Source of the DNA: Patescibacteria group bacterium | GTDB lineage: Bacteria; Patescibacteriota; Microgenomatia; UBA10105; UBA927 | Reading direction: 5' to 3' | DNA length: 64,000 bases | NCBI GenBank assembly: GCA_038063875.1 | Contig: JBBTUH010000002.1 | Coordinates: 78,451-142,450 of the forward strand | In this document: positions 1 through 64,000 of the stretch, in pieces | Layout of the letters: the number at the start of each line of letters is the position of its first letter | How positions within the stretch are numbered: position 1 is the stretch's first letter | Made by a program: the position numbers and the translations under genes | Notes under the pieces: model-generated | Told to the model about the DNA's origin: nothing | Seen by the model: only the letters and a program-made list of their open reading frames with translations | Databases searched by the model: none

Positions 1-995
1 TCGACGACTCCATCACAGGCCGATACCAATGCATCTCGAATCTTTTGAGACCTACAGATCACAGGCACTGCAAAATTAGACACGACATCTATGTGATCAA
101 ATCGTAAGGGATAATAGAGATCAGTTCGAGCATAAATCTTTTTTGCCATCTGCAGAAAATTCCTTTGCCGCTTAGAAACGATTGCCTTAAGATGCTTGAG
201 CTGATTATTCCCTAAAAATCCTTGTATCTCCGTTGTGCGTAAGTTATACCCCAGATCATAAAATGTATATCGCGAGTAGAACGTAGAATTTACATTATGT
301 TTTACACGAAGAAATAATTGTTTGTCCTCTGTTAAGTTCCTATCCCACCCGTGTGCTCTAACGAGGTGCAACATAGTCATGAGCTCATTATCATCTGTTA
401 CCACAGCCCCACCTTCAACGGTCGACATATGGTGCCCGACATAGAAAGAAAATGTGCTTGCCAAACCCCAGTTGCCTAATTTTTTTCCTTTATACACTGT
501 GCCCAATGACTCACAATTATCTTCAATGAGTATGATACCCTTTTTTTTACATATCGATGCGATTTTTTCCATGTCGTCACAAAAACCTAACAAGTTTGTA
601 ATAAATAACATTTTTATCGATGTTTTTTTGAGCACTGACAGAAATAGCGTACTAGAAACGTTCAATGTGTCTAATTCAATGTCTATGGGAACTGGAACTA
701 ACCCGAGTTGTATAAGCGGCATGACATTGGTCGACCATGTAAGAGAAGAAAATCCCACGCGATCACCTTTTTTAATTCTCCCTAAATTCAAAAGCGCCTG
801 TATGAGTGCAAGATTTGCCGAACTACCGCTATTGACGAAAAGGCAGTGCTTACGTGCTTGGTATAGAGCAAAACGCACTTCAAATTTTTTACACTCGGCC
901 CCAATACTCAATTTGTCTGCTGAAACAATAAATGTGGCCAGAGCCTTTTTCGTTTCTTTTTCGTTATAAAATGTCGATTTAATGAGTGGAATCAT
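1..995 (-). CDS. DegT/DnrJ/EryC1/StrS-family PLP/PMP-dependent sugar aminotransferase-fold enzyme, partial (C-terminus lies outside the window); probably a ColD/E1-type sugar 3-dehydratase
   Basis: My own minus-strand translation from the ATG at 995 reads MIPLIKSTFYNEKE...FVNSGSSANLAL...LGNWGLASTFSFYVGHHMSTVEGGAV. This is the hallmark SFY..(K/H)..T.EGG block of the family. His occupies the position of the Schiff-base Lys, as in GDP-4-keto-6-deoxymannose 3-dehydratase ColD and CDP-hexulose 3-dehydratase E1. The plus-strand ORF 454..969 in the ORF track is an antisense artefact of this gene. Confidence 0.8.
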   Translation of the reverse strand, partial: MIPLIKSTFYNEKETKKALATFIVSADKLSIGAECKKFEVRFALYQARKHCLFVNSGSSANLALIQALLNLGRIKKGDRVGFSSLTWSTNVMPLIQLGLVPVPIDIELDTLNVSSTLFLSVLKKTSIKMLFITNLLGFCDDMEKIASICKKKGIILIEDNCESLGTVYKGKKLGNWGLASTFSFYVGHHMSTVEGGAVVTDDNELMTMLHLVRAHGWDRNLTEDKQLFLRVKHNVNSTFYSRYTFYDLGYNLRTTEIQGFLGNNQLKHLKAIVSKRQRNFLQMAKKIYARTDLYYPLRFDHIDVVSNFAVPVICRSQKIRDALVSACDGVV

Positions 996-1005
996 ATATT
1001 GTATC

Positions 1006-1947
1006 TTAACGACTATTCACATGTACTGTTTTATACCATTGGTACGTCAACCACAAGCCTCTATCCAAAGTGGTTCGCGGCATCCATTTCATGGACCTTC
1101 TCATTTTATCCCATGAGACGACTTGATGTAACAATTCATCTTCGCGCTCATCCTCGATTTTATCGATAAAAAGTTTCTCTGAGCCAAGTGCAATAATCTT
1201 AGTTATGAGATCACGAGCTGATATCGGTTTCCCTGCACCAACATTATATATCCTATTTTTTTCTAATTGGGTATCTGTGATTTGCCCGAGCATACTATAT
1301 GCCCGAATAGCATCGTCAACATACATGTACTGTCTTTTCGCACTGCCACCCCAGAGTGTTGGATTCTTGCCATGTACCACACTCATCATAGTCTTTGGGA
1401 TGATACGCGAAAAATTAAGATCACCAGGACCATATATATTTACAAATCGTGGTATCAATACAGGTAGATTAAAACTATCTGCATATGATTGTGCGATCAG
1501 ATCGACACACGTTTTTGACGTTTCGTACGGTCTTGACGGCTTTGCCGGCTCATCTTCTCTATAGGGTACTGGCGCTTTTCCATACACATGTGATGTAGAT
1601 GCGATTATGATACGACGGATATTGAAGCTTCTTGAGACCTCAAGCACATTTAATGCACTTGTAATATTGTTATTAAATGTTTCGTACGGCTGCCTTGATC
1701 CCGCTTCCACAAGCGATTCACTCGCCAAATGAAAACACACATCCGGTCTAAACTGTGTAAACACCGCCATGAGATCTTTTTTGGACGAAACATCAACCTT
1801 TTTTTCCACCGTAAGGTTATGAGGATGCCTTGCTAACCCAAGTACAATTGCTTTTTTCTTCTGCAAATGTGCCAGAAGATGTCGCCCTATAAACCCAGCC
1901 GATCCAGTGACAAGAACCCGACTATTTTCCCATGATTTTATTTGCAT
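1006..1947 (-). CDS. NAD(P)-dependent sugar epimerase/reductase of the extended SDR family (nucleotide-sugar 4-keto reductase or epimerase)
   Basis: It has the Rossmann motif VTGSAGFIGRHL and the YxxxK catalytic dyad in PYETSK. It lies immediately downstream of the dehydratase-like gene. Confidence 0.7.
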   Translation of the reverse strand: MQIKSWENSRVLVTGSAGFIGRHLLAHLQKKKAIVLGLARHPHNLTVEKKVDVSSKKDLMAVFTQFRPDVCFHLASESLVEAGSRQPYETFNNNITSALNVLEVSRSFNIRRIIIASTSHVYGKAPVPYREDEPAKPSRPYETSKTCVDLIAQSYADSFNLPVLIPRFVNIYGPGDLNFSRIIPKTMMSVVHGKNPTLWGGSAKRQYMYVDDAIRAYSMLGQITDTQLEKNRIYNVGAGKPISARDLITKIIALGSEKLFIDKIEDEREDELLHQVVSWDKMRRSMKWMPRTTLDRGLWLTYQWYKTVHVNSR

Positions 1948-2968
1948 ACAGAAGTATTTGGTGCCTTATTATAACCCAACTATAGATAAAAACGAATCCC
2001 ACACCCATTACAGGATGCAAAAACCATGCTCTGTCTCTAATTTTTAAAAATCCTCTACAGCTGTCAAAAAGAGGAACAACGAGCGTTACACAATAAAAAA
2101 TCGCCAGTACGAGACGCCAGATTTCTTTTTTTGTAAATATTTCGTATCGTCGAACACGTTTTCGCTCAAGTGATTTCACACCCACATGATACTGATTCAT
2201 AAACAGCATTCTTCGCTTCAAATAACTCCAAATATTTCCGTATCCTGTTAAATGTAAAATTGCATCATTCACAAACGCATAGGTATCAAACCCGTTGCGA
2301 ATAAGATCCACATTTACATCCATATCAAAATATTCACCCGGTGACGCATGTGCATACCTAAGAAGAATTTTTCGACGAACAAGAAAACCATTCGCACCAA
2401 TGGTAGGCATATTCATATCAGTAAACCGAACGATATAGTGCGGCTTTCTTTTCGCCACCTCTCCCGCCAAGTTATACTGCGAAAACATATACGAGAGCCT
2501 ATCAGCTCGTCCTAAATACCATACGAACGGATCTCCTGTGCCAAAAAGCGCAAAATATCTATCCAGAAGACTCTCTTTGGAATCGTACGCATATCGTAAT
2601 GTCTCTACACCTACAACATTGGTATCTTCCATAAACGGACGCACCATCTTTGATAACCAATGGGCATGGGGAAGTACATTATCATGATCAATCATCGCCA
2701 GAATCTCATGCGTAGCATGTTTAATACCTATACTTTTGTTATATTCTGCATTTTGCTTCGTCGGATCAATGGTATAAATACGCGCATTATATTTTTTGGC
2801 GATCGTAAGCGTAGCATCTTTAGAACCTCCGTCAACGACGATGATTTCAATATTTTTCTGGGGGTAGCGTTGTGCCCTAATGCTTTTCAAGCATCGTTCT
2901 ATGGTACGAATAGAATTATATGTTGGGGTTACGACAGATATGGTAGGAAGGTGATTATTGCGCTTCAT
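1922..2968 (-). CDS. GT2-family glycosyltransferase with a hydrophobic C-terminal region
   Basis: The N-terminal signature is ISVVTPTYNSIRTIERCL...VVDGGSKDAT and the C-terminal part is hydrophobic. The ORF track starts it at 2998. The ATG at 2968 gives a typical GT2 N-terminus (MKRNNHLPTISVVTPTYN) and a smaller overlap with the upstream gene. Confidence 0.75.
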   Translation of the reverse strand: MKRNNHLPTISVVTPTYNSIRTIERCLKSIRAQRYPQKNIEIIVVDGGSKDATLTIAKKYNARIYTIDPTKQNAEYNKSIGIKHATHEILAMIDHDNVLPHAHWLSKMVRPFMEDTNVVGVETLRYAYDSKESLLDRYFALFGTGDPFVWYLGRADRLSYMFSQYNLAGEVAKRKPHYIVRFTDMNMPTIGANGFLVRRKILLRYAHASPGEYFDMDVNVDLIRNGFDTYAFVNDAILHLTGYGNIWSYLKRRMLFMNQYHVGVKSLERKRVRRYEIFTKKEIWRLVLAIFYCVTLVVPLFDSCRGFLKIRDRAWFLHPVMGVGFVFIYSWVIIRHQILLYANKIMGK

Positions 2969-4076
2969 AAGCCTTTTGTAAAAATGCTCGACTCTCATCT
3001 ACTGCTTCATCCCATCGAAACGAATTACTCCATTCAAAAGCATTTTTTTGCATATACCTATATCGCTTTGTATCCTTATACAATCGTATGACTTCCACTG
3101 CTAAATCATGAGGATTCTCTCTTTTGGTAATGATGCCTGTTTCTCCATTCTTTACGGTATCAACAAGTCCTGAAACAGGATACACGACGGATGGTACGCG
3201 TTCTCTTGCCGCCTCGAGCACCACAAGTCCCCACCCTTCTTTGTATGACGTATGAAGCAAAATATGAGATTTGGAAAGTAGTTTTCGTTTCTCCAATTCT
3301 GAAACTTTTCCACACCAAACAATTGCATCAGATAAACCAAGCGATGTACCCAATTGTCGAAGCTTTGTTGTGTACGTTAAGTCCCCACTTCCTACAATCA
3401 ACAATTTTGCTAACGGTACACTCCTTGCCACTTCAGCAAATGAGACAATGATGTCTTCTATTCGTTTCATTCGCACAATACGACCAACAGAAATACAAGT
3501 AAATACTTTATTCTTCTTTTTTTGATAAAGCGACGTGTACTCTTGAATCGGACATGGAATAGCTATACAGTTTGAGCGAGAAATACCATAGTAGACAAGC
3601 TCATCAACAGTTGAGTTCGCATCCGTCCAAATCATGTGATTGCGATACACATATAAAAATAATCGTTCTAGTAATTTACCAATCCAGCGAACTGGTGCTC
3701 CATACATGACATCCCAAATTTTTCCTGCTATCTCATGCAAAAATAGTACGACAGGCACTTTCGCATACATAACGGCAAAAAATGGAATGCCGTGCACTTG
3801 ATCTATGATCAAATCAACTGATGAACGTTTAGATAAATAATAGAGCATTGCCCACATAAACACGGAGACAACATTCCCGCGGCGCACTATATGTACTCCT
3901 TTAACAATTTCTTCATTTTTTGCACCTGAATACATAGCTGCAAACCAAGTAACCATGTCGCCCCGCTTCACCCAGCCTTTTGCATGCTCTAACGTCACAT
4001 ATTCGGCCCCCCCTGATCGCGGATTTTTGGGATCTCTCCAACTTAATAGAAGAATATTCATTCGTGTATTATCCAA
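2955..4076 (-). CDS. GT4-family (GT-B fold) glycosyltransferase
   Basis: It carries the E-X7-E motif EGWGLVVLEAARERVPSVVYPVSGLVDTV that is typical of retaining GT4 enzymes. Confidence 0.75.
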   Translation of the reverse strand: MDNTRMNILLLSWRDPKNPRSGGAEYVTLEHAKGWVKRGDMVTWFAAMYSGAKNEEIVKGVHIVRRGNVVSVFMWAMLYYLSKRSSVDLIIDQVHGIPFFAVMYAKVPVVLFLHEIAGKIWDVMYGAPVRWIGKLLERLFLYVYRNHMIWTDANSTVDELVYYGISRSNCIAIPCPIQEYTSLYQKKKNKVFTCISVGRIVRMKRIEDIIVSFAEVARSVPLAKLLIVGSGDLTYTTKLRQLGTSLGLSDAIVWCGKVSELEKRKLLSKSHILLHTSYKEGWGLVVLEAARERVPSVVYPVSGLVDTVKNGETGIITKRENPHDLAVEVIRLYKDTKRYRYMQKNAFEWSNSFRWDEAVDESRAFLQKAYEAQ

Positions 4077-4872
4077 TATTCACTTTATAATTTAACTCTG
4101 GATCAAATATCCACTTTCTTTTATTAGCATTGTCATAGTAATGAAGTATTTTTAACCGATAATACACGGCAAATGTATCTTTCAACATTTGTAAAATAAT
4201 TCTCCAAACGGATGATGATGTAATACTAGATACACCAGAAAAATCAAGTTCGACAGGAGATTCAAAAATTCTTCTATAGCCCAAATGATGTGCCACAGCA
4301 AGTATTTCTATATCAAATGCAAATTGTTTTACAAGAAGTCGTGGCATGACATCTACCAATACTTTTCGTCGATACAGCTTCATACCGACTTGTGTATCTC
4401 GTACATTCAGCCCAAAAAGTAACCGCACGAGCATCTGATATCCCCACGATAATACTTTTCGTTGAAACGGATACTGAATTATTGACACAGGATGACGCTT
4501 GCTTCCAATAATAATATCTGCGTTATACCAATAAAAATGCTCGAGCATCATGGAGAGCCCTAATTCGCTTACATCTCCTCCGGAATCAATAAATCCTATG
4601 ATATCCCCGCGACTCTTGGCCATACCAAAGCGCACGGCATACCCTTTCCCATGATTCGTGTTATACCCAGTCACAATCAACTTACTAGAATGAACTTTTT
4701 TTGCTTCTTTTTCACTGTTGTCGACTTTCCCGTCGATGACAACTATTACCTCATAAGGAATGGATAACAAGGTGAGCTCACCTAATATAGATTGCAGTTG
4801 TTTTTGAATAGTTTTTTCCTGAGCGTACACAGGAATGATGAGTGAGAGTAACTTTGGTTTATTCTTTCCCAT
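4069..4872 (-). CDS. GT2-family glycosyltransferase, short form, resembling a polyprenyl-phosphate hexose synthase
   Basis: Motifs seen are LSLIIPVYAQEKTI, VVIDGKVDNS, IGFIDSGGD and TQVGMKLY. The start was set at the internal Met at 4872 (MGKNKPKLLSLIIPVY). Confidence 0.65.
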   Translation of the reverse strand: MGKNKPKLLSLIIPVYAQEKTIQKQLQSILGELTLLSIPYEVIVVIDGKVDNSEKEAKKVHSSKLIVTGYNTNHGKGYAVRFGMAKSRGDIIGFIDSGGDVSELGLSMMLEHFYWYNADIIIGSKRHPVSIIQYPFQRKVLSWGYQMLVRLLFGLNVRDTQVGMKLYRRKVLVDVMPRLLVKQFAFDIEILAVAHHLGYRRIFESPVELDFSGVSSITSSSVWRIILQMLKDTFAVYYRLKILHYYDNANKRKWIFDPELNYKVNIG

Positions 4873-6109
4873 AGCGGTAGTATACCAAAAGCACAATACA
4901 GGCTATAGCAGAAACTCCGATGTTTATATATATCACTTGATACAGTGATGAGTGGAAAAACCAAATCCCAACAGCTTGCACAAACGCAGCGCCCAAGGTA
5001 ATCACCCATACGCGCGTTCTGCCGATAGCAAGAAAAATAGTGGTAAGTAAATTAACCAGCGTAAAAAATGTGATAAATATACCAAATAAGCCCATAAAAG
5101 GAATAGCACCATCAAATGCGGTTCCATACATAATCCGAACGATAAAGGCTGGTGCAATAAAATATCCAAGTGTCAGTATGCTGGAGAGTGCCGCCACGGC
5201 ACCGAGAGCGCTTAGCACCATACCATGATAGGATTCTTTGCGCTCTTTTTTCTCAACTATCATCGGAAACATCACAAACCCTAATGCGGCTGACGCATAA
5301 AATATTACCTTACCAAGCACGGCAAGAGATGCGTAGATCCCTGCTTCATATGGAGAGAAAAAATGCTTCACAAGCAAAACGTCTTGACTATAGAGTGCAA
5401 TGGTGCCTAAGGTAGCCAGTAACGTCGGAACACTATAGACCGCCGCATCGGCTTTTGAGATCGACAAAGGCTTTGACTTTACTCGTATCAGACCCCAAAT
5501 CGGCACAAAATTTATGACGTATGAAATCACGTTGGATATGATATTTCCTATAAGTACTCCAATCAGTCCAAATGGCGCTCCTAAAACGCCAAATACTAAT
5601 CGCAGCAGCATTCCGATATTGGTCACTACACTCGATGCCAAAAATAGTTGAAATGATTGCATGATGCTTATGTTTATGACAGAAAAAATGAAACTCACAA
5701 ATATGAAATAGAGCCATATAAAGTAACTTGAAGATATATGCAAAAATTCACCCAATGCGTTCGCTGAAATCACGACGAACACCATTCCAATCAACACAGC
5801 AACACTGATATATCGAAACGCACCCCAAAAAAGTGTAGGAACTTCCTGCAGAAGTTTTCTCGCTCGAAGCTGTGAAAAAAATTTCGCAAGGATCGTTTGG
5901 ACGACGCCCGATCCTATGTTGATTATATAAAATAACGACAAGAGTGCAGAAAATTCTCCATATATCACTGGGCCTAATAATCGTCCTACGAGCACGTGAT
6001 ATGCATATGCACCGACGTTAGCCAGCATTGATCCCACCAAAATAATGAGACTTCCTTTCGCCAGAGGGTGCATCAGCGCATCTTTGATTTTTTGCAAAAA
6101 TCTGTTCAT
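4859..6109 (-). CDS. Wzx-like polysaccharide or oligosaccharide flippase of the MOP superfamily
   Basis: It is a polytopic membrane protein of about 415 aa and hydrophobic throughout. The start at 6109 (MNRFLQKIKDALMHPLAKGS) makes a 4-bp ATGA overlap with the upstream GT2 gene. Confidence 0.65.
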   Translation of the reverse strand: MNRFLQKIKDALMHPLAKGSLIILVGSMLANVGAYAYHVLVGRLLGPVIYGEFSALLSLFYIINIGSGVVQTILAKFFSQLRARKLLQEVPTLFWGAFRYISVAVLIGMVFVVISANALGEFLHISSSYFIWLYFIFVSFIFSVINISIMQSFQLFLASSVVTNIGMLLRLVFGVLGAPFGLIGVLIGNIISNVISYVINFVPIWGLIRVKSKPLSISKADAAVYSVPTLLATLGTIALYSQDVLLVKHFFSPYEAGIYASLAVLGKVIFYASAALGFVMFPMIVEKKERKESYHGMVLSALGAVAALSSILTLGYFIAPAFIVRIMYGTAFDGAIPFMGLFGIFITFFTLVNLLTTIFLAIGRTRVWVITLGAAFVQAVGIWFFHSSLYQVIYINIGVSAIACIVLLVYYRYGKE

Positions 6110-6807
6110 GATGTGCTCACAGAATTCCAAAATCGATACCGTAAAAGCGTAAATACGGCAGCTACTCCATCTTTCCATGTCAACTTCTTGCCTTCGGAAA
6201 ATTTACGACCAAAATACGAAATAGGCACTTCGTATATCTGATAGCCACTTCGCAATACCTTCGCCGTAATTTCTGGTTCAAAATCAAATCGCTTGGCATC
6301 AATGTGTAGCCCTTTGAGAACTGATGCATCAAATACCTTATACCCTGTTTCCATGTCAGTAATATTTGTGTTGTAAAGAATATTGGTGATAAGTGTCACG
6401 AATTTATTACCCATCGCGTATACGAACATAGTAGATAAATGACCGCCCAAAAATCTAGAACCATATACCACATGAACGCGATCATTCTTAAGCGGTGCAA
6501 GAAGTATAGGATAATCAGCTGGGCTATACTCCAAGTCAGCATCTTGTATGAGAATGACATTCCCCGTGGCGTTTGAAATGCCCATAGTCACGGCAGACCC
6601 TTTTCCTTCATTTTTTTCTTTCAGAATGACTTTCACTCGTTTTGTCCATTTTTTAAGCACATTTCGTGTGCCATCTGTAGACCCATCATCGATGACAATA
6701 ATTTCCTTCTCCCATCCTGAAACCACAGCATGAACCACTCGATCAATAAGCTCATCAATAGTCGACACTTCGTTATATACCGGAATGATAATGGAAAGTT
6801 TTTTCAT
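6106..6807 (-). CDS. GT2-family glycosyltransferase, DPM1/GtrB-like putative polyprenyl-phosphate sugar synthase
   Basis: Motifs seen are LSIIIPVYNEVSTI, IDDGSTDGT, IQDADLEYSP and GSRF. These are characteristic of the dolichyl-P-mannose/glucose synthase clade. The protein is 233 aa with no obvious transmembrane segment. Confidence 0.7.
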   Translation of the reverse strand: MKKLSIIIPVYNEVSTIDELIDRVVHAVVSGWEKEIIVIDDGSTDGTRNVLKKWTKRVKVILKEKNEGKGSAVTMGISNATGNVILIQDADLEYSPADYPILLAPLKNDRVHVVYGSRFLGGHLSTMFVYAMGNKFVTLITNILYNTNITDMETGYKVFDASVLKGLHIDAKRFDFEPEITAKVLRSGYQIYEVPISYFGRKFSEGKKLTWKDGVAAVFTLLRYRFWNSVSTS

Positions 6808-8165
6808 GCGTTGAAAAAGGCCTTACCGTGGAGGATTAACCATGCCCAGAGCGGAATAAATTCCAAAGTTTTTCCATCTATCTTTTGTATAGCCGAATAA
6901 TTTTTCGTTAACACATGTCCTTTTTCCTTATTAAACTCCTGCAATCCTTCTACCATGCCCTGTGTTTCTCTCTCATGCGGCTGATCAGTGTATGAAACAT
7001 TATAAAAAGCCAACGCAGGATCCATAGTCACAAAATCTATCTCTTTCTTACCTTTCCAATAGTAAATCGCCTGCGATTGTTTTTTTAGCTCCATGTATAC
7101 TATATTTTCCGCACATTGCCCGATATCAGGTCGTAAAAGCGGCACGTTAAAATTTCGCAGTCCATTATCGACTACATACATCTTCCGAGCCCTTTGCACA
7201 TCCTGCGTCTCCTTCGTTTTATACGAATAATGCTTACTCTCAAAGAGTAAATATGCCCGCTGAAAATACTCGATGTAGGATTTGGTAGTCTCTAAAGAGA
7301 GTTTCTGCGGTCGAGATAAACTACTGTATGTATGCGTTTTCGTAAAATCAGACATAATCTGAAGTCCTAATACTTCTACTTCCTGCTGATTTCGAACACC
7401 ATTGGGCACCACAACGTCTCTGGAAACCGTATCTCTAAAATAATTTGATGCCAATGTCCGTTTGACATCTTCATCTTCGGTAAGCACTATTTCAGGATAC
7501 CCGCCTTCTTTCATATAATTCCCCAAGTGATGTAAAATTTTCGTTTGTTGGGAGAAATTAGCCTTGAGAATCGATGATATATTCGCTTGCCCTTCTATGG
7601 TAATTCCTTTTATGCGCAAATATTCATAAAAGTTAAAGGGGTAGACGTCTACTTGAACGTTTCTGCCGGTCAAAACTGTCGCCGACTCTGACTCAACCAA
7701 CGATCGACGTGATCCAGAAAGTATAAACTTAACAGGATCTTTCCGCTCATACTTACTGCTTATCCAACGATTGAAGTCTTTAATTCCCTGAATTTCATCC
7801 AAAAATATATAAACTTTCCCTTGCGGATTGTAAGTCTCCATATAATAGATAAAAATATCTTCCAAGAGTTTCCAGCCTTGTGTCAAATACTGCTGCACCA
7901 ATATATCCTCCAAAAACAAATACAAAACGTTTTTGGCAGGTATACCTTTCTTAACGATAAGATGCTCCATGAGTTGATGCATCAGCGTCGATTTCCCTGC
8001 ACGACGAACACCAGCAAGGATTAACACATGACGAATATCCAGAAGTTTTTTGAAGCGCTCAAGATACTTCTCTCGAGGCACGGTATGTATCCATTTACCT
8101 TTCAAGGGATCAGTAAAGTGAGGGTTCCATGTCGAAATTAACGTTTGGCACACTTCTCTATCCAT
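6804..8165 (-). CDS. AAA-type ATPase, DUF4143/COG1373-like
   Basis: It has a Walker A motif in LILAGVRRAGKST and a Walker B-like IFLDEIQ. The long C-terminal domain is typical of the archaeal/bacterial ATPase-plus-DUF4143 family. Confidence 0.6.
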   Translation of the reverse strand: MDREVCQTLISTWNPHFTDPLKGKWIHTVPREKYLERFKKLLDIRHVLILAGVRRAGKSTLMHQLMEHLIVKKGIPAKNVLYLFLEDILVQQYLTQGWKLLEDIFIYYMETYNPQGKVYIFLDEIQGIKDFNRWISSKYERKDPVKFILSGSRRSLVESESATVLTGRNVQVDVYPFNFYEYLRIKGITIEGQANISSILKANFSQQTKILHHLGNYMKEGGYPEIVLTEDEDVKRTLASNYFRDTVSRDVVVPNGVRNQQEVEVLGLQIMSDFTKTHTYSSLSRPQKLSLETTKSYIEYFQRAYLLFESKHYSYKTKETQDVQRARKMYVVDNGLRNFNVPLLRPDIGQCAENIVYMELKKQSQAIYYWKGKKEIDFVTMDPALAFYNVSYTDQPHERETQGMVEGLQEFNKEKGHVLTKNYSAIQKIDGKTLEFIPLWAWLILHGKAFFNA

Positions 8166-8233
8166 AATTGTAGTGTATACTCATATTATCCTACTGTCAA
8201 GTATAACCTAAGGTTTATATATCAAACCCTACG

Positions 8234-9292
8234 TTATATCGAAGGGTTTATTACGGTATTATACACGGCTATTGTCTCGTGAGCTACACGATCCCAGCTA
8301 AACTTGTTCGCCCACGCATGACCCTCAAGGATCAATTCCTCTCGTTTGTTAGATGATAAAGAAAACGCTTCAAGCATTTTTCGTGCAATACTTTCTGTAT
8401 CATTTGGATCACAAATAAGTGATGGCCCTGCAATTTCTTTCAAACTCCCACCATGCGTCGCAATCACCACCGTACCTGCAGACATCGCCTCAAGAACCGG
8501 CAATCCAAACCCCTCATAAAAGGAAGCAAGTACACACGTGCTTGAAAGTGAAAGAAGTGCTGGTAAATCATCATCCGATACTCGACCTACTCTCTCCACA
8601 GTTGACTCAAGCTGAAGCTCTTTTATTACACCATCTATGCGTTGTGCTTCTTGGGATTCATTCAAAAACGCATCTCCCACAAGAAACAACTTTTCGCCTG
8701 TCTTCAACATATCTTTATTCTTTAATAATTTCCAAGCGTTGAGAAGACCGAGAATGTTTTTATTCCAATTGATATCTCCTACATACACTATAAAACGTTT
8801 CGGGAGTGCATACTTTTTTATCACACGCTTTGTTGCTTCATTAGTAATTGATTGAGAAAACGTGAGTGGAGGTGCTAATGGAACCACATCAACGGTATCC
8901 TTTCTTCGTAATATTTTTATAATGTCGTTTTTGGAACTGACACTATCGGTGATAATCCTTGTGGCTCGTGATATATTCCACTTTTGTATTTGCCATTTGA
9001 CTTCACCCCGCACGCCTGCAGGAAAATGCTCGGGAAAGACAATCGGAATGAGATCGTGTACTGTCACTACAAACGGTTTGTGGAGAAAGAATGGAAGCGT
9101 TATGAAAAATGGATCAAAACTTGTAAAATGAACTAGGTCTACTTCTTGTGGAATATCACCAATTGAAACAAACTCACAGATGGAAACACTATTATTTCTT
9201 TTCAGAGCCGCGATCAACTCTCTTGTGTAGACGCCCACTCCCCGTGTTTTGTGACCGCTTGAGAGTGGCTGTGTGCTTATTGCGATTCTCAT
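8234..9292 (-). CDS. GT4-family glycosyltransferase
   Basis: The C-terminal motif is FYEGFGLPVLEAMSAGTVVIATHGGSLKEIAG (E-X7-E). Confidence 0.75.
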   Translation of the reverse strand: MRIAISTQPLSSGHKTRGVGVYTRELIAALKRNNSVSICEFVSIGDIPQEVDLVHFTSFDPFFITLPFFLHKPFVVTVHDLIPIVFPEHFPAGVRGEVKWQIQKWNISRATRIITDSVSSKNDIIKILRRKDTVDVVPLAPPLTFSQSITNEATKRVIKKYALPKRFIVYVGDINWNKNILGLLNAWKLLKNKDMLKTGEKLFLVGDAFLNESQEAQRIDGVIKELQLESTVERVGRVSDDDLPALLSLSSTCVLASFYEGFGLPVLEAMSAGTVVIATHGGSLKEIAGPSLICDPNDTESIARKMLEAFSLSSNKREELILEGHAWANKFSWDRVAHETIAVYNTVINPSI

Positions 9293-9433
9293 AAAGTACT
9301 TTCAAGTATACCAAAATGTCAGAAGCGAGAACAAACGTACAAAGCGTATTCCACATTTAAACTTTGAATTATATAACTTTTCAATACTCCAATAATTTAT
9401 TATGCTCTTTTTTACCTGTAGCATCATTAAATC

Positions 9434-10255
9434 CTAAGTAGTCAACTTTACACCGGTCGAGAGTTCATTGACTACTTTCTTCAATGTTGATTTCACTCGT
9501 TTATATGCACTATCTCCTTTCCACCACGGCGGGAGCAAAGAAAAAGGCAATTGAGGATCATCTTTAAGAATTGCTAAATACGAAACGATTGAAAATTGAT
9601 CACCATCACCTTGATCATGCATCCATGTCACATAACGATCATTCAGTTCCTCTAGTTTGTAAACACGAACAATCATCGCCCGCACGTCCTCTTCCCCAAT
9701 TGATCCATCTTTTCCCATATCAGAAACAATAATATTTCCTTTCAATCCATGTTGTTCAACAAAACCACGAAGTGTATCAATTGGGTTATATGGAGTGATC
9801 CATACCGATTCCTGCAACAAGCCGCATCCAATGACTCTCAAATATTCACGAAGTAAATAACGATCACTACTTTTCTTTTCTGGTATATCGTATGTCACAA
9901 GGTACATCCGTCCGTCCCATACTCGATTTTCGTCGTAATGAGGAAGTATTGCTTCTAACCGCCTTTTTCCTTCAATAGTTATCTCTGGTAATGCACCACG
10001 CCTGATGATCTTTATCCATCCTCGTTTTCTTGCCGTTTGTATGGCATTTTTAAAAACTTCATAGTTTACTTGATCAAGAAACTTATCTGCGCTACGTCTT
10101 GCTCGCCACAATTGCCCATACTGTGATTGAGGCACGCCCATTGAAGCCATATACATCGTAATCCATAATCCTAAATCTACTGAATACGCAAATACCCCTT
10201 CTGCAACCTGAAGTGCTGCCCGACTCAATTTCCTCATTCCTTGTTTTCTACCCAT
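9434..10255 (-). CDS. PaaX-family-like transcriptional regulator (putative)
   Basis: The segment GKRRLEAI...WDGRMYLVTYDIPEKKSSDRYLLREYLRVIGCGLLQESVWITP resembles the PaaX core, whose consensus is GRRRLEA...WDG.W.LV...E..R..LR..L...GFG.L...VW..P. The gene is flanked by two copies of a palindromic element (see findings). Confidence 0.5.
   Translation of the reverse strand: MGRKQGMRKLSRAALQVAEGVFAYSVDLGLWITMYMASMGVPQSQYGQLWRARRSADKFLDQVNYEVFKNAIQTARKRGWIKIIRRGALPEITIEGKRRLEAILPHYDENRVWDGRMYLVTYDIPEKKSSDRYLLREYLRVIGCGLLQESVWITPYNPIDTLRGFVEQHGLKGNIIVSDMGKDGSIGEEDVRAMIVRVYKLEELNDRYVTWMHDQGDGDQFSIVSYLAILKDDPQLPFSLLPPWWKGDSAYKRVKSTLKKVVNELSTGVKLTT
9436..9477. promoter_or_regulatory. Palindromic element, copy 1. 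It has 10-bp inverted arms AAGTAGTCAA/TTGACTACTT and a 22-nt spacer containing CCGGTCG. It overlaps the 3' end of the PaaX-like gene.
   Basis: Read directly from the sequence: aagtagtcaactttacaccggtcgagagttcattgactactt. It may be an operator, a terminator-like hairpin or a repeat element. Confidence 0.5.
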
Positions 10256-10284
10256 GTATCCACTCTACATTCTCAATAATTAAA

Positions 10285-10320
10285 TAGTCAACTATTTTCC
10301 GGTCGGTGTTTAGTTGACTA
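10285..10320. promoter_or_regulatory. Palindromic element, copy 2. It has 9-bp arms TAGTCAACT/AGTTGACTA and an 18-nt spacer containing CCGGTCG. It lies 30 bp upstream of the start of the PaaX-like gene.
   Basis: Read directly from the sequence: atagtcaactattttccggtcggtgtttagttgactact. It has the same core as copy 1 and is a candidate operator in the promoter region of the regulator gene. Confidence 0.5.
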
Positions 10321-10390
10321 CTTATAAAATACTCCTATACTATATTTTTTACCAATTATTTATTACTGTACTTTGGTCATAAATATTTTA

Positions 10391-10411
10391 CTGTACGATA
10401 TTTTCGTACAG
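10391..10411 (-). terminator. Candidate intrinsic-terminator-like hairpin, weak
   Basis: It has a perfect 8-bp stem CTGTACGA/TCGTACAG and a 5-nt loop. It lies about 80 bp downstream of the stop of gene 10490..12082. The trailing sequence is A/T-rich but is not a clean U-tract. Confidence 0.3.
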
Positions 10412-10489
10412 TTGTTTCAAATTAATCACTAGCATACAAAAGAGTGAATAAACTATCAACAAGTATAATCTCTAAGCACACCTCGCACT

Positions 10490-12082
10490 CTATGTACGTT
10501 TAAAAGTAGATTTATGCGCACTTCGATTATCATAAAGTGCTTTGCATATACCGAAAGCTAACAAAGAGAACAAACTGAGCAACGATATGCTATCTGCTAA
10601 AAGTCTAAGTGGAGTCTCTTCAAATCTCACGCGCAACGTATGCTCGCCGCTTGGCATATTCACATGGATAATACCGTTAGGTTGATAAGAAATAGGAGTT
10701 TCTTTCCCATCAACGTACGCTTTCCACCCTGCAAAATAAAGAATTTGTGCAGCTATAGTGCTCTCTTTTTTCGCTTGTACGTTCAAGGTATACGAGAGTG
10801 GCGCTTCTTTCTCTACCTGTATAGTCATATCTTCAGCGTTTGCTTGAAAACGTTTAGTAAATCGATCTTTTTTCCATCCGGTATAGATTGTCGTGAAAGA
10901 GTTCCCCAGTGAAGACGTACCGTCTGTAAATTCTCGCCGAGAAAGATAATGCGCGTCATCCCTTTTTTCATACGTCACCGGCTTCATATAGGAAAAACTT
11001 ACGGTAAACGCCAATAAAGAAAGCCCCACCATAATCCAACGCGACAGCACAGTGGTCAAAAGTGCTGAAAGATATCCCACAGCAATCATAGGAACCATCA
11101 ATAATCTCCATGGATATTGAATATTAGCCATTAAGGGAACGTATCGCCATAGTTGCAACGAGTACTCTGTCATACCAAATATAGCTATCACAACGACACA
11201 AAACACAGGTAAAATATTTTTCCGCAATTCTCTTTTTCGTACTGCGATAAAAAAACTGATACATACGATAAGAAGTGGCACGATGCCGATTTGATAGGAC
11301 ATCTCATCAGCGCTTATTCCTACGCCAGAGAATCCCGTTCCCCATGACGGCAATAGGAGTTGAAAAAGATCTGGAAAATGATCCATATATGAAACGCTAT
11401 TTAACCCCACCATAAAACGACTCTCAACGAGTGCTGGCAGCCAAAAATACGTTGCTAACCCAATTCCTGTAGCGATTGAGAAGATGTTGCCTCGTTTGCG
11501 ATACCACGTATACAAAAAAATAATTGGAATAAATATGAACGCTGTAATATTGTGACTTACTATAATACCGGCTATCCCTATTGCTACACCAAAGGAAATA
11601 CCGTATTCTAACGCTGCAAACGTTAACAATACAAAAGAAAGCGCCCACACCTCGCCTACTGACCCACGCACGTATATATCGACAAACCAATACGGCACGA
11701 GAGAACAAACAATTGTCCCGATCATAGCTGCTCTGTCACCAAATACTCTCTTGAGCCACAAAAAACACCAGAATACCGCAGTCAAGTATCCTGCGGCGAG
11801 GGTGAGTTTCACACTGTCCACAAAGCTCACACCAAAAACATGAAAAAAACTCCCTATATAATTAGGAAACGGATAATGAAAAAGAAAAAGAGGCAATCCA
11901 TATCCGCTATTTAAATCAGGAGCCCACCGTGGAAAAAGATACCCGTATGAGAGCATGGTATAAAACTGCCAGAAACGAATAATGTGATACTCACCATCGT
12001 GCGTTGGTATAAATCGTGCACCAAATAATGGAAGACTTGAGATTATTGCTATCGATAACGCAAATAAAAAATATTTTTTCAT
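10490..12082 (-). CDS. Large polytopic membrane protein, putative GT-C glycosyltransferase, resembling the PF10131 'PTPS-related' family
   Basis: The N-terminal motif is IPTHDGEYHIIRFWQFYTMLSYGYLFPRWAPDLNSGYGLPLFLFHYP, followed by many transmembrane segments and a C-terminal soluble domain. The start was set at the ATG at 12082 (MKKYFLF), which gives an ATGA overlap with the upstream gene. There are four paralogs in this window. Confidence 0.6.
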   Translation of the reverse strand: MKKYFLFALSIAIISSLPLFGARFIPTHDGEYHIIRFWQFYTMLSYGYLFPRWAPDLNSGYGLPLFLFHYPFPNYIGSFFHVFGVSFVDSVKLTLAAGYLTAVFWCFLWLKRVFGDRAAMIGTIVCSLVPYWFVDIYVRGSVGEVWALSFVLLTFAALEYGISFGVAIGIAGIIVSHNITAFIFIPIIFLYTWYRKRGNIFSIATGIGLATYFWLPALVESRFMVGLNSVSYMDHFPDLFQLLLPSWGTGFSGVGISADEMSYQIGIVPLLIVCISFFIAVRKRELRKNILPVFCVVVIAIFGMTEYSLQLWRYVPLMANIQYPWRLLMVPMIAVGYLSALLTTVLSRWIMVGLSLLAFTVSFSYMKPVTYEKRDDAHYLSRREFTDGTSSLGNSFTTIYTGWKKDRFTKRFQANAEDMTIQVEKEAPLSYTLNVQAKKESTIAAQILYFAGWKAYVDGKETPISYQPNGIIHVNMPSGEHTLRVRFEETPLRLLADSISLLSLFSLLAFGICKALYDNRSAHKSTFKRT

Positions 12083-13179
12083 CTTTTCAGGCTGAATGTA
12101 TACCACACCGTATACATCATGGGAGGAATCCATGTCACCAAAGTTCGTATCAGAGGACCTGTGCCTCCATATTCACGCGTGGCTATCCATGGCACGTATC
12201 GGAGCATCAGTCCAAAACTCAACATATACGCGGCTCCCTGAAGAAATGATCGTTTCCCCATTGGTAATAGTGATACAAACACGAGAAACCATATCGCATA
12301 CCATGGATACATTTCTTCTCGAAGCGGTGTGAGCAAAAAGACGCCAAACATACACATTCCTGCCAATAAAGCACGCTTTTCGTCTGATAAGTGACGGAAA
12401 AATACAAAAAGGGGCAATACAACGATAGTTGCACCCTTTACTAATACTGATGCAATCATAAAACCCCATCCCATAATCCTTACTGCTAACTGCGAATTAC
12501 GCCAAAGATATATTCCATAGAGAACAAGCGCCATCATAAACGTATCATTGTGCCCTGATACAAATGTCTCGATAATCACAAGTGGATTAAGAACGAAAAA
12601 CAAGACGTTTCTCACATTCTTTGTCATCCTATATATAAGAATTCCTACCATGACGTATGCGCTTATGACAAAAAGTTTGAATGTATATATTGAAACCAAA
12701 ACATTTCCAAACGAAAGCACATGAGGGATCCACGTCCCCAATATCCAAATCGGTCCATACAGCGCGAGCTTATTGGCAGCCCTTGTAAACTGCAGCATCG
12801 GTTCAAAAAGAAGCTCAGTAGGCATCACCACGTAGGGATTTTCTCGATAAAAATATGCGACTTTTGCGGTAAGGATATAGTTGAATATGTCATGAGACAA
12901 TGCAGGGTATGACAAGAAAAATATTAAACCGATGCAGAATAAAAACAATGCGTATTTTCTAAATGAGAATGCCGTTTTCTCAAACAATATTCGAGCGTAT
13001 AGAAAAAATAATAGAAAAATAAGGAATGTATATACCAACGCTGCTATATACAATTTTTGATAGACAATATGAGTAAGCCATGTGTTTTGCAGTATAGGAA
13101 AATTTGGGTCAACAAACCCAAATGAAAAAATTGAAAAAAGAATTCCCACTATACCATACCAAATAAGCAAAGCAATCAT
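12079..13179 (-). CDS. Polytopic membrane protein of about 366 aa, putative membrane glycosyltransferase (DUF2029/GT87-like?)
   Basis: It is hydrophobic throughout. The motif NPLVIIETFVSGHNDTFMMALVLYG is shared with paralogs at 47690..48772 and, more loosely, 20931..22220. Confidence 0.45.
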   Translation of the reverse strand: MIALLIWYGIVGILFSIFSFGFVDPNFPILQNTWLTHIVYQKLYIAALVYTFLIFLLFFLYARILFEKTAFSFRKYALFLFCIGLIFFLSYPALSHDIFNYILTAKVAYFYRENPYVVMPTELLFEPMLQFTRAANKLALYGPIWILGTWIPHVLSFGNVLVSIYTFKLFVISAYVMVGILIYRMTKNVRNVLFFVLNPLVIIETFVSGHNDTFMMALVLYGIYLWRNSQLAVRIMGWGFMIASVLVKGATIVVLPLFVFFRHLSDEKRALLAGMCMFGVFLLTPLREEMYPWYAIWFLVFVSLLPMGKRSFLQGAAYMLSFGLMLRYVPWIATREYGGTGPLIRTLVTWIPPMMYTVWYTFSLKR

Positions 13180-13688
13180 ATTTCTTGTCGAAGTTTTATT
13201 GACTCCATCAACCTATCATGTATGAATAATACTGTCGAAATTTCATTTTCCGGTGTCCACGTAAATACTGATGGCAATTCATTTTTCAGGGTTTCAAGCA
13301 GTTTCTCATGAACGCTCATCTGCTCTTTTATAGAGGAAACAATAAGTGACATATTTTTCTTTTCCGAAATACCCGCACCAATAAACGAAGGCAATTTAAT
13401 AACTTCATTATCAGAACGATTCAGTGCGTCGAACGCTAATAAATACTGTTTGTACTCAAATAATGTCTTTGCTTCAACCAGATATTTATCTGCCATATTC
13501 ATGATATATTTAGCTTTCGCAATACTGCCAAAACTCCAATATCGTTTCAGTTCGTCTACGACTCGTGAGACTTTATAGATCTTATTTCCGGGCATTACTG
13601 AGGGGTATGGGAGCACATATTCTGCATGTACCGACAGCGGAATAAAAAATATCACGCTGAAAAAGAAAATGAACACGGCGTACTTCAT
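13176..13688 (-). CDS. Small secreted protein of about 170 aa with an N-terminal signal peptide
   Basis: The ORF track extends this ORF to 13925, which overlaps the upstream GT2 gene. The internal ATG at 13688 gives MKYAVFIFFFSVIFFIPLSVHA-EY, with an AXA-like cleavage site, and an ATGA overlap with the GT2 gene's stop. Confidence 0.55.
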   Translation of the reverse strand: MKYAVFIFFFSVIFFIPLSVHAEYVLPYPSVMPGNKIYKVSRVVDELKRYWSFGSIAKAKYIMNMADKYLVEAKTLFEYKQYLLAFDALNRSDNEVIKLPSFIGAGISEKKNMSLIVSSIKEQMSVHEKLLETLKNELPSVFTWTPENEISTVLFIHDRLMESIKLRQEI

Positions 13689-14461
13689 GTCAGGTTGCCA
13701 AATATAAACTTTTTGTATGCCATAGGAAAATGGAGGCTTGAGAATAGTGCAAACTGCAATCCTTGCCATCCATCGACGAACCCCTTGTGCCTTACATAAA
13801 TCATGAAAAAAGTAACAATCGGCTTTATAAAACAATATGCAAAAAGCAATGACATGGTCGATCTTTTGTATTTCTTTCGCAATTCTATAGCAGTAAGATT
13901 CGTATACGTATCCGCTTTTGCCCAATATTCTTCGAGGGTGTTGTTGGTGTAATGAAGCAAAGGTTCCTTCAGCGTCCCAATTTCTCCATCAATCTTGATC
14001 TGTTCATGAACATATTTACATGGCAACCTTCCCTTTCCGTTTTGAAACAAACGCACGAGATAATCAGGATATTGCCCACCTTTGGATAACCATCGACCAA
14101 CGAAAAAATTTTTACGTGGCATTTGATACCCAGCATTTGTGTTCTTTTTCTTTATTACTGATCGGATTTCTTCCGAAAGATCATTACCCACCACTTCATC
14201 AGCATCCAACTGCAAAATCCAATCACTCTTACACATCGCAATAGCTCTGTTTTTATTAATATGAAACATCACTGGATTATCTCGTTTCGAAATGACTGCA
14301 CCAAACTTTTTTGCAATCTCGAGAGTTCCGTCAGAAGACCCACCATCTACAAGCACTATCTCATCCACCCATGACCCGATAGATGCTAAACATGCGCCAA
14401 GTTTTATAGCCTCATTATATGTCGCAATAGCGACGGATATAGTTATTTTCTTTTTTGCCAT
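13685..14461 (-). CDS. GT2-family glycosyltransferase
   Basis: Motifs seen are ISVAIATYNEAIKLGACL and VLVDGGSSDGT. Confidence 0.75.
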   Translation of the reverse strand: MAKKKITISVAIATYNEAIKLGACLASIGSWVDEIVLVDGGSSDGTLEIAKKFGAVISKRDNPVMFHINKNRAIAMCKSDWILQLDADEVVGNDLSEEIRSVIKKKNTNAGYQMPRKNFFVGRWLSKGGQYPDYLVRLFQNGKGRLPCKYVHEQIKIDGEIGTLKEPLLHYTNNTLEEYWAKADTYTNLTAIELRKKYKRSTMSLLFAYCFIKPIVTFFMIYVRHKGFVDGWQGLQFALFSSLHFPMAYKKFIFGNLT

Positions 14462-16065
14462 AGTCCCATTGTAACAAGAAACCCTAAAAATATAATAATA
14501 CCGACTATCGAAATCCAGTTTGCAAACGTTCGAAGCTTGGTGTCAGAAAAAATGATTTCGACATCATGCACTCCTTCAGAAACTTCAAATGTTAACAGTC
14601 CCCGAAATTGAGGATTTTGAAACTCAACAGGAACGCGTGTTTTATCGACGAATACTTCCCAATTGGGGAAATAAAGTGTATTTTCTACCAGCGTTACAGA
14701 TGATAACGAAGTGATGCGATATGAATGATGTGTACTTGTTTGAGTACCGATAGTGATAGACACATCCTTTCCGCTAATCACCTCAATCGGCGCCTTTGCT
14801 GATCTTTCCATAAAGCGAATAGACCAAATCGGTGCACTTTCCCCTGTGTCCGTCGTTCCGTTATACACACCCGTAAAATTACTATCAGGCATACTGGTAT
14901 ATTCCTTTGCATGCCACATAGAAACACTTGAAACAATCGCTATAACAGACAAGAGCACCACCACGAGTGTTCTTTGGTGTTTACCAAGCGTTGCCACAAC
15001 CAACGCTGCGATAATAGGCACAATAAATGTCGTGACGTGTAAAAATCTCCATGGAAATTGAAACTTTTGCAGCAGCGTCACCGTTTTCCACACGGGTTCT
15101 GCCACTGATGTCATCAACAATAAAAACGCTACAACAGAAACAAGTATGCCGATGAGAAGAATTTTTGATGTTCTACCCATAAAACGCACGAAATATAATG
15201 CTGCCACCAAAACTACAATATGTGCAAACCCTAAAAACTTGGATATTTCGCTTGCGGTGCCATACGCCCATGTTGGATTGAAAAAATCCAAGAAGTTTAC
15301 AAATCTCGATGTAAACTCCCCCCTAGTGACGATGTCACGCAAGGTGTATTTACCCTCAATCAATGCAGGCAACCAAAAAAATGCAGATAAGACAAACCCG
15401 AAAATTAAGCCTGACAAAGATCTAAAAACAAATTCCCGTTTTCGTTTCGTTTGAAAAACCAAAAGATACACGGTAAACATTCCTATGATAGGAAGCATCA
15501 TCAAGCTGACTGCATTATGAGACAAAAGCAGTCCCACCATACTCAAAGCAATAAGAATGACAGACGATCGCCATAAGCCTAAAAGGATAAGCGGCAGAAA
15601 AATAAACGCAATATGTTCGCCAATTGCACCTCGTACATACATATCGACAAATCTATATGGGGCAAAACCGTATAGCACTGCCGCAAGTATTCCTGCTTGA
15701 ATCCCAAAAACCGTTGAGGCAAACAGGTACATCGAAAAAATGCTTGCAATAAATCCAAATGCAAAAACAAGTTTCACGCTATCAACAAAAGAAAATCCAA
15801 TCGCATGAAATGCTGACCCTATATATGAAGGTAATGGATATAAAAACATCAAAATAGGATGCCCGTATCCCCAATTAAGATTACCAGCCCACCGTGGAAT
15901 GATAATCCCCTCTGAAAGCGATTGATAAAAATTAGCAATTCTTGCGACATGATCTTTACCATCATGTGAAATTGGGAGTCCAACGCGTAACAAATCAAGG
16001 AGGGGCAATAGAGAAACAATGATAAGTACGAACCAGATAATCCAGCCTAAATGTAATTTTTTCAT
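14443..16065 (-). CDS. Large polytopic membrane protein, PF10131-like putative GT-C glycosyltransferase (paralog)
   Basis: The N-terminal motif is PISHDGKDHVARIANFYQSLSEGIIIPRWAGNLNWGYGHPILMFLYPLPSYIGSAFHAIGFSFVDSVKL, which is paralogous to gene 10490..12082. Confidence 0.6.
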   Translation of the reverse strand: MKKLHLGWIIWFVLIIVSLLPLLDLLRVGLPISHDGKDHVARIANFYQSLSEGIIIPRWAGNLNWGYGHPILMFLYPLPSYIGSAFHAIGFSFVDSVKLVFAFGFIASIFSMYLFASTVFGIQAGILAAVLYGFAPYRFVDMYVRGAIGEHIAFIFLPLILLGLWRSSVILIALSMVGLLLSHNAVSLMMLPIIGMFTVYLLVFQTKRKREFVFRSLSGLIFGFVLSAFFWLPALIEGKYTLRDIVTRGEFTSRFVNFLDFFNPTWAYGTASEISKFLGFAHIVVLVAALYFVRFMGRTSKILLIGILVSVVAFLLLMTSVAEPVWKTVTLLQKFQFPWRFLHVTTFIVPIIAALVVATLGKHQRTLVVVLLSVIAIVSSVSMWHAKEYTSMPDSNFTGVYNGTTDTGESAPIWSIRFMERSAKAPIEVISGKDVSITIGTQTSTHHSYRITSLSSVTLVENTLYFPNWEVFVDKTRVPVEFQNPQFRGLLTFEVSEGVHDVEIIFSDTKLRTFANWISIVGIIIFLGFLVTMGLWQKRK

Positions 16066-17702
16066 AATGTGAATACAATAATTGCCTCTTTTCCATCAAG
16101 ATTTCTAAAGACATTTAATACCCGTTTATGTACTGGGGCATCTTTACTATCGGCAATATAAATTGTGTCCGATCGCAAGACTTCTTTAGACCAATCTATA
16201 ACGCGAAATCTCACATTTTCAATCATATGAGGTTTGTCGTATCCGCCCGACACACTGCCACCGAGTGCTTGATAACGCACAGGATCAAACGCTGTATAAA
16301 AAAGATAAAACATATACGATTGGTATAAATTTCCGCTATTGGCAAACTCTATTTTTTTGTAGGAAGCTTTCGGGTTGGTAACAAAAGACATCGTATCTTC
16401 CATGGCATATTGAAACGCATCAGATTGTGTGGTGGGAAAAATCACAAAATATCCTTTCCAAAACTCCAGCAAACTCCATAAGACAACAAGTATCAGGATC
16501 ATCCATCTTCCCCACGTACGTAGCTTTTTTGACACATACCATAGCTCGAGCCATCCAATACCACCAATCAGGGATAATGCAGGCAACAACGTATATGCTC
16601 GCATCGCATGAGGAGCTTGCGTGGTAATCGAAGCGGGTAATGGCGCGGACAATACCCACGCCAATAACAAAAGAATGATGCGTATATCGATATGACTCAG
16701 TACTAATATATACCCTACCCCCACCACAATACCGATAATCTCCCAAGGATACAAAAGACCCATGTATGGTACTTTATGTGCTTCACGTGCACTACCAGTG
16801 AATAACCACGATGGAGAAAAATGAGAAAAATAATTTTGTAGAAATACACGTGCCATAACCACTTTTCTGTGGTTTACCAGCTGTGGGAAGGTATTATTTT
16901 GGCTTTTTGCTTTTTGAAAATTATCAAACGCCTGCACAAATACTGGCGCGTCTACGGAAAACGCACTTGTTCCCTTAAACCTACTAAGTCCTGCCCCAGT
17001 CACCGTGACGTATACAGCTGGCAGAGCTATCAAGCTAAATAAGGCGATACTGAAAAATAAAATTTTCCACTCCTTCAACAACTGCTTCCCATACAAAAGT
17101 CCTGCGCTTAAAAGTAACACGGGCACAATAAGTTTTTGACTCTGATATCCATGAAGGGAAAGTCCAAACCACGCAGCCATAAAGACAAGTGCCCATGGCT
17201 TTTTTTCTAAAATAAAAACGAAAAGCATGTATATACCGGCAATTGTAAGCGTCAACCCCAAATTCGCCTCGTGCCCAAGTCGAGAAATATATATATGCCA
17301 TGGTGAAATAGTCAGTAACAATGCTGACACTTCACCCAAATAGTGTAGCCTCGTGTTAAACCGCGATAGAAGTTTGCCAATCCGATACAACATCCATACC
17401 GCAAGAAGCGACAAAATGATGGACGGAAATCGAACTGCCAGAGATGAGAGTCCCATAAATTTTACGAATGGGATGACCAAATAGACATACAGTGCCGGCC
17501 TCCAGTCGTCATACGCTCGAAGAAGTAAGGGTAATCTATATCCATATTCGTCTGTACCAGTATAGAGTATAGAATACGCGTTATATCCTATTGAAACTTC
17601 ATCAAGCGATGGTGCTGGCGGCACAATTGCTAATGCATAAAGTCGCAAAAATGCGGCAAGAAGAAAAATGATCGCGAATGCTAAAAAATCACGCTTAAAC
17701 AT
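16062..17702 (-). CDS. PMT/ArnT-type (GT39-like) GT-C membrane glycosyltransferase
   Basis: The N-terminal motif is LAAFLRLYALAIVPPAPSLDEVSIGYNAYSILYTGTDEYGYRLPL. This is a DE motif in the first extracytoplasmic loop, followed by many transmembrane segments and a C-terminal soluble domain. It is the first of three tandem paralogs. Confidence 0.65.
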   Translation of the reverse strand: MFKRDFLAFAIIFLLAAFLRLYALAIVPPAPSLDEVSIGYNAYSILYTGTDEYGYRLPLLLRAYDDWRPALYVYLVIPFVKFMGLSSLAVRFPSIILSLLAVWMLYRIGKLLSRFNTRLHYLGEVSALLLTISPWHIYISRLGHEANLGLTLTIAGIYMLFVFILEKKPWALVFMAAWFGLSLHGYQSQKLIVPVLLLSAGLLYGKQLLKEWKILFFSIALFSLIALPAVYVTVTGAGLSRFKGTSAFSVDAPVFVQAFDNFQKAKSQNNTFPQLVNHRKVVMARVFLQNYFSHFSPSWLFTGSAREAHKVPYMGLLYPWEIIGIVVGVGYILVLSHIDIRIILLLLAWVLSAPLPASITTQAPHAMRAYTLLPALSLIGGIGWLELWYVSKKLRTWGRWMILILVVLWSLLEFWKGYFVIFPTTQSDAFQYAMEDTMSFVTNPKASYKKIEFANSGNLYQSYMFYLFYTAFDPVRYQALGGSVSGGYDKPHMIENVRFRVIDWSKEVLRSDTIYIADSKDAPVHKRVLNVFRNLDGKEAIIVFTL

Positions 17703-17707
17703 ACTTG

Positions 17708-19333
17708 TTATTCTGCTATTCGTATCGCTTCAAACCCGTCCAGATATGAAATTCTGTATATGGGGTCTGTATTAATTTCTCGCGGTGTTCCCACATACAA
17801 AATTGAACCGTCGTGCAATTCATTGGCCCAGTTAATAGGCCGAAATTCATATATATCAAATTTATTTCTCACCTCAGCAAATCCTCCTGATGCTGTGCCC
17901 CCTTCTTTTAGATACATAATGGGATCATATTTCATAAAAAATAAATAAAACATATGTGGCTGCTCAAGCTTGGTTGACACGACTATTTTTTTATATTTAT
18001 TCTTGTGGGACTCGGTATACTCCACGGCTTGTTTGTATCCATACTGCCAAAACTTGGAATACTCGCGATTTGTGTGCCCGAAATACATGTCAACGTAATA
18101 GCCAATGGTACAAACAATGAATAGACTATAAAGACCGACTCCAAACAAAACAAACAAACGCAAAGGTATTTTTATTTTTTTTGTTGCATCGATAAAATGT
18201 TTGTATATACCAAAAAGTCCAAATGCCGTGAATATCTGCACCAGTGGCAATGTGACAAGTGTTCGAATAGCATGCGGAGTCTCTGACGTTGGAGAAGCGG
18301 CAATTGGAGCGATAAGAAGCCATCCAAATAAGAATGTTTTAAGCTTGCCATCTCGTTTTGCGACCACAACCATACCGTAAAGGAGAAACGGCAACTCCCA
18401 AAGATACATAAGTCCCACATCTGGAGCATGATGCCTGTCATTGTCCCCAGTCAAAAACAACCACTTCAAAGAAAAATGTGACAAATAGCCGTCTGCCATG
18501 GTCTTTATATACACCAAACGTCTATTTTCCCAAATAACGCCGAGATAATCGCCTTGTTTGATATCAGTTTCCAGCCTCGATACGCTTCGAGCAAGTAATC
18601 CTGTTTGATCAGACAAGGTACTAGTGCCTTGTAACCTCGTCAGACCATCTTTTCCAAACACAACAGGTATCAATGGTCCCACGATGATAAACCCAACCAC
18701 GAGCGATGTGAGCAAAAACTTCCATTGAGAAAAAAACTCTTTCCGGTATATGAAAAACAATAAAAGCATCAAAAGCGGCAAAAATACACGTTCACTATGA
18801 TATGCATAAAATCCAAACCCTAAGATACCTGCCGCAAGCGGCATCCATCTACCGTTTTGCAATGATTTCAAAAGGAAATATATGCCCCATATATTGAGTG
18901 TGACACCTATATTTGCTTCAAATGCTATACGAGAAAACTGTATGTGCCATGGAGAAATAGCCAAAAGAAACATAGCTATAAACGATAAGCTAATATTATT
19001 TGTAAGCGCGCGTGTCAAGAAATACGTTCCCAACACACCAAGCGTTCCGATAACAGCCGCCGGCACACGCACGGCAAAGGTAGAGAGACCAAAAAGTTTT
19101 ATCGATGGTATCGTAAGATACGCATAAAGAGGCGGCTTATAATCATCATATGATCGAAGTGTAAGCGGCCATCGAGTACCATATTCGTCCTTGCCAGTTT
19201 TAAGCAGTGAATATGCGTTGTATCCTAATGCCGCTTCATCCCAGTCAGGACTCGGTGGCACTTCACCTAAGCGCCAAAATCGCAAAAATGCAGCAAGAAA
19301 AAGAATGGTAAATAATAATGCTAATTTTTTCAT
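17708..19333 (-). CDS. PMT/ArnT-type (GT39-like) GT-C membrane glycosyltransferase (tandem paralog)
   Basis: The N-terminal motif is LAAFLRFWRLGEVPPSPDWDEAALGYNAYSLLKTGKDEYGTRWPL. It is co-linear with its neighbours. Confidence 0.65.
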   Translation of the reverse strand: MKKLALLFTILFLAAFLRFWRLGEVPPSPDWDEAALGYNAYSLLKTGKDEYGTRWPLTLRSYDDYKPPLYAYLTIPSIKLFGLSTFAVRVPAAVIGTLGVLGTYFLTRALTNNISLSFIAMFLLAISPWHIQFSRIAFEANIGVTLNIWGIYFLLKSLQNGRWMPLAAGILGFGFYAYHSERVFLPLLMLLLFFIYRKEFFSQWKFLLTSLVVGFIIVGPLIPVVFGKDGLTRLQGTSTLSDQTGLLARSVSRLETDIKQGDYLGVIWENRRLVYIKTMADGYLSHFSLKWLFLTGDNDRHHAPDVGLMYLWELPFLLYGMVVVAKRDGKLKTFLFGWLLIAPIAASPTSETPHAIRTLVTLPLVQIFTAFGLFGIYKHFIDATKKIKIPLRLFVLFGVGLYSLFIVCTIGYYVDMYFGHTNREYSKFWQYGYKQAVEYTESHKNKYKKIVVSTKLEQPHMFYLFFMKYDPIMYLKEGGTASGGFAEVRNKFDIYEFRPINWANELHDGSILYVGTPREINTDPIYRISYLDGFEAIRIAE

Positions 19334-20934
19334 AACTCAAATATCACAAGAACAGTAGTACCGTTTAATAACGATATATTTTTCAACACTCGAGCGTGTG
19401 TCGGTACTTGGTTAGGTGGCAGTATATATAATACACGGCCTATATACGTCTCATCGAAATGTCTGACGAAGCGATAGTTACCAAATCTATACACATTATA
19501 AAAACCTTCAGCGTCAAACGAGGCATTATTGGTTTGTAGAAAAAATGAAAGGTCATATGTACCATAAAATAACGTATAAATATATGGTCTGCCTATGCTC
19601 TCTGTAAGTACAATCACATCGTAAGTATCCTTGACGCTCTCGGCGTACTGAATTGCTTCTCTGTATCCATACTGCCATTCACCAGAATATTCTTTCGTAT
19701 AATGCACTGTATATGTATGCCAAAAATACCCAAAATTAAACAGAACAAAAAAACATATGACGCTTGCGACTATAATTTGCCATATTTTTTTTCTGATAAC
19801 ACTAAGAAATGACACCATGCCGTAGGCTGTAATCATGATCCATACTGGGAGCCCATTTTCTACACGTAATGCATGTGGCGTCTCTCGAGCCACTGCTGCG
19901 GGTGCAACGGATGAGAGTAACCACCACAACAAAAGAAAGCCAATGGAGGGCATACGAGCAAAAAGTATCAACCAACCATACAATATAAATGGCGCAGTAA
20001 CCAAGAGTAATTGACCAGTATCCTGTATCGAAAACTTTGGATTACCATCGCCCTTTATAAAAAGAAATCGAGGCTCAAGGTTATCAAAAAAATGAATCAA
20101 ATATTCTCGTCCGTATCCTATACGTCTATTATGAACGATCTTTGACCACAACGAATTCCCATCTGACAGACTTCTTGCGTTCGCGGTAAGTATGACTTTA
20201 AGATCTGTGAATATACTCACCTCTTGAAATCGAAGTCTGGCATTGCTTGAGAGAAGGTGGGGCATAAGCGGAATGAGTACAATGACCGCAATGACTATCC
20301 CACGAAATACCGCCGACGTACCCTTTCTATAGGATCGCCATGAAAACAAAACTGTTCCAAGTGCTATAAGCGGACCTGCGTAGCGAGCGGAATTAAACGT
20401 ATACATTCCAGCTATAAATGGCAACAATGCATACAACAATACTGTCGTATTGCTTCGTGATACCAAAAGAAGATATACCCCAAGAGTAATAAAAAATGTT
20501 GCAATGTTTGCTTCAAAGCCTGCCCGAGAAAGCATGATGTGCCAAGGCGAAATAGATAAAAGAAATGCGCTTAAAAGAGCAAGTCTTTGATTGGAGAACA
20601 GTTCTCTCACAAGAAAATATAAGAGCAAAACGGTAAGTGATCCAAAAATCGCTGACGGCAATCGGACAGCCATATCTGATAATCCAAATACTGCGACAAA
20701 TGGTACGGTAAGATACACAGGAAGTGTCGGTTTATAATCACCAAATGCAGAAAAAGCACCCAATGGGAAGCGCGTACCATGCTCATCCGCGCCATGGGTC
20801 AAAATTGTATACGCGTTATACCCTATAGACACCTCATCCCAAGAGAGTGAAGGAGGGTTCGTGCTCAGGTGAGAGAAGCGAAGCCACATTCCCAACGCAA
20901 AAATAAGAATGAGTATGGTACGCGTTACTTTCAT
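19330..20934 (-). CDS. PMT/ArnT-type (GT39-like) GT-C membrane glycosyltransferase (tandem paralog)
   Basis: The N-terminal motif is PPSLSWDEVSIGYNAYTILTHGADEHGTRFPL. The C-terminal segment GEWQYGYREAIQYAE is shared with the other paralogs. Confidence 0.65.
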   Translation of the reverse strand: MKVTRTILILIFALGMWLRFSHLSTNPPSLSWDEVSIGYNAYTILTHGADEHGTRFPLGAFSAFGDYKPTLPVYLTVPFVAVFGLSDMAVRLPSAIFGSLTVLLLYFLVRELFSNQRLALLSAFLLSISPWHIMLSRAGFEANIATFFITLGVYLLLVSRSNTTVLLYALLPFIAGMYTFNSARYAGPLIALGTVLFSWRSYRKGTSAVFRGIVIAVIVLIPLMPHLLSSNARLRFQEVSIFTDLKVILTANARSLSDGNSLWSKIVHNRRIGYGREYLIHFFDNLEPRFLFIKGDGNPKFSIQDTGQLLLVTAPFILYGWLILFARMPSIGFLLLWWLLSSVAPAAVARETPHALRVENGLPVWIMITAYGMVSFLSVIRKKIWQIIVASVICFFVLFNFGYFWHTYTVHYTKEYSGEWQYGYREAIQYAESVKDTYDVIVLTESIGRPYIYTLFYGTYDLSFFLQTNNASFDAEGFYNVYRFGNYRFVRHFDETYIGRVLYILPPNQVPTHARVLKNISLLNGTTVLVIFEL

Positions 20935-22220
20935 AGATGTTCTGTATGTATCTCATCCATAAACAGTATCCCTGCTACGAGAAAAACAAGCGAAATATAT
21001 CCGACATGACTATTGTTAAAGTATCTACTCATATACCAAAATACCGTTAGAAACGTACCGTATGAAAATAAAAGCGTAGAAATAGCGGGTTTTAGCCATA
21101 ACCACCGCAAGAGTATGAAAAGTAATGGGAATCCGAATATAAGCTGGTAAAGATAAAATGGGTATTGCGCATGTATATCTTTGATAACACCTGCGTTATA
21201 AAGCACCATACTCAAGCCATACCCTGATACAGGGTAGCTCCCGACTGTGCCGCCAGTAAGATACAAAACAACACTATCTATAAACGCTTTTGCATCCCAC
21301 CAGAGAAATGGCGCAGAGAGTAAAAACGTTGTTGCTAAGAGCACGCTAAGGGACATCCATAATTTTGCTTTATATTTGCCATATGTGACGAACATATACG
21401 TAAGATAAAATGGCACCATTATCCAAATCGTTTGTTTACTCATAATGGAGAGACCAAAAACAAACGCCGCGAGTACAGGCTTTTTTACTGACAAGATATA
21501 TAACGATAACACTAGCCAAAAAAATGCAAAAACGTCACTTCTGCCCTCGAGAAAATAATTAAATACAGACGGCGAAAGTGCTACAAGAATTACTGCAAAT
21601 CGCTTGAGATTTCTATTCTTCACCCAATTCCAAAGAATAATTTGCAATCCTAACATACAAAACAACAACGCCATACGCGCATCAAAAAATCCAAATACTT
21701 TCACTCCTACTACATAAAATCCAAAGGGAAACAAAAGATACCACGGCGGCATCACAAAATGATATAAAGCAGGATTGATAGCTTTCGGATTATCGATCTC
21801 ACCATAGTTAAATGACTCAACAGGCGTGCCAAAGTACGTCTCCTTATACGGATTTCTTCCTTGCAAAAGATATCGAAGTGCTGCCTCTTCCTGAAGAATA
21901 ATATCATGTACTCCCCACACGGGTGCTACGCGATATCGATCAACCATCGCAGTGATAGAGGTACCAATAACAACTATGATCAAAACAATCAAGATGAGTA
22001 TGTCTCGAGCTCTCTCTATTAGCGCATTGGTTTTTACAAAAATCATAGATCTATGCGCAAGTAACACATTTAACACTAATACCAGAAACAACAACCCAAA
22101 CAGCCAATAGGGTGTACCATCAATCGGAAGGATGCGGTATTGCATCACAACAGGGATGGAGAGTGCAAAAAGAAGAACTGCATCTATAATTGGTGGCATA
22201 ATAGTTCTATTGTATCCCAA
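20931..22220 (-). CDS. Polytopic membrane protein of about 429 aa, putative membrane glycosyltransferase
   Basis: It is hydrophobic throughout. The segment NYFLEGRSDVFAFFWLVLSLYIL aligns with the ..HND.. segment of genes 12079..13179 and 47690..48772. Confidence 0.4.
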   Translation of the reverse strand: MGYNRTIMPPIIDAVLLFALSIPVVMQYRILPIDGTPYWLFGLLFLVLVLNVLLAHRSMIFVKTNALIERARDILILIVLIIVVIGTSITAMVDRYRVAPVWGVHDIILQEEAALRYLLQGRNPYKETYFGTPVESFNYGEIDNPKAINPALYHFVMPPWYLLFPFGFYVVGVKVFGFFDARMALLFCMLGLQIILWNWVKNRNLKRFAVILVALSPSVFNYFLEGRSDVFAFFWLVLSLYILSVKKPVLAAFVFGLSIMSKQTIWIMVPFYLTYMFVTYGKYKAKLWMSLSVLLATTFLLSAPFLWWDAKAFIDSVVLYLTGGTVGSYPVSGYGLSMVLYNAGVIKDIHAQYPFYLYQLIFGFPLLFILLRWLWLKPAISTLLFSYGTFLTVFWYMSRYFNNSHVGYISLVFLVAGILFMDEIHTEHL

Positions 22221-23700
22221 ACAACACTATAACATCGTCAATTTTTACTACACGCGTCTTATACTTGTAAAGATCTACTATCGGATAGTCCCCTTTACAA
22301 TGATCTTCATTGCAAAATGTTTGTATCTTGTCTCCATGATCAATAAAAGGACATACGTTGGACTCGCATACAAGCACAATGTGATTATCACTGCCTGTTA
22401 TTTTCTCGGCGTTGATTCGCGCCATCTTAAATCCTGCACGATAATGCAAATCAGAAAACGACGGTGATGCTGCCAAGCCGAAGCTAAATGCTTCATTCCC
22501 CAATTCCTTTTTCACGACATCTACCACCGCACGCACACGACCAATATCATTGCGAGGCGGTGTCGTGTACACAAGACCAACACTTCGATATACGCTTATT
22601 GCGCATAATACAAAAAGCCCAATATATACAAATGGTTTTATAGATTGTCGAGCTCCTATGACTTCTATCCAGTGTCCGATGACTATATATGCTGTCGGAG
22701 TCAAAAAATATAAATAATGATCGTACACAACGCCTTTGTACAGTGAGAGTGCACCGACCCCGCAAACAAATGATAAAAACATAAGTATCGAAAAAACATC
22801 TCTTTTAAGAAGTACCCAAAGCGTCGTTAAAAATATTATACTCATCGCACCAATGGGAATACCTAACGACACCGGCGATACGCGACCCATGACACGATTG
22901 GCATAATCAATAAAATTAAACACTATTTGTCGTTTCCCCATGGGTAATCCAGTCGGCTGAAGAAACTGCGTAATCACACTTCCCAAATTTTCAAAATTAT
23001 GAGCCAATTCGTAATAAAGAAATGGTAAAATCATAATGACAAATGTCAAACCCCACACGCCTATTATGCGTATCAGAATAAACCAACGCGGCCGATGTAT
23101 ATACCAAAAAATAAAAATTACAACACCGGAAAGCGGCACGAACAATAAATTTGGATAATGAAGCTGTACAAGAATGCCCGTTGATAGTGAAAGAAGCACG
23201 CTTCCCAAAAGCCACTTCTTTGTACGAAACAGCACCGCGACCCCAAGGATAAACATCATCGCAAAAACCGAAACCAAATTAGGCTCCCAAAGAAATCGAT
23301 CTGAAGCGACACCCATCGGGTTAAAAGCCCAAAGCATCGTCAAAAAAATTGCCACTACGCTCGTAAACAACAACCGAAACGTCAAAAATGCAACAACTAT
23401 TCCTACAAGTCCGTAAAATACGGTAGCATACGCACCCGATACCAAATCAAATCTAGTCATGATAAGAAACGGCGCTATCAAAAAATAATACGCAGGTCCT
23501 AAATACTGACCACTTAAAACTGTCGGACCCACCAATGGGATAGTTTTGGCTTGCCATGCATCATAGACATGAATAACTGTCCTCCCTTGGTCACCAAAAA
23601 ACTCCGTTGCTTCTTTAATATGTGATAATCGCAGTACGAACGAAACCAAAAGAAGTATTATAATAAGGATAGTTGATATACTCATCTGCCGCATACGCAT
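22207..23700 (-). CDS. ArnT/PMT_2-like GT-C membrane glycosyltransferase
   Basis: The N-terminal motif is EATEFFGDQGRTVIHVYDAWQ...GPTVLSGQYLGPAYYFLIAPF, paralogous to gene 49567..51126 (FLGDEGRD...GPTASVGGFFLGPMYYYFMMPF). Its ATG at 23700..23698 overlaps the divergent plus-strand start codon. Confidence 0.55.
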   Translation of the reverse strand: MRMRQMSISTILIIILLLVSFVLRLSHIKEATEFFGDQGRTVIHVYDAWQAKTIPLVGPTVLSGQYLGPAYYFLIAPFLIMTRFDLVSGAYATVFYGLVGIVVAFLTFRLLFTSVVAIFLTMLWAFNPMGVASDRFLWEPNLVSVFAMMFILGVAVLFRTKKWLLGSVLLSLSTGILVQLHYPNLLFVPLSGVVIFIFWYIHRPRWFILIRIIGVWGLTFVIMILPFLYYELAHNFENLGSVITQFLQPTGLPMGKRQIVFNFIDYANRVMGRVSPVSLGIPIGAMSIIFLTTLWVLLKRDVFSILMFLSFVCGVGALSLYKGVVYDHYLYFLTPTAYIVIGHWIEVIGARQSIKPFVYIGLFVLCAISVYRSVGLVYTTPPRNDIGRVRAVVDVVKKELGNEAFSFGLAASPSFSDLHYRAGFKMARINAEKITGSDNHIVLVCESNVCPFIDHGDKIQTFCNEDHCKGDYPIVDLYKYKTRVVKIDDVIVLFGIQ

Positions 23701-25339
23701 GAACTCATTAAAGCACTATTTGGTAATACTGACAATCTCAGCTCTTCCGCTTCTGTCGATGTTTTTGACTAAAGACATGCCACACACGCATGATGGACCG
23801 GTTCATTTAGCTCGCATTGCTTCCTATTATAAAGAGTTGTCATACGGTCAAATACCTCCTCGCTGGGCTAGCGAACTTAATTATGCCTATGGCATGCCTC
23901 TTTTTAACTTCATGTATCACCTTCCGTACCTTATCGCATCCATACCCGTATATTTTTCGTTAGGTCTTGTTCTCTCATTTAAACTCTCACTTTTTTTGAG
24001 TTTTCTCCTCTCAGGAATTGGCATGTTTCTTTTTGCAAAGAAGCTATTTAACGATACCGCACGCGCCTATCTTGTGACACTGCTGTATCAATTCGCACCA
24101 TTTCATCTTGTAGAATTTGTCGTCCGTGGAAGTATCGGTGAAGCATATACATACTCATTTTTACCATTTGTACTTCATGGTATTCTCCTTCTTGGTGAGC
24201 GCTCGAGTATAAAGCGCAGTATGTATGTAGGTATCAGCACGGCGCTTTTGATTCTGTCTCACAATGCGATAAGCTTGGTGAGTTTCACAGTTGCAGTACT
24301 TTTTTCATTGTGGCTAACTCCCAAAAAATCCCGCTTCATCGTATTTCTATCACTATTTTTCGCAGTGATGATCACCGCATTTTATTGGATGCCGGCAGTA
24401 TTTGAACGCAAGTATACGTACGGCGATCTTTTTATGAAAGATATGTACAAGTCTCACTTTGCGCCTCTGTTAAACTTTTTTACTCCCAATTTCACAAATG
24501 ACAGCGCTCGACAAACAGGCGGCATCACTGTGTATCTAGGACTCATACAGAGCATGGTAGTTTTACTCGGTACATATCTTCTCATCTTTAAAAAAATAAA
24601 GAATCGCATGGCATTTTCTCTCACGCTTTTTAGCCTTCTGGTTATCATGGGAAGTATGTTTTTCATGCAACCAGCATCAGCCTTTCTATGGGCTCGCATT
24701 TCCGTACTGCGCATGTTTCAGTTTCCATGGCGACTCCTGTCTGTGGTAGGACTCGGCACGGCACTTCTTGGCGGGCTTATCGTATTCCGTGACAAAAAAA
24801 TACACATAAAAATAATCGCAATACTCTCTCTTGTCACGGTAAGTACGACACTTGTATTTTGGAAACCTCCATTAGGATATGACAAAATCACAGAATCTGA
24901 TTATTGGAATTACCCCCTCAACACCACATACTTTGGTGAAACTGATTTGATTTGGTCAGACGGACCAGCTTCATCGTATCCTACTGCACCCTTTGAACTC
25001 ATTGATGGAAAAGGCAGTATTACAAATATATATAAAAAAAGCATTCATCATTCATTTACCATAAACGCAGAAACGCTCGTGCAAATTCTTGATCATACAC
25101 AGTATTTCCCTGGGTGGCGGGTCTTTGTTGATGACGTAAAAACGCCTATTGAGTTTCAGGACCAAAACCACAGAGGACGAATAACATTTACTGTCCCAAA
25201 AGGCATACATACGGTACGCGTTGAATTTGGCAGCTCACCGATTCGCACAATCGGCAATGTGTTAAGCATTCTCTCTGGCATCATTGGATTACTGCTTTAC
25301 GTTTTCTTTAAAAAAAGACATACGAAAAAAGGATCATGA
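23699..25339 (+). CDS. Large polytopic membrane protein, PF10131-like putative GT-C glycosyltransferase (paralog)
   Basis: The N-terminal motif is MPHTHDGPVHLARIASYYKELSYGQIPPRWASELNYAYGMPLFNFMYHLPY. Confidence 0.6.
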   Translation: MNSLKHYLVILTISALPLLSMFLTKDMPHTHDGPVHLARIASYYKELSYGQIPPRWASELNYAYGMPLFNFMYHLPYLIASIPVYFSLGLVLSFKLSLFLSFLLSGIGMFLFAKKLFNDTARAYLVTLLYQFAPFHLVEFVVRGSIGEAYTYSFLPFVLHGILLLGERSSIKRSMYVGISTALLILSHNAISLVSFTVAVLFSLWLTPKKSRFIVFLSLFFAVMITAFYWMPAVFERKYTYGDLFMKDMYKSHFAPLLNFFTPNFTNDSARQTGGITVYLGLIQSMVVLLGTYLLIFKKIKNRMAFSLTLFSLLVIMGSMFFMQPASAFLWARISVLRMFQFPWRLLSVVGLGTALLGGLIVFRDKKIHIKIIAILSLVTVSTTLVFWKPPLGYDKITESDYWNYPLNTTYFGETDLIWSDGPASSYPTAPFELIDGKGSITNIYKKSIHHSFTINAETLVQILDHTQYFPGWRVFVDDVKTPIEFQDQNHRGRITFTVPKGIHTVRVEFGSSPIRTIGNVLSILSGIIGLLLYVFFKKRHTKKGS

Positions 25340-27669
25340 AAAAAAACGACATTCTCATCGGACTCTCCATAAGCATCCTTCTTGTAAGTATTCTCTTTTT
25401 CAAATCCATTACTCGCGGCTATATTCCATTCCCAGCTGACGCACTCCTTTCCGACTTCAAACCGTGGCAAGTGACCGCATACGATGGATATGGTGCTGGG
25501 GGTATCCCTAACAAAGCACAATATCCTGATGTCATTCGACAGCTCTACCCATGGCGCATGGAAGCGATACGTCAATGGAAAGAAGGAAGTATACCACTGT
25601 GGAATCCGTATAGTTTTTCAGGCACGCCGCTTCTTGCGAATTTTCAATCAGCCAGCCTCTATCCTTTCAACAGTCTATTTTTCATCTTCAGTGAAGAAAC
25701 TGCATGGACACTCCTTGTAGGATTACAACCATTCCTTGCAATATTTTTTACCTATCTATACTTGCGAAGCATCAAGGCGAGTGTCTTGGCGTCTGTATTT
25801 GGCGCGGTGTCCTATGGCATAAGCGGGTTCATGACTGTATGGCTTGAGTACAATACCGTCGGACATATTATGGCGTGGTTTCCACTTGGTCTGTATGCAA
25901 TTGAGCATTTTAGTCCTACGTGGCTCACCATTTCCATCACACTTTCTTTACTATCTGGTCATCCACAAATTGCAATCTACGCGATTATATTTATGACAGT
26001 GTATGCCTCGTTTCGAACAAAACCAAGAGATAAAATGTACGCGTTTTTCAGTATTCTTTTAGGATTTGGTATATCAGCAATCCAGCTTTTACCAGGCATA
26101 GAACTTATCACCCACTCAGCACGCGCAAACCACACCTATGAACAAATGATGAAATCAATACTCATACAACCATGGCAAATTCTGATGACATTTTTCCCTA
26201 ATCTATTCGGCAATCCTGTATCGCGTACATATTGGCCGACAGATACCTACGTAGGAAAGGTAACATCTATAGGACTTGTTCCATTATTTTTTCTTTTGTC
26301 AGCAGTGCGACTGTATAAAGTCACACTCGTTCGCTTCTATATACTTTCACTTGTAATACTTGGAATATGTATAACAGCAAACCCCATTACCGCTATACTC
26401 TATGCATTCTCTATACCTGTCATATCATCAAGCAGTCCTACATTGATGATATTTTTATTTTCATTTAGTCTTTCGGTACTTGCAGCGCTTGGTATAGATG
26501 GATGGCAACAAGAGACACATAGTGTAAAAAAGCTTATCATTCGAGCAATCGAAGTATGTGTAGCAATATGTATCATCGCAAGCGCCTTTATATTTCTTCC
26601 GTCCCTTAAAACTCATGCGATAGTCGCTCTGCGTGCGCTTTTTTATGGCGGTGCTATCGCAGGAATAACTTTATGTATGTTTTATATAGCTATGCGATAT
26701 AAAAAATGGATGATTTCTGCATTATGGATACTTTTTATCATACATTTTTTTGATCTGTCATATGCATTTTTCAAATTTAATCCGTTTGTTCCAGTGTCCT
26801 ATATGTATCCTTCCCACGCCCTAAGCGTGTATCTTAAAAATCAAAAAATGCCACAACGATTTTGGGGGTATGGCACGGCAGCGATTGATGCAAATATTTC
26901 GACACTATGGAGTGTCTTTTCACCAAATGGCTATGATCCGTTGTATCCTAAATGGTACGGCGAATTCATTGGTGCCTCAAAAGATGGCAAACTTGTGCGT
27001 ACATTTGAAAACAATAATAGATCTGACGCAACTATCTCACCTGGGTTTGGAGAAACCGACTTTATAGAAAACGAATATCGAAAACAAATACTTCGATCAC
27101 TCGGTGTCTCAACGATTATTGATCGACAGGAAAACGGCACGAGTGAAAAAACATTTCCCCCAAAAAATTATTCACTCACCACAGTTTCTGACTGGCGTAT
27201 TTTCACAGATCGTGATGCACCCTCTATGGTACGCATCGCTACTGACGCAAAGCTTGCCAAAACAAAAGAAGATTTCGAACGTATTTTCTTTGCATCGTCA
27301 TTTCATGTAAAAGACGATGTGATCGTGCATGATGATACCATTCCAACGCTAACAGGCAACGGTGAGGCAGAAATTATCCAATACAAACCAAACTACATAG
27401 AGACAAAAACTCACACGACAAACGGGACGACGATGCTTGTCGTTTCAAGCACATATTACAATGGATGGAACGCATCTATCGATGGACTTGCCACATCACT
27501 GTATCGGGTCAACTGGACCATGATAGGCATCGTAGTACCACAAGGAGATCATACAGTTACCCTTTCCTATAACCCTCGCTCATTTACCATAGGCATATGG
27601 ATATCAATCTTGTCTTTGGGAATATTTATTGGTATGGTCGTTATTGCATACAAAAGGAGACGACCATGA
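25336..27669 (+). CDS. YfhO-family membrane protein (GT-C-like glycosyltransferase)
   Basis: The N-terminal segment RGYIPFPADALLSDFKPWQ...YPWRMEAIRQWKEGSIPLWNPYSFSGTPLLANFQSASLYPFN matches the YfhO N-terminus (KGYLPFGDQSLL...). The protein is 777 aa and polytopic. Confidence 0.65.
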   Translation: MKKNDILIGLSISILLVSILFFKSITRGYIPFPADALLSDFKPWQVTAYDGYGAGGIPNKAQYPDVIRQLYPWRMEAIRQWKEGSIPLWNPYSFSGTPLLANFQSASLYPFNSLFFIFSEETAWTLLVGLQPFLAIFFTYLYLRSIKASVLASVFGAVSYGISGFMTVWLEYNTVGHIMAWFPLGLYAIEHFSPTWLTISITLSLLSGHPQIAIYAIIFMTVYASFRTKPRDKMYAFFSILLGFGISAIQLLPGIELITHSARANHTYEQMMKSILIQPWQILMTFFPNLFGNPVSRTYWPTDTYVGKVTSIGLVPLFFLLSAVRLYKVTLVRFYILSLVILGICITANPITAILYAFSIPVISSSSPTLMIFLFSFSLSVLAALGIDGWQQETHSVKKLIIRAIEVCVAICIIASAFIFLPSLKTHAIVALRALFYGGAIAGITLCMFYIAMRYKKWMISALWILFIIHFFDLSYAFFKFNPFVPVSYMYPSHALSVYLKNQKMPQRFWGYGTAAIDANISTLWSVFSPNGYDPLYPKWYGEFIGASKDGKLVRTFENNNRSDATISPGFGETDFIENEYRKQILRSLGVSTIIDRQENGTSEKTFPPKNYSLTTVSDWRIFTDRDAPSMVRIATDAKLAKTKEDFERIFFASSFHVKDDVIVHDDTIPTLTGNGEAEIIQYKPNYIETKTHTTNGTTMLVVSSTYYNGWNASIDGLATSLYRVNWTMIGIVVPQGDHTVTLSYNPRSFTIGIWISILSLGIFIGMVVIAYKRRRP

Positions 27670-29303
27670 CTTTTAAGGATAAACTATTCCTTGTTTTAAT
27701 ACTTCTTCTTGCTGCTTTTTTGCGTCTGTATCATATCTCTTCTATACCGCCAGGGATAAACAGAGATGAAGGGAGCATCGGATATACTGCGTACTCGCTT
27801 TTGAAAACAGGCAAAGATGAATATGGCAGAGTATTACCACTCTCATTTGAAAGCTTTGGCGACTGGAAGCTTCCATTATATATATACACGACCATACCGT
27901 TTGTAAAAGTACTAGGCCTTACAGAAGCCGCAGTGAGGCTTCCGTCAGCTATAGCCGGAATACTAACCGTTGGCGCACTCTTTGTACTCGTACGGCTCTT
28001 GTTCCAAAGTACGCCGCTTGCACTACTCTCCGCATTTATCTTAAGTGTCATGCCGTGGCATATACATATATCGCGAGTAGAGAGTGAATCAAACATCGCG
28101 ATACTTCTTTCTACTCTTGCCACAATTGTATTCTTTAAGGCTCTGCGATATAAACGTACATCGATTTTGACACTTGCAGGTATTCTCTTTGCACTCACCT
28201 ATTACACCTATCATGGCAATCATATATTTACGACGATCTACACACTGGGTCTTATTTTCTTATATCGGAATGAGGTATTTGGTATACCGCGATGGTTTGT
28301 CAGTGCCATAGTCTCTGTAGCTCTCGTTGTCATTATTCTTGCATTTACTCTTTTTACCGCTAACAAGACAAAAATATCGGGAATAGGCATATTTGGCGAT
28401 CCAACGATAATTCATTCGCAAATAGAATTACCACGGTTAGCACACGATAGCGCTTCATCGTTTTTTTCGCGACTAATGCACAACAAGACAGTCTATGCAG
28501 TGACTGCCATTGCACAAAATTATCTCAAGTCATACTCTCCGGAATTTCTCTTCATCCAAGGTGGCGGCAATCACGCCCACAATATAAAAGGATATGGAAA
28601 TATGCATCCTGTTGAGAGCATTTTTCTTCTCTTGGGTCTTTGCTTTGCCTTGATCCAAATAAAAAAGAAACAATATTTACTCGTAGTTTGGTGGCTGCTT
28701 GTCGCGGGAATTGCTCCGGCAATCACCAAGGATGCCCCACACTCAAATCGCATGTTTGCCGTAGTTCCTGCACTTTCGATCTTAGTGGCGCTTGGCATAC
28801 AATACGCACACACCTTCATACGAACAAAAAAAACATGGCTCCTCCCACTTATCATGTGTATACTATATGCGGGCTCACTTATCTTATATATAGATGCATA
28901 CTTTATTCACTTTCCCAAAGAAGAAGCAAACTATTGGGGCATAGGCTATAAACAGCTATCTGCAGTAGTAAATAATCCCAAATATCAAAACAGAAATATC
29001 GTCATGACAATGCCTGAAGAATCACCGTATATATACATGGTTTTCTATGGTCTATACGATCCCAGTGTGTATCAAAAACAAGCTGTTCGATACCCAATAT
29101 CTCGTGATGGATTTACGGACGTAAAGGGGTTTGGAAGATTTACATTTCGGCCGATAGATTGGGGGGCTGATACCTCACTACCAAACACGCTTCTTATAAG
29201 CAAAGCAAAGCAAGTCCCTTCATCACTCACTCAGCAAATAATAGATACTATATACTTACCAAATGGGCAGGAGCAATTTATCGTCGTTGATACCGCTAAG
29301 TAA
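27666..29303 (+). CDS. PMT/ArnT-type (GT39-like) GT-C membrane glycosyltransferase (paralog)
   Basis: The start was set at MTFKDKLFLVLILLLAAFLRLY, which gives an ATGA overlap with the YfhO gene's stop. The loop motif is INRDEGSIGYTAYSLLKTGKDEYGRVLPL. Confidence 0.65.
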   Translation: MTFKDKLFLVLILLLAAFLRLYHISSIPPGINRDEGSIGYTAYSLLKTGKDEYGRVLPLSFESFGDWKLPLYIYTTIPFVKVLGLTEAAVRLPSAIAGILTVGALFVLVRLLFQSTPLALLSAFILSVMPWHIHISRVESESNIAILLSTLATIVFFKALRYKRTSILTLAGILFALTYYTYHGNHIFTTIYTLGLIFLYRNEVFGIPRWFVSAIVSVALVVIILAFTLFTANKTKISGIGIFGDPTIIHSQIELPRLAHDSASSFFSRLMHNKTVYAVTAIAQNYLKSYSPEFLFIQGGGNHAHNIKGYGNMHPVESIFLLLGLCFALIQIKKKQYLLVVWWLLVAGIAPAITKDAPHSNRMFAVVPALSILVALGIQYAHTFIRTKKTWLLPLIMCILYAGSLILYIDAYFIHFPKEEANYWGIGYKQLSAVVNNPKYQNRNIVMTMPEESPYIYMVFYGLYDPSVYQKQAVRYPISRDGFTDVKGFGRFTFRPIDWGADTSLPNTLLISKAKQVPSSLTQQIIDTIYLPNGQEQFIVVDTAK

Positions 29304-29306
29304 TAT

Positions 29307-30959
29307 ATGAGACAAAGACATACATTTTTCGCACTGCTTGCTATATTGGCAATCGGAACGTTTTTTCGTTTTTATCGTTTAACCACCGTCCCACCGTCAA
29401 TCTCACACGATGAATCAGCTATAGCATATAACGCGTATTCAATTTTAAAGACTGGTAAGGATGAGTATGGCACACCGTTCCCTTTACTCTTTCGATCATT
29501 TGATGACTACAAATTACCGGGCATGGTCTACTCGAGCATTCCAGCTGTCTCAGTGTTTGGCCGCACAGCCATGGGTGCCCGATTTACCTCAGCGTTTTTT
29601 GGTGTGCTTACACTTCTTGCATTCTATTTTCTGACATATGAATTGATAATAAATCATCGTAATAAAGCACAACTTTATGCGTTAGCAACTACATTTTTCC
29701 TTGCTATATCACCATGGCACATAAACTTTTCTAGGCAATTATTTGAATCAAACGGTGCCCTCTTTTTCATCACTCTATCGACATACACACTGCTAAAATC
29801 ACTAAAAAATATTCGATTTTTGCTCCTCTCATCATTGCTCTTTGGCATATCTGTTTATTTTTATTATTCTGTCAGACTGGTAATCCCATGTATTATCCTT
29901 GCGTACGTTCTTATTAATAAAAAGCAACTACTAGTAAACAAAACCATAGTAATCATATCGGTATTTCTATTTCTTGTAAGCATCTTCCCTGTTGGTACAC
30001 TCATGTTTTCCAAAGACGGTCTTGAACGTGTATCTATAGTCAGTCTTTTAAACGATCCCAATTATCACAAATGGAAGGATGTATTCATAAAGCGGTACGC
30101 AAAAAATCAAAACGTAATAAACAAAATCCTCTTTAATCAAAAAACAGCACTTGGTATGACCGCTATCGATAATTACTGGAAAAATATCACACCACTTCAG
30201 ATTTTTGAAAGCGGCACTGGTCCCTATGGTCTGCAGCACCCATTTGAAATACCCTTGATGTTTATCGGCCTCTTATATCTCTTGCAGTACGCAAATCCTG
30301 CAAAATGGATTCTTATAGCATGGCTATTCTCAGCTTTTTTGCCGGGAGCCCTTAGTACAAATCAACCAAATGCCCTTCGTACATTATTGGCTGCGCCAAT
30401 TTTTTCGTTATTCTCTGGTCTTGGCGCTATAGAGTTTTTGGAAGCTATTGAAAAACGTAAACGATTACTCTTTGGCATAGTGCCGTTTTCACTCAGTATC
30501 ATTTTTTTCATGTATACTTTTTATCAAGCGTACTTTATCGTTAATCCGATCCGAAACGCACTTGGATTTGGAGACGGATACGAACAAATGGTCCAGTATG
30601 TGACAACCAATCAGAAACAATACGACCGTGTTGTAATTTCTGGCTACTATTGGAGACCATATATTTTTATGCTCTATTGGAGTGATATAGATCCACACGA
30701 ATATCAAAAACTAAACGGCTCAAGACACGGATGGGGGAAATATGTATTTACAGGTGCGCAGTGGGACAAAAACGATATTTTTCTTTTATCTCCATCTTAT
30801 GATCCCAAAAAACTTGTCTTATCAACACCAGAAAAAACGCTATTTATATTAGCCAAACCAGAGTTTGATAACAACGCGTCGCGATACCGACAAATAGATA
30901 CAATATCAGGCAGACATGAACCATCGGTTTTCATTGCAGCCCTCAGCAGCCAAAATTAG
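29307..30959 (+). CDS. PMT/ArnT-type (GT39-like) GT-C membrane glycosyltransferase (paralog)
   Basis: The loop motif is PPSISHDESAIAYNAYSILKTGKDEYGTPFPL. The C-terminal segment GFGDGYEQMVQYV is shared with the other paralogs. Confidence 0.65.
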   Translation: MRQRHTFFALLAILAIGTFFRFYRLTTVPPSISHDESAIAYNAYSILKTGKDEYGTPFPLLFRSFDDYKLPGMVYSSIPAVSVFGRTAMGARFTSAFFGVLTLLAFYFLTYELIINHRNKAQLYALATTFFLAISPWHINFSRQLFESNGALFFITLSTYTLLKSLKNIRFLLLSSLLFGISVYFYYSVRLVIPCIILAYVLINKKQLLVNKTIVIISVFLFLVSIFPVGTLMFSKDGLERVSIVSLLNDPNYHKWKDVFIKRYAKNQNVINKILFNQKTALGMTAIDNYWKNITPLQIFESGTGPYGLQHPFEIPLMFIGLLYLLQYANPAKWILIAWLFSAFLPGALSTNQPNALRTLLAAPIFSLFSGLGAIEFLEAIEKRKRLLFGIVPFSLSIIFFMYTFYQAYFIVNPIRNALGFGDGYEQMVQYVTTNQKQYDRVVISGYYWRPYIFMLYWSDIDPHEYQKLNGSRHGWGKYVFTGAQWDKNDIFLLSPSYDPKKLVLSTPEKTLFILAKPEFDNNASRYRQIDTISGRHEPSVFIAALSSQN

Positions 30960-31825
30960 CTTTTTATTTTTTCTGCAAGTACGACCATGTTATCCATCAT
31001 TGGTATATAAACAGGCAAGCGAGCAAAAATCGTATTACCAACCAAACGATAGAGATATGAAGCAACTTTACTCTCGCCTGTCGTGCGACCCAGATGCAAC
31101 ACATACCCAAGACTCAACCATTTCCCGATCCTATACCATTGTACTGGCTTTAAACCAGCTCTCCTTAGAGCCTCGGTCAAAGTAATACGATCAAAAAAGA
31201 ATAAGTGCTGAGGAGGGATAAAAAACGTCCACCGACGACCGAATATTCTGGCTGCAAAACTTTTCATATCTCCTGTGGCGATAATCATTACCCCATCGTC
31301 TGAAAGATAATTCGTAAGCTTTACGATATCGCCAATAGGATCGGATAAATGTTCAAATACATCAAACAAACTGATCACATCAAATGATTTTGCTTTGTAT
31401 GAAACCTCAGTAATCAACCCTTGTTTAATTCGTTTGTCTCCAACAAGCTTTTTTGCCTCTAAAACGGCGTGTTCTGATGCATCGAATCCATACGCATCAT
31501 AGCCATACTGCAACGCAAGCTCTACCGCATATCCATATGCGCATCCTACATCAAGAAATGTTCCACTTGGTTTACGATTTCTAATACATCGCAAAAATTT
31601 TTCTAAATTCTTTGTAATGTACGTCTTATCGCGACCATAATCTGCATACGCACTGCGAGTCGCGTCACCAGTGAAATACCCTCGAGAATAGTGCTTTTCT
31701 ACGAACGTTTCATATTTTTGTTTAAGATCCGTTCGTATAAGACCACAGGAGACGCACTCATAAAGGTCGAACCCATTCTTATGAAGATACATTCGCGTTG
31801 GAGAGGTACAAAGGTAGCATTTCAT
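30956..31825 (-). CDS. Class I SAM-dependent methyltransferase with an N-terminal Cys4 zinc-ribbon
   Basis: It has an N-terminal CxxC...CxxC in CYLCTSPTRMYLHKNGFDLYECVSCG. It also has the methyltransferase motif I, LDVGCAYGYAVELA. Confidence 0.7.
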   Translation of the reverse strand: MKCYLCTSPTRMYLHKNGFDLYECVSCGLIRTDLKQKYETFVEKHYSRGYFTGDATRSAYADYGRDKTYITKNLEKFLRCIRNRKPSGTFLDVGCAYGYAVELALQYGYDAYGFDASEHAVLEAKKLVGDKRIKQGLITEVSYKAKSFDVISLFDVFEHLSDPIGDIVKLTNYLSDDGVMIIATGDMKSFAARIFGRRWTFFIPPQHLFFFDRITLTEALRRAGLKPVQWYRIGKWLSLGYVLHLGRTTGESKVASYLYRLVGNTIFARLPVYIPMMDNMVVLAEKIKS

Positions 31826-32754
31826 ACACGTACAGATAGCTCACCATCAGTACGCTTCCATAATGTAGCCACACGGTAGCGGCAAGCATATATCGCAGGC
31901 AACCGTACAAATGCCCGTATAAATCCTAACACCATCATAAAATCGCCTCTTAAAACAGCTTGCAGTAATCGTATAGGGGTCCATACGGCATGTGCGAGCA
32001 ATACACGAGAGTCCGATGCATTCTTCCAAATGAATTCAAATTGATTTCTATAGACAATTTGTTTGACTGCATTTGGAGAGAAACTTGTCTTTATCTTACC
32101 TTGATGATGGAAGTGCCCCACGATACTCTTTGGTTCAAACAATGTTTGATACCCAGCCTTACGTGCCGTATATGACAAATCTATATCCTCCCAATAAAAT
32201 GGATTAAACAGTGGATCCATGCCGCCAAGTTCGTTCCAAATACTCTTTCTATATGCGCCACTACCACCAGATACCCATGCAGTAGCCCCAGAGATAATCG
32301 CACCTTTACTGTGTATGAAATACCCCTTTTCCCATCGAGACAAACCTCTTCCTCTCTCTACCATGCCATTTTTCTCATGACTTTGTTCTAGACACCCTAC
32401 AGCGAAAACTGTTTCATCATCAAAGTGTGGTAAAAGAGCATCAAGAAAGTCTTCTTTTGGTCGCACATCAGTATTTAGCAAAACAACGATTTCACCAGTC
32501 GCTTTTTTCACACCGCTGTTTATATTACTAGAAAACCCTTGCTGTTTTTTATTAGAAACTATTGTGATTTGCGGAAAATTCATTTTTATCATCGCAATTG
32601 ACTCGTCCGTCGAAGCGTCATCAGCTACAATAATTTGTGCACCTTTTGAAGCAGCGATGACTGCTGGTAAATTTTTCGCCAACAAAACTTCACCGTTCCA
32701 GTTTGGCAACACAATACTCACGCTATATTTCCCCACTTTTTTCATAAATATCAT
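31822..32754 (-). CDS. GT2-family glycosyltransferase
   Basis: Motifs seen are YSVSIVLPNWNGEVLL and IIVADDASTDES. Confidence 0.75.
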   Translation of the reverse strand: MIFMKKVGKYSVSIVLPNWNGEVLLAKNLPAVIAASKGAQIIVADDASTDESIAMIKMNFPQITIVSNKKQQGFSSNINSGVKKATGEIVVLLNTDVRPKEDFLDALLPHFDDETVFAVGCLEQSHEKNGMVERGRGLSRWEKGYFIHSKGAIISGATAWVSGGSGAYRKSIWNELGGMDPLFNPFYWEDIDLSYTARKAGYQTLFEPKSIVGHFHHQGKIKTSFSPNAVKQIVYRNQFEFIWKNASDSRVLLAHAVWTPIRLLQAVLRGDFMMVLGFIRAFVRLPAIYACRYRVATLWKRTDGELSVRV

Positions 32755-32755
32755 C

Positions 32756-34861
32756 TTACAACGGTCTGTATGATAATTCCACAGTATGCTTTCCTTCTGG
32801 CACCTCTATTCCTTGAAAAATACTATTCACTTTAAAAATCGGTGCTTTGGTTCCATCAATCGTTGTTGTCCAGCCACGATCATATCTATTAAGAATAACG
32901 AGGACTCGTGAAGAAATAGTTGATGTGATAATAGTCAATTTGTTATCTGAGTAATATTCTATTGATGAAAATTCATTCGCTAAAGCATTTTTTATATATA
33001 CCCGATCAAGACTTTTTGTATACTGATAGACCTTTGTCTCACCCTCCTCAAATACTTTCACAAAATTTGGATTATCTATCAAAGAGAGAGAAAGTACATA
33101 GCGAACATTTAAATACGGTAATGCCGGATTATCCAAATCATGAAGAGTAAATATTCGCTGTAACGCAATAGAACTCTTTTGATCACCATAAAGAAATGAA
33201 GCATAATCGATAGGATATAAAGGGTCATATCCTTCTATCGTTTCTATACCATAATATCCACTCACATTGGGGGGCAATATTCTATCATCCATACTCATGA
33301 CACGAAAGGGTTTCGGCTGCGCCTGCAAAAATGAAATAACTTTAGTTTGAGGAAAGAAATATTCTTTGGGGGTGAAAGGCGTGAATTTCCACCCAAATCG
33401 AAAAAGATCGACGAGTGAGAAAAGAACAATGCACGCTACAACAATCGTTGTAACACTTTTTTTATATATCTTCTGTATGAGAAATAGTGCGCCCAATACA
33501 CATAAGAGTGTTAGTGGTATAAACAGATTACGTGTGGCAACTGCAAGATTGGTAATCGTTTCCGCATTACTACTCGTACGACTTACATACGTTACTATCA
33601 AACATAGTAGTAAAAATAAGAACGCGATAATACCGTAGGACACATACAAACGCTTAGTTTTATGCGTTATAAACGCTTCTAAACCAAAAGCCGTTAAAAT
33701 AGCCAGTGATAAATCAACGAGTACGATAAGCCTTGTCGGTTGGAGTGATGAGAATATTGGAATCTGCAGACTATACAACGCGTGCGTCAACGGACTATCT
33801 ATCATCAATAATAAAGAAATAATACCCACCCAACTCCAAAACATACTAACACCAGCGATAAATAAAGAAGACAGAGCAAAAATTAAAGGTATTATCCCTA
33901 TATATCCTATAAATTCTCCATAATTCCACACGCCATAATAATTAAGTGTCGCTGGATTACCAAAAAAGTCAGGCACGACAAACTGTATGAGATGGGAAGC
34001 GGGCATCAACCATCCAGAAATCGTTGAAAGCTGTGTGGCGTTTGATCGGGCGGTTGAAAGATAAAATTGTATAAATGGCTTCCACACTGGATACGACCCA
34101 ATAAGCAATATCGTCGTCGAAAACAATATGAACAAAAACACTTCTTTTTTCCTTACTCGTCTCATGCGATATATAGCGTAAAAAAATGAAATACCTAATC
34201 CGTAAAGAGCAATTTGTACGTGCCCTGATACAACCATGAAAACCAAAACCAGCCCGATGCCGATTGACCATAGTACGTGAGGCACCACCCTATCTATTGC
34301 ATACAATATAAGAGGAATACAGAGAGCTACCCATCCAATCGTCCCCCACGTAAGCCACGCAATAGAAAATCCACAAAAAGCCCATACCATAGCACCTACA
34401 TACGCGCTTGTCGTCGATAATGAAAGATTTTTTAAATAAAGATATAAAAATAGAGCACCAAATAAAGGCTGAAGCACAATCACCAAAGTCCACGCATTCG
34501 GAAAATCTAAAAAGCCAAAAAGTACATTTATCGGCTGATATATACCAGCTTGTATATTGGCAGCCATTGGGACCCCAAGAAAGTTGTACGGATTCCATGC
34601 TGGTATCTCTCGTATCTTCCATTGATCAATAGCAATTTTACGCCAAGGAATCTGTTGGCGAACTGGGTCAGTGATAAGAAAGTTCTTGAAAGGCACTCCT
34701 CGGGGATTGGTTGCGGCATATAAATCTCGCCATGGATGATACAACCCGACAAGGCTGTCTGTAGGTACTGGAAGCAATCCGTATAGTATAGTTTTATAAA
34801 AAAACACGCCTATCGAAAAAACAATAAAAAAATATGGCAATAGGAATAATACGCGTTTCAT
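32756..34861 (-). CDS. YfhO-family membrane protein (paralog)
   Basis: The N-terminal segment is GLLPVPTDSLVGLYHPWRD...IPWRKIAIDQWKIREIPAWNPYNFLGVPMAANIQAGIYQPIN, paralogous to genes 25336..27669 and 35888..38209. Confidence 0.65.
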   Translation of the reverse strand: MKRVLFLLPYFFIVFSIGVFFYKTILYGLLPVPTDSLVGLYHPWRDLYAATNPRGVPFKNFLITDPVRQQIPWRKIAIDQWKIREIPAWNPYNFLGVPMAANIQAGIYQPINVLFGFLDFPNAWTLVIVLQPLFGALFLYLYLKNLSLSTTSAYVGAMVWAFCGFSIAWLTWGTIGWVALCIPLILYAIDRVVPHVLWSIGIGLVLVFMVVSGHVQIALYGLGISFFYAIYRMRRVRKKEVFLFILFSTTILLIGSYPVWKPFIQFYLSTARSNATQLSTISGWLMPASHLIQFVVPDFFGNPATLNYYGVWNYGEFIGYIGIIPLIFALSSLFIAGVSMFWSWVGIISLLLMIDSPLTHALYSLQIPIFSSLQPTRLIVLVDLSLAILTAFGLEAFITHKTKRLYVSYGIIAFLFLLLCLIVTYVSRTSSNAETITNLAVATRNLFIPLTLLCVLGALFLIQKIYKKSVTTIVVACIVLFSLVDLFRFGWKFTPFTPKEYFFPQTKVISFLQAQPKPFRVMSMDDRILPPNVSGYYGIETIEGYDPLYPIDYASFLYGDQKSSIALQRIFTLHDLDNPALPYLNVRYVLSLSLIDNPNFVKVFEEGETKVYQYTKSLDRVYIKNALANEFSSIEYYSDNKLTIITSTISSRVLVILNRYDRGWTTTIDGTKAPIFKVNSIFQGIEVPEGKHTVELSYRPL

Positions 34862-34866
34862 GATTA

Positions 34867-35907
34867 TTACGAATAGGTGTGCAAAAGTTTGTCAAAAGCG
34901 TTTGTAAACATACTGGTTGAATATTTCTCACCTATAGCTTTGGCGTTCTTGCCTAATCGTGTCATGAGACCTTTATCCTCTATTACCCTAAGCGTTTTAT
35001 CGACACACTCCTCTAGGGTAACAAAAAGAAATCCATTTTTGTTTTCCTGTACTATCTCTATTTGACCACCACCGCGATACACGACAGGCACTACTGCGGC
35101 ACTCATAGCTTCTACAGTAGATATGCCAAAATGCTCCATAAACCTCGGCTCTGTTTCCCCGAAACCAGCTGCGTGCCAATATATCGATGCACGCTGATAC
35201 AATCGCATAATTTCTTCATGCGATATATTCGGTAAGATATCGATCGCATGCCCCTTAGAAAGGTTTGTAAGCGTGTTAAAATACGAAAGATCAGACTCGA
35301 GTAATCCTCCAGCTAAAACTAAACGCCATCCTTTTTGTTTTGATTCCAGTTGGATAAATGCTCGAATCATGTCTTCTTGTTTTTTGGCTGTATGGTATGC
35401 AGTAAATCTACCGATAGATAAAATTATTTTTTCTTTTGCAAGCTTTGATGTTGGGATCATATCCGTGGGTGGATAAATAACGATCGATGTATCAGAAAGT
35501 TTGCGATCCAAATTATCTTTCGTAAATAAAGAATTGCACACGATAGTATCCATACGCGATAAATGAAACGATGTTGTTTTTATGACACCAAAGGGAACTT
35601 GAAAATGTAAAATATTATGTTTTGCAAAGGACAACGGCACGCTGCCATCACTCAAAAAAAATATTACATCGTACCCCAAACTGACTCGCACCTTTATAAA
35701 CGCATTTTTTCCGGAAAAAATATTTGGAGTGACATGAACTCTTGAGAGATCTAACCCAAACCTATCCTGACTTTTCTGCACTATTGAGGGATCGTCCCAA
35801 AAAAGAAACACATCATGATCTTTTGACCAGTGACTGGCAAGGGTAAGCGTGTAGCGTTCACCACCACCGAAACCATCAAAATATGGATTATAAAAGCCTA
35901 TTTTCAT
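34867..35907 (-). CDS. GT4-family (GT-B fold) glycosyltransferase
   Basis: The C-terminal segment is GFGETEPRFMEHFGISTVEAMSAAVVPVVYRGGGQIEIV (E-X7-E-like). Confidence 0.65.
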   Translation of the reverse strand: MKIGFYNPYFDGFGGGERYTLTLASHWSKDHDVFLFWDDPSIVQKSQDRFGLDLSRVHVTPNIFSGKNAFIKVRVSLGYDVIFFLSDGSVPLSFAKHNILHFQVPFGVIKTTSFHLSRMDTIVCNSLFTKDNLDRKLSDTSIVIYPPTDMIPTSKLAKEKIILSIGRFTAYHTAKKQEDMIRAFIQLESKQKGWRLVLAGGLLESDLSYFNTLTNLSKGHAIDILPNISHEEIMRLYQRASIYWHAAGFGETEPRFMEHFGISTVEAMSAAVVPVVYRGGGQIEIVQENKNGFLFVTLEECVDKTLRVIEDKGLMTRLGKNAKAIGEKYSTSMFTNAFDKLLHTYS

Positions 35908-38209
35908 ACTTTCTTATATAGAAAGACCCTAAAATTATACCAACGAGACTAAGAAACGCGAAACCATATCCCCACTTCAAACTATCGGGCGCATAGTAAA
36001 ACTCAACTATGTGTTCACCGTGGGAAAGTGCCACAGCACGGAATGTGTAGTTTGCCCTGTATATAGGCGTACTCAGACCGTCTATAGACGCCTTCCAACC
36101 CGTATCATAGCTATCAGACAAGAACAATAGCTTTGGCACATCACTCTTTGTGTTTATAACAATTCGCTCGGGCATATATGAGATGATGATCGCTTCTCCA
36201 TTTCCTTCCAATGGCTCTATGATGGGCTTACTCTCTAAAACGACCGTAGTACGTCTGTCCGTATCTTTTGAAAACATCGTGTCTAATATCTCCGGCTTTT
36301 CAGTGGCTATTTTGTACTTTGACGCGAGAAACGCTCTAGGATATGCCTTGGCATTTTCAAATATCTCATATGTTTCATCCTTCCATATAGATTGATATTG
36401 TGGATATTCCCAAAAAGGATACGCCCACGAGAATCGTCCATCACTAAATTTATGCAGATAGTATGAAACACCCAATAGCTCTAACGCATCCTGTGTATGA
36501 GGGCCGTGTTTATCTAATATGGCGACTGACCGCGACGGTATATTGAGCTGACCATTTGATAAATATGATATAAACTCACCATAGCGTCTTTTATGCATCG
36601 CATCATATCCTTCTAAAGAAGATATGTTATACATACCCCCAAGCTCATTTCCATAATTTCCTACCACTCGAAGCGGAGCGTTTACACCAAGCTCATCAAG
36701 TTTTTTGGTTACGGGCATTTGGGGATATAAAAACTCTTTTGGTTCAAAGGGCATCCATTTAGACGCAAACCGCAAAAGATCAACCATACTGATACCTATA
36801 AGCACACACAATATAAGCCGTCGCTTACTCTTGTGAATATATGCACCTACTACAGTCATACTGATAAGTGTGATAAGAAAAACACTCGGCAATACCGTAT
36901 TACGCATTGCGATACTAAGTTTATCTGGGGAAAGTGGACGAAAAATTAATAGGACACCCCATACGATTACCAAAAACATCACTCCAAAGATAGCAAAAAA
37001 CCATACATCTTTTTTCTTAGCTTTACCCCATATAACGGCCAGTGCGTCGACTCCAAAAGCGGCAAGCACCGATAAAGAAAAGCTCGTCAAAATGATTATG
37101 CGTGACGCAGCGCTCGTTGAGAGCACGGGTATATGAGCCGCATACATAAGATCAGTAAGTATTGTTGGCGTCGCCAGTAACAACGATGTGCCTGCAAGAA
37201 GACCAAAAAAGCTCTTGTTTTTTTCTTTTGCTTTTATCGCAAATAGTCCTAAAAATAATGGAATAACCCCTATAAACCCTGCCCACTCAGCATAGTGACC
37301 AAACCAATCGTTTCGTGTGACAGGATTGCCATAAAAATCAGGAGCAAAGAGCGTTATTACATACATCCATGGAATAATTTCGCCCTTGATAAAACTTGAG
37401 CTACGAACTGTTTCCTTAAACGCATCGTATGTGATAAACAGTTGATTGCTAGTAGCAAGTACACCAAGAATGATGAATAAAACTATATATAGAATCTGCT
37501 TATATTTTTGTTTCGCGCACCCGCTGTAAAGAGCATAGATAGTGGTAGCTATCAAAACATAAAGACTCGTTTGAAAGTGTCCTGAAACAAGAGAGAACCA
37601 CACCGCCAAAGATACTAATGGATACGCCCACCATTTTTTATCGTTAAGCGCCATGTTTACCGCATAAAAACAGAGCGGCAATACCAGTGCTGCAAAACCG
37701 AGTGTCCCATATGCCATCCATGTCACGAGAAACCCGCAAAACATAAACGACACTGATCCGATGATGCAAGCCTCTTTGGAAAGAGTTTCACTCTTCAAAA
37801 AAAGGTACATAAAAAACCCTGCCAAAAGTGGCTGCAACAAGATAGAAATACTCCATGCAGTAGGAGAAGAAAAAATAAAATATAATATATTAATGGGTGA
37901 AAACACAGCCGTTTGATAATTCGCCGCATGCACAGTCCCTGAAAAACTCAATGGATTCCACAATGGGATTTGACCACGTTTAAAGCTTTCTATCGTTATG
38001 TGCTTCCATGGATATATTTGTGTAATGACATCAGGCATGGATCCGCTCTTGACCGGCATAGCATAAGTAGTACTCCACGGGGCAAAGTTCGTCACGAGAT
38101 ACTTCGTGGGAAACGGCAATAAACCTTTTATAATAAAGGGCGATGAAAAAATGATCCACGCGACAAGGATACAAAATAATCCCCAATATCTATAAAACAT
38201 TTTTTTCAT
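35888..38209 (-). CDS. YfhO-family membrane protein (paralog)
   Basis: The N-terminal segment is KGLLPFPTKYLVTNFAPWS...YPWKHITIESFKRGQIPLWNPLSFSGTVHAANYQTAVFSPIN. The protein is 773 aa. Confidence 0.65.
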   Translation of the reverse strand: MKKMFYRYWGLFCILVAWIIFSSPFIIKGLLPFPTKYLVTNFAPWSTTYAMPVKSGSMPDVITQIYPWKHITIESFKRGQIPLWNPLSFSGTVHAANYQTAVFSPINILYFIFSSPTAWSISILLQPLLAGFFMYLFLKSETLSKEACIIGSVSFMFCGFLVTWMAYGTLGFAALVLPLCFYAVNMALNDKKWWAYPLVSLAVWFSLVSGHFQTSLYVLIATTIYALYSGCAKQKYKQILYIVLFIILGVLATSNQLFITYDAFKETVRSSSFIKGEIIPWMYVITLFAPDFYGNPVTRNDWFGHYAEWAGFIGVIPLFLGLFAIKAKEKNKSFFGLLAGTSLLLATPTILTDLMYAAHIPVLSTSAASRIIILTSFSLSVLAAFGVDALAVIWGKAKKKDVWFFAIFGVMFLVIVWGVLLIFRPLSPDKLSIAMRNTVLPSVFLITLISMTVVGAYIHKSKRRLILCVLIGISMVDLLRFASKWMPFEPKEFLYPQMPVTKKLDELGVNAPLRVVGNYGNELGGMYNISSLEGYDAMHKRRYGEFISYLSNGQLNIPSRSVAILDKHGPHTQDALELLGVSYYLHKFSDGRFSWAYPFWEYPQYQSIWKDETYEIFENAKAYPRAFLASKYKIATEKPEILDTMFSKDTDRRTTVVLESKPIIEPLEGNGEAIIISYMPERIVINTKSDVPKLLFLSDSYDTGWKASIDGLSTPIYRANYTFRAVALSHGEHIVEFYYAPDSLKWGYGFAFLSLVGIILGSFYIRKYENRLL

Positions 38210-38994
38210 TTTTTCCTCTGTTGTAATTCATACAACTTTGCATATGTTACAAACATACTAAATGATTGATACATACCTTCTACAAAACCAACGACACCCA
38301 CCCTCCACCCTCCACGTTTAAAATATGAATCACAAAATCCAGTCATCATAACGCGTATAATTCTCCACCATACGACAGGTGGATGACCCGACTCAAATCG
38401 AAGTCTTGCCTCAGTAGCGGACCATATATTCGTTTTTTCTACCATATGAGATAAAGATCGATGCGTATCGTGCCTCAACACGCCTACAAGATGTCCGACA
38501 CGCCCTTTTATAATTGGCGTCTCGTGAACGTCACCCTGCCAGTTGACCAGCGCCGATTTCCTGATAAGTCTGACCATATGCTCTATATCTGGAAATTGAA
38601 CTCCTAAATATCTATTAACACGGTCAATACTATATGCCCCATAGCTACCATCGTCACTATCCAATGTCATATGTATATTTTCTCTAAGCTCTTGTGATAC
38701 TTGCTCATCCGCATCAATATAGAGAAGCCACTCGGTCTTAGCCTCACCTACTGCGCTATTTCGCAAATGAGCAAAAGAAACACTTGTCTCTGACAACACA
38801 CGAGCATGAAATTTCGTGGCTTTCGCCTTTGTAGTATCAGTCGAACCGTTGTCGATGACTATTATGTCATCACAAAAAGAAAGCGATCGAAGACATTCTT
38901 CAATTCGATCTTCTTCATTTTTAGCCAAAATTATTGCGCTAATTCGCGGTATTTTTTGGATCATATTGCTTACCCCACTTACCAATACATGCAT
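38206..38994 (-). CDS. GT2-family glycosyltransferase
   Basis: Motifs seen are ISAIILAKNEEDRIEECL and IIVIDNGSTDTT. Confidence 0.75.
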   Translation of the reverse strand: MHVLVSGVSNMIQKIPRISAIILAKNEEDRIEECLRSLSFCDDIIVIDNGSTDTTKAKATKFHARVLSETSVSFAHLRNSAVGEAKTEWLLYIDADEQVSQELRENIHMTLDSDDGSYGAYSIDRVNRYLGVQFPDIEHMVRLIRKSALVNWQGDVHETPIIKGRVGHLVGVLRHDTHRSLSHMVEKTNIWSATEARLRFESGHPPVVWWRIIRVMMTGFCDSYFKRGGWRVGVVGFVEGMYQSFSMFVTYAKLYELQQRKK

Positions 38995-39859
38995 CTATCA
39001 CAGCCTGGCGTTTAATCTTACCTCCTGTATATAAAAATCCGAGCGCCTCCCTTATAAGCGCGATCTTCGTTCTCAAGGGCGCATACCGCAACCCAACCAA
39101 TAATCTATTCCGCGTCATGTAGTATTCATGAAGCGTGTTTCCCGCTCCTCCGGATGAACCTGCGTTTACATGCCAAACTCTCGATGTTGGTATATACAGC
39201 AAGCGGAATCCCGCTCGCTGAATTCGTATACAATAATCCAAATCCTCAAGATATAAATAATACTTTTCATCGAGCATTCCCACACGCTCGATAACATCAC
39301 GAGAAATCATAAACGAACATCCTGTCACAAAGTGAGTTTCTTTTGGCGTATCATATTGTCCGTAATCGACCTCATCTACCCCATTGTGGGATGCATACAT
39401 ATTTGCCCAATCGACAAGTCCCCCTGCATACCAAAGCACCTTTCCTTGCTGATCTTTTGTGTACCGCTCTCTATGATATTCATGACCTTTTTGAAAATAA
39501 ATTTTTGAGCCAGCTACCCCAACGGAAGCATCATCAAACATCGTTACCAATGAAAGTGCATCCACATCTACGATCGTATCGTTATTTAACAACCATACGA
39601 GGTCAGCCTTATGAGACAAAGCGTCTTTCATACCTACATTATTGCCCCCTGTAAATCCAAGATTATTTTGTAGAGAGATGATGCGCACCCATGGATGTGC
39701 CTTTTGTATTAAAGCGACGGAATTATTGGTAGATCCATTGTCAACGACAATCGTATCAAGTACTATCTGAGATTTTTTCATAGCCTTAATAGAGGCTAAA
39801 CATGCAATAGTGTCGTTTTTGCCATTCCAATTTACTATAACGATAGAAACATGTTTCAT
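38939..39859 (-). CDS. GT2-family glycosyltransferase (WbbL/rhamnosyltransferase-like subtype, tentative)
   Basis: Motifs seen are VSIVIVNWNGKNDTIACL, VVDNGSTNNS and VAGSKIYF. Confidence 0.65.
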   Translation of the reverse strand: MKHVSIVIVNWNGKNDTIACLASIKAMKKSQIVLDTIVVDNGSTNNSVALIQKAHPWVRIISLQNNLGFTGGNNVGMKDALSHKADLVWLLNNDTIVDVDALSLVTMFDDASVGVAGSKIYFQKGHEYHRERYTKDQQGKVLWYAGGLVDWANMYASHNGVDEVDYGQYDTPKETHFVTGCSFMISRDVIERVGMLDEKYYLYLEDLDYCIRIQRAGFRLLYIPTSRVWHVNAGSSGGAGNTLHEYYMTRNRLLVGLRYAPLRTKIALIREALGFLYTGGKIKRQAVIDACIGKWGKQYDPKNTAN

Positions 39860-40776
39860 AATGGCATAAAGCGACCTACGCGGCGTGTTAGTTTATACCA
39901 CATACGGAGGAATGGATTTTTCGTCTCTGCCATTTTTGCTGAAAGCAACCAATAGCTGATGTCTTTATATCTTCTGGTAAGCTCTTTGGAAACTGCGACA
40001 AGCGAAGTATCTTTCTCCATAAACCCTTCTTTTTCCCAAAGCTTGGCAAATACTAAAAACATATAAAATGCCTGAAACACAGACAATATAAGACCATGCA
40101 ATCCATCTTTGTATCCCTTTTGGAAAAAATAAAGCTTCACAAAATCTGAAAGTGGGAATCGTAATGCATCGTACCATGCCACAACATACCCTGATTTTTC
40201 AAGCCTACTCACCTCGCTTGGTATATAAATATGTTCCATCTTATAGAGAAACTGATCGATCGAGTTGTAGTTATAGTGGGTAAATGGCGACTCAAGTACC
40301 TCCGTCTTACCCTCGACCTGTACATATTCGTGAACATGATGTTCTAAAAATCTTCCTTTTCCTTTTCGAAATAACCGAAGTTGTACATCTGGCCACCATA
40401 CCCCATGACGTATCCATTTTCCAAAGATGATGTTTTTACGAGGAATCCAATATCCGTCAACAAGTGCAGTATCGGCCGTAAGAATTTTTTTAATTTCGCG
40501 TATGAGTTCTTCTGTCAATTCTTCATCATCATCCAAATTTAATATCCAATCTGTTTTTACTTTAGAAAACCCATAATTTTTATTAACATTTAACATCAAA
40601 GAATTTGGACGCTCAATAAGTGTTGCCTTATAGCTTTTTGCGACAGTAATGGTTTCACTATCAAAACCGCTCGATACGACAATTATTTCTGGATGCAATG
40701 GGAGGACCGATTGCAAACAACGATCTAAATGTATCGATCTTTTATACGTTGATACCACGACAGTACATTTTGTCAT
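39856..40776 (-). CDS. GT2-family glycosyltransferase
   Basis: Motifs seen are CTVVVSTYKRSIHLDRCL and NLDDDEEL (DXD-like). Confidence 0.65.
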   Translation of the reverse strand: MTKCTVVVSTYKRSIHLDRCLQSVLPLHPEIIVVSSGFDSETITVAKSYKATLIERPNSLMLNVNKNYGFSKVKTDWILNLDDDEELTEELIREIKKILTADTALVDGYWIPRKNIIFGKWIRHGVWWPDVQLRLFRKGKGRFLEHHVHEYVQVEGKTEVLESPFTHYNYNSIDQFLYKMEHIYIPSEVSRLEKSGYVVAWYDALRFPLSDFVKLYFFQKGYKDGLHGLILSVFQAFYMFLVFAKLWEKEGFMEKDTSLVAVSKELTRRYKDISYWLLSAKMAETKNPFLRMWYKLTRRVGRFMPL

Positions 40777-40777
40777 A

Positions 40778-42220
40778 CTAGCCTTTCAAAGATTTCACAA
40801 ACGAACGAATATGCTCTCGATCAATAAGCCATACACACCCTGCATAAAGTATAACACCCATAAGTCCTACGCCGGTAAGGTTGACATACGTATTTGGCAC
40901 AAACCGTAACACGACGCCATACCATGCTGCCTGAAAAAGAGCGGCCACTACGGCAGAATATGTATTTGGCAAAAATTGAAAGGCGACAATCTTTTGCATC
41001 TCTCGTACGACAATACCGATGGTAAATGTAATAAGAAAAATCGATAACGCCACGCCTTGATACCCGAAGAAATAAATGAAGAGAACTGTAAGCACCCATG
41101 TAAGCGTTGTCCACATCACCATCAATAACAAAGTGGTCTTGATCTTTCCTATCGCATTTAATGCGTTGGTAAGAGGTGTTGTAAGACCAGCGATAGCTGC
41201 CGCACCGACAAAAAGATAAAACGACAATAAAGCAGGCTCCCATTTGTTATATTTCGGGATCAAAAATACAAGTGGCCGCACAAAAAATAATAATGCGACA
41301 GAGATAGGAAAAATGGTCAAAGACAAACCATATATCGTTTTTTCAAGAGCCTTTCCTAAAAGTTTTTTATCATGCTGTATACGTGAAAAAGCTGGAAATG
41401 TCACGCGCACGACGCTGTCCATAATAAGTCGCAGAGGTACTTCTGCCCATTTTTTTGCCCACCCCAAATATCCAACCTGCGAAAACGGTAACACTTTACC
41501 AAGAAAAACAATCAACAAATCATCTTTTACCAATGCGAGAAAAGAATTGAGTTGAAATGGTACACCGAAACGTAAAAGTCTTCGTGCAACCACTGTTGAT
41601 ATACCAAGACTTGGAACCCACGGCTCTACGATATATACCGTGATAACACCTAAAATCCCACGGGCTAACACAGCGTACGAAAAGCTTGTAATTCCCATGC
41701 CCTTCCAAGCCAAATAGACCGCTACAACATAAAATCCAATCGTCTCTACTATCGTAGGAATCACTAAACGATTAAACGATAATGATCTCTCCATAAGTAT
41801 GGAAGGAATAGTCTTTAATGACGAGAGAAAAAATGAAATAACAAGCGCACGAAATAACCATACCCCTGACTCGTCCAGTGCATAAAAATTCGCCACTTGT
41901 TGAGAAAAAACAAGGGCTACAATCACAACAGCTCCCACTAAGAGCTGTTGAATGGTAAAGGTCGTTTGTATATCTTCTTTTGTCAGTTCTTCTTTTTTCT
42001 GCACCAATGCAGCCGCAAGTCCAATGTCTGAGAAATACCCCAAAAACGAAATCACTGCAGAAACAACATAATACACGCCAAAAATAGAAGGTGTTAAAAG
42101 AAGTGTTAAGAAAAATGTTGCAATAAATCCAATAATCTGCAGAGTAAAGGTACGAGCCGTGAGTGCGACCACGCCTTTGACCGATCGGGACTTGATGGTA
42201 GAAATAGTAGGCTCTGTCAT
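40778..42220 (-). CDS. Wzx-like oligosaccharide flippase of the MOP/polysaccharide-biosynthesis family
   Basis: It is 480 aa and polytopic, with about 12 or more transmembrane segments. It lies immediately downstream of a DPM1-like GT2 gene with an ATGA overlap. Confidence 0.65.
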   Translation of the reverse strand: MTEPTISTIKSRSVKGVVALTARTFTLQIIGFIATFFLTLLLTPSIFGVYYVVSAVISFLGYFSDIGLAAALVQKKEELTKEDIQTTFTIQQLLVGAVVIVALVFSQQVANFYALDESGVWLFRALVISFFLSSLKTIPSILMERSLSFNRLVIPTIVETIGFYVVAVYLAWKGMGITSFSYAVLARGILGVITVYIVEPWVPSLGISTVVARRLLRFGVPFQLNSFLALVKDDLLIVFLGKVLPFSQVGYLGWAKKWAEVPLRLIMDSVVRVTFPAFSRIQHDKKLLGKALEKTIYGLSLTIFPISVALLFFVRPLVFLIPKYNKWEPALLSFYLFVGAAAIAGLTTPLTNALNAIGKIKTTLLLMVMWTTLTWVLTVLFIYFFGYQGVALSIFLITFTIGIVVREMQKIVAFQFLPNTYSAVVAALFQAAWYGVVLRFVPNTYVNLTGVGLMGVILYAGCVWLIDREHIRSFVKSLKG

Positions 42221-42972
42221 ACTTCAAGATGCTCCCATGGTCGTGTGATAAATATGCGATACAGTCCCTTTATATCCCCAAACGCAGTTTTTAATACACG
42301 CACAGTGGACCCTGGATTATCAACCCAACGCACTGGTTCTTCAAAAATTCGTATGCCACTTTTTTCTGCAATCACCAGAAGCTCTGTATCAAAAAACCAC
42401 TCATCATCTTTGACGTGTGGAAGAATTGCTTTCGCAACTCTTGACGACATAGCCTTAAATCCGCACTGTGCATCTGAAAAATTAACAAAAAAGAATACCT
42501 TAATAAGAACGATATACAATTTTGATGTAATAGTTCGCAAAACTGATCTCCCATACACAAGTGACCCTTTTGCGTTACGTGTACCAATCGCGATATCATA
42601 CCCACGCGATAGCGCATGTACGAGCGATGGGAGATGACGCAAATCACTTGATAAATCAATATCCATGTAACTGACAAACTCAGCAGTGCTCGTGAGCCAA
42701 GCTTTTTTCACTACTCTCCCGCGACCTTTTTCCTTGAAATGCACAGCTTGTACTATCGAATATTTTTCCGATAGCTCTTTGGCTATCTGAAAAGTCATGT
42801 CTATTGATGCGTTATCAGCGATGACGATACGCACAAGATACTCTTTCATATACTGTGTTACAAACGAAACAAGGGTTTGCACACTTGAAGAGAGCTCTTT
42901 TTCTTCGTTATATACAGGTAAGACAATATCAAGCGTTGTTTTTTTCATATCGTATAAAGAGTAACGCTGCAC
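42217..42972 (-). CDS. GT2-family glycosyltransferase, DPM1/GtrB-like putative polyprenyl-phosphate sugar synthase
   Basis: Motifs seen are LDIVLPVYNEEKEL, IADNASIDMT, YMDIDLSSDL and AQCGFKAM. Confidence 0.65.
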   Translation of the reverse strand: MQRYSLYDMKKTTLDIVLPVYNEEKELSSSVQTLVSFVTQYMKEYLVRIVIADNASIDMTFQIAKELSEKYSIVQAVHFKEKGRGRVVKKAWLTSTAEFVSYMDIDLSSDLRHLPSLVHALSRGYDIAIGTRNAKGSLVYGRSVLRTITSKLYIVLIKVFFFVNFSDAQCGFKAMSSRVAKAILPHVKDDEWFFDTELLVIAEKSGIRIFEEPVRWVDNPGSTVRVLKTAFGDIKGLYRIFITRPWEHLEV

Positions 42973-44593
42973 ACACTACCGTAAGAATACTTATTACATT
43001 ACCGACTCGTTGAACTGGTGTGTCCGATAAACGCAATTCTATCATGCTAGAACCTCGCAAAACATGAATAATCGGAAAACCATTCACCACCCTAGGAGTG
43101 ATTTCATTTCCATTGACAAAATAATGCCAACCGACAAACCATGTCTTGGCCACTGTTATATTTTGATCAACAGAGGACTGAATCATTGCTTTAAGATAAT
43201 TCGACCGATCTGTGAGTATATCTTTGGTAACTGAATTCTCCGCCTGAAACACAACGCTTTTCACCTCAGAGAGACTCTGTGGTCGAATTATATCTCTAGG
43301 TAAATATTCATCCGATATTTTTGATACTCGAAAATGCAACTCTTCTTTGGATGTGTACGCCTCAAGAGGTCTTGCCACAAACCGCTGTGGGCTAAACTCA
43401 TCGCTACTTACGACAAGCACCAAAACTATAATCAAAACAGCCAGTATTCTTCGAACAAACGACCCACTGTTTGAGAATGCATATCCACATACAACAGCAA
43501 TCCCAAATGTAGCGATGCTTAAAAATCTCCACGGATATTGGATATATGAAAAATTCACAATACGATCCCATATCAGAGACGATGGTGCCGACATAAAAAA
43601 TAACGCCACCCACGTGAGGACAATCCCTACCAACATGGCAACAGATTTCTGTGAAGGTCGAAATCGATGAGCCCAAAATATAAAAATCCCATAGAAAAAC
43701 AATGCGAGCTGCATCGTACCAATTTTAAAAGACATACCATCCACACATCCAAGAGTAGAACCCCCAAAACCCCACGGCGAATACAAAAACTGAGATGCGC
43801 AAACAAAATGATCTTTGAAATTAGCAGAACCACTAATCTGACTTGAAACACTTGTATACCCCATCTCAAAGACAGCAGGAAGCCAAAAGAATGCACTAAG
43901 CAGTAATCCTACCAAAACTTGGCAGACGTAAGAGAAAAGCGCTGGTATATATTTCTTCTTCCCAAAAAATGAAACTAGCGTATAGAGTATTATCCATACG
44001 CTATAGAGAACGACAGAAACGTATCCTATTATCGTATGGGACAAGATCGTTAGAGCTATGCCAAGACTTCCTATTGCGATTGATCGATGGTGTATCTTTC
44101 CTAAAAGTGGGGTGAGGAGTCCATAAAAAATTAAAGGCAAAAATGCCGTAGCATATAACTCTCCCACTGCCCCGCGCACATATAATTGCACAGCATGATA
44201 CGGCGCGTACATAAAAAGTATTGATGAAAGGGAAGCTGCCAAAACGCCGAAAAATGGCGTAAGGACAACAAATGCTAACGCAGGCGCCAAAATCATTCCT
44301 ATGCCCATCATTATTTTTGTAGCATACAGAGCAGGAAATCCTATATTCACCAATATGCCCCCGATATAATATGGAAGCGGACCGTAATAATTAAACAACG
44401 GATAGCCATACCCGTATCCTAAATCACCCACCCAACGAACAGGAAACTGACCATCTAAGAGAGATCTACTCATACCTATCACACGCCCGACTTGTGTATC
44501 ATCATGTATAGGAAAATATGCGGACCCAAAAAGTGGTACAACGGCAAATACCGATAAGAATATGACAGCGATAAAAATAATAAATTTTTTCAT
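42929..44593 (-). CDS. Large polytopic membrane protein, PF10131-like putative GT-C glycosyltransferase (paralog)
   Basis: The N-terminal motif is YFPIHDDTQVGRVIGMSRSLLDGQFPVRWVGDLGYGYGYPLFNYYGPLPY. Confidence 0.55.
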   Translation of the reverse strand: MKKFIIFIAVIFLSVFAVVPLFGSAYFPIHDDTQVGRVIGMSRSLLDGQFPVRWVGDLGYGYGYPLFNYYGPLPYYIGGILVNIGFPALYATKIMMGIGMILAPALAFVVLTPFFGVLAASLSSILFMYAPYHAVQLYVRGAVGELYATAFLPLIFYGLLTPLLGKIHHRSIAIGSLGIALTILSHTIIGYVSVVLYSVWIILYTLVSFFGKKKYIPALFSYVCQVLVGLLLSAFFWLPAVFEMGYTSVSSQISGSANFKDHFVCASQFLYSPWGFGGSTLGCVDGMSFKIGTMQLALFFYGIFIFWAHRFRPSQKSVAMLVGIVLTWVALFFMSAPSSLIWDRIVNFSYIQYPWRFLSIATFGIAVVCGYAFSNSGSFVRRILAVLIIVLVLVVSSDEFSPQRFVARPLEAYTSKEELHFRVSKISDEYLPRDIIRPQSLSEVKSVVFQAENSVTKDILTDRSNYLKAMIQSSVDQNITVAKTWFVGWHYFVNGNEITPRVVNGFPIIHVLRGSSMIELRLSDTPVQRVGNVISILTVVCAALLFIRYEKNNA

Positions 44594-46122
44594 GATCGAC
44601 GACTAATCGTATATATCCATACAAGATACATGACACCAAATGCAAAAGAAATGATATCCGTAATTAACCGAAATCCAGTTTCACGAAATGATGCTTCTAG
44701 CTTACGGCTTCCCGCAGAAACATTCACGCGCATTACTCCATGAGTATTTGTATAGTCAATCGGCGTAAGCTTTCCATCTATAGTCACTCCCCATCCTGGA
44801 TAATAAATAGTATTTATTTGAACGATGCTGTCTGACCGTGCCTCAACAATGCCATCAATATACTGCGGTGTTTCTTTGCCCGAAAAATATGTTGCATCAC
44901 CTGAGTGTACTTCTACTTTTTTACTCGCGCGAGTGGTTTGGATAACTTGCACCCATCTGGGCATATATTCATTTTTCACAGTCGTCGTACCCTCATTTGT
45001 GCTGTAATACCCCTCAATGCGATCGCTATATCGAATCTTTGTTTGTTGAAAAAGTGTATACCCTCCTAATGCAATGAGCATAATGATAAAAATATATATT
45101 CTGCTCTTCTTTTGCACCAGAGACATAGCGGCTGATATGCCAACAGCTCCGATCATCGTGCTTACGGATAAAAATCTATAGGGAAACTGGATAAATGACG
45201 ATAAGGAAGGCACGCTGCTCCATAAAACAGCACTGATTGGGAGAGAAAGGATAGATGCCAGAAGTACAATGATCGCGCAAGCGCGTTCAAATGCTGTAAA
45301 TTTTGCACGTCGTATGAATAAAATATAGAGTGCGGCAAGTACCCCAACGCCTAAAAGCCACCAATTTTTGACCGTTATAAAATATGTAAACGTATCGGCT
45401 ACACTCACTCGATCAAAGATAACAAATCGTCTTTCAAAAAGAGCAGGAAGCCAAAAAAATGTCGCCATACCGACACCGATAATCATGCCCTTTATAAATA
45501 CCCATGGTTTAGGCTGCAATCCGACAAGAAGCCAAAGCGGAGCCACAAACAATAACGCCAGTGAATTATGACCCAAAATAAGAACAGCCGTGGCTATCGG
45601 AACGATCCAATACACATGTGCCATAATCCCATACAAGAGCATGCTCGCCGGCAAAAATGCAAAAATTTCTCCGACAGATCCGCGGGTAAATACATCAAAT
45701 GTTACGTACGGACTAAGCACAAAAGATGCCGCCCCGCCAAGAGATGAAAGCGTTTCATATTTTTTCCGCAGAGCCAAATACAAAAAACTACCAGAGCCGA
45801 TAATAGAAATTGCAAAAATTATTTTTATCACATCAACAAAAGAAAATCCCAAAAATCGAAAAAAAGAACCTACATAAAGAAATCCGGGATACAAAAAATT
45901 GGAAACGGGATACCCGTAATTATGGTATAAGCGACCCAAAAATCTCACAGGGAATTGACCATCTGCCAAACTTTGATAAAACGCAGACAATCGGATGACC
46001 ATCCAATCACCATCATCTGTGATAAAAAATCCATGCCTAAAAAGTGGCCACAAAAGTACTATAGAGACTGCGATCACTCCCGCAAATCCAATCAGGAAAC
46101 CATACGTTTTTCGCTTCTTCAT
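44590..46122 (-). CDS. Large polytopic membrane protein, PF10131-like putative GT-C glycosyltransferase (tandem paralog)
   Basis: The N-terminal motif is FFITDDGDWMVIRLSAFYQSLADGQFPVRFLGRLYHNYGYPVSNFLYP. Confidence 0.55.
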   Translation of the reverse strand: MKKRKTYGFLIGFAGVIAVSIVLLWPLFRHGFFITDDGDWMVIRLSAFYQSLADGQFPVRFLGRLYHNYGYPVSNFLYPGFLYVGSFFRFLGFSFVDVIKIIFAISIIGSGSFLYLALRKKYETLSSLGGAASFVLSPYVTFDVFTRGSVGEIFAFLPASMLLYGIMAHVYWIVPIATAVLILGHNSLALLFVAPLWLLVGLQPKPWVFIKGMIIGVGMATFFWLPALFERRFVIFDRVSVADTFTYFITVKNWWLLGVGVLAALYILFIRRAKFTAFERACAIIVLLASILSLPISAVLWSSVPSLSSFIQFPYRFLSVSTMIGAVGISAAMSLVQKKSRIYIFIIMLIALGGYTLFQQTKIRYSDRIEGYYSTNEGTTTVKNEYMPRWVQVIQTTRASKKVEVHSGDATYFSGKETPQYIDGIVEARSDSIVQINTIYYPGWGVTIDGKLTPIDYTNTHGVMRVNVSAGSRKLEASFRETGFRLITDIISFAFGVMYLVWIYTISRRS

Positions 46123-47681
46123 AATATATGTGATGGAGGGAGCTCTATCGTATACAATCGCATATACTTTCCTTCACGTTTGCCTTTTTCATACTGCCCC
46201 AAAAGCGTCACGTACCAATCTTTTGGAGGTGTTTGTTTCTCATTGAGCACTAAATATGTGGGTCCTTTTTGTATCGCTTCTATAACTTGTGTTGGCACAC
46301 TATCAGGAAGCGGCCAAATACCAACAATTGTTATATTAGGATTTGATACCAAATAAATTTCAAGTGCATACGGAAGCAGTCCAAAAGTGCCATCAGTAAA
46401 TACCGTTATATGATGGTTGTTTGCTTCAGTTTTTAAAAATGATACAACGTGGGGAATACCCCAACCAGATGGCCAATCTTCTAGATATTGCGCCCTATCT
46501 GAAAACGGCAACGGTGCGTTCCATGGATCTCTAATAACCACGTAGCTTACCATCGAGCTAGGAACTATCAGTACAAACACAAAGACCACCTTTACAATCG
46601 GTCGTCTCATCCGTTCCCAAATTTTTACAATTGTATCTGCGGCAACGATAAAAAGTGGTATAGTCATAAAAAGCGTGAACCGTGGATAGAGAACTTTTGC
46701 AAAAGTCGCAAGTCCGACAAAGGGAATTGCCCACCACATATACAAAACTAAGCGTTCTCGCCATTTTGTCGTTATAAAAAACAGTGGTGCAAATGAAGCT
46801 ATAAATATTGGCAACGTCAAATATGAACGCAACCAATCAAACATCCCACGCATGTTCCCTACCAAATATCGAAACGGCTGATCAAACCACTCTGAGAGAG
46901 TAAAGAGAAATACACTATCCTTTTGACCCACCATGTGGAAAAATGGTGACAGCCTAAGCACACTATAGACAGCTTGCGACAACACAAAAGACACCACAAC
47001 AAGTCCTACAAATCGTACGAGTCGAAAAAGTACCTTTTCCTTTTTAAAGTCAAACAATAGTGTGCTAAATGGCAACAAATAGAGGCTAAGAAATCCTGAG
47101 CTTTTGTTGAGCATCCCAGCGCCCAAAAGTAACCCCAATAACAATGCAGTATCAAGTCTGCCTTTACGTACCAAAATAATCGTAAGATACAGATTCCAAA
47201 TCGAAAACATCGACACCATAGAGTCATAGAGCGCCATACGGTCATACAGAAGCGTAAACGGCGACAAAAGATATAGAGCTGACGCAACAAACGCGACACG
47301 AACACTTGTAAATAAGATATACGTCACAGCCCATATTCCCAAAAGCGTCCCAAAACCAGCCACGACAGACGTAAGTCGACCTACAAATAACGGATCAGCA
47401 TCTACCAGCTTAAGAAGCATCATTATTACCCACGTAAACATGGGTTGTTTGCCATCAGTCAACGAAATAAATCGCCAATTCGCATCCTGACTTCCAATTT
47501 GTGACCATCGGATATAAATAGCTTCATCGGTAAATATGGGGAGCGCCGTCAAATTCGTGAGGCGAGTGACTACATAAAACCCCACCATAGCCAAAGCTAC
47601 CAGAACAATGCCAAAGAAGCGCTTTTTGTTACCCTGCATACTCTTAATTATATCGAATTGGGGACAATACAAGCAAACCAA
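46119..47681 (-). CDS. ArnT/PMT-type GT-C membrane glycosyltransferase
   Basis: The N-terminal motif is LTALPIFTDEAIYIRWSQIG, a DE motif. The protein is 520 aa and polytopic. Confidence 0.55.
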   Translation of the reverse strand: MVCLYCPQFDIIKSMQGNKKRFFGIVLVALAMVGFYVVTRLTNLTALPIFTDEAIYIRWSQIGSQDANWRFISLTDGKQPMFTWVIMMLLKLVDADPLFVGRLTSVVAGFGTLLGIWAVTYILFTSVRVAFVASALYLLSPFTLLYDRMALYDSMVSMFSIWNLYLTIILVRKGRLDTALLLGLLLGAGMLNKSSGFLSLYLLPFSTLLFDFKKEKVLFRLVRFVGLVVVSFVLSQAVYSVLRLSPFFHMVGQKDSVFLFTLSEWFDQPFRYLVGNMRGMFDWLRSYLTLPIFIASFAPLFFITTKWRERLVLYMWWAIPFVGLATFAKVLYPRFTLFMTIPLFIVAADTIVKIWERMRRPIVKVVFVFVLIVPSSMVSYVVIRDPWNAPLPFSDRAQYLEDWPSGWGIPHVVSFLKTEANNHHITVFTDGTFGLLPYALEIYLVSNPNITIVGIWPLPDSVPTQVIEAIQKGPTYLVLNEKQTPPKDWYVTLLGQYEKGKREGKYMRLYTIELPPSHIL

Positions 47682-47689
47682 AGGGAATA

Positions 47690-48772
47690 CTATTTTTTAA
47701 ACCTAACCTGTGAAGCGAAAAATGCCACGAGCGATCCTACTACCGCGATAAAGATAATACTTGTTTTAAGGTACTGTGATTGCGTAGTATAGCTTCCGGT
47801 GTACAGGTATGGAACATAAGAAAGAAGTAAGCCTACAGAGAGAATACTAAATGCGCTATAGACCCCTTTGCGATTCGGATCTAGTGCGACAAATGGGAGT
47901 ACCCAAACAAGATACCATGGGAGAAATTCTCGCTTTATGACAGCAACAGTTAGACCTACCATCATTGCCAAAAACATAAGCACCTTATCAGGCTTTATCG
48001 CATACAACGGTACAAGTGTTAGTGTCATGAGCTTTGCCGCGATGGACATAGAAAGCCAAAACCATGAAGCAATCATATCCTTGTGGGACAAATACCAAAA
48101 ACTCACCAGCATAAACGCTACAAGCACGATATCATTGTGAGAGCTTACCAATGTTTCTACAATAATAAGCGGATTGAGGGCAAACATCGCAAGTCCATAT
48201 GTCGCGTCAGCAGCCCGCTCTTTCTTTAGAATTTTTTCAATCATCAAACATGAAAGGAGATAAAAGAGTGCAATCAATGCTTTCATATTTATCATGATCA
48301 AAATAAAATACCCAAACCCCAATACATATGGGACCAACGACAAAAGTATCCATAATGGGGCGTAGGCACTCGATAAATGCGTCCATCGCATAAAATTTAA
48401 CCATGGATCAACTCCTGCAAACATAAGTGGCGTGACCATATATGGATTCTTATGGTACAAAAGCACTGTTTTTGCTGTAAACATATAGTTAAAGAAATCA
48501 TAGGAAAATGCTGCTGGGTATGAAATAACAAGCGTCACGACAAGAATAAATATCACCTTCCAAACGAACGATCGATCAAAAATTCCCTTCTTTACACGAG
48601 CCAAAACAGTGACATACAAAAGAAAAAATAACGTAAGAATCGCTATATAAAGAAATGAAGACAGCGGACGATTATAGTATCCTATATATTGAAACGATCT
48701 TTGCACTGTCTGTACGAGACTTGCCCGGGAAAGCGTCAAATTCAAATCGACCTGCGTATAAGAATACATCAA
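47690..48772 (-). CDS. Polytopic membrane protein of about 360 aa, putative membrane glycosyltransferase (paralog of 12079..13179)
   Basis: The motif NPLIIVETLVSSHNDIVLVAFMLVSFWY matches NPLVIIETFVSGHNDTFMMALVLYG in gene 12079..13179. Confidence 0.45.
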   Translation of the reverse strand: MMYSYTQVDLNLTLSRASLVQTVQRSFQYIGYYNRPLSSFLYIAILTLFFLLYVTVLARVKKGIFDRSFVWKVIFILVVTLVISYPAAFSYDFFNYMFTAKTVLLYHKNPYMVTPLMFAGVDPWLNFMRWTHLSSAYAPLWILLSLVPYVLGFGYFILIMINMKALIALFYLLSCLMIEKILKKERAADATYGLAMFALNPLIIVETLVSSHNDIVLVAFMLVSFWYLSHKDMIASWFWLSMSIAAKLMTLTLVPLYAIKPDKVLMFLAMMVGLTVAVIKREFLPWYLVWVLPFVALDPNRKGVYSAFSILSVGLLLSYVPYLYTGSYTTQSQYLKTSIIFIAVVGSLVAFFASQVRFKK

Positions 48773-48821
48773 TAACGATAAAGCAGCTATTGTATATCCA
48801 ATAATAACAATGCGAGATAAT

Positions 48822-49574
48822 TTATTTATATCTTCCTCTCAAAGCGTTTATTCTTATATGTACGATATCTATAAAACCTCGTATGCTATCTTTTATAGGA
48901 TTGACCCTACGGGTTTCTACATAATGCCACTCCACAGGAACTTCTTTAATAGAATATCCAAATTTCTTCGCCAAAAAGAGTACCTCTATATCAAATCCTG
49001 CCGTCACCATCGGACCATCTACCTCTGCATTTGTGTTATACACTGAGAGTTTTTTAAATATCTTTGTAGACACTTCTCGTCTAAATGCCTTAAATCCGCA
49101 CTGTGTATCCGTAATACCCCTAAGCCCTAAAACGATCGATCGGATCATCATAAATCCGCGAGCCATAATAACCCGAGACAAAGGTGCGCCCTGTCGATCA
49201 CGATTTCTCGACCCGATCACCACGTCATACCCTTTATCAAAATACAGTAATAACTTCTCAAGCTCCACGATAGGTGTTGCCTGATCTAGATCTGAAAACA
49301 ACACAATGTCGCCTTTTGCTTTCAGCATTCCAGCAATCACCGTACCCGCCTTTCCACGATGCGTATTATGAAGGATGGTAAATCCAACGTTTGCTCGAGA
49401 AAAAGCGTCAAGAAGTTTCGGTGACTGATCAGTTGATCCATCATCCACGATGATAACTTCCCATGAAAATTTCTGTCGCTCGAGATACCGTGTGACTTTA
49501 TCCAAAGACCCAAGGCGAATATTAGTCTCCTCATTAAAACACGGTATGATGACTGATAAATAGAGATTATTCAA
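48822..49574 (-). CDS. GT2-family glycosyltransferase, DPM1/GtrB-like putative polyprenyl-phosphate sugar synthase
   Basis: Motifs seen are LSVIIPCFNEETNI, IIVDDGSTDQS, FSDLDQATPIVE and TDTQCGFKAF. Confidence 0.7.
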   Translation of the reverse strand: MNNLYLSVIIPCFNEETNIRLGSLDKVTRYLERQKFSWEVIIVDDGSTDQSPKLLDAFSRANVGFTILHNTHRGKAGTVIAGMLKAKGDIVLFSDLDQATPIVELEKLLLYFDKGYDVVIGSRNRDRQGAPLSRVIMARGFMMIRSIVLGLRGITDTQCGFKAFRREVSTKIFKKLSVYNTNAEVDGPMVTAGFDIEVLFLAKKFGYSIKEVPVEWHYVETRRVNPIKDSIRGFIDIVHIRINALRGRYK

Positions 49575-51126
49575 TGATGGTGTCCTTCTTCCCAGTAAAA
49601 TGTACCAACTTCATTATACGTACAAATGAGGATGGCCACTCACCGACTATTTCTGCACGACCAAATCCTGCTATCTCCCACAACGGATGACCGAGAGGTT
49701 TACACTCTGGCTGATCACATATGATGATTAGTTGTTCTGTGACAGTCTTACGGTCTGGGTCTATGTCCGTTCGCTCTATAGTGACCGGTGGATTTCCCCA
49801 TATCTCAAAAAAATATCGATACACATGATCAGAATTAAAATTAGCAAGCAATGCAAAATTAAATGGTTTACCTTCAGCCTTGTCAAACGCGTCCTTGGCT
49901 ACCATCCGTGCTTGCGCTAATTGATTATTTGGTGGCGCCACAAATGGCCTTCCTTGCCAATTAAAAAACAGCAGAGCACTCAATAATACCCCAGCGACCA
50001 TAAAACCAATTTTTGAACTTGAAAGAACACGAAACAGCATGGCAACCAGTAAAAACGGTAATGGGAAAAAAATACCGAAGTAATAATCATATATTCCTTT
50101 TTTATATAACCCAAACAACATAAGTGGTATAAAAAACCACAACCCAAATAATACGATTGATCTATACCATTTTTTTGAAGCGCTTAAGAAGCCTAAAAGA
50201 TAACTTATAATAAGTGCCACTGACGACCACAAAGGAAACTTAATAACGCTCTCATAGAGTACGCGACTAGTTACAGACGCATTGACGAGTTGTTCAGGCG
50301 GGGGCAGTCGAAACACGAGCCTTCCAAACAATCGATATGAGACATCGGTAATGATGGCTATAAATTGATTTGAGGTAAAGCCAGTATCATTGCCTGCAAG
50401 GATAAATCGCGTAATAGAAATCGTGTTTGGAAATCCGTGTCGCAACTCAAACGCCAAAAACGGTGCATACCCTACAAGAAATCCTACAATCACAAACGCA
50501 TACAATTTCAAGTATTTTTTGCTTCTCCCATACAACAAAAACCATACCAAAACTACAGGGAACAAAAAGAAAAAAAGATAATGTAATTGTATGCCAATCC
50601 CTAAAGTAACGCCGATCAAAAAAAGTGATCGTTTAGAAACATCTATGGATACTTTCCATAGAAGGTATATAAGTGATAATGCAAAAAAGGGTACGACATT
50701 TGGATTCCATGAAGATCGTGAATACGCGATGATAAGCGGCGACATGCTGTATAACGCTGCAGCCACCAAACCCACTGACACATCCACCATGTCTTTTCCT
50801 GCCTTATATAACAAAATCACGGTTGCGATCCCAAAAAGTCCTACCATAACAGCCGCTCCAGCAGGATTTAAACCAGATACCCACACAAACGGCATCATGA
50901 AATAATAGTACATTGGTCCCAAAAAAAACCCTCCGACGGAAGCAGTTGGTCCCAAAAGCGTAAATTTATGATCGACAATCATGCGTTTTACGACCAACAT
51001 GTCCCTGCCCTCATCTCCCAAAAACGTCATGTATTCAGAAACTCTGTACAACCGAAGATACGCGGCAACCAAAACTAACCCAAAAAGGAGTATGTGGTGC
51101 CAATGAGCAAATATGAAGCGCTTCAT
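49567..51126 (-). CDS. ArnT/PMT_2-like GT-C membrane glycosyltransferase (paralog of 22207..23700)
   Basis: The N-terminal motif is YMTFLGDEGRDMLVVKRMIVDHKFTLLGPTASVGGFFLGPMYYYFMMPF. The protein is 519 aa and polytopic. Confidence 0.55.
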   Translation of the reverse strand: MKRFIFAHWHHILLFGLVLVAAYLRLYRVSEYMTFLGDEGRDMLVVKRMIVDHKFTLLGPTASVGGFFLGPMYYYFMMPFVWVSGLNPAGAAVMVGLFGIATVILLYKAGKDMVDVSVGLVAAALYSMSPLIIAYSRSSWNPNVVPFFALSLIYLLWKVSIDVSKRSLFLIGVTLGIGIQLHYLFFFLFPVVLVWFLLYGRSKKYLKLYAFVIVGFLVGYAPFLAFELRHGFPNTISITRFILAGNDTGFTSNQFIAIITDVSYRLFGRLVFRLPPPEQLVNASVTSRVLYESVIKFPLWSSVALIISYLLGFLSASKKWYRSIVLFGLWFFIPLMLFGLYKKGIYDYYFGIFFPLPFLLVAMLFRVLSSSKIGFMVAGVLLSALLFFNWQGRPFVAPPNNQLAQARMVAKDAFDKAEGKPFNFALLANFNSDHVYRYFFEIWGNPPVTIERTDIDPDRKTVTEQLIIICDQPECKPLGHPLWEIAGFGRAEIVGEWPSSFVRIMKLVHFTGKKDTIIE

Positions 51127-51133
51127 GAAAAAT

Positions 51134-52246
51134 TTACTTTGACTTCCAAATTACGCGAGAATACATCAGATAATTCCAAACAAGTCCTATACTCACACCC
51201 AACATATACCAAAGAAAATAGGTATCCAGTCCCGTGATGTGTGTACCTATAAATACTGTTCCAGATTGGATAGATAACCCACCAAAAGCAGCTACATTAA
51301 ACTGTACGAATTTCGGCAACAAGGCCAATCCACGAATTTTACGATGATGAAATGTCCATGTATTGTTTAAAATAAAATTAGAGACGATAGCAAACTCCGC
51401 GCCAGTGGCACTTCCAATTGCCGGATGAAATCCGGATTTCACTAAAAATTCCAGAATCACTGTATTGATCAAAAATCCGATAGCTCCAACAACAGCAAAC
51501 CTCGGAAATGATCCCTTCATAAGAGCTATATATCGTGAAGACAAAACGAATGAAATAATACTGAGAATATATTCAAGCGGTGCAATTTTAGATCGTCCAA
51601 AGCGCCTGTCTATAAACCGAATAGGAACCTCTGCCACCTTGGCGCCATTTTGCATCGATGTATACAAAAATGCAATTTGAAAAACATAGCCGCTGTACGG
51701 CGAAACGACGACTTTTGCTTTCTGAAAGTACGACGTATAAAACGCTCGATAGCCACCAGTCCAATCATGAACAGTCGTTTTGCCTAATCCGAAACGCACA
51801 AATGTATTTCCTATGACGCTATAAATTTTTCGATGGAGCCCCCAATTCTCTGGTATAGAACCCCCCTTTATATATCTGCTTCCAACTGCAAAATCATACC
51901 CACTTTGTAGTTTCTCTATAAATTGAGGCAATACCGTTGGGTCATGCGACATATCAGCGTCCATTTGTATAAGCATATCGGCGTTTAGTGTATCCACTGC
52001 ATAGGTCATCCCTGCAAGAAGCGCTTTACCCAAACCTTCTTTTTTGCCTGATAAAATATAGACATTTTTATGCGTCTTTTGAAACGCAAGTACGGCAGTC
52101 TTTGTGCCATCCGGCGATGTATCATCGACCACCAATATTTTGAAGGCTATATGAGGAATGGAAGCAATAACCTCGGTTACCGCTTCCAACATAGTTGTGA
52201 TGTTCTCCCGCTCGTTGTATGTCGGTAAGATTATGACTGCGTTCAT
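51134..52246 (-). CDS. GT2 polyprenyl-phosphate sugar synthase (DPM1/GtrB-like) fused to a C-terminal GtrA-like 4-TM domain
   Basis: The N-terminal motifs are VIILPTYNERENI, VVDDTSPDGT, QMDADMSHDP and GSRY. The C-terminal roughly 120 aa contain four hydrophobic helices (FAVVGAIGFLINTVILEF...FVQFNVAAFGGLSIQSGTVFIG), as seen in GtrA-family proteins. Confidence 0.65.
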   Translation of the reverse strand: MNAVIILPTYNERENITTMLEAVTEVIASIPHIAFKILVVDDTSPDGTKTAVLAFQKTHKNVYILSGKKEGLGKALLAGMTYAVDTLNADMLIQMDADMSHDPTVLPQFIEKLQSGYDFAVGSRYIKGGSIPENWGLHRKIYSVIGNTFVRFGLGKTTVHDWTGGYRAFYTSYFQKAKVVVSPYSGYVFQIAFLYTSMQNGAKVAEVPIRFIDRRFGRSKIAPLEYILSIISFVLSSRYIALMKGSFPRFAVVGAIGFLINTVILEFLVKSGFHPAIGSATGAEFAIVSNFILNNTWTFHHRKIRGLALLPKFVQFNVAAFGGLSIQSGTVFIGTHITGLDTYFLWYMLGVSIGLVWNYLMYSRVIWKSK

Positions 52247-52261
52247 AAAGTTTTCTAGAGG

Positions 52262-53218
52262 CTAAACGCGCGCTCTCCAGTATTCAAGAAGGTCTTTTAG
52301 CGTCTTCTCAAAGGGGATTTCTGGTTGCCATCCAGTTTTGTCGACAAACATAGAATTATCGCCTATCAGGATTGGCACATCAGACGGTCTCATACGAGCT
52401 GGATCTTGTTTAATTTGTACTTTCACAGTCGAGAAAGACAAAAGCATATCTAAGACCGTCTTAATCTTAAACGCTTTACCCGTACAAATATTGTATACCT
52501 GCCCTGCGTCACATTTCTCGACAGCAAGTGTGTATGCTCTGACCATATCTCGTACATCTGTGTAGTCTCTTTCCGCATCGAGGTTTCCCACAGAAATGAC
52601 AGGTTCCTGCTTACCCTTTTCAATAAGCGCAATTTGCTTAGAAAACGTGCTTTCTGCAAACGTCTCACCTCTTCGAGGACCTGTATGATTAAACCCTCTA
52701 GTTCTCACTATTTTGAGCTTATATGATTCGAAGTACTGGTATCCTAAATAATCCATCGCTACCTTTGATACAGCGTATGGTGAGAGTGGTCGTAATGGAT
52801 TCGTTTCCTTTATCGGTACTTCGCTCGGAAACACCATACCATACTCTTCAGAAGAACACGCAATTTGTATAACTGGATTAATACCCGCTTGCTTGACCGC
52901 TTCAAAAAGATTTGCAGAACCGACGATATTTACCTCAAGGGTAATAGCGGGAGATCCCCATGACGTCGGCACGAAGGACTGCGCAGCCAAGTGATAAATC
53001 ACATCTGGCTTCATTTCGCTGATCGTCGCATACAAGCTATGTGAATCCATCAAATCTGCATCGACAAGTTTGATTTTGTCTTTTATGTGCTCGATATGAT
53101 CGGTTTTACTTCGGTGTCTATATAAGCCGTATAACTCAATGTCTTTTTGCGTCAATAAATATTCTGCCAAATGACTTCCCACGAACCCTGTCACGCCTGT
53201 AATTAATACTTTTTTCAT
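52262..53218 (-). CDS. GDP-mannose 4,6-dehydratase/GDP-4-keto-6-deoxymannose reductase-like enzyme (Gmd/Rmd family, short form)
   Basis: The segments LITGVTGFVGSHLAEYL, HLAAQSFVPTSW, SPYAVSKVAMDYL, FNHTGPRRGETF, QDPARMRPSD and TGWQPEI closely parallel the Gmd blocks (FNHESPRRGETF) and the Rmd blocks (HLAGQTYVPEAF, QDPARMR, TGWKPEI). Confidence 0.65.
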   Translation of the reverse strand: MKKVLITGVTGFVGSHLAEYLLTQKDIELYGLYRHRSKTDHIEHIKDKIKLVDADLMDSHSLYATISEMKPDVIYHLAAQSFVPTSWGSPAITLEVNIVGSANLFEAVKQAGINPVIQIACSSEEYGMVFPSEVPIKETNPLRPLSPYAVSKVAMDYLGYQYFESYKLKIVRTRGFNHTGPRRGETFAESTFSKQIALIEKGKQEPVISVGNLDAERDYTDVRDMVRAYTLAVEKCDAGQVYNICTGKAFKIKTVLDMLLSFSTVKVQIKQDPARMRPSDVPILIGDNSMFVDKTGWQPEIPFEKTLKDLLEYWRARV

Positions 53219-53229
53219 AATTCCTCCTT

Positions 53230-54543
53230 TTACATTCTACCTACACCATAATACATAAAGCCAAGCTCGCGAACCCGAGTTGGCTCATAAATGTTGCGAC
53301 CATCAAATAATACCAAATCTTTCATGCCTTTGGCTAGACGCACAAGATCTAATTGTCGAAATTCGTTCCACTCTGTCACAATCACGACCGCATCTGCATC
53401 TTTGGCTGCATCGTATGCATCACTTGCATACGTGACGGTTTTTCCTAATATCTGTTTTGCATTCAAAAGTGCAATCGGATCAAATACGCGTATATCAGCG
53501 CCTTTTGCAACCAACGATTTAATAATTTCAATCGATGGCGCATCACGCATATCATCTGTGTCTGGCTTAAACGCCAAACCCAATACCGCAATTTTTCTGG
53601 CTTTCAGCTTCCCGTCAAAATGTTTGACAATCTTTCCCACAAAATGTTCATGCATAGTTTTGTTGATATGTGTCACTTCCTTTAGAAGAGAAAAATCATA
53701 CCCGCAATCCTCTGACAGCGCCACGAGTGCTTTGACATCTTTCGGGAAGCAACTCCCTCCGTATCCTACCCCCGGATACATAAAGCTTCTCCCTATGCGC
53801 CTATCAAGCCCGACTCCTTCTAATACTTTTTCCGCATCAGCGCCCACTTTCTCAGACAAAAGTGCTATCGCATTAGCAAAAGAAATTTTTGTCGCAAGCA
53901 TTGAATTTGATGCATATTTGATAAGTTCTGCGGCCTCGACATTACAAAGCACTACTTTGCCATCTATGGGCTTGTGAAGCTCCAAGAGTAAATCTCGTGC
54001 GCGATCTGATGTGGTACCGATGACGACGCGATCTGGATGAAGCGTATCTGACAGTCCAGAACCTTCTCGCAAAAATTCAGGAACAGACGCAATCGCCACT
54101 GATCCACCCTCTGGCAGGACTGACTGCAAAAGCGAGAGAACTTTCTTCCCAGTCCCTGGTGGTACGGTACTTTTAGTAGCGACTACTTTATATCCGACGA
54201 TATTTTTTCCGACTTGCCTAACTGCCGTAAATACACTGGACAGATCTGCCTCACCATTTTCTTTTGGCGGTGTACCAACGGCTATAAAGATTATCGTGGA
54301 CTTCTCCACTGCTTTCTTATAATCGAGCGTAAAGATAAGTCTGCCCGCTTTGAGGTTTCGGTTTAATACTTCGGATAATCCCGGTTCATAGATGATCGGG
54401 TCGCCGTGTTGCAACCGTTCGATTTTCTCTGGCGTCCTTCCAACTACCCACACCGTGTTACCAAGCTCTGCAAATACTGCAGCGGTAACGAGTCCAACAT
54501 ACCCATGACCAACAAATGTAATAGTCATATGCCTAGTATACAC
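53230..54543 (-). CDS. ugd: UDP-glucose 6-dehydrogenase (nucleotide-sugar dehydrogenase family)
   Basis: It has the N-terminal Rossmann motif ITFVGHGYVGLVTAAVFA and the active-site motif GGSCFPKDVKAL, which is typical of Ugd/TuaD. Confidence 0.8.
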   Translation of the reverse strand: MYTRHMTITFVGHGYVGLVTAAVFAELGNTVWVVGRTPEKIERLQHGDPIIYEPGLSEVLNRNLKAGRLIFTLDYKKAVEKSTIIFIAVGTPPKENGEADLSSVFTAVRQVGKNIVGYKVVATKSTVPPGTGKKVLSLLQSVLPEGGSVAIASVPEFLREGSGLSDTLHPDRVVIGTTSDRARDLLLELHKPIDGKVVLCNVEAAELIKYASNSMLATKISFANAIALLSEKVGADAEKVLEGVGLDRRIGRSFMYPGVGYGGSCFPKDVKALVALSEDCGYDFSLLKEVTHINKTMHEHFVGKIVKHFDGKLKARKIAVLGLAFKPDTDDMRDAPSIEIIKSLVAKGADIRVFDPIALLNAKQILGKTVTYASDAYDAAKDADAVVIVTEWNEFRQLDLVRLAKGMKDLVLFDGRNIYEPTRVRELGFMYYGVGRM

Positions 54544-55405
54544 TCTCTTGTGCTTTCATTGCAGCAAGACCGTCATGAAATGTTTTCATCGATACACCAA
54601 TGGCTTGTATTTTACTATTTGATAACGACGCGTATTGTGGAACCGGTGCTCTATGCAAAAAATACTCACGAAATGTTGTTTTTTTTATCAGCTCCTCCGG
54701 AAAACCATATTGCTCTGCGATTTCTTTGGCAGTATTGTACGGCGAAAGCGAATCATCTCCGACGACATGGTACAGCCCATATGCCTTCTTTTGCAATAAC
54801 GTGTCAATTGCAATCGCGATATCATCCACAAAAGTCGGCACAAACAACTGATCAGTAGGTGCTACGATATCGCTTCCTGCTGTCAGACGATCGATCATTT
54901 TATGAACAAAATCCTTTTTTCCTATCGGGTTACTTCGATATGGATTTGCAATCCGAATGACTAGACCGTGTATACCAAGCGACAACACGTGCTTAGCACC
55001 TTCAGTTTTTGTAATAGCATACCAACCTTCTGGATTTGGTGTATCTGTCTCTTCATATATCTTTTTCGTACCATCAAATGCGTAGTCTGTATCGATATAC
55101 AACAAATGCTTTCGTGTGGTGTGACAAATCTCCACAATATTTTTTGTCGCCTCTACATTTACCTGCCACGCAACACTTTCTTTTCCTTTCTCGCGCTCCT
55201 TCTCTGCTTTTTGTACATCAGTGTATGCCGCAAGATGAAAAACCCAATCAGCAGTGCTTTTGGTAAGTACATCAAATACACTCTTGTGATTAGTAATATC
55301 GATACCATTTTCTAATCCTAACGATTCAAATCGTATATGATCAGAGAGAAGTTCGATTATTCTTGAACCCACAAGTCCTGATAATCCTGTCCCTATGACA
55401 TTCAT
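54533..55405 (-). CDS. dTDP-4-dehydrorhamnose reductase-like enzyme (RmlD family)
   Basis: The segments HLAAYTDVQKAEKE, YIDTDYAFDG, YAITK (YxxxK) and GLYHVVGDD parallel RmlD (AAAHTAVDKAESE, YSTDYVFPG). The start was set at MNVIGTGLSG (55405), which gives an ATGA overlap with rmlB. The ORF track extends it to 55444. Confidence 0.6.
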   Translation of the reverse strand: MNVIGTGLSGLVGSRIIELLSDHIRFESLGLENGIDITNHKSVFDVLTKSTADWVFHLAAYTDVQKAEKEREKGKESVAWQVNVEATKNIVEICHTTRKHLLYIDTDYAFDGTKKIYEETDTPNPEGWYAITKTEGAKHVLSLGIHGLVIRIANPYRSNPIGKKDFVHKMIDRLTAGSDIVAPTDQLFVPTFVDDIAIAIDTLLQKKAYGLYHVVGDDSLSPYNTAKEIAEQYGFPEELIKKTTFREYFLHRAPVPQYASLSNSKIQAIGVSMKTFHDGLAAMKAQESVY

Positions 55406-56394
55406 AATGTTGTGGCGTATTTGCCCGACTTCACCCGTTGCCACCAGTCTGGATTATTTTTATACCAGTCCACGGTAATTTTTAGCCATGTATCAAAATC
55501 ATGCTGTGGCTTCCACCCTAATTCATTTTGAATTTTTCCCCAATTCACTGCATATCGTCGATCATGACCTAATCGATCTTTCATAAACTCGACACTACTT
55601 ATATCTTTGCCAAGAAGTGACACGATCTTTTCTACAATCGTGAGATTATCCATATCCGATGTAAGACCGCCGACACAATACGTCTCACCGACACGACCTT
55701 TTGAAAGCACAATATCTATTGCGCGACAATGATCTTCGACATAGAGCCAATCACGAACATTTTTACCGTCACCGTATAAAGGAACGCGCTTGCCTTCCAA
55801 TAAATTAGTAATCACAAGAGGGATAAGCTTCTCTGGGAACTGGTATGGACCATAATTATTGGAACAATTAGTAATAGTGATTGGTAAACCAAATGTATGA
55901 TAATACGCACGAACCAAATGATCTGAAGAGGCTTTACTAGCCGAATACGGACTTCTGGGGTCATATGATGTTCGTTCATCAAAAGTACTCGAATCACCTA
56001 GTTTAAGCGACCCGAACACTTCATCCGTCGATACATGATGAAAACGCGATACTTTAGCACTCAGTGCCGCATCCAACAGAACCTGTGTTCCCAGCACATT
56101 TGTCCGCACAAATGGTGCTGCATCCTGTATCGAGCGGTCTACATGACTCTCAGCCGCAAAATGGACGACGACGTCGATCCCTGCCATCGCCTTCTTCACT
56201 TCTTGTGGATTACAGATATTTCCCTGAATAAACGTATACTGACTGTTCTGCTCAACAGCCTTTAAATTTTCTAAATTTCCCGCGTAGGTGAGCGCATCAA
56301 AATTAACGATGGCATCCGCCGGATGTTGGGCGAGCCAATAATGAATGAAATTTGATCCAATAAATCCAGCACCCCCTGTAACGAGAAGTTTCAT
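55402..56394 (-). CDS. rfbB: dTDP-glucose 4,6-dehydratase
   Basis: Motifs seen are MKLLVTGGAGFIGSNFIHYWL, HFAAESHVDRSI and YSASKASSDHLVRAY, which is the canonical RmlB block. Confidence 0.85.
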   Translation of the reverse strand: MKLLVTGGAGFIGSNFIHYWLAQHPADAIVNFDALTYAGNLENLKAVEQNSQYTFIQGNICNPQEVKKAMAGIDVVVHFAAESHVDRSIQDAAPFVRTNVLGTQVLLDAALSAKVSRFHHVSTDEVFGSLKLGDSSTFDERTSYDPRSPYSASKASSDHLVRAYYHTFGLPITITNCSNNYGPYQFPEKLIPLVITNLLEGKRVPLYGDGKNVRDWLYVEDHCRAIDIVLSKGRVGETYCVGGLTSDMDNLTIVEKIVSLLGKDISSVEFMKDRLGHDRRYAVNWGKIQNELGWKPQHDFDTWLKITVDWYKNNPDWWQRVKSGKYATTL

Positions 56395-56398
56395 GGTA

Positions 56399-57151
56399 CT
56401 AAAACGTTCCTTCCTTCACCCGTTTTGCAACTTGAACGTTTGCTAAGAGTAGCTCGTCGTGTGATGTCCCTGCATCTACCCACCAGTTGATAATTTCACA
56501 ACCAAGTGTACCCTCTTGTAGGTATTTATTATTAAGATCCGTAACTTCAAGCTGCCCTCTCTGTGAGGGAGTAAGCGACCGTACAAAGTCAAAGACACGA
56601 TCGTCGTACATATAAATACCCGTTTGTGCGATGTCTGATTTCGGTTTTTCTGGTTTCTCCTCTACCGAGAGAACTTTGCCTGAATCGTTCATCTCTATCA
56701 CGCCATATTGTTGTGCATCCATATCACTTCGTTTTACACCAAACAACATCGCTCCTTTTTTCTCTGTTGTAAGCCTTGCTTCAAACCGCTTAATCGAAGA
56801 CGCCAAATCGAAATTAAATATGTTATCTCCAAGGATGACCAAGAGTGGTTGTTTATGTGCAAACTCCTCTGCCAATGATAAGCCATCTGCTATACCACCT
56901 GTCGGATTTTTTTGAATTGCATAGTACAATCGTAATCCGAAGTCATCGCCTGACTTTAAAAGGGTTGCGAAGTCACCGACATGATCACCGCTTGTGACGA
57001 TGAGCACTTCCTTCATCCCTACCTTTTGCATCATTTCTAAGGGATAATAAATCATCGGCTTATTGTAGACGGGGAGCAAGTGTTTATTGGTCACCCATGT
57101 CAACGGTCTAAGTCGCGTCGCTAATCCACCTGCTAAGATAACACCTTTCAT
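56399..57151 (-). CDS. rfbA: Glucose-1-phosphate thymidylyltransferase (short form, 250 aa)
   Basis: The segment MKGVILAGGLATRLRPLTWVTNKHLLPVYNKPMIYYPLEMM...VILGDNIF closely parallels RmlA (MKGIILAGGSGTRLYPIT...KQLLPIYDKPMIYYPL...VLGDNIF). Confidence 0.8.
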   Translation of the reverse strand: MKGVILAGGLATRLRPLTWVTNKHLLPVYNKPMIYYPLEMMQKVGMKEVLIVTSGDHVGDFATLLKSGDDFGLRLYYAIQKNPTGGIADGLSLAEEFAHKQPLLVILGDNIFNFDLASSIKRFEARLTTEKKGAMLFGVKRSDMDAQQYGVIEMNDSGKVLSVEEKPEKPKSDIAQTGIYMYDDRVFDFVRSLTPSQRGQLEVTDLNNKYLQEGTLGCEIINWWVDAGTSHDELLLANVQVAKRVKEGTF

Positions 57152-57167
57152 AGTACTTTCCCTTTCT

Positions 57168-57416
57168 TTATAGTGACAATGTCAACATCAATACGAGCGC
57201 TATCGCCCCAATGAGGATATATTCTATCACAATTTTTCGATGAAGATTACCAATCATCATATGGTGGATAATACCCCACAATACATACCCAATTGTCGTA
57301 CAGAGACCAACAACCATTTGTGCAGTGGTGTTGCCCCGCATGAGATAAAACATATATATACCAAGGCCGAGGATACCCAATAATACTCCGCCATGCATCA
57401 GTCGATCTTTTTTCAT
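57168..57416 (-). CDS. Small membrane protein (82 aa, 2-3 transmembrane segments)
   Basis: It is hydrophobic throughout and makes an ATGA overlap with the upstream gene. Confidence 0.45.
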   Translation of the reverse strand: MKKDRLMHGGVLLGILGLGIYMFYLMRGNTTAQMVVGLCTTIGYVLWGIIHHMMIGNLHRKIVIEYILIGAIALVLMLTLSL

Positions 57417-58294
57417 ACAAGTGTACCCCGTATCATAAACAAACTTCCTATAAGCATAGTCGCCAAAAATACGATATGCGCCACATTATGACCAGCCAGT
57501 CGCACGATACCCTTCTTGGAGACGACGTACGCGTCTATCGCCATGATTCCCATAAGAAGTCCCACAAATATAAATACTACTTCTCTTGATACGGATGCGA
57601 TATTTATAAGCGGCGCCTTATACACTGCAGTAAACACGGGAGCAACGAGTGGAATCGCCTCGGCTATCAACTCAACAGGTTTTGTCACTGGGGCTGCAGC
57701 TTGCACCTTGGGTATAGTACTCTGTCCGTTTGATGTCCCAAACATCTGAACCACAAGTGTCGTTTCCTCACCTTGTAGCACACCGTTTATTACGGCAAAC
57801 CCTACCTCACGATAGCCTGACTTTACGATATTCTCTCTATGCGTCGGAGAATTCATCCATGCCTCCATCACACCGCCACTTGTCTGAAAGTTTTTTGCTA
57901 AATTTTCGCCAGCTAAGGTGTATTTGTAGCCTGATCCTATAATGAAGTCCCATGGAGTTTTCCCATTCGGGCTATTATGCGCCCAATAATTATTCGCAAA
58001 CATATCAGCCGCTTTTGCGGCTGCAGCTTGCGAGAGGTTACCGTTTAGAGAAAGCGTAGAGAGTCCTGCTGCCTGTCGTTTCGCATTGGTATCGGCTAAT
58101 AACTGCTCTACTCGTATGTCTGTCGCGTAGCCTAATACGTCTGGCATTGTGCCGTGCATGACCCGAATGCCCAAATTAAACACCATAAATATGAGAGCGT
58201 ACGCAAATAACGCGTCGTGATGGAGAGCTTTTGACCGATGGTTATTCCCACTATGCGGAACGATGAAATGATAGAGAAGCTGAAACAATTTCAT
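57413..58294 (-). CDS. CAP/SCP/PR-1-like domain protein, membrane-anchored
   Basis: The core NNYWAHNSPNGKTPWDFI...GENLAKNF...WMNSPTHRENI matches CAP-domain signature blocks. It has an N-terminal transmembrane segment and a C-terminal hydrophobic segment. Confidence 0.6.
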   Translation of the reverse strand: MKLFQLLYHFIVPHSGNNHRSKALHHDALFAYALIFMVFNLGIRVMHGTMPDVLGYATDIRVEQLLADTNAKRQAAGLSTLSLNGNLSQAAAAKAADMFANNYWAHNSPNGKTPWDFIIGSGYKYTLAGENLAKNFQTSGGVMEAWMNSPTHRENIVKSGYREVGFAVINGVLQGEETTLVVQMFGTSNGQSTIPKVQAAAPVTKPVELIAEAIPLVAPVFTAVYKAPLINIASVSREVVFIFVGLLMGIMAIDAYVVSKKGIVRLAGHNVAHIVFLATMLIGSLFMIRGTLV

Positions 58295-58318
58295 AGGATT
58301 ACACTCTATCCATCATAC

Positions 58319-58675
58319 CTACTCTTTGAGAGGTTTATCAAGATAGGTTAGCGTACCGTACTGTGGATGGATGTTTTTCATGGCAGGCATCCCGTTTACC
58401 GATATGCCAAGAAGAAAACCTAATGCATTTGCGACAGTAAACCCCACCCGAAGACCAGTTATGGATCCTTCTTTGTTTACCACTCGTATGTCCGTGAGGT
58501 CAGCCCATGATAGATGATGTTCATACAGTATTTCAGTACAAAGCGGCAACAATCGCACGGATTTACGTAAACCTGTATCTTCATGCTTTGTATACTCTGT
58601 ACCTTGAATATGTAAGGAAACGCTTAGCATAGATGCGTTTGTCGTATCGAGGGTAAGGATTGTTGTAGGCTTCAT
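58319..58675 (-). CDS. tsaB: TsaB (YeaZ)-like protein, N-terminal domain only (118 aa)
   Basis: The segment ILTLDTTNASMLSVSL...GSITGLRVGFTVANALGFLLGISVNG parallels the TsaB N-lobe (LALDTST...GPGSFTGVRIG...A.GLA). It is about half the usual length. Confidence 0.55.
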   Translation of the reverse strand: MKPTTILTLDTTNASMLSVSLHIQGTEYTKHEDTGLRKSVRLLPLCTEILYEHHLSWADLTDIRVVNKEGSITGLRVGFTVANALGFLLGISVNGMPAMKNIHPQYGTLTYLDKPLKE

Positions 58676-59262
58676 GGTAAGACGACAGCACCCTGCCGGA
58701 TAATTGTGTATGGATCAGTAGTACAATCTACGACTGTTGAAGAACTATTACCAGAGCACTTTCCTTCCAAAACGAAATCAACAAGAGATATGAGATGTTT
58801 ATCTACATCACGCAGGGAAAATGGCGTCTTTTCCCCGTGAAAATTAGCGGATGGTCCGACAATCGGCGCCCCAACGCCTGCTATCATCGATAGCGCCTGT
58901 TCATGATTTGGCATCCGTACACCCACGGTATTTTTCCCACCACGAATGGGGGAGTATATACGATCCGTATCGCACGCGGCAACGATAGTGAGTCCACCGG
59001 GCCAATATGTTTTCATCAGATGTCGCACAATACTAGAAGGATGTACGAAATAGGGCAGTGCCATACCGTACGAATCCACAAGTACTGGCATAGCTTGTGT
59101 CAACGGTCGTTTACGAATATGGAAAAGCCGATCAACCGCCCTTTGATTATCTATCCTACATCCTATGCCGAACGCCGTATCCGTCGCAAATATAACGATA
59201 CCTCCATCGTTTAACACCTTTATAGCGTGTATGATTTTTGTGATATCAGTGTGCATTTTCAT
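58672..59262 (-). CDS. tsaC: L-threonylcarbamoyladenylate synthase (TsaC/YrdC/Sua5 family)
   Basis: The segments AIKVLNDGGIVIFATDTAFGIGC...GLTIVAAC...VGVRMPNH...APIVGPSANFHGEKTP form a YrdC-fold signature. Confidence 0.75.
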   Translation of the reverse strand: MKMHTDITKIIHAIKVLNDGGIVIFATDTAFGIGCRIDNQRAVDRLFHIRKRPLTQAMPVLVDSYGMALPYFVHPSSIVRHLMKTYWPGGLTIVAACDTDRIYSPIRGGKNTVGVRMPNHEQALSMIAGVGAPIVGPSANFHGEKTPFSLRDVDKHLISLVDFVLEGKCSGNSSSTVVDCTTDPYTIIRQGAVVLP

Positions 59263-59731
59263 ACCATGATTTCATTTCTATTGTACAGTCATGTTGGTCA
59301 TCAGCAAGCGTCTTCAAGGTCACTACAAGTACGGGGTGCTCTATGTTCATACTCCCTAACCGATCCGGCCACTCTATAACCGTCACCGAGCTTTCGTCAG
59401 CAAGCATTTCAGCGATCCCGACACCTTCCGCATCACTTGGTCCAAGTGTACGATACAGATCAAGATGGTAAAGAAAGCTATCAGGCGAAACTTTTGGTGT
59501 TCTGTAACGTCGTACAATAATAAACGTGGGGGAGAGAAGACGAGTAGTAACACCCATACCCCTTGCCAGACCGCGTACAAATGTAGTTTTTCCACTACCT
59601 AAATCGCCCACACACATGATCACATGAGGGATAGTGTCTATCACCTTTTCAAGATAGGAAGCCCCAAGCGCTGCACCAATTTTTTCAGTTTCTTGGGCGC
59701 TTTTGGTACGAACGTGTATAGGAAAATCCAT
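59246..59731 (-). CDS. tsaE: tRNA t6A biosynthesis ATPase TsaE (YjeE)
   Basis: It has the P-loop VIMCVGDLGSGKTTFVRGLARGMGV and the downstream segment SPTFIIVRRY...HLDLYRL-like (HLDLYRTLG), as in TsaE. Confidence 0.75.
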   Translation of the reverse strand: MDFPIHVRTKSAQETEKIGAALGASYLEKVIDTIPHVIMCVGDLGSGKTTFVRGLARGMGVTTRLLSPTFIIVRRYRTPKVSPDSFLYHLDLYRTLGPSDAEGVGIAEMLADESSVTVIEWPDRLGSMNIEHPVLVVTLKTLADDQHDCTIEMKSWYENAH

Positions 59732-60060
59732 AAAGAGACTGCTCCAATGCCATCAATTATAACATCACGGATCGTTCCTTGCCTTGTTGGCACAAACATC
59801 TGGTGAAACTCATCCGATGCGGCATAAAGAAATGTCAGAAGGAACGCAATAAAGAAATGCATGGGCTGTATCACAATGGTCAGGTTGATCGCGCGAACAT
59901 AGAGGACGAAAAGTATCCCATACTCGATAACATGCAGTGTTTTGAAAAAAAGAAAATTCCAAATATACTCGTCTGATACTGTGACGTGTTGTCTGGTAGA
60001 TAGTAGAAAAATCACACCCATCCACACCAACGCTGGTGCCCACGAAATAAAATATTTCAT
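59641..60060 (-). CDS. VanZ-like family membrane protein
   Basis: It is 139 aa with four transmembrane segments. The segment FHQMFVPTRQGTIRDVIIDGIGA parallels the VanZ-family conserved R..D..D.G block. Its 3' end overlaps the tsaE start by about 90 bp. Confidence 0.55.
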   Translation of the reverse strand: MKYFISWAPALVWMGVIFLLSTRQHVTVSDEYIWNFLFFKTLHVIEYGILFVLYVRAINLTIVIQPMHFFIAFLLTFLYAASDEFHQMFVPTRQGTIRDVIIDGIGAVSLWIFLYTFVPKAPKKLKKLVQRLGLPILKR

Positions 60061-60839
60061 ATATCTATCTTTGTAATCAGGCTAGCTATGGCAAAAAGTC
60101 CTATACCAGTACTGACAAACAACAGTGCAATGATCAAAGATTTTTTGTTCCCAACAGCACTATCACGCTCGCCTGACATACTCGCATCATCTATACCCAG
60201 TATAGCAGGAATAACTGGCTCGTCAGTACTGATTATTTCCTCGCTGATTTTTGTGGTAGGTGTAGATGAAACATAACGCGTGGGTGTTACTGTCAGTGTA
60301 AAAGTTGCAGTCGGAACAGATGTTGCCGACGGCGCTGGAGTTGGGGCTGACGTATTTGTAGGAGTTGGAGTCGGGGTGACAGGTGGTATACACGGATCAC
60401 CAGTGGCATTTAAACTCCCACTACTTGGACTCATACTTATCCAATTACCAGTGCCATCTGGCACTCTACCAAACGATACGCCATTACCAGCACTTTTGGA
60501 ATATGAATAAGTATCAATAACTGTGCTTCCTGATATAAGCTGTGCACTATCACTTGATGCAGTATTAAAATTAAAATTTCCACTTGTAAACGTAAGACAG
60601 TTGTTTGGTGGCAGAATGGTATTCTGCGCTATCGTGTATTTTGTACTAGGCGATCCATTATCATCAATAATCCATCCCGATATATCAACAGACGAAGCGC
60701 TTGTGTTGTAAAGCTCTACCCATTGAGAAGCTGAAGGCTCAACCTGAAATTCATTTAAAACTACGTCGGAAGCGATTATTAAAGAGGGAAAAACTAAAAA
60801 GTATAAAATTATGCACGCTGGCAGAAGCGCACTGATCAT
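60057..60839 (-). CDS. Lamin-tail-domain (LTD) surface protein with a Pro/Thr-rich linker and a C-terminal membrane anchor
   Basis: It has an N-terminal signal/transmembrane segment. The LTD-like block is VVLNEFQVEPSASQWVELYNTSASSVDISGWIIDDNGS. The low-complexity linker is PPVTPTPTPTNTSAPTPAPSATSVPTATFTLTVTPT. There is a C-terminal hydrophobic helix. Confidence 0.6.
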   Translation of the reverse strand: MISALLPACIILYFLVFPSLIIASDVVLNEFQVEPSASQWVELYNTSASSVDISGWIIDDNGSPSTKYTIAQNTILPPNNCLTFTSGNFNFNTASSDSAQLISGSTVIDTYSYSKSAGNGVSFGRVPDGTGNWISMSPSSGSLNATGDPCIPPVTPTPTPTNTSAPTPAPSATSVPTATFTLTVTPTRYVSSTPTTKISEEIISTDEPVIPAILGIDDASMSGERDSAVGNKKSLIIALLFVSTGIGLFAIASLITKIDI

Positions 60840-60845
60840 AGACAG

Positions 60846-61967
60846 TTATTGAACGTGTAAATATGAACTTATAATTCCATCATCATGTTTGATATATTTA
60901 ATCTTAATGATACTAGATCCGCACCCTTGTGACGAGGAGAATAATTCTCCATCAGCAGGCGCTCGGATAACTTCGCTTCCTGTAGAAACCATATCAAATC
61001 CTGTATGAATGCCACCTGAATATGAATATCGCCATGAATATGGTGTTTTACCAAAATGTTGCGTGAGGCGTATGATATCAACCAATGGCCAACTCCACGA
61101 TCCATCTCCGACGGTAAATGTACCGCCATTCTGCTCATCTTGTATTGTTTTATTTGACAACTTTGAACTTGGATCAATCCACGAACCATTTTTGGTAACC
61201 TCAAAGTGAAGATGTGCACCTGTTGAGCACGATGGGTAGCCAGTATTGCCAACAAGCGCTATAGGATCACCTTTTTTCACAGGACCAATGTTCACTCCCT
61301 CTTTCAGTGCTCGATCAAGTGCTTGTTTCTCAGCGAGCGCTTGCGCCAAAAGTCGCTGATACACCACTTCACTATTTTTTGTTTGATCCAAAAGCGCTTG
61401 CTTGGCTTGTTTCTGCTGAGCCAATTCACGTGCATGTTGTTCTTGCTGCTTTTTGAGCGCTGTCTGTTCGCTCTTTTTCTTTTCCCGTTGATCTTTACGT
61501 TCGTTATAACTAAATTGTGCAAGTTGTAGTTGTTTATACATCAACGTATCTTGTTCTCTCAAATGAGACAGATACACAGAACGCCTGATAATTTCAGAAA
61601 AATTACTACTAAAGATTACCTGTCCGAAATCAAATATACTCTTTCGTTTATATGTTTCCGGAATTCTATGAAGCACAAGCTGAAGGCGTTTGGTTTTTAA
61701 TGTTTCTAACCTATCTATCTCACCGTTTAATTCTGTGATCTCTATCTCTAGGATATCTATTTTCTTTTTGGCATCTTCAAGCTTTAATGTCGAGAGCGTA
61801 ATCTGCGAATTAAGAAGTGTGATCTGCTTAGTGAGACTACTGCCTGCATTTTGTAATTCAGAAATTTTTTGTTGAAGTTCTTCGATGGTCGAAGCGTATG
61901 CCACGGGAACAAAAAGCGATAGAAAAACTATGAGGAGGCTACCGAAAACGTACAATCGTATCTTCAT
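60846..61967 (-). CDS. M23/LytM-family peptidase with a long N-terminal coiled-coil (EnvC/PcsB-like)
   Basis: It has an N-terminal signal sequence and then heptad-rich coiled-coil of about 200 aa. The C-terminal M23 domain has an HxxxD motif (GGIHTGFDM) and an HxH motif (GAHLHFEV), both present. Confidence 0.75.
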   Translation of the reverse strand: MKIRLYVFGSLLIVFLSLFVPVAYASTIEELQQKISELQNAGSSLTKQITLLNSQITLSTLKLEDAKKKIDILEIEITELNGEIDRLETLKTKRLQLVLHRIPETYKRKSIFDFGQVIFSSNFSEIIRRSVYLSHLREQDTLMYKQLQLAQFSYNERKDQREKKKSEQTALKKQQEQHARELAQQKQAKQALLDQTKNSEVVYQRLLAQALAEKQALDRALKEGVNIGPVKKGDPIALVGNTGYPSCSTGAHLHFEVTKNGSWIDPSSKLSNKTIQDEQNGGTFTVGDGSWSWPLVDIIRLTQHFGKTPYSWRYSYSGGIHTGFDMVSTGSEVIRAPADGELFSSSQGCGSSIIKIKYIKHDDGIISSYLHVQ

Positions 61968-61986
61968 GCATGCGTGTAACTTTAAA

Positions 61987-62883
61987 TTAGTCTCGCAAGT
62001 ATCTTGCCAGAGCTATGACACTACCAAGACTTCCTATAATAAATCCGACGATCATATTAACGACTATGAAACCAAGACACGACAGAATAAATACAACACT
62101 CGTGCTACTGCCAAGGACAGATTGAATTGAGGGTATCACACCCAAAAATGTCACAATATTGTATCGCTGCCAGAGTATAAGGATGGTAACCAAAAACGAC
62201 GCAACACCCGCACCCATCACTCCATACAATCCACCCTCTAGGATAAATGGCGCACGTATCGTCCATGAAGTAGCTCCGACAAGCGTGAGTATTTCTATTT
62301 CTTCTCGCTTTAGTGCTATCTTCATGGCAATCACTGTGCCGATGATAAGGAGAGAATCAAGAACTAACAGTCCCCCCAATATCCCACCGATTAGTCGAAT
62401 TGCATTGGTCCACGAAAGGAGCGAATCCACGACATCACGCTGATATATCACTTCGTCCACGCCCGTAGCACCTACAATGACTGTATCTAACTCCGATAAA
62501 AATGTCGGATCTTTCGCTGAAACCTCCAGCGATGCAGGGAGTATATCCGCCGTCACCATCTCGAGAAGCAGTGGATCATTTTTATTTTGCTCTTTGTATG
62601 TGGCTAATGCTTCATCTTTGGAGATAAATTTCGTCGAGGCTACTTTACCCGTCTGATCTAGTGTTTCTTTAAGAAGCGTCGCCTCTTTCTCACCGGCGTT
62701 TTGGACAAAAAATACCGTAAGCTGTGGTTTACTTTCAAAATACGAAATAATGGTAAGAGACGCAACCGTCGCGAGGAAAAATACGCTACCCACCAGAAAG
62801 GTCAAAAACATCGTCAAAACCGCTGCCATAGCCTGATAGGGCGAACGTCGTATATGTGTGCGAACATCACGAATTAGTCTCAT
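61987..62883 (-). CDS. ftsX: Cell-division ABC transporter permease FtsX
   Basis: It has an N-terminal transmembrane segment, a large extracytoplasmic loop and three C-terminal transmembrane segments. It lies downstream of ftsE with an ATGA overlap. Confidence 0.75.
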   Translation of the reverse strand: MRLIRDVRTHIRRSPYQAMAAVLTMFLTFLVGSVFFLATVASLTIISYFESKPQLTVFFVQNAGEKEATLLKETLDQTGKVASTKFISKDEALATYKEQNKNDPLLLEMVTADILPASLEVSAKDPTFLSELDTVIVGATGVDEVIYQRDVVDSLLSWTNAIRLIGGILGGLLVLDSLLIIGTVIAMKIALKREEIEILTLVGATSWTIRAPFILEGGLYGVMGAGVASFLVTILILWQRYNIVTFLGVIPSIQSVLGSSTSVVFILSCLGFIVVNMIVGFIIGSLGSVIALARYLRD

Positions 62884-63602
62884 TTGCTGCCTCCCCCTTT
62901 GTGATCGTGTTTATCATGACGACCTACATGATACTTGCCTTTGGCCTCATCAGATATCAGCGCACCATGCTCCAGCGTGAGTGTACGCTTTCTCATTTTA
63001 TTCACCGCATCTTGGTTATGTGTCGCAATCAAGACAGTAGTACCTAACCCATGGATCTCATCTAAGATATCCCAAATTCCCGCAGCTGTTTCTGGATCGA
63101 GATTTCCCGTGGGCTCGTCTGCCAAAAGAATCTTCGGTCCTCCGACAATCGCGCGTGCGATGGCAGCGCGTTGCATCTCACCTGCTGACAATTGCATAGG
63201 GAAATGATTTCTTTTGTCAGCCAAACCTACCAATTCCAAAACATTCATCACACCGTGCTCTATCTCGCCATGCGCTTTGCCAAGTATTTCACTAACCAAC
63301 GCGACGTTTTCATACACTGTTCGGTCTGTGAGAAGCTTGAAGTCTTGAAAGACTATCCCAATTTTTCTCCTCAGCGTATAGACGGTGTTTGCGGTGAGTG
63401 AACCTACAGGGATATCATCAATCATGATATTCCCTTGAGTCGGTAACAAATCACGGATAAGAAGCCGTAGAAATGTCGTCTTGCCTGATCCAGAAGGACC
63501 GATGAGGAACACAAATTCACCATCCGGTATTTTCACGGATACATCAACTATCCCTGGAGCATTTCCAGGATATAACTTGGAGACAGAGAAGAATTCAATC
63601 AT
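62880..63602 (-). CDS. ftsE: Cell-division ABC transporter ATP-binding protein FtsE
   Basis: It has a Walker A motif in GPSGSGKTT, the ABC signature LSAGEMQRAAIARA and a Walker B motif in LLADEPTGNLD. It is 240 aa. Confidence 0.8.
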   Translation of the reverse strand: MIEFFSVSKLYPGNAPGIVDVSVKIPDGEFVFLIGPSGSGKTTFLRLLIRDLLPTQGNIMIDDIPVGSLTANTVYTLRRKIGIVFQDFKLLTDRTVYENVALVSEILGKAHGEIEHGVMNVLELVGLADKRNHFPMQLSAGEMQRAAIARAIVGGPKILLADEPTGNLDPETAAGIWDILDEIHGLGTTVLIATHNQDAVNKMRKRTLTLEHGALISDEAKGKYHVGRHDKHDHKGGGSK

Positions 63603-63967
63603 TGCGATAAGGTTTCGAGCCTACCAACATCCATAAGCCAAGATACCCTTTTGGCTTGCATCGTCTGACCACAAACTTTGACTTTCGTAGACACGTATTG
63701 ATCCATATCAACGATTGAGGAAATAAGATATGCCGTTTGTGATGGACCTCCCTCACGAATTAATTTATGGGTGCCTTCGCCGTTTAACCCTTCTTTCTCA
63801 AGTGTTCCTGTTGCACAATCTTTAAAGGTGGAGGGATCAGAAACACCCACAACAGTCGCAGTTTTTATCGCTGTCCCTGCTGGAACAAGTGGTGATCCTG
63901 CGCCATTTTTTGTTGACAACAAAAAGCCAGTGCCAACGCCTAACGCTGCCAATAATATATAAACCAC
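63599..63967 (-). CDS. Small membrane-anchored protein; the true start may lie beyond the window end
   Basis: There is an N-terminal hydrophobic helix, VYILLAALGVGTGFLLS. The reading frame stays open upstream to position 64000 (..NNRRRIIIVVY..). The start listed in the ORF track is a GTG. Confidence 0.4.
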   Translation of the reverse strand: MVYILLAALGVGTGFLLSTKNGAGSPLVPAGTAIKTATVVGVSDPSTFKDCATGTLEKEGLNGEGTHKLIREGGPSQTAYLISSIVDMDQYVSTKVKVCGQTMQAKRVSWLMDVGRLETLSQ

Positions 63968-64000
63968 TATTATTATTCTGCGTCGATTATTTAAAGAACC

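What the first reader, a model, noticed from the sequence alone, without database searches (positions are those of the whole stretch)
1..1947. ColD/E1-type sugar 3-dehydratase with Lys replaced by His, plus an SDR, implying a 3,6-dideoxyhexose pathway
The partial DegT-family gene has FSFYVGHHMSTVEGG. The residue aligned with the universally conserved Schiff-base lysine of sugar aminotransferases is histidine. This matches exactly the state seen in the PMP-dependent 3-dehydratases ColD (GDP-colitose) and E1 (CDP-3,6-dideoxyhexoses). An extended-SDR reductase or epimerase follows it. Together they suggest synthesis of a 3,6-dideoxyhexose such as colitose, abequose, paratose or tyvelose. These are rare sugars, best known from Gram-negative O-antigens.
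Basis: partly seen in the sequence, partly recalled or inferred. Interest (0 to 1): 0.6.

Follow-up and report, generated by a model that had tools for sequence, protein, structure and literature searches.

The report
ColD-type sugar 3-dehydratase in Patescibacteria
The truncated gene at the left edge of the window does encode a vitamin-B6 enzyme of the known ColD kind that removes the 3-hydroxyl from an activated sugar, so this uncultured ultra-small groundwater bacterium probably puts a rare 3,6-dideoxy sugar on its surface; it is a new member of a known enzyme family.

Summary
Window 1-995 (minus strand) encodes the first 331 of 394 residues of a DegT-family protein. It carries FSFYVGHHMSTVEGG, and His188 sits exactly where sugar aminotransferases have the Schiff-base lysine.

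The best solved relative is ColD (E 3e-51), followed by other 3-dehydratases. Lysine-type aminotransferases score far lower. All 148 informative family representatives have His at this position.

The enzyme is of the ColD type, not the E1 type. The E1 iron-sulfur cysteine motif is absent. No E3-like reductase was found in the window or in 10 kb beyond its left edge.

The adjacent SDR (1006-1947) lacks every 4,6-dehydratase acid/base signature. It travels mainly with the upstream GT2 gene. The likelier partner is a GDP-fucose-synthase/ColC-like SDR just outside the window. It lies immediately downstream of the dehydratase gene in 33 of 80 related loci.

The same operon carries a glucose-1-phosphate cytidylyltransferase and a CDP-glucose 4,6-dehydratase. 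The substrate may therefore be CDP-linked (about 0.5) rather than the canonical GDP-linked one (about 0.3). This is unresolved.

The family is common in Patescibacteria, and JGI already auto-annotates it as a 3-dehydrase. It is a new member of a known kind, of moderate interest.

The parts
1..995 (-). N-terminal 331 of 394 codons of a ColD-type PLP/PMP-dependent NDP-4-keto-6-deoxyhexose 3-dehydratase, cut by the window edge. It is intact on the identical contigs L002 and L005.
   Evidence: PF01041, 197 bits; ColD 2gms, E 2.9e-51.
408..452 (-). Active-site motif FSFYVGHHMSTVEGG (residues 182-196). The His188 codon CAC is at 432-434 and replaces the Schiff-base lysine.
   Evidence: Alignment to ColD, the ColD H188K variant and E1. 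His in 148/148 representatives.
1006..1947 (-). SDR1, a 313-aa extended SDR directly upstream of the dehydratase gene (10-bp gap). It has GSAGFIG, STSHVYG and YETSK, with no 4,6-dehydratase acid/base pair. It is possibly an NADPH-dependent 4-ketoreductase or epimerase; its function is not settled.
   Evidence: Dehydratase signatures from PMC8987622 Table 1. Homologues lie in 16-17 of 80 related loci, mostly next to the GT2 homologue.
1922..2998 (-). GT2-family glycosyltransferase with a C-terminal membrane region. It overlaps the SDR1 start by 26 bp. GT2 and SDR1 behave as a conserved pair in related loci.
52262..53218 (-). GMD/Rmd-family SDR (SSEEYG), the only GDP-sugar-type enzyme seen in the window. 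It is a possible source or user of GDP-4-keto-6-deoxymannose if the dehydratase is GDP-dependent. It lies 51 kb away, so the link is speculative.
   Evidence: gmd model 193 bits, cut-off 415; Rmd 2pk3, E 1.2e-84; GDP-heptose 4,6-dehydratase 7us5, 3e-73.

Best explanation
The gene encodes a ColD-type nucleotide-sugar 3-dehydratase. The enzyme has the DegT aminotransferase fold and carries His188 in place of the Schiff-base lysine. Its PMP cofactor forms a Schiff base with the C4 keto group of an NDP-4-keto-6-deoxyhexose. The histidine abstracts the C4' proton and the 3-hydroxyl is expelled. The enzyme has no iron-sulfur cluster and no reductase partner. The resulting 3,4-ene intermediate is therefore presumably hydrolysed, as in ColD, to the NDP-4-keto-3,6-dideoxyhexose plus ammonia, and PMP is regenerated from PLP with L-glutamate. 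The product is most likely taken by the GDP-fucose-synthase/ColC-like SDR encoded immediately downstream, just outside the window. That SDR keeps the Cys/His epimerisation pair and the Ser-Tyr-Lys reductase triad, so it would perform C5 epimerisation and C4 reduction to an L-series 3,6-dideoxyhexose. The many glycosyltransferases of this roughly 75-kb glycan island would then use the sugar. For the nucleotide, I favour CDP (about 0.5). In that case a glucose-1-phosphate cytidylyltransferase and a CDP-glucose 4,6-dehydratase in the same operon supply CDP-4-keto-6-deoxyglucose, and the product is ascarylose-like. The alternative is canonical GDP-colitose (about 0.3). Shown here: sequence family, active-site state, absence of the Fe-S motif, and gene neighbourhood. 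Inferred: catalytic activity, glutamate-dependent regeneration, the partner enzyme, the nucleotide and the sugar product.
For: His188 aligns with ColD His188 and E1 His220. PDB hits rank ColD at 178 bits, a putative NDP-4-keto-6-deoxyglucose 3-dehydratase (9wvy) at 138, E1 at 131, and the best Lys-type aminotransferase at 96. The best NCBIfam hit is RfbH at 221 bits, against PseC at 146. His is present in 148/148 family representatives. Near-invariant family columns include query D159, E162, S183, H188, R219, N251, R253 and R334. These match ColD D159, E162, S183, H188, R219, N248, R250 and R331. The E1 segment rdwgrdCyCapgCdntC aligns to rahgwdrnlte..dkq in the query, and no cysteine lies between residues 162 and 313. 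Pfam annotation found no FAD/NAD/[2Fe-2S] reductase among the window ORFs scanned or in the 10 kb beyond the left edge. The downstream SDR2 is GDP-fucose-synthase-like (NCBIfam 217 bits; PDB 7ll6, E 1.4e-48; SSACIYP and KSHVIPAL retained). A homologue follows the dehydratase gene in 33 of 80 genome loci at a median distance of 10 bp. The operon also holds a glucose-1-phosphate cytidylyltransferase (TIGR02623, 282 bits, full length) and an SDR with the S-D-K...YxxxK signature of CDP-glucose 4,6-dehydratase. In loci L011 and L026, no nucleotide-sugar enzymes other than these four were found in 21 kb. Within 10 kb, cytidylyltransferase occurs in 12 of 80 loci and GMD in 10, and the two never co-occur. 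The cytidylyltransferase loci form one block of the NJ tree, and the query sits in that block.
Against: No activity has been measured. All characterised Fe-S-free 3-dehydratases (ColD) and all characterised GFS/ColC-family enzymes act on GDP-sugars, so homology argues for GDP, not CDP. Relatives 62-69% identical sit near genuine GMD genes, and L076 has the order GMD, ColD-like, GFS-like. Only two alignment positions (31 and 254) separate cytidylyltransferase-context from GMD-context proteins, which is little for a change of both nucleotide and C2 configuration. The non-overlap of GMD and cytidylyltransferase contexts is not statistically strong (about 1.5 overlaps expected by chance) and is confounded by phylogeny. 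A GMD/Rmd-like gene exists in the window. Every pathway enzyme scores below its NCBIfam equivalog cut-off. The roles I assign to the ColD active-site residues and to the GFS Cys/His pair rest on my memory of the structural papers, which were not available here.
Confidence: 0.8

Rival explanations
1. Canonical GDP-L-colitose pathway. The enzyme is a true ColD orthologue acting on GDP-4-keto-6-deoxy-D-mannose, and the downstream GFS-like SDR is ColC. GMD is encoded elsewhere, for example by the GMD/Rmd-like gene at 52262-53218. The cytidylyltransferase, CDP-glucose 4,6-dehydratase, SDR1 and SDR3 would then make a separate CDP-6-deoxyhexose.
For: The closest characterised homologues of both enzymes use GDP-sugars. 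GMD lies within 10 kb in 10 of 80 related loci and is adjacent in L076. The window holds a GMD/Rmd-like gene. Only two residues distinguish the two context groups. This split lets every enzyme use the nucleotide typical of its family.
Against: No GMD or mannose-1-phosphate guanylyltransferase is in the tightly overlapping operon. None was found within 10 kb in any of the 27 loci whose dehydratase is at least 69% identical to this one. In L011 and L026 the cytidylyltransferase and CDP-glucose 4,6-dehydratase would have no downstream enzyme other than the ColD-like and GFS-like pair. The window's GMD/Rmd-like gene is 51 kb away, in a block with UDP-glucose dehydrogenase and rml-like genes.
Confidence: 0.3
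2. E1-type (RfbH/DdhC/AscC) CDP-6-deoxy-4-hexulose 3-dehydrase, as JGI names the homologues. This would be an iron-sulfur enzyme that needs an E3 reductase to reduce the glucoseen intermediate.
For: The best NCBIfam model is RfbH. JGI names homologues 'CDP-6-deoxy-D-xylo-4-hexulose-3-dehydrase'. CDP-glucose pathway genes are in the operon.
Against: The RfbH score of 221 is far below the 423 cut-off. The E1 cysteines 251, 253 and 261 have no counterpart, and the region is ColD-like (RAHGWDRN). No E3-like flavin/[2Fe-2S] reductase was found in the window or in 10 kb beyond its left edge. The protein is more similar to ColD than to E1 (178 against 131 bits).
Confidence: 0.03
3. Ordinary lysine-dependent sugar aminotransferase, with the histidine an artefact of misalignment or a sequencing error.
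For: NCBI annotates homologues generically as DegT/DnrJ/EryC1/StrS aminotransferases.
Against: Independent HMMER alignments to ColD, E1 and 9wvy agree on the position. The sequence is identical on several independent assemblies. There is no Lys at the position in 148 representatives. Genuine Lys-type paralogues (FSFQAIKHLT) exist as separate genes in 20 related loci.
Confidence: 0.01
4. A 3-dehydratase serving a different end product: a dTDP-linked, SpnQ-like route, or a 4-amino-3,4,6-trideoxyhexose made with a partner aminotransferase.
For: RmlA- and RmlB-like genes in the window could supply dTDP-4-keto-6-deoxyglucose. A Lys-type DegT aminotransferase sits next to the dehydratase gene in 20 of 80 related loci.
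Against: This locus has no second DegT gene and no Nudix-type 2,3-dehydratase. SpnQ-type enzymes carry the Fe-S motif, which is absent here. No RmlA-like gene occurs within 7 kb of the dehydratase in any of the 80 loci.
Confidence: 0.06

Closest known systems
ColD (WbdK), GDP-4-keto-6-deoxy-D-mannose 3-dehydratase of E. coli O55 and other colitose producers (PDB 2gms, 2gmu, 2r0t, 3b8x, 3gr9)
   Same: It is the best solved relative (E 2.9e-51, about 33% identity). Both have His188 in place of the Schiff-base Lys. D159, E162, S183, R219, N248/N251, R250/R253 and R331/R334 are conserved. Both have the RAHGW(T/D)RN segment without an Fe-S motif. Both have a GFS/ColC-like SDR as the neighbouring gene.
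   Different: The residue before the catalytic His is Gly instead of Ser187. The operon carries a cytidylyltransferase and a CDP-glucose 4,6-dehydratase instead of ManC and GMD. The host is a Patescibacteria-type organism, presumably without LPS. The protein belongs to a separate subfamily that is 60-99% identical within Patescibacteria.
E1 (AscC/DdhC/RfbH), CDP-6-deoxy-L-threo-D-glycero-4-hexulose 3-dehydrase of Yersinia and Salmonella (PDB 3bb8, 3bcx)
   Same: Same fold and the same Lys-to-His change (His220). The probable gene context is also the same: glucose-1-phosphate cytidylyltransferase plus CDP-glucose 4,6-dehydratase.
   Different: E1 holds a [2Fe-2S] cluster on four cysteines and needs the E3 reductase. 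Here three of those cysteines are absent and no E3 gene is present. Identity is about 30% over the C-terminal half. The RfbH model score is half its cut-off.
PDB 9wvy, putative NDP-4-keto-6-deoxyglucose 3-dehydratase
   Same: It has the FSFYAGHH motif and no cysteine cluster after the active site. Identity is 33%.
   Different: It has Lys instead of Arg at the position matching query R253, and Pro at the position matching R219. I found no description of its function in the held literature.
SpnQ, dTDP-4-keto-2,6-dideoxyglucose 3-dehydratase of spinosyn biosynthesis
   Same: It is a PMP-dependent 3-dehydratase with His in place of Lys (review PMC8987622).
   Different: SpnQ has the Fe-S motif and uses general ferredoxin or flavodoxin reductases. 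It acts after a 2,3-dehydratase. Neither feature is present here.

Membership tests
DegT/DnrJ/EryC1/StrS sugar aminotransferase superfamily (Pfam PF01041) | Match to the family profile above the gathering score | tested here: met
   197 bits against a cut-off of 19.8, residues 13-326.
Nucleotide-sugar 3-dehydratases (ColD, E1, SpnQ) | Catalytic histidine in place of the conserved Schiff-base lysine | tested here: met
   His188 aligns with ColD His188, with the Lys of the ColD H188K structure, and with E1 His220. His is present in 148/148 representatives. The feature is taken from PMC8987622.
Nucleotide-sugar 3-dehydratases (ColD, E1, SpnQ) | Cofactor- and substrate-binding residues of the ColD active site are conserved (Asp159, Glu162, Ser183, Arg219, Asn248, Arg331; roles recalled from the Cook and Holden structures, not re-read here) | tested here: met
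   Query D159, E162, S183, R219, N251 and R334 fall in columns that are at least 93% conserved across 150 representatives, and they match ColD.
Nucleotide-sugar 3-dehydratases (ColD, E1, SpnQ) | C3 deoxygenation of an NDP-4-keto-6-deoxyhexose | not testable with these tools
   This needs an enzyme assay.
ColD subtype (reductase-independent, glutamate-regenerated) | No [2Fe-2S]-binding cysteine motif | tested here: met
   The E1 segment DCYCAPGCDNTC aligns to a cysteine-free segment. The query has no Cys between residues 162 and 313.
ColD subtype (reductase-independent, glutamate-regenerated) | No dedicated reductase; partner is a GFS-like GDP-L-colitose synthase (ColC) | tested here: met
   No reductase domain was found in the window ORFs scanned or in 10 kb beyond the left edge. 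A GFS-like SDR overlaps the dehydratase stop codon by 4 bp. A homologue is adjacent in 33 of 80 loci.
ColD subtype (reductase-independent, glutamate-regenerated) | GDP-4-keto-6-deoxy-D-mannose as substrate, with GMD in the pathway | tested here: inconclusive
   The operon has no GMD and instead has a cytidylyltransferase and a CDP-glucose 4,6-dehydratase. A GMD/Rmd-like gene lies 51 kb away. GMD is close by in 10 more distant loci.
E1 / RfbH / DdhC (NCBIfam NF011936) | Score at or above the curated equivalog cut-off | tested here: not met
   220.8 bits against a cut-off of 423.
E1 / RfbH / DdhC (NCBIfam NF011936) | Four-cysteine [2Fe-2S] motif and an E3 (AscD/DdhD) reductase partner | tested here: not met
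   motif; no reductase.
NS-SDR 4,6-dehydratases (tested for SDR1, window 1006-1947) | Acid/base pair after the catalytic Ser/Thr: DE (dTDP/UDP), DK (CDP) or SE (GDP) | tested here: not met
   SDR1 has S-T-S-H-V-Y-G. Signatures are from Table 1 of PMC8987622. NCBIfam scores of 143 and 135 bits fall below the cut-offs of 365 and 278.
Extended SDR (tested for SDR1) | Glycine-rich NAD(P) motif and the Ser/Thr...YxxxK triad | tested here: met
   GSAGFIG, STS and YETSK are present. Pfam Epimerase scores 179 bits.
GDP-L-fucose synthase / ColC family (tested for SDR2, L001:12134-13114, outside the window) | Ser-Tyr-Lys triad plus the Cys and His epimerisation pair (E. coli GFS Cys109 and His179, recalled from memory) | tested here: met
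   SSACIYP, GGYGWAK and KSHVIPAL align with GFS GSSCIYP and SSHVLPAL. However, the NCBIfam score of 217 bits is below the 500 cut-off.
CDP-glucose 4,6-dehydratase (tested for SDR4, L001:19233-20192, outside the window) | [ST]DK...Yx3K signature | tested here: met
   ASSDKAYG and YEVSK are present. The TIGR02622 score of 184.5 is below the 278 cut-off.
CDP-tyvelose 2-epimerase (tested for SDR3, L001:13111-14157, outside the window) | Thr124/Tyr164/Lys168 triad, TNK segment, VAM segment, and the Tyr203-Asp204-Gln205 lid | tested here: not met
   TNK is kept, but Tyr164 is Phe (HSVFGVSK), VAM is PSH, and the YDQ lid is K-L-H. Features are from PMC13098431. Phe is conserved in 117 of 120 homologues.

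The most novel reading that the evidence does not exclude
In one Patescibacteria clade (Gottesmanbacteria/Microgenomates-like), a ColD-type dehydratase has been coupled to the CDP-glucose branch. This dehydratase has no iron-sulfur cluster and needs no reductase. Together with a GFS/ColC-like 5-epimerase/4-reductase, it would form a four-enzyme, E3-free route: cytidylyltransferase, CDP-glucose 4,6-dehydratase, ColD-like, ColC-like. The product would be a CDP-activated L-series 3,6-dideoxyhexose, either ascarylose or its unprecedented C4 epimer. The sugar would be used for surface glycans in bacteria that are not expected to make LPS.
Probability: 0.4. Interest if true: 0.55.

Novelty: new member of a known kind. 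Interest (0 to 1): 0.35.

Why it matters
3,6-Dideoxyhexoses are known mainly as immunodominant O-antigen sugars of Gram-negative pathogens. This enzyme family is abundant and strongly conserved in Patescibacteria. More than 100 clusters at 90% identity are 70-99% identical to this protein, and they span Gottesman-, Levy-, Roizman-, Saccharibacteria and Parcubacteria-type MAGs. That suggests these ultra-small, host-dependent bacteria decorate their surfaces with such sugars, which bears on how they attach to hosts and are recognised.

For annotation, the result shows two faults. NCBI's generic name 'aminotransferase' misses the chemistry. JGI's name 'E1' implies an Fe-S/E3 mechanism that the sequence does not support.

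If the CDP reading holds, the clade would provide a simpler, reductase-free enzymatic route to CDP-3,6-dideoxyhexoses. Such a route would be useful for glycoengineering.

Tried and rejected
(1) Misalignment of His with Lys was rejected by three independent alignments and by family-wide conservation.

(2) E1-type chemistry was rejected: no Cys motif and no E3 gene.

(3) SDR1 as the pathway's 4,6-dehydratase was rejected on the active-site signature.

(4) I first read SDR3 as a CDP-tyvelose 2-epimerase, and so as support for tyvelose and for CDP. I withdrew this when the alignment showed Tyr164 replaced by Phe and the VAM and YDQ elements missing.

(5) I tried to decide between GDP and CDP from specificity-determining positions between GMD-context and cytidylyltransferase-context homologues. 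Only two positions (31 and 254) discriminate, which is too few to conclude anything.

(6) I tried to read the ColD and E1 structural papers (PMC2242600, PMC2533848, PMC2782820). They are not held, so residue roles rest on memory plus the data-driven conservation.

(7) Literature searches for dideoxyhexoses in Patescibacteria, or for ColD-type enzymes on CDP-sugars, found nothing relevant in the held library. This is weak negative evidence only.

(8) Rfam and tRNA scans of the window found nothing.

(9) I did not run structure prediction, because the sequence match to solved ColD structures is already decisive for the fold.
Full report
**What is in the sequence**

On the minus strand, an ORF starts at ATG 995-993 and runs off the left end of the window, giving 331 codons. 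It contains FSFYVGHHMSTVEGG at residues 182-196 (window 408-452), and the His188 codon CAC is at 432-434. Ten bases upstream on the same strand ends a 313-aa ORF (1006-1947). Its start overlaps the stop of a GT2 glycosyltransferase gene (1922-2998).

The window is identical over 11,947 bp to contig L002, a Logan assembly of run ERR3858121. It is about 3% different from L001, a 146-kb Hainich groundwater contig. All of these contigs encode the same intact 394-aa protein, so the gene is cut only by the window edge.

**Family placement of the DegT gene**

- Pfam assigns the protein to DegT_DnrJ_EryC1 at 197 bits.
- Against solved structures, the top hits are ColD at 178 bits (E 2.9e-51), the putative NDP-4-keto-6-deoxyglucose 3-dehydratase 9wvy at 138 bits, and E1 at 131 bits. 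The best lysine-type aminotransferase reaches 96 bits.
- The alignments place His188 opposite ColD His188, opposite the engineered Lys of the ColD H188K structure, and opposite E1 His220.
- A search of 1.84 billion cluster representatives returned 674 proteins at E 1e-30 or better. Of the best 150, all 148 that cover the site have His there and none has Lys.
- Columns conserved in at least 93% of these sequences include query D159, E162, S183, H188, R219, N251, R253 and R334. After correcting the two-residue offset of the PDB chain, these match ColD D159, E162, S183, H188, R219, N248, R250 and R331. Those are the residues I recall from the Cook and Holden structures as cofactor and substrate ligands. 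I could not re-read those papers.

The observation and the core interpretation are therefore confirmed.

**ColD type or E1 type**

According to the 2022 JBC review (PMC8987622), E1 and SpnQ carry a four-cysteine [2Fe-2S] motif and need a reductase. ColD lacks the cluster, hydrolyses the ene-intermediate, and regenerates PMP from glutamate.

In the E1 alignment, the segment rdwgrdCyCapgCdntC faces the cysteine-free, ColD-like rahgwdrnlte..dkq of the query. The query has no cysteine between residues 162 and 313. Only the Cys shared by ColD and E1 (E1 Cys193) is conserved.

Pfam annotation found no flavin/[2Fe-2S] reductase among the window ORFs scanned or on the 10 kb beyond the left edge. None appeared among the 25 commonest neighbour families in 80 related loci. 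The RfbH equivalog model scores 221 bits against a cut-off of 423.

The protein therefore works like ColD, not like E1, although JGI names its homologues E1.

**The SDR inside the finding**

SDR1 is an extended SDR with GSAGFIG, STSHVYG and YETSK. It lacks the DE, DK or SE acid/base pairs that define nucleotide-sugar 4,6-dehydratases. It matches no NCBIfam model near its cut-off, and its PDB hits are a mixed set of epimerases, dehydratases and the reductase Rmd.

An Arg rather than an Asp follows the second beta-strand (LGLARH). By my inference, this suggests an NADPH-dependent reductase.

Homologues occur in 16-17 of 80 related loci, usually directly after the GT2 homologue and not always next to the dehydratase gene.

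**Genes just outside the window**

Downstream of the dehydratase, L001/L002 carry the following genes, with 4- to 22-bp overlaps between most neighbours.

| Gene | Evidence | Comment |
|---|---|---|
| SDR2 | GDP-fucose-synthase-like; NCBIfam 217 bits; PDB 7ll6, E 1.4e-48 | Keeps SSACIYP, YGWAK and KSHVIPAL |
| SDR3 | Best PDB hits are the CDP-tyvelose 2-epimerases | See the caution below |
| Three glycosyltransferases and a methyltransferase | Pfam | |
| Glucose-1-phosphate cytidylyltransferase | TIGR02623, 282 bits against a cut-off of 300, full length | |
| SDR4 | ASSDKAYG...YEVSK | The CDP-glucose 4,6-dehydratase signature |
| Second cytidylyltransferase paralogue | TIGR02623, 221 bits (partial) | |

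The window's own strain shows the same cytidylyltransferase start on L005.

**Comparative context**

The dehydratase has very many close relatives. The top 120 clusters are 70-99% identical, and sources that name an organism give Patescibacteria or Gottesmanbacteria.

In 80 genome loci:

- A GFS-like SDR follows the dehydratase in 33 loci, at a median distance of 10 bp.
- A cytidylyltransferase lies within 10 kb in 12 loci and a genuine GMD in 10, and the two never co-occur.
- No RmlA-like gene lies within 7 kb in any locus.
- The cytidylyltransferase loci form one block of a neighbour-joining tree, and the query sits in that block.
- In L011 and L026, no nucleotide-sugar enzymes other than the cytidylyltransferase, the CDP-glucose 4,6-dehydratase, the ColD-like protein and the GFS-like SDR were found in 21 kb. 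Without the last two, CDP-4-keto-6-deoxyglucose would be a dead end.

These points favour a CDP-linked pathway. Several points argue the other way:

- All characterised ColD and GFS/ColC enzymes use GDP-sugars.
- L076 shows the classical order GMD, ColD-like, GFS-like.
- Only two positions separate the two context groups.
- The window itself has a GMD/Rmd-like gene at 52262-53218.

I put CDP at about 0.5, GDP at about 0.3 and other nucleotides at about 0.2.

**Likely product**

With a ColC-like 5-epimerase/4-reductase as partner, the product should be an L-series 3,6-dideoxyhexose. That is colitose if the substrate is GDP-mannose-derived, and ascarylose or its C4 epimer if it is CDP-glucose-derived. 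This step rests on stereochemical reasoning, not on a test.

**A caution on tyvelose**

SDR3 looks like a CDP-tyvelose 2-epimerase by best hit, and JGI names it so. It fails three of four defining features taken from the 2026 TaTyvE structure paper:

- The catalytic Tyr164 is Phe (HSVFGVSK).
- The VAM segment is PSH.
- The Tyr-Asp-Gln lid is K-L-H.

Phe is conserved in 117 of 120 homologues. SDR3 therefore cannot be used as evidence for tyvelose or for CDP, and its chemistry is unexplained.

**Verdict**

The finding is real and correctly interpreted at the level of enzyme class. It is a new, uncharacterised member of a known family, in a lineage where such sugars have not been described in the literature I could search. 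JGI's automated annotation already recognises the family. Interest is moderate. It would rise if the CDP-linked, reductase-free route were shown.

Noticed in passing
L001:13111-14157 (two genes downstream of the dehydratase, just left of window position 1); the same gene is on L002: This extended SDR has the CDP-tyvelose 2-epimerases as its best solved relatives. Its SDR catalytic Tyr is replaced by Phe (HSVFGVSK). It also lacks the TyvE VAM segment and the Tyr-Asp-Gln lid. Phe is conserved in 117 of 120 close homologues in Patescibacteria. A 34-38% identical paralogue in L007, L008, L010 and L045 keeps YGCSK. The chemistry is unknown.
   Followed up: partly
window 2955-51126: Nearly the whole window is one glycan-assembly island, mostly on the minus strand. 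It holds at least 14 large membrane proteins of 500-780 aa of the GT-C type (PMT/PMT_2, YfhO, PTPS_related). It also holds many GT2 and GT4 genes, two Wzx-like flippases (4859-6178 and 40778-42220) and a methyltransferase (30956-31825). This is an unusually dense set of paralogous GT-C genes.
   Followed up: partly
window 52262-57151: A second nucleotide-sugar block lies here. It contains an RmlA-like gene (56399-57151; 230 bits, below cut-off), RmlB (55402-56394; 476 bits, above cut-off; STDEVFG) and an RmlD-like gene (54533-55444). It also contains UDP-glucose 6-dehydrogenase (53230-54543) and a GMD/Rmd-like SDR (52262-53218; best PDB hit Rmd 2pk3, 1e-84). No RmlC was seen.
   Followed up: partly
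window 6804-8165 and 9434-10255: An AAA_14/DUF4143 ATPase gene and a PaaX_M-domain protein gene sit in the middle of the glycosyltransferase operon. Both are conserved at the same place on L001-L004.
   Followed up: no
L007-L086 (record titles): About half of the related genome records are titled 'uncultured Gammaproteobacteria bacterium' or 'Pseudomonadales' (bulk TPA MAG submissions). Their loci are syntenic with, and 62-80% identical to, records named Patescibacteria, Gottesmanbacteria, Levyibacteriota or Saccharibacteria. The Gammaproteobacteria labels look like placeholders or errors. I could not verify the taxonomy here.
   Followed up: no
20 of the 80 related loci, for example L079:8246-9358: A lysine-type DegT aminotransferase (FSFQAIKHLT) lies directly next to the His-type dehydratase gene. 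This suggests that some relatives make a 4-amino-3,4,6-trideoxyhexose instead of a 3,6-dideoxyhexose. Seven loci also carry a C-methyltransferase-like gene with a zinc-ribbon N-terminus.
   Followed up: no
L011:19004-20934 and L026:19136-20176: Unexpected genes follow the cytidylyltransferase and CDP-glucose 4,6-dehydratase pair. L011 has an acylating acetaldehyde dehydrogenase plus a DmpG-like aldolase. L026 has a protein combining 4Fe-4S dicluster, LdpA_C and DUF561 domains, followed by a HAD hydrolase. These may relate to sugar branching or to redox steps.
   Followed up: no
window 57413-58294, 60057-60839, 60846-61967: A CAP (cysteine-rich secretory protein) domain protein, a lamin-tail-domain protein and an M23 peptidase sit at the right end of the window, next to FtsX- and FtsE-like genes (61987-63602).
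   Followed up: no

What the first reader, a model, noticed from the sequence alone, without database searches (positions are those of the whole stretch)
4069..6807. Two modules of a DPM1-like GT2 synthase next to a Wzx-like flippase, consistent with lipid-linked monosaccharide donor supply
At 6106..6807, 4859..6109 and 4069..4872 the order is a DPM1/GtrB-like GT2, then a MOP-type flippase, then a second GT2, all with ATGA overlaps. At 42217..42972 and 40778..42220 there is a second pair of a DPM1-like GT2 followed by a flippase, placed directly downstream of a block of GT-C genes. In three-component glycosylation systems (GtrA/B/C, CsbB/GtcA/YfhO, ArnC/ArnEF/ArnT), a GT2 makes polyprenyl-P-sugar, a flippase moves it across the membrane, and a GT-C enzyme transfers it. 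The gene order here fits several such modules sharing one pool of GT-C transferases. It is unusual that the flippases are Wzx/MOP-type proteins of 415-480 aa rather than small GtrA or ArnE proteins.
Basis: partly seen in the sequence, partly recalled or inferred. Interest (0 to 1): 0.6.

Follow-up and report, generated by a model that had tools for sequence, protein, structure and literature searches.

The report
Lipid-sugar synthases coupled to MOP flippases
In this uncultured Patescibacteria genome, enzymes that load a sugar onto a membrane lipid carrier are encoded overlapping with MOP-type membrane transporters. In other bacteria the same two proteins are fused into one chain, which makes the pair a testable candidate for the machine that makes such lipid-sugars and moves them across the membrane.

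Summary
On the minus strand, 6106-6807, 4859-6109 and 4069-4872 encode a DPM1-like GT2, a 12-helix MOP-fold protein and a second DPM1-like GT2. 42217-42972 and 40778-42220 encode a second GT2/MOP pair downstream of GT-C genes.

Corrections:
- One of the three junctions is a 14-nt overlap, not ATGA.
- 4859-6109 matches no Pfam, NCBIfam or PDB sequence directly. Its MOP identity rests on homologues and a confident model.

By profile coverage, a small tree and the Dol-P phosphate-site residues, the short GT2s group with PfDPMS, ArnC and GtrB, not with oligosaccharide-building GT2s.

The MOP-to-GT2b adjacency is overlapping in 75 of 78 Microgenomates genomes. Of the 150 best GT2b-family representatives, 44 are single MOP-GT2b polypeptides, some continuing into a GT4.

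No priming phosphoglycosyltransferase, Wzy or ABC exporter is visible in the window.

Most likely these are coupled polyprenyl-phosphate-sugar synthase/flippase modules feeding 19 GT-C paralogues. It is unresolved whether the cargo carries one sugar or a short chain.

MOP-type flippases in three-component systems already have proposed precedents (GacK, AglR, a Citrobacter MATE protein). I therefore call this a new variant of a known kind.

The parts
8234..9292 (-). GT4 glycosyltransferase, the first gene of the conserved core operon
   Evidence: Pfam Glycos_transf_1 at 5e-28. It holds the same position in nearly all related loci.
6804..8165 (-). AAA_14/DUF4143 ATPase. It is an insertion in the operon and probably not part of the pathway.
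   Evidence: Pfam. Among related loci it is found at this position only in the closest relatives L007, L008 and L040.
6106..6807 (-). GT2a: a soluble DPM1/AglJ-like candidate polyprenyl-phosphate glycosyltransferase (233 aa, DAD motif, A-loop R201/K207)
   Evidence: PDB 5mlz DPMS at 1.2e-20 over residues 3-210. NCBIfam AglJ at 2e-34 over residues 4-224. Supported by the profile comparison and the tree. No TM segment.
4859..6109 (-). MOP1: a divergent 12-helix MOP-superfamily (PST/Wzx-like) membrane protein and candidate lipid-linked-sugar flippase
   Evidence: No direct HMM hit. 32 of 38 homologues hit PF01943. AF2 pLDDT 88.9 and a Foldseek full-length match to MATE, MurJ and WzxE. Fused to GT2b in 44 of 150 family representatives.
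4069..4872 (-). GT2b: a soluble DPM1-like GT2 (267 aa), 70-85% identical across Microgenomates, with DSGGD in place of DXD and a conserved phosphate site K125/R138/S142
   Evidence: Top PDB hits for the family profile are DPMS 4e-13, ArnC 8e-10 and GtrB 3.5e-9. Supported. Overlaps MOP1 by 14 nt.
2955..4076 (-). GT4 glycosyltransferase, a constant downstream partner of GT2b that is fused to MOP-GT2b in some bacteria
   Evidence: Pfam. Directly downstream of GT2b in 43 of 78 loci. MOP-GT2b-GT4 triple fusions exist.
1922..2998 (-). GT2c: a non-DPM1-type GT2 with two C-terminal hydrophobic segments
   Evidence: Pfam. Aligns with the DPM1-like group only over the N-terminal ~100 positions. Conserved position in related loci.
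1006..1947 (-). NDP-sugar epimerase/dehydratase (SDR), the last gene of the core operon
   Evidence: Pfam Epimerase at 1e-52. Conserved position in related loci.
10490..13179 (-). Two GT-C candidates upstream of the core operon: a YfhO/PTPS-related type (10490-12133) and a GT87/MptA_B-like type (12079-13179)
   Evidence: Pfam YfhO at 6e-8. Orthologues of 12079-13179 hit PF26314 MptA_B_family. Paralogue groups are given.
14443..23700 (-). Six tandem GT-C paralogues (PTPS_related and PMT_2 types)
   Evidence: Pfam. Paralogue groups and 8-12 TM-like segments each.
23699..30959 (+). Four GT-C paralogues on the opposite strand (PTPS_related, YfhO, PMT_2 and a PMT_2 paralogue)
   Evidence: Pfam. Paralogue groups.
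32756..38209 (-). Two long YfhO-type GT-C genes flanking a GT4 (34867-35907)
   Evidence: Pfam. Conserved in relatives.
40778..42220 (-). MOP2: a canonical PST/Wzx-family flippase (480 aa)
   Evidence: Pfam Polysacc_synt_3 at 4.5e-50. NCBIfam Oglyco_Wzx at 4e-27 and WzxC-type at 1.5e-26, both below the curated cut-offs. E. coli WzxC by phmmer at 4e-9.
42217..42972 (-). GT2d: a soluble DPM1-like GT2 with an ATGA overlap onto MOP2
   Evidence: NCBIfam PgfS, ArnC and AglJ with long coverage. Supported. Overlap shown. The pair is conserved in 3 of 3 relatives.
42929..48772 (-). Four GT-C candidates directly upstream of GT2d (PTPS_related, its paralogue, PMT_2 and a GT87-like type)
   Evidence: Pfam. 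Paralogue groups.
48822..49574 (-). GT2e: the fifth DPM1-like GT2 (250 aa)
   Evidence: NCBIfam PgfS at 3.6e-21 and ArnC at 8e-20. Clusters with GT2b and GT2d.
49567..51126 (-). PMT_2-type GT-C between the GT2-GtrA fusion and GT2e
   Evidence: Pfam PMT_2 at 3.5e-9.
51134..52246 (-). GT2 fused to a GtrA_DPMS_TM domain (type-III DPMS-like synthase with a GtrA-like membrane domain)
   Evidence: Pfam Glycos_transf_2 at 4e-25 plus GtrA_DPMS_TM at 1.4e-19. Sister to PfDPMS in the tree with 93% support.

Best explanation
The window belongs to a Microgenomates (Gottesmanbacteria-like) Patescibacterium. It carries two conserved cell-surface glycan clusters.

In each cluster, a soluble DPM1/GtrB/ArnC-type GT2 transfers a sugar from a nucleotide sugar to polyprenyl monophosphate on the cytoplasmic face. 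These enzymes are GT2a and GT2b around MOP1, and GT2d before MOP2. The translationally coupled MOP-family protein both anchors the synthase at the membrane and translocates its lipid-linked product to the outer face. There the product serves as donor for the 19 GT-C paralogues encoded alongside.

A third, self-contained module uses a GT2-GtrA fusion at 51134-52246.

What is shown:
- The gene anatomy and the family and fold assignments.
- Conservation of the Dol-P phosphate-binding residues.
- Near-universal overlap of MOP1 and GT2b.
- Recurrent MOP-GT2b(-GT4) fusion proteins in other phyla.

What is inferred:
- The enzymatic activity, the sugar identity, transport by MOP1 and MOP2, and the acceptor.

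What is open:
- Whether the flipped lipid carries one sugar (a classical three-component donor), or a di- or trisaccharide built on the polyprenyl-P-sugar by the co-operonic GT4 and GT2c. The second option would be an AglJ-like priming route that needs no phosphoglycosyltransferase. I rate the two about equally likely.
For: Family assignment of the short GT2s:
- GT2a matches PfDPMS at 1.2e-20 over residues 3-210 and AglJ at 2e-34.
- The three top PDB hits for the GT2b family profile are DPMS, ArnC and GtrB.
- Long alignments occur only with polyprenyl-P synthases.
- The DPM1-like versus other bipartition has 98% bootstrap support.
- PfDPMS R117/R131/S135 correspond to GT2b K125/R138/S142. These positions are held in 148-149 (K125, R138) and 145 (S142) of 150 family representatives (PMC5526996).

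MOP1 is a MOP-fold protein:
- Shown by homologues and by the structural model.

Coupling of MOP1 and GT2b:
- MOP1 and GT2b overlap in 75 of 78 genomes.
- 44 of the 150 best GT2b-family representatives are MOP-GT2b single chains. Pfam confirms this, and one cluster was seen in 13 independent assemblies.
- 25 fused loci were found among 51 judged metagenome loci.
- The fusion order equals the gene order in the window.

Context:
- GT-C genes lie inside or beside the operon.
- One fusion sits beside a Wzm/Wzt ABC exporter, where a repeat-unit Wzx would be redundant.
- One fusion stands without any other glycosyltransferase within 9 kb.

Absences:
- No WecA- or WcaJ-type priming enzyme, no Wzy and no small GtrA/ArnE gene is visible in the window.

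Precedents:
- A parallel GT2-GtrA fusion occurs in the same window. There is published evidence that the GtrA-like domain of PfDPMS may flip its product.
- Wzx- or MATE-type flippases have been proposed for three-component systems.
Against: - No biochemical evidence exists for any step.
- MOP/PST proteins that have been characterised mostly flip polyprenyl-PP-oligosaccharides, and sources name the homologues 'oligosaccharide flippase'.
- The clusters also encode three GT4 and six non-DPM1 GT2 enzymes. Their products need an export route, and the MOPs are the only transporters visible.
- GT2b lacks the second Asp of the DXD motif.
- GT2a lacks two of the three phosphate-site residues.
- The GT2b structural model was too poor (pLDDT 61) to check the interface helices.
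- The reference set for the classification was small (6 outside sequences).
- Priming enzymes were looked for only by Pfam in the window and by single-sequence phmmer in the related loci, and they could be encoded elsewhere in the genome.
- Three metagenome loci do contain a WcaJ-like gene.
Confidence: 0.55

Rival explanations
1. Conventional Wzx pathway. MOP1 and MOP2 flip polyprenyl-PYROphosphate-linked oligosaccharides. These are primed by a phosphoglycosyltransferase encoded elsewhere and built by the GT4 and GT2c-type enzymes. The DPM1-like GT2s only happen to be co-operonic donor suppliers, and their products cross the membrane by another route, as in the eukaryotic ER.
For: - Homologues carry Polysacc_synt domains and are named oligosaccharide flippases.
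- MOP2 resembles WzxC and O-glycosylation Wzx proteins.
- GT4 and other GT2 genes lie in the same operons.
- A WcaJ-like gene is present in 3 of the related metagenome loci.
Against: - There is no priming enzyme, Wzy or ligase in the 64-kb window or in 89 related loci.
- It does not explain why the flippase is covalently fused specifically to the DPM1-like GT2 in 44 representative clusters.
- It does not explain fusions beside a Wzm/Wzt exporter or standing without other glycosyltransferases.
Confidence: 0.22
2. Anchor only. MOP1 has lost or never had transport activity. It serves as the membrane anchor or activator of the soluble GT2b and GT2a, in the way DPM3 serves DPM1 or GacJ serves GacI. 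Translocation would be done by something else.
For: - The short GT2s have no TM segments.
- MOP1 is too divergent to hit any MOP HMM directly.
- Soluble DPM1-type enzymes are known to need membrane partners.
Against: - The complete 12-helix MOP fold is retained with high model confidence.
- Several polar residues are invariant across the family (R43, D243, H249, Q378, H386).
- A 12-TM anchor is uneconomical compared with the small membrane partner GacJ (three transmembrane helices).
Confidence: 0.08
3. The short GT2s are ordinary oligosaccharide-building or protein-modifying GT2s. The resemblance to DPM1 would then be only the shared GT-A fold.
For: - Single-sequence hits of GT2b to PDB and NCBIfam are weak and mixed: GalT1, PgaC and GpgS rank near ArnC.
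- The DXD motif of GT2b is non-canonical.
Against: - Those other hits cover only the nucleotide-binding half of the domain.
- Profile searches rank DPMS, ArnC and GtrB first, with coverage past the DXD motif.
- The phosphate-site residues are conserved.
- The tree bipartition has 98% support.
Confidence: 0.07

Closest known systems
Streptococcus pyogenes GacI/GacJ/GacK/GacL (GlcNAc side chain of the group A carbohydrate)
   Same: A cytoplasmic GT-A (GT2) enzyme without its own membrane anchor makes C55-P-sugar. A Wzx-type flippase (GacK) is proposed to move it, and a GT-C (GacL) transfers it outside the membrane (PMC8035078).
   Different: - Here there is no GacJ-like small membrane partner. 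The flippase gene itself overlaps the synthase, and elsewhere the two are fused.
- Two synthases flank one flippase.
- There are 19 GT-C genes rather than one.
- The organism is a Patescibacterium.
- GacK function is itself only proposed.
Haloferax volcanii AglD/AglR/AglS, and AglJ-primed assembly of the N-glycan on dolichol monophosphate
   Same: A DPM1-like GT2 charges Dol-P, a Wzx-like protein (AglR) is implicated in translocating Dol-P-mannose, and a Dol-P-Man-dependent transferase finishes the reaction outside (PMC3871713). AglJ is the best NCBIfam match of GT2a. AglJ also shows that a DPM1-like enzyme can prime an oligosaccharide on a monophosphate carrier, which matches the oligosaccharide variant of my model.
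   Different: - The known system is archaeal.
- Its genes are not overlapping or fused.
- The GT2a score against AglJ (119 bits) is far below the curated cut-off (325 bits).
- No AglB/STT3-type oligosaccharyltransferase was seen among the GT-C genes here.
Citrobacter youngae O1/O2 pentofuranose three-component system (polyprenyl-phosphoribose synthase, MATE-family flippase ORF14, GT136 GT-C)
   Same: A MOP-superfamily (MATE) protein is the proposed flippase of a polyprenyl-monophosphate sugar donor for a GT-C. The system is described as widespread (PMC11127046).
   Different: The synthase there is a PRPP-dependent phosphoribosyltransferase, not a GT2. The flippase is MATE-like rather than PST-like. 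No fusion was reported. It decorates an ABC-transporter-exported O antigen.
GtrA/GtrB/GtrC, ArnC/ArnE-F/ArnT and CsbB/GtcA/YfhO three-component systems
   Same: The logic is the same, and so are the synthase clade and the GT-C families (YfhO and PMT_2/ArnT-like).
   Different: - The flippase is a 12-TM MOP protein, not a 4-TM GtrA or SMR-type protein. E. coli GtrA, ArnE and ArnF find nothing in the window.
- The synthases lack the C-terminal TM helices of GtrB and ArnC.
Type-III dolichyl-phosphate mannose synthase (Pyrococcus furiosus DPMS, GT2 fused to a GtrA-like TM domain)
   Same: It is a covalent fusion of a DPM1-like catalytic domain with a candidate flippase domain. Recent structures suggest that this domain may flip the product (PMC12992685). 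The window has one such gene (51134-52246).
   Different: In the MOP-GT2b fusions the transporter is N-terminal, has 12 TM helices and belongs to an unrelated fold.
Eukaryotic ER lipid-linked-oligosaccharide pathway (DPM1, ALG5, RFT1, lumenal ALG GT-Cs) and mycobacterial Ppm1/MptA/MptB lipomannan assembly (compared from my own knowledge, not tested here)
   Same: DPM1/ALG5-like donor synthases, GT4-type cytoplasmic enzymes, a MOP-superfamily protein and many GT-C enzymes acting outside are combined. Orthologues of 12079-13179 hit the MptA_B_family Pfam model.
   Different: No homology-level test against RFT1, ALG5 or Ppm1 was possible here. The Dol-P-Man and Dol-P-Glc flippases of those systems are unidentified.

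Membership tests
DPM1/GtrB/ArnC-type polyprenyl-phosphate GT2 (tested on GT2a 6106-6807) | GT-A GT2 domain that aligns with solved polyprenyl-P synthases through the acceptor half, not only the nucleotide-binding half | tested here: met
   5mlz at 1.2e-20 over residues 3-210. AglJ covers 4-224, PpgS 6-221 and the DolP-hexose transferase 10-202. The family HMM aligns with DPMS over positions 4-203 of 229 and with ArnC over 3-209.
DPM1/GtrB/ArnC-type polyprenyl-phosphate GT2 (tested on GT2a) | DAD(LQ) metal and diphosphate motif, and A-loop Arg/Lys | tested here: met
   D89-A-D91-L-E93, plus R201/K207 aligned to PfDPMS R202/K208 (PMC5526996).
DPM1/GtrB/ArnC-type polyprenyl-phosphate GT2 (tested on GT2a) | Dol-P phosphate-binding triad R117/R131/S135 of PfDPMS | tested here: inconclusive
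   Only R118 is kept. The other two positions are Y130 and N134, and the same holds in the RgtE-like phage homologue.
DPM1/GtrB/ArnC-type polyprenyl-phosphate GT2 (tested on GT2b 4069-4872) | Alignment with solved polyprenyl-P synthases beyond the DXD motif, and best-hit ranking | tested here: met
   Family profile against PDB: DPMS 4e-13 (positions 9-176), ArnC 8e-10 (6-176) and GtrB 3.5e-9. The NJ bipartition has 98% support. WcaA and WcaE align only over ~110 positions.
DPM1/GtrB/ArnC-type polyprenyl-phosphate GT2 (tested on GT2b) | Canonical DXD motif | tested here: not met
   The motif is D96-S-G98-G99-D100. The wider family, including all 44 MOP fusions, has D-x-D-G-D. The Microgenomates branch has Gly at position 98.
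DPM1/GtrB/ArnC-type polyprenyl-phosphate GT2 (tested on GT2b) | Dol-P phosphate-binding triad | tested here: met
   K125/R138/S142 are invariant in A3. K125 and R138 are held in 148-149 and S142 in 145 of 150 representatives.
DPM1/GtrB/ArnC-type polyprenyl-phosphate GT2 (GT2a and GT2b) | Amphipathic interface helices or a membrane anchor, and formation of polyprenyl-P-sugar | not testable with these tools
   There are no TM segments. The GT2b model has pLDDT below 50 over its C-terminal half.
MOP superfamily, PST/Wzx-type flippase (tested on MOP1 4859-6109) | Direct match to Polysacc_synt, Polysacc_synt_3, MurJ or MatE models | tested here: not met
   There are no Pfam or NCBIfam hits at E up to 0.01-1. 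There are no PDB sequence hits even with the family profile.
MOP superfamily, PST/Wzx-type flippase (tested on MOP1) | Homology by transitivity, and the 12-TM MOP fold | tested here: met
   32 of 38 homologues hit PF01943 and 22 of 38 hit PF13440. The AF2 model has pLDDT 88.9. Foldseek matches VcmN, MurJ and WzxE with probability 1.00 and TM-score 0.73-0.81 over ~420-440 columns.
MOP superfamily, PST/Wzx-type flippase (MOP1 and MOP2) | Translocation of a lipid-linked glycan, and the identity of the cargo | not testable with these tools
   Only context bears on this: the fusions and overlaps.
Three-component extracytoplasmic glycosylation system | A polyprenyl-P-sugar synthase, a flippase and a GT-C encoded together | tested here: met
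   The window has 5 DPM1-like GT2s, 2 MOP proteins plus 1 GtrA domain, and 19 GT-C candidates. GT-C genes lie within 10 kb in 65 of 78 related loci, and GT-C genes sit inside the operon in relatives.
Three-component extracytoplasmic glycosylation system | A small GtrA- or SMR-type flippase | tested here: not met
   There is no free-standing small membrane ORF in the clusters. E. coli GtrA, ArnE and ArnF find nothing. Only the fused GtrA_DPMS_TM domain at 51134-52246 is present.
Wzx/Wzy-dependent repeat-unit pathway | An initiating phosphoglycosyltransferase (WecA/MraY-type or WbaP/PglC-type) in the locus | tested here: not met
   Pfam gave none among the 52 ORFs of at least 150 aa that were scanned; the five not scanned (454-969, 27731-28198, 53291-53977, 59246-59731 and 62880-63602) lie outside the glycan clusters or overlap called genes on the opposite strand. 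phmmer with E. coli WecA and WcaJ gave no hit in the window plus 89 loci, though 3 of 51 metagenome loci have a WcaJ-like ORF. The rest of the genome was not seen.
Wzx/Wzy-dependent repeat-unit pathway | A Wzy polymerase or O-antigen-ligase-type protein | tested here: inconclusive
   There is no Wzy_C Pfam hit and no hit with three E. coli polymerases. Wzy proteins are too divergent for this to be decisive.

The most novel reading that the evidence does not exclude
MOP1-GT2b, and the actinobacterial single-chain MOP-GT2b(-GT4) proteins, may be self-contained machines that synthesise a polyprenyl-monophosphate-linked hexose (or a short glycan primed on it) and flip it. If so, PST-type MOP proteins would be a general class of the long-sought polyprenyl-P-hexose flippases.

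It would also imply that Microgenomates build their main surface glycan without any phosphoglycosyltransferase. They would prime on the monophosphate carrier, as Haloferax does, and elongate outside the membrane with about 19 GT-C enzymes, as in mycobacterial lipomannan or the ER lumen.
Probability: 0.3. Interest if true: 0.8.

Novelty: new variant of a known kind. Interest (0 to 1): 0.6.

Why it matters
No flippase for a polyprenyl-phosphate monosaccharide was directly demonstrated in the systems read here. GtrA, GacK, AglR and the Citrobacter MATE protein are assigned mostly from gene context. From my own knowledge, the flippases for Dol-P-Man and Dol-P-Glc in eukaryotes and for polyprenyl-P-mannose in mycobacteria are also unidentified.

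A synthase and a MOP transporter that overlap in about 96% of Microgenomates genomes, and that are one polypeptide in many Actinomycetota, form a Rosetta-stone pair. This nominates a concrete protein that can be expressed for direct synthesis-plus-translocation assays.

The finding also outlines how an uncultured, reduced-genome lineage invests heavily in extracytoplasmic glycan assembly: 19 GT-C genes in 64 kb.

If the cargo proves to be an oligosaccharide on a monophosphate carrier, that would be an archaeal-style pathway in bacteria.

Tried and rejected
- **Direct HMM and PDB sequence searches with MOP1.** These found nothing. I had to go through homologues and a structural model.
- **MOP1 compared with MOP2.** BLASTP and hhalign showed no detectable similarity. 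The two are not recent paralogues.
- **AlphaFold2 model of GT2b.** Built from 64 homologues of at least 70% identity, it had pLDDT 61, with the C-terminal half below 50. I therefore ran no fold search on it and could not inspect the interface helices.
- **Single-sequence PDB and NCBIfam searches of GT2b.** The results were ambiguous. They became clear only with family profiles.
- **First tree attempts.** One timed out and one gave undefined Kimura distances because the sequences are too divergent. I replaced them with BLOSUM-score distances. This is a crude NJ tree with few references.
- **Literature searches.** I found no description of MOP-GT2 fusions or of glycan loci in Gottesmanbacteria or the CPR.
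- **The 'rgtE' label.** It sits on a phage homologue of GT2a and is an automatic annotation. I treated it only as a lead to a uronic-acid donor.
- **A mobile or defence-island explanation for the focal genes.** I considered and rejected it. Composition is uniform, and synteny is conserved across families of Microgenomates.

Full report
**Anatomy**

All genes of the finding lie on the minus strand of a window with even composition (about 40% GC). Three ORFs sit at 6106-6807 (233 aa, here GT2a), 4859-6109 (416 aa, MOP1) and 4069-4872 (267 aa, GT2b). The GT2a/MOP1 junction is a true ATGA overlap. The MOP1/GT2b junction is a 14-nt overlap. The second pair, 42217-42972 (GT2d) and 40778-42220 (MOP2), has an ATGA overlap.

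Pfam confirms GT2 domains in GT2a, GT2b and GT2d, and a strong Polysacc_synt_3 match in MOP2.

MOP1 matches nothing directly in Pfam, NCBIfam or PDB sequences. Three results still identify it as a MOP protein:
- Its homologues, 30-95% identical, come from Patescibacteria, Gottesmanbacteria and Microgenomates. Where a source names them, they are called oligosaccharide flippases or export proteins.
- 32 of 38 aligned homologues hit PF01943.
- A confident AlphaFold2 model (pLDDT 88.9, 12 long helices) superposes over its whole length on MATE transporters, MurJ and WzxE, with TM-score 0.73-0.81.

**The rest of the window**

Pfam and NCBIfam scans of 52 of the 57 ORFs of at least 150 aa show one very large glycan region from about 1 kb to 57 kb. 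The five unscanned ORFs lie outside the glycan clusters or overlap called genes on the opposite strand. The region contains:
- 19 GT-C candidates in six paralogue groups: PMT_2, PTPS_related/YfhO-C, long YfhO, GT87/MptA_B-like and others.
- Three GT4 genes.
- Six GT2 genes of other types.
- RmlA/B/D-like enzymes, a UDP-glucose dehydrogenase and SDR enzymes.
These are 48822-49574 (GT2e) and 51134-52246, the latter a GT2 fused to a GtrA_DPMS_TM domain.

No phosphoglycosyltransferase, Wzy-type polymerase, ABC exporter or free-standing small GtrA/ArnE-like gene was found.

A GT2b protein 100% identical to the window's copy is recorded as 'MAG: glycosyltransferase [Patescibacteria group bacterium]'.

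**Are the short GT2s polyprenyl-phosphate sugar synthases?**

Five lines of evidence bear on it.

1. GT2a aligns with the Pyrococcus DPMS structure over residues 3-210 (E 1.2e-20). It aligns over its full length with AglJ, PpgS and haloarchaeal Dol-P-hexose transferase models. Oligosaccharide-building GT2 models cover only its first ~95-115 residues.
2. GT2b is ambiguous as a single sequence. A profile of 25 orthologues ranks DPMS (4e-13), ArnC (8e-10) and GtrB (3.5e-9) first, with alignments running to position 176.
3. I built family HMMs from the orthologues in 80 related loci. I scored them against all eleven GT2s of the window plus E. coli ArnC, GtrB, WcaA and WcaE, the PfDPMS catalytic domain and a phage RgtE-like protein. 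The GT2a and GT2b profiles align over about 165-225 positions with DPMS, ArnC, GtrB (GT2b profile only; the GT2a profile reaches just 114 positions), GT2d, GT2e and the GT2-GtrA fusion. They align over only ~100 N-terminal positions with WcaA, WcaE and the six other GT2s. The reverse comparison shows the same split.
4. A BLOSUM-distance NJ tree splits the nine DPM1-like sequences from the eight others with 98% bootstrap support. The tree is crude and the reference set small.
5. The PfDPMS residues that hold the Dol-P phosphate are R117, R131 and S135 (PMC5526996). They correspond to K125, R138 and S142 in GT2b. K125 and R138 are kept in 148-149, and S142 in 145, of 150 family representatives. 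GT2d and the GtrA fusion keep R/R/S. GT2a keeps only the first, but it has the DAD motif and the A-loop Arg/Lys.

One feature fails for GT2b. Its DXD is D-S-G-G-D, whereas the wider family has D-x-D-G-D. None of the four short enzymes has a TM segment.

I conclude that they belong to the polyprenyl-phosphate synthase clade. GT2b is an atypical member at the metal site.

**Conservation of the arrangement**

A scan of one genome per GTDB species found 555 genomes encoding a GT2b relative. The best 80 loci are all Microgenomates: Gottesman-, Woese-, Levy-, Davies-, Roizman- and Woykebacteria.

After ORF calling and assignment against the window's proteins:
- MOP1 lies directly upstream of GT2b on the same strand in 75 of 78 loci. 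Every one of the commonest stop/start distances is an overlap of 4 to 56 nt (or longer).
- GT2a is directly upstream of MOP1 in 43 loci.
- The gene after GT2b is a GT4 in 43 loci and an RmlB-like gene in 15.
- GT-C genes lie within 10 kb in 65 loci.

Unassigned genes inside the operon in relatives are themselves GT-C (PIG-V/PMT_2-like at ~385 aa; PMT_2 at ~440 and ~680 aa).

The consensus order is GT-C block, GT2 (13685-type), DUF5667, MptA_B-like, GT-C, GT4, [GT-C], [GT2a], MOP1, GT2b, [RmlB], GT4, [GT-C], GT2c, epimerase. In the window an AAA_14/DUF4143 ATPase (6804-8165) interrupts this order. The same is true in its three closest relatives only.

GT2b is 70-85% identical where MOP1 is about 45% identical.

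The second cluster is collinear in all three relatives inspected. Its order is GT2-GtrA, PMT_2, GT2e, MptA_B-like, three GT-C genes, GT2d, MOP2, three GT2 genes, YfhO, GT4, YfhO, GT2.

**Fusion proteins**

I searched the GT2b profile against 1.84 billion 50%-identity representatives. This returned 940 proteins at E up to 1e-30.

Domain architecture of the best 150:

| Architecture | Count |
|---|---|
| MOP1-family domain (about 12 TM-like segments), ~30-residue linker, then GT2b | 44 |
| of which continuing into a GT4 | 4 |
| GT2b-GT4 | 3 |
| GT2b-GT2c-like | 9 |

The MOP-GT2b-GT4 order is exactly the gene order 4859-6109 / 4069-4872 / 2955-4076 of the window.

Pfam confirms Polysacc_synt(_3) plus Glycos_transf_2 (plus Glycos_transf_1) in these proteins. 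The sources assign them to Acidimicrobiales and Actinomycetota. One cluster has 13 members from independent assemblies, so the fusion is not an assembly artefact. They hit the window's MOP1 (1e-21) and GT2b (5e-60) directly.

A metagenome scan with the fusion alignment found 25 fused loci (15 of them with the GT4 also fused) and 6 unfused adjacent pairs among 51 loci that could be judged. This set is biased towards fusions by the query.

The contexts are informative:
- One fusion lies beside a Wzm/Wzt ABC exporter, where a repeat-unit Wzx would be superfluous.
- One stands with no other glycosyltransferase within 9 kb, next to a class A PBP.
- Most are flanked by large polytopic proteins of 700-1200 aa with 9-14 TM-like segments. 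These have a GT-C-like architecture, but their fold was not verified.
- One is near a PMT_2 GT-C and GT4 genes.

**Mechanism**

The best-supported reading has three steps.
1. GT2b, and likewise GT2a and GT2d, charge polyprenyl monophosphate with a sugar at the cytoplasmic face.
2. The MOP partner, being co-translated or fused, tethers the soluble synthase and translocates the lipid-linked product.
3. The product is used outside by the GT-C paralogues.

Each of the five synthases has a candidate flippase next to it. GT2a and GT2b have MOP1, GT2d has MOP2, the GT2-GtrA fusion carries its own domain, and GT2e lies one gene away from that fusion.

What cannot be decided is the size of the cargo. 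A GT4 and a GT2c-type enzyme are constant partners and are sometimes fused. No priming phosphoglycosyltransferase is present, and no other exporter is visible for the products of these cytoplasmic enzymes. Together these fit a model in which GT2b primes a short glycan on the monophosphate carrier before flipping, as AglJ does in Haloferax.

The Wzm/Wzt-adjacent and stand-alone fusions, and the fact that PMT_2, YfhO, MptA/B and PIG-V-type GT-Cs use monosaccharide donors (established knowledge), fit the classical monosaccharide-donor model. I rate the two versions as roughly equal.

I give the common core 0.55: a DPM1-like synthase whose lipid-linked product is the MOP cargo. A conventional Und-PP-oligosaccharide Wzx role, with the synthases as mere neighbours, gets about 0.2.

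**Comparison with known systems, and novelty**

Three-component systems are classical (GtrABC, ArnC/EF/T, CsbB/GtcA/YfhO). Wzx- or MATE-type flippases have in fact been proposed for three systems:
- S. pyogenes GacI/J/K/L (PMC8035078).
- Haloferax AglD/R/S (PMC3871713).
- A widespread pentofuranose system in Citrobacter (PMC11127046).

None of these has direct transport evidence.

A synthase-flippase fusion of another kind is also known. Type-III DPMS is a GT2-GtrA fusion, and recent structural data suggest that it flips its product (PMC12992685).

As far as my text searches reach, three things appear to be undescribed:
- The systematic translational coupling of a PST-type MOP protein with a DPM1-like GT2.
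- The frequent covalent fusion of the two.
- The scale of the GT-C expansion around them in Microgenomates.

I therefore class this as a new variant of a known kind, of moderate to good interest. The reason is that it offers a defined protein for testing how polyprenyl-P-sugars cross membranes.

**Limits**

- Everything functional is inferred from sequence, one predicted fold and gene context.
- The reference set for the GT2 classification was small.
- The GT2b model failed.
- The search for priming enzymes covered only the window and neighbouring loci, and used single-sequence queries outside the window.
- ORF calling in the high-GC metagenome loci was crude.
- The rest of the genome was not seen.

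Noticed in passing
window 51134-52246 (-), with 52262-53218 and 53230-54543 upstream: A GT2 fused to a GtrA_DPMS_TM domain (type-III DPMS-like) sits directly downstream of a UDP-glucose 6-dehydrogenase and an SDR. This hints at a uronic-acid- or pentose-derived lipid-linked donor. It is followed by a PMT_2 GT-C and by GT2e.
   Followed up: partly
window 10490-51126: There are nineteen GT-C candidates in 64 kb, in six paralogue groups. They include six tandem copies on the minus strand (14443-23700) and four on the plus strand (23699-30959). This is an unusually dense GT-C expansion for a small-genome lineage.
   Followed up: partly
window 6804-8165 (-) and 9434-10255 (-): An AAA_14/DUF4143 ATPase is inserted between the conserved GT4 and GT2a genes. 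Among related loci it sits at this position only in the three closest relatives (L007, L008, L040); L058 carries a shorter AAA_14-like gene after GT2b. A PaaX-like regulator is likewise absent from the consensus order in more distant relatives.
   Followed up: partly
window 4069-4872, residues 96-100: GT2b of the Microgenomates branch has D-x-G-G-D where the rest of the family, including all MOP fusions, has D-x-D-G-D. D100 aligns with the metal ligand Gln93 of PfDPMS and may compensate.
   Followed up: partly
L088 (Microcystis phage MaAM05) 3986-6430: A phage gene 51% identical to GT2a is auto-annotated as 'rgtE, dodecaprenyl-phosphate galacturonate synthase'. It is followed by a 568-aa hypothetical protein, which could be a GT-C. 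That would make a phage-borne two-gene glycan-modification module.
   Followed up: no
L059, L073, L075, L077, L081, L082, L083 (Daviesbacteria-type loci): In these loci GT2a is not next to MOP1. It lies a few genes downstream on the opposite strand, divergently paired with UDP-glucose dehydrogenase and an SDR in L059, L073, L077 and L083 (one ORF intervenes in L081; L075 and L082 show no dehydrogenase). A PIG-V/PMT_2-like GT-C of ~387 aa takes its place before MOP1.
   Followed up: partly
P0389, P0393, P0375, P0362 and others: GT2b also occurs fused C-terminally to a GT4 or to a GT2c-like domain without the MOP part. This argues that these three cytoplasmic enzymes act in one assembly line.
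   Followed up: partly
L095 6726-8945 and L096 2153-4462: Actinobacterial MOP-GT2b fusions lie near a class A penicillin-binding protein (Transgly plus Transpeptidase) in two unrelated contigs. This may link the product to the cell wall.
   Followed up: no
L091 3161-3490 (-): A SemiSWEET-like gene (MtN3_slv, 109 aa) sits among the GT-C genes of the second cluster in one relative. It is absent from the window.
   Followed up: no
record titles of L007, L008, L011, L013 and many others: Many MAG records titled 'uncultured Gammaproteobacteria bacterium' carry this Microgenomates-specific locus at 60-84% identity. They are evidently mislabelled.
   Followed up: no

Follow-up and report, generated by a model that had tools for sequence, protein, structure and literature searches.

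What are the two copies of a widely spaced palindrome that bracket a single regulator gene inside a glycosylation operon, and which genes, if any, do they serve? The stretch of DNA analyzed here (64 kb, hereafter the window) comes from an uncultivated groundwater bacterium of the Patescibacteria (Candidate Phyla Radiation), a group that remains uncultivated. To our knowledge no transcription factor-operator pair has been defined by experiment in Patescibacteria, and in the literature that we searched no paper connected PaaX with these bacteria, with the Candidate Phyla Radiation or with Cas2. The answer that we consider probable is that the palindromes are cognate sites of the encoded PaaX-fold protein, copy A serving as an autorepressor operator and copy B as an auxiliary site at the stop codon. 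Protein and sites are assigned to each other by sequence co-variation and adjacency; the identity of the binder, its action as a repressor and the role of copy B are what we infer.

The regulator and its two palindromes

PaaX is a phenylacetyl-CoA-responsive repressor of paa catabolic genes. The regulator gene of the window (9434..10255, minus strand; identified by open reading frame, Pfam and structure search) encodes 273 amino acids, arranged as an N-terminal winged-helix region, a central Cas2-like domain in which the motif YDIPE is invariant, and a helical C-terminus resembling PaaX_C. Pfam PaaX_M (PF20803) matched it clearly (2.1e-14, 53.8 bits versus a cutoff of 24), whereas the match to PaaX_C (PF08223) was marginal (22.5 bits versus 22, 1.5e-4, residues 225-260 only) and the PaaX N-terminal domain model was absent from its Pfam matches. 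An AF2 model (pLDDT 70) contained the N-terminal winged helix and the three-domain fold when aligned to 8a39, 3kfw and 3l09. In a Foldseek search of the PDB the best match was E. coli PaaX (8a39; E = 1.3e-8, 280 aligned columns); 3kfw and 3l09 came next, ahead of Cas2 structures. The HMM alignment to PaaX spans the recognition helix and wing, and the motif DPqLPf.LLP.WW.G aligns with that of E. coli PaaX. Against the TIGR02277 PaaX equivalog model, however, the protein scored 54.7 bits, far below the cutoff of 264.55. It thus has the PaaX fold but is not a PaaX ortholog, and the PaaX-like label given in a preliminary description of this DNA holds for the fold. Genomic context likewise led us to reject PaaX proper: there are no paa genes, and the neighbors are glycosyltransferases in the window and hisS and mraZ-dcw genes in the orthologs.

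We also rejected Cas2 as an identity for the regulator (TIGR01573, 18.3 versus a cutoff of 24.5; no cas1 among the neighbors). Many relatives are annotated ‘Cas2’ in the source records because their central domain is Cas2-like, and these annotations are over-calls. The Cas2-type aspartate of YDIPE is invariant in the clade and absent from E. coli PaaX and Rv0674; its retention hints at chemistry beyond DNA binding.

Paired elements had been described at the 3′ end and upstream of this reading frame, and both were located there. Palindrome A, the proposed promoter/operator, occupies 10281..10324 (no strand assigned). Its arms (10281-10294 and 10311-10324) are 14 nt long, 93% complementary and 16 nt apart, with perfect inner arms TAGTCAAC / GTTGACTA of 8 nt each around a 20-nt spacer, and its core at 10299-10305 reads CCGGTCG, or CGACCGG on the gene strand. 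For the proposed auxiliary site, palindrome B (9435..9477, no strand assigned), the arms are AAGTAGTCAA / TTGACTACTT (9436-9445 / 9468-9477, 22-nt spacer) and CCGGTCG forms the core at 9453-9459. B overlaps both the stop codon (9434-9436) and the regulator’s variable C-terminal tail, and encodes the final ~14 codons. A repeat search returned one direct-repeat family, consisting of 9435-9477 and 10281-10323 (43 nt, 74% identity, starts 846 bp apart). A and B share their arms and the CGACCG core, whereas the two ~7-nt linkers are different, so that ‘near-identical’, as the pair had been called, is too strong. The window’s 64 kb contain CCGGTCG in two places only, once in each palindrome and in the same orientation, and TAGTCAAC-N14-26-GTTGACTA is expected 0.00 times (100 dinucleotide-preserving shuffles). 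Allowing at most one mismatch per arm, a scan of the window found A and B as its only family-type sites.

The promoter scan placed a promoter-like site at 10262..10291 (minus strand), with a -35 of TTGACT (10291-10286), an 18-nt spacer and a -10 of TAGAGT (10267-10262). The regulator’s ATG at 10255 lies six nt past the -10, a leaderless geometry, and the -35 falls within the gene-proximal arm of palindrome A. With 8-nt arms 20 nt apart and the proximal arm as the -35 box, A is a predicted binding site in the style of the published PaaX operator, TGATTC-N27-GAATCA, in which inverted hexamers stand 27 bp apart (PMC9493321), and it differs from that operator in sequence and spacing. PaaX autorepresses at its promoter Px (PMC9493321). 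The suggestion that the upstream copy could mediate autoregulation is consistent with this arrangement, in which A overlaps the predicted -35 of the gene’s own promoter.

In the mechanism that we propose, the regulator would be a dimeric PaaX-fold DNA-binding protein reading a tripartite site, composed of a central CGRYCG core and, on either side, the outer half-sites TAGTCAAC / GTTGACTA, whose centers are ~29 bp apart, with the ~7-nt linkers between half-sites and core read weakly or not at all. Copy A would be the promoter-operator, its gene-proximal arm doubling as the -35 hexamer of a leaderless promoter. Since that hexamer lies within the arm, binding at A would keep RNA polymerase off the promoter, giving autorepression of the kind known from E. 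coli PaaX at Px. Copy B, which carries no promoter, would be a second cognate site, most likely an auxiliary operator: a loop spanning the ~850-bp gene would raise occupancy at A, and/or protein at B would stop transcription from passing through the unit. The arrangement A-gene-B is inherited as a self-contained block.

Co-variation of sites and regulator across the family

We found 578 homologs of the regulator, and all those bearing a name belong to Patescibacteria; the clade is Patescibacteria-specific, with several paralogs per genome. The gene is bracketed by two locus-specific copies of a palindrome in ~40 of 55 homologous loci, each site laid out as arm, ~6-nt linker, CGRYCG-type core, linker and arm. 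In these ~40/55 loci the best 36-nt alignment of upstream and 3′-end regions had at least 25/36 identical positions; pairs of mismatched loci gave 20.0 ± 1.4 (max 28, n = 324). Nearly all loci hold exactly two copies within ±3 kb, at a distance of 820-925 bp; some of the ~15/55 loci without a clear pair represent contig ends or misplaced start coordinates. Identity between A and B, and self-complementarity, reached 79-100% in the core and for the most part 70-94% in the arms, with 20-73% in the linkers, and the C at distance 3 from the center was 98% conserved, a pattern indicating that selection acts at the protein-contact-like positions of arms and core. Even at a single locus the two copies can differ in the central R|Y dinucleotide, and the site therefore has no fixed polarity.

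Sites also diverged between paralogs residing in the same genome: identity over arms and core was 0.83 within a locus versus 0.49 between co-resident paralogs (max 0.71), and L001 and L009 have arms in common and different cores. A loose consensus, TTGTCAAT-N6-CGRYCG-N6-ATTGACAA, which includes a -35-like TTGACA, is common to many paralogs. Between orthologs, palindrome A was identical to its counterpart at 46/48 positions in L001 and 47/48 in L002, as against 87% (L059, on the same contig as L001) and 81% (L002) nucleotide identity over the whole shared block, which points to purifying selection on A.

The two copies differ in their relation to promoters. A -35 in the arm, a spacer of 16-19 nt, TAnnnT and, after another 4-10 nt, an in-frame start were found in 19/34 A copies versus 2/34 B copies, and across the family no promoter stood at a consistent distance from B. 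The genes 3′ of B are heterogeneous or convergent; B therefore goes with the regulator gene and not with its neighbors. Differences in the recognition helix follow arm types and equally follow phylogeny, so that the two are confounded. The A-B distance (804-923 bp) showed no helical phasing, its remainders being scattered.

The family thus offers dozens of natural protein/site pairs, diverged between co-resident paralogs and written in a clear tripartite grammar, and promoters legible from sequence (-35 in the operator arm, -10, leaderless start), and it is therefore testable with synthetic DNA and recombinant protein. This opens to test how the PaaX fold recognizes DNA (a wHTH on the outer half-sites, possibly a Cas2-like dimer on the core), how promoters of Patescibacteria are built, and what purpose a conserved second operator serves at the end of a repressor’s own gene. 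A scan of metagenome contigs by the exact pattern GTAGTCAA-N20-24-TTGACTAC gave at least 120 matches from unrelated environments, essentially at chance; among the matches listed, the family-type core occurred in L185 only.

Relocation of the unit and its place in the glycosylation operon

When the window was compared by blastn with L059, the 88%-identical ortholog, only 10324..9423 aligned, at 87%. The heritable unit (9423..10324, minus strand) consists of A, the gene and B plus ~12 bp: the common DNA ends at A’s outer edge and ~12 bp beyond B, and its genomic contexts differ between the two genomes. Orthologs at 60-88% identity share a conserved context, hisS...mraZ, in which the gene lies upstream of mraZ (dcw genes), and each paralog group keeps a stable syntenic position across genomes down to ~55-60% identity. 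At the ancestral hisS|mraZ site of the window’s own genome, ~60 kb away, there is no regulator gene and a solo palindrome stands instead. It has arms as in the window copies and a CGATCG core, arms and core together being perfectly symmetric. On its left side the flank, (CT)n followed by CTGTCAAG, is similar to the one beside A in L059 and L062 (73% over 86 nt versus L062), and the solo site’s linkers match neither window A nor window B. The persistence of this site is compatible with a trans-acting binder. It is also the one further copy that a search beyond the window yielded; within the 64 kb there is none besides A and B. In this genome the A-gene-B unit has thus moved, from the location upstream of the mraZ cell-division cluster that is usual for the family into an insertion hotspot within the glycosylation operon.

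The insert of ~1.2 kb that carries the unit is bounded by a duplicated YfhO-3′/GT4-5′ junction. Copy 1 (10497..10580, minus strand) lies inside the 3′ end of the YfhO-like gene and forms the left boundary; copy 2 (9256..9340, minus strand) holds a promoter-like motif (TTGTTC at 9334-9329, an 18-nt spacer and TGgTATACT at 9313-9305) and the GT4 start codon at 9292. Their local alignment scored 34, against 10.9 ± 1.9 (max 17) for shuffles. The ~45-nt GT4 promoter-like motif also occurs 3′ of HicA in L066 (97.6% identity) and L067 (92.7%), and the insert site is a hotspot that carries HicAB, Fic and a PDC-S01 ATPase in the window genome or its relatives. A comparison with related genomes, as the preliminary description had proposed, bore out the relocation: the segment lies at hisS...mraZ in the orthologs, and in L068 YfhO and GT4 overlap with nothing, and hence no regulator, in between. 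That the palindromes might be the ends of an insertion was right in part. The gene does lie within an insert relative to the genome with the YfhO/GT4 overlap, but this insert is bounded by the duplicated ~85-nt junction; the palindromes delimit the block common with orthologs elsewhere and not the ~1.2-kb insert. An exact empty-site alignment of the unit’s immediate flanks was not found in L066, and a candidate 19-nt flanking repeat of the target-site-duplication type is not adjacent on both sides.

The position of the unit had suggested regulatory control of part of the glycosylation cluster, with copy B as the operator that puts the GT4, ATPase, GT2 and flippase genes under the regulator. 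In favor of this, the GT4 start codon follows copy B at a distance of 142 bp, a long operon-like array of genes runs in the same direction, and a protein sitting on B could be a roadblock for transcription reading through from YfhO. We nevertheless consider this quite unlikely. The 60-88% identical orthologs adjoin dcw genes rather than glycosylation genes, and the relative with overlapping YfhO and GT4 lacks the regulator between them. Copy B has no promoter geometry of its own and heterogeneous genes follow it across the family, while the GT4 promoter-like motif lies ~120 bp from B’s center and follows HicA in L066 and L067 with no palindrome adjoining. If the cluster were affected at all, this would be a by-product of insertion. 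Control of the surrounding glycosylation cluster is thus not supported, and the gene should not be read as its regulator; along with the ‘Cas2’ annotation of many family members, this corrects the second of two errors.

Alternative readings and known systems

Could the palindromes mark the ends of a mobile or excisable cassette, or be the sites at which it recombines, with the Cas2-like domain or a host recombinase as possible catalyst and the matching of A and B reflecting the needs of recombination rather than regulation? We regard this as unlikely. The block boundaries at A’s outer edge and just past B, amid completely different contexts, would fit it, and the solo palindrome left at hisS|mraZ is as expected after deletion between direct repeats; the solo site’s linkers, however, are unlike those of window A or B, and the window insert ends at the duplicated junction rather than at the palindromes. 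Residence in a hotspot with HicAB, Fic and the PDC-S01 ATPase and the invariant Cas2-type aspartate also speak for mobility, as do extra palindrome copies that bracket neighboring small genes in L059 and L018 (small ORFs adjoining the orthologs, of 61, 74 and 91 aa, had no Pfam matches and are confined to one lineage). On the other hand, the paralog groups are syntenically stable, the window holds two copies only and no second paralog by tblastn, and no relatives of the regulator were found on viral contigs. Nor is the orientation of the central dinucleotide kept between A and B, and the conservation of a promoter in A copies but not in B copies is an asymmetry better explained by regulation. 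More doubtful still is a self-bracketed selfish or domesticated cassette whose PaaX/Cas2-like protein itself cuts or recombines the palindromes or recruits a host recombinase; if true, it would explain the palindrome-exact boundaries, the solo palindrome and the residence among toxin-antitoxin/defense modules. An insertion sequence, MITE or REP element was rejected, given two copies in 64 kb and one solo copy ~60 kb away, no transposase domain and syntenically stable paralogs.

A different host factor might bind the palindromes, or they might be functionless and homogenized between A and B by gene conversion. The loose consensus with its -35-like TTGACA leaves room for a general factor or RNA polymerase to add to conservation; yet sites match within a locus and differ between co-resident paralogs, linkers diverge while arms and core stay, the opposite of block conversion, and the 64-kb window has no further family-type sites, all of which makes this very unlikely. 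We judge it highly unlikely that the elements act as RNA or single-stranded DNA hairpins, whether as intrinsic terminators, 3′-end stabilizers or RNA targets of the Cas2-like domain. Hairpin terminators, raised in the preliminary description, are not supported, given the AT-rich arms, loops of 16-22 nt, the lack of a T-run after either copy and an empty terminator scan at both elements. Copy A would moreover lie upstream of the gene’s own transcription start, given the -35 inside its arm, and generic terminators need neither matching within loci nor divergence between them. The sense strands do fold at -17.7 and -17.3 kcal/mol (z = -3.4 and -4.9 versus shuffled), the antisense strands more weakly, and G:T exceeds A:C among sense-strand arm mismatches (43 versus 18). 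The unpaired linkers, however, carry the same excess (44 versus 25), so the bias is probably compositional, and it was dropped as an indication of RNA pairing; mismatches of the AA and TT type are common too. No Rfam family was found at gathering thresholds in the 64-kb window.

An autorepressor with a cognate operator pair, the reading that we prefer, finds its nearest counterpart in PaaX of E. coli and Pseudomonas (8a39; TIGR02277). Both have the three-domain fold (Foldseek 1.3e-8, full length), the C-terminal DPxLPxxLLPxxWxG motif, an operator of short, far-apart inverted repeats (TGATTC-N27-GAATCA versus TAGTCAAC-N20-GTTGACTA here) and autorepression by occlusion of their own promoter, as established for PaaX and proposed here (PMC9493321). 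The window regulator differs in its identity of only ~19%, far under the equivalog cutoff, in having no nearby paa genes, in half-sites spaced ~5 bp closer around an extra conserved CGRYCG core, and in its YDIPE aspartate, where E. coli PaaX has LSEG; its clade has several paralogs per ~1-Mb genome and keeps a second cognate site at the gene’s 3′ end. Auxiliary operators inside or beyond the regulated gene are known for LacI (O1/O2), GalR (OE/OI) and DeoR, and pairs whose second site lies hundreds of bp downstream classically work by DNA looping that raises local repressor concentration. The present pair resembles these in having a primary operator over the promoter and a second cognate site hundreds of bp downstream, but here the second site lies at the repressor’s own stop codon, the pair brackets the whole gene, and looping or oligomerization is putative.

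The unit resembles type II toxin-antitoxin and similar small autoregulated accessory modules, such as HicAB, in being self-contained and apparently autoregulated from a palindromic operator in its own promoter; in related genomes HicAB/Fic modules occupy the same insertion hotspot, and the Cas2/VapD nuclease fold is a relative of the regulator’s central domain. The regulator, by contrast, is a single gene without a separate toxin partner, and most of its paralogs are syntenically stable. RAYT/REP and IS200/IS605 elements likewise place a gene between two palindrome copies that co-vary with the lineage of the encoded protein. In contrast to these, the regulator has no HUH/Y1 transposase fold, its palindromes are not dispersed repeats (three copies in the ~76 kb sampled of the window genome), and the sites, with their GC core, look like double-stranded binding sites of dyad symmetry and not like tight hairpins.

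The regulator protein and its family

The two palindromes that bracket the PaaX-like gene, copy A upstream of it and copy B at its 3' end, are most probably, to judge from sequence comparison, a pair of cognate sites bound by the PaaX-fold repressor that the gene encodes. Site A would be an autoregulatory promoter-operator, a role well supported comparatively, and site B would serve as an auxiliary site. In the preliminary description, the observation of candidate dual sites was real, but the control of the glycosylation cluster read from it did not hold up.

The gene (9434..10255, minus strand) encodes 273 aa. Among Pfam models, PaaX_M (which covers the Cas2-like central domain) matched at 2.1e-14 and PaaX_C was borderline; the PaaX N-terminal domain model was not among the matches. 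The NCBIfam PaaX equivalog scored 54.7 bits against a cutoff of 264.55, and NCBIfam Cas2 models matched weakly. A family profile of 40 members matched E. coli PaaX (8a39) and Rv0674 (3kfw) in the PDB, and the AlphaFold model (pLDDT 70) matched 8a39 over its full length (Foldseek E = 1.3e-8), followed by 3kfw and 3l09 and then by Cas2 structures through the central domain. Given these domain and fold matches and the sub-cutoff equivalog score, the protein has a PaaX fold but is not a PaaX ortholog. In HMM alignment, the recognition helix, the wing and a C-terminal DPxLPxxLLPxxWxG are common to the clade and PaaX. The clade keeps the Cas2-type beta-1 motif YDIPE (Y122, D123 and E126 invariant in the family alignment), whereas that position reads LSEG in E. 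coli PaaX and VTSIG in Rv0674.

An identical protein is recorded from a Patescibacteria MAG that includes a 996-kb contig. All named members among 578 homologs, often mislabelled as Cas2 and present several per genome, belong to Patescibacteria (Gottesmanbacteria and others). A scan of one genome per species yielded 55 loci in Gottesman-, Woese-, Blackburn-, Beckwith-, Shapiro- and Portnoybacteria and WWE3, with at most four paralogs per MAG. A literature search found no papers tying PaaX to Patescibacteria lineages. New relative to known PaaX biology are this Patescibacteria-specific multi-paralog clade, its retained Cas2-type aspartate, tripartite candidate operators with a CGRYCG core, and a conserved second site bracketing the gene. 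Several loci in other records (L001, L002, L008-L010 and others; L-numbers denote homologous or related loci) come from TPA MAG records titled 'uncultured Gammaproteobacteria', yet their gene content and synteny are typical of Gottesmanbacteria, and the titles are evidently wrong. A metagenome contig of 51% GC (L185) carries a family-type palindrome, GTAGTCAATCGCGTGACGACCGTCACCGAATTGACTAC, at 2728-2765 and a weak PaaX_M-like match ~10 kb from it, and may represent a member outside the low-GC clade.

Paired palindromes and the candidate promoter-operator

Copy B (9435-9477) has 10-nt arms, AAGTAGTCAA / TTGACTACTT, around 22 nt. In copy A (10281-10323), 16 nt separate two 14-nt arms that pair with one mismatch; these include perfect inner arms, TAGTCAAC / GTTGACTA, around 20 nt. 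Read directly and recovered by repeat search, the two bracketing elements are confirmed: they form one direct-repeat family (43 nt, 74% identical, 846 bp apart), each copy being also an inverted repeat. The description 'near-identical' suits the arms and core, all that the copies have in common, but not the ~7-nt linkers, which differ. CCGGTCG occurs only twice in 64 kb, once per element in the same orientation, and the expected number of the spaced arm pattern in shuffled sequence is 0.00. Relaxed searches for further copies returned no family-type site in the window beyond A and B.

Bracketing is a family trait. Loci carry two long-spacer palindromes, one tens of bp 5' of the gene's start and the other on or close to its stop codon, mostly 852-870 bp apart, with exactly two copies within +/-3 kb in nearly all loci. 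Arms are alike within a locus and unlike between loci: the best 36-nt ungapped match between upstream and 3'-end sequence was at least 25/36 in ~40 of the 55 loci, against 20.0 +/- 1.4 (max 28, n=324) for mismatched locus pairs, and arm-plus-core identity was 0.83 within a locus versus 0.49 between same-genome paralogs (max 0.71). L001 and L009 share arms and have different cores. In a dyad-centred profile of 34 clean A-B pairs, A-vs-B identity and self-complementarity were 79-100% in the core (distance 2-5 from the centre, with C at distance 3 conserved in 98%) and mostly 70-94% in the arms (distance 11-20), and just 20-73% in the linkers. The central dinucleotide is R|Y and may differ between copies of one locus (GT vs AC in L020); the element is therefore without fixed polarity. 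A rough consensus is TTGTCAAT-N6-(G)CGRYCG(C)-N6-ATTGACAA, with variant cores GCTATAGC, GCACGTGC and GCGGCCGC. Such a pattern fits selection for recognition by a putative locus-specific, dyad-symmetric binder. Block homogenisation of A and B was also considered, and does not fit the contrast between arm/core and linker conservation.

Copy A overlaps a promoter-like site: TTGACT (-35; 10291-10286, minus strand) lies inside the proximal arm, and TAGAGT (-10; 10267-10262, minus strand) follows after 18 nt, 6 nt before the ATG at 10255. The same geometry (-35 in the arm, 16-19 nt spacer, TAnnnT, 4-10 nt, in-frame start) occurred in 19/34 A copies versus 2/34 B copies; several further A copies show the boxes by eye, and some B copies have lost TTGAC while keeping the palindrome. 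Judging from this layout across the family, the regulator gene appears leaderless, with its operator covering the -35. Copy A is identical to the orthologous sites at 46/48 (L001) and 47/48 (L002) positions; for the entire shared block, nucleotide identity is 87% and 81%. The E. coli PaaX site is TGATTC-N27-GAATCA, and Px is autorepressed by steric hindrance (PMC9493321); the family operator is close in kind, with spacing ~5 bp shorter and a central core added. The comparative evidence thereby favours the proposal that the upstream copy is autoregulatory, as a candidate promoter-operator.

The best promoter-like match in the region (10314-10341, plus strand; TTGACT in the distal arm of A, 16 nt, TATACT) points away from the regulator gene. 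A Fic/MerR gene lies in that direction in L067, so the palindrome may once have been a bidirectional promoter-operator. The flank upstream of A holds a second, unrelated palindrome at 10390-10412, ACTGTACGA-TATTT-TCGTACAGT, with a direct copy of TTACTGTAC nearby, at 10364-10372. L067 retains this palindrome (94% across 155 bp), L066 does so in part (at 8364-8399), and it may be a further operator or a terminator.

Copy B runs over the final 14 codons and into the stop, a tail that is the variable end of the family alignment. It lies up to ~75 bp beyond the stop in more distant relatives, so the coding overlap is incidental. Promoter geometry was not found at B in the window, and the genes 3' of it across the family are absent, convergent or start 75-170 nt away; B therefore goes with the regulator gene. 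We infer that it serves as an auxiliary operator, through looping, as a roadblock or insulator, or both. A-B distances among family pairs showed no helical phasing.

An alternative offered earlier, that the copies are hairpin terminators, is unlikely, and so is a hairpin role more broadly. Both fold better than shuffles, the sense strand better than the antisense, and arm mismatches favour G:T over A:C (43 vs 18); however, the unpaired linkers show the same trend (44 vs 25), so the G:T excess is probably compositional. Neither copy is followed 3' by a T-run, the terminator scan was negative, and copy A sits 5' of the point at which its gene's transcript is predicted to begin.

Genomic context and relocation of the unit

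Orthologs at 88, 70, 61, 60 and 60% identity all occupy one conserved site, in the order Bac_transf, DUF4012, RecO, HisRS, a 155-aa protein, the regulator gene, a variable small ORF and mraZ-rsmH-ftsL-PBP-mur; synteny is likewise conserved within each of the other paralog groups, at a place particular to that group. The window copy departs from this: it is set in a compact run of co-directional genes, with a YfhO-like gene on one side and GT4 on the other. L068 has no intervening gene at that junction; its YfhO and GT4 homologs overlap, and an ATPase is missing after them. In the window, a ~85-nt YfhO-3'/GT4-5' stretch is duplicated (10497-10580 vs 9256-9340; local score 34 vs 10.9 +/- 1.9 for shuffles) and brackets a ~1.2-kb insert. 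The suggestion that the palindromes could be the ends of an insertion is thus half right: compared with L068, the regulator sits in an insert, but one bracketed by the duplicated junction.

Junction copy 2 (9256-9340) carries TTGTTC-18-TGgTATACT, a promoter-like sequence 13 nt ahead of the GT4 start codon, with B centred ~120 bp away. In L066 and L067 the same ~45-nt motif recurs behind HicA, with no palindrome beside it; given this and the distance, direct GT4 control by B is unlikely. With orthologs beside hisS/mraZ genes and the L068 junction lacking the regulator, its association with the glycosylation genes reflects where the unit happened to insert.

The L066 junction holds a DUF7387/HicA pair; L066 and L002 are loci of the same MAG, and the PaaX-like gene of L002 adjoins hisS. 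The L067 junction has HicAB, then the Fic/MerR gene, then a copy-A palindrome at the contig end, all 32 readable bases of which are identical; the flank before it agrees with that of the window at 94%. Copies of the ~45-nt motif lie at 8094-8135 in L066 and at 5277-5331 and 6359-6379 in L067; the junction behaves as a hotspot at which small modules have gathered (HicAB, Fic/MerR and the PaaX-like unit), every one of them with a junction copy after it.

A less probable reading is that the palindromes serve recombination and the unit is a cassette. In its favour, blastn against the 88% ortholog aligned only 10324..9423, from the outer edge of A to ~12 bp beyond B; the unit alone is shared, and its context differs (hisS|mraZ there, YfhO/GT4 in the window). 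At the conserved hisS|mraZ site of the window's own genome, an ancestral site ~60 kb away on the same 996-kb contig, the PaaX-like gene is absent, and a single palindrome is present that shares the window's arms and has CGATCG as its core: AAAGTAGTCAAC-TTTTCTG-CGATCG-CTCCAAA-GTTGACTACTTT (7226-7268 in L070, that genome's locus; also in L069 and L071). Several observations count against recombination: all paralog groups are syntenically stable, the sites lack polarity, A and B are asymmetric in promoter content, dispersed copies are absent, and no relatives occur on viral contigs.

The solo site lies ~365 bp upstream of mraZ. Its left flank, (CT)n then CTGTCAAG, resembles that of copy A in L059 and L062 (73% over 86 nt vs L062); the site itself matches copy B of L062, a more distant ortholog, at 42/44 positions, and its linkers are like those of that copy and unlike the window's own. 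A third palindrome occupies the equivalent place in L059, L001 and L002, after a lineage-specific 61-aa ORF. Deletion between direct repeats, a retained third operator and lateral replacement are possible histories. At the ancestral locus, the (CT)n tract just 5' of A or the solo site is a long microsatellite in L059 (9856-9891) and a short run in L070 (~7190-7200).

In L059 (10789-11185; also L001 and L002) the third copy lies 355 bp downstream of B, with a TGCTATAAT promoter and the 61-aa ORF, which had no Pfam match, in between; this ORF is therefore bracketed too. In L018 (1993-3804), a third copy lies just beyond the stop of a divergent 260-aa gene, giving the layout palindrome, gene (reverse), A, PaaX-like gene (forward), B.

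Next to GT4 is an AAA_14/DUF4143 ATPase (6804-8165, minus strand) that hits PDC-S01, a candidate defence family of PADLOC, at 6.9e-92. L068 has no such gene separating GT4 from GT2, so the ATPase appears to be a second accessory element inserted into the glycosylation operon. At 14443-23700, six tandem co-directional paralogs of ~500-550 aa (PMT_2 / PTPS_related / YfhO-like membrane proteins) form an unusually large array of putative glycosyltransferase-C-type enzymes.
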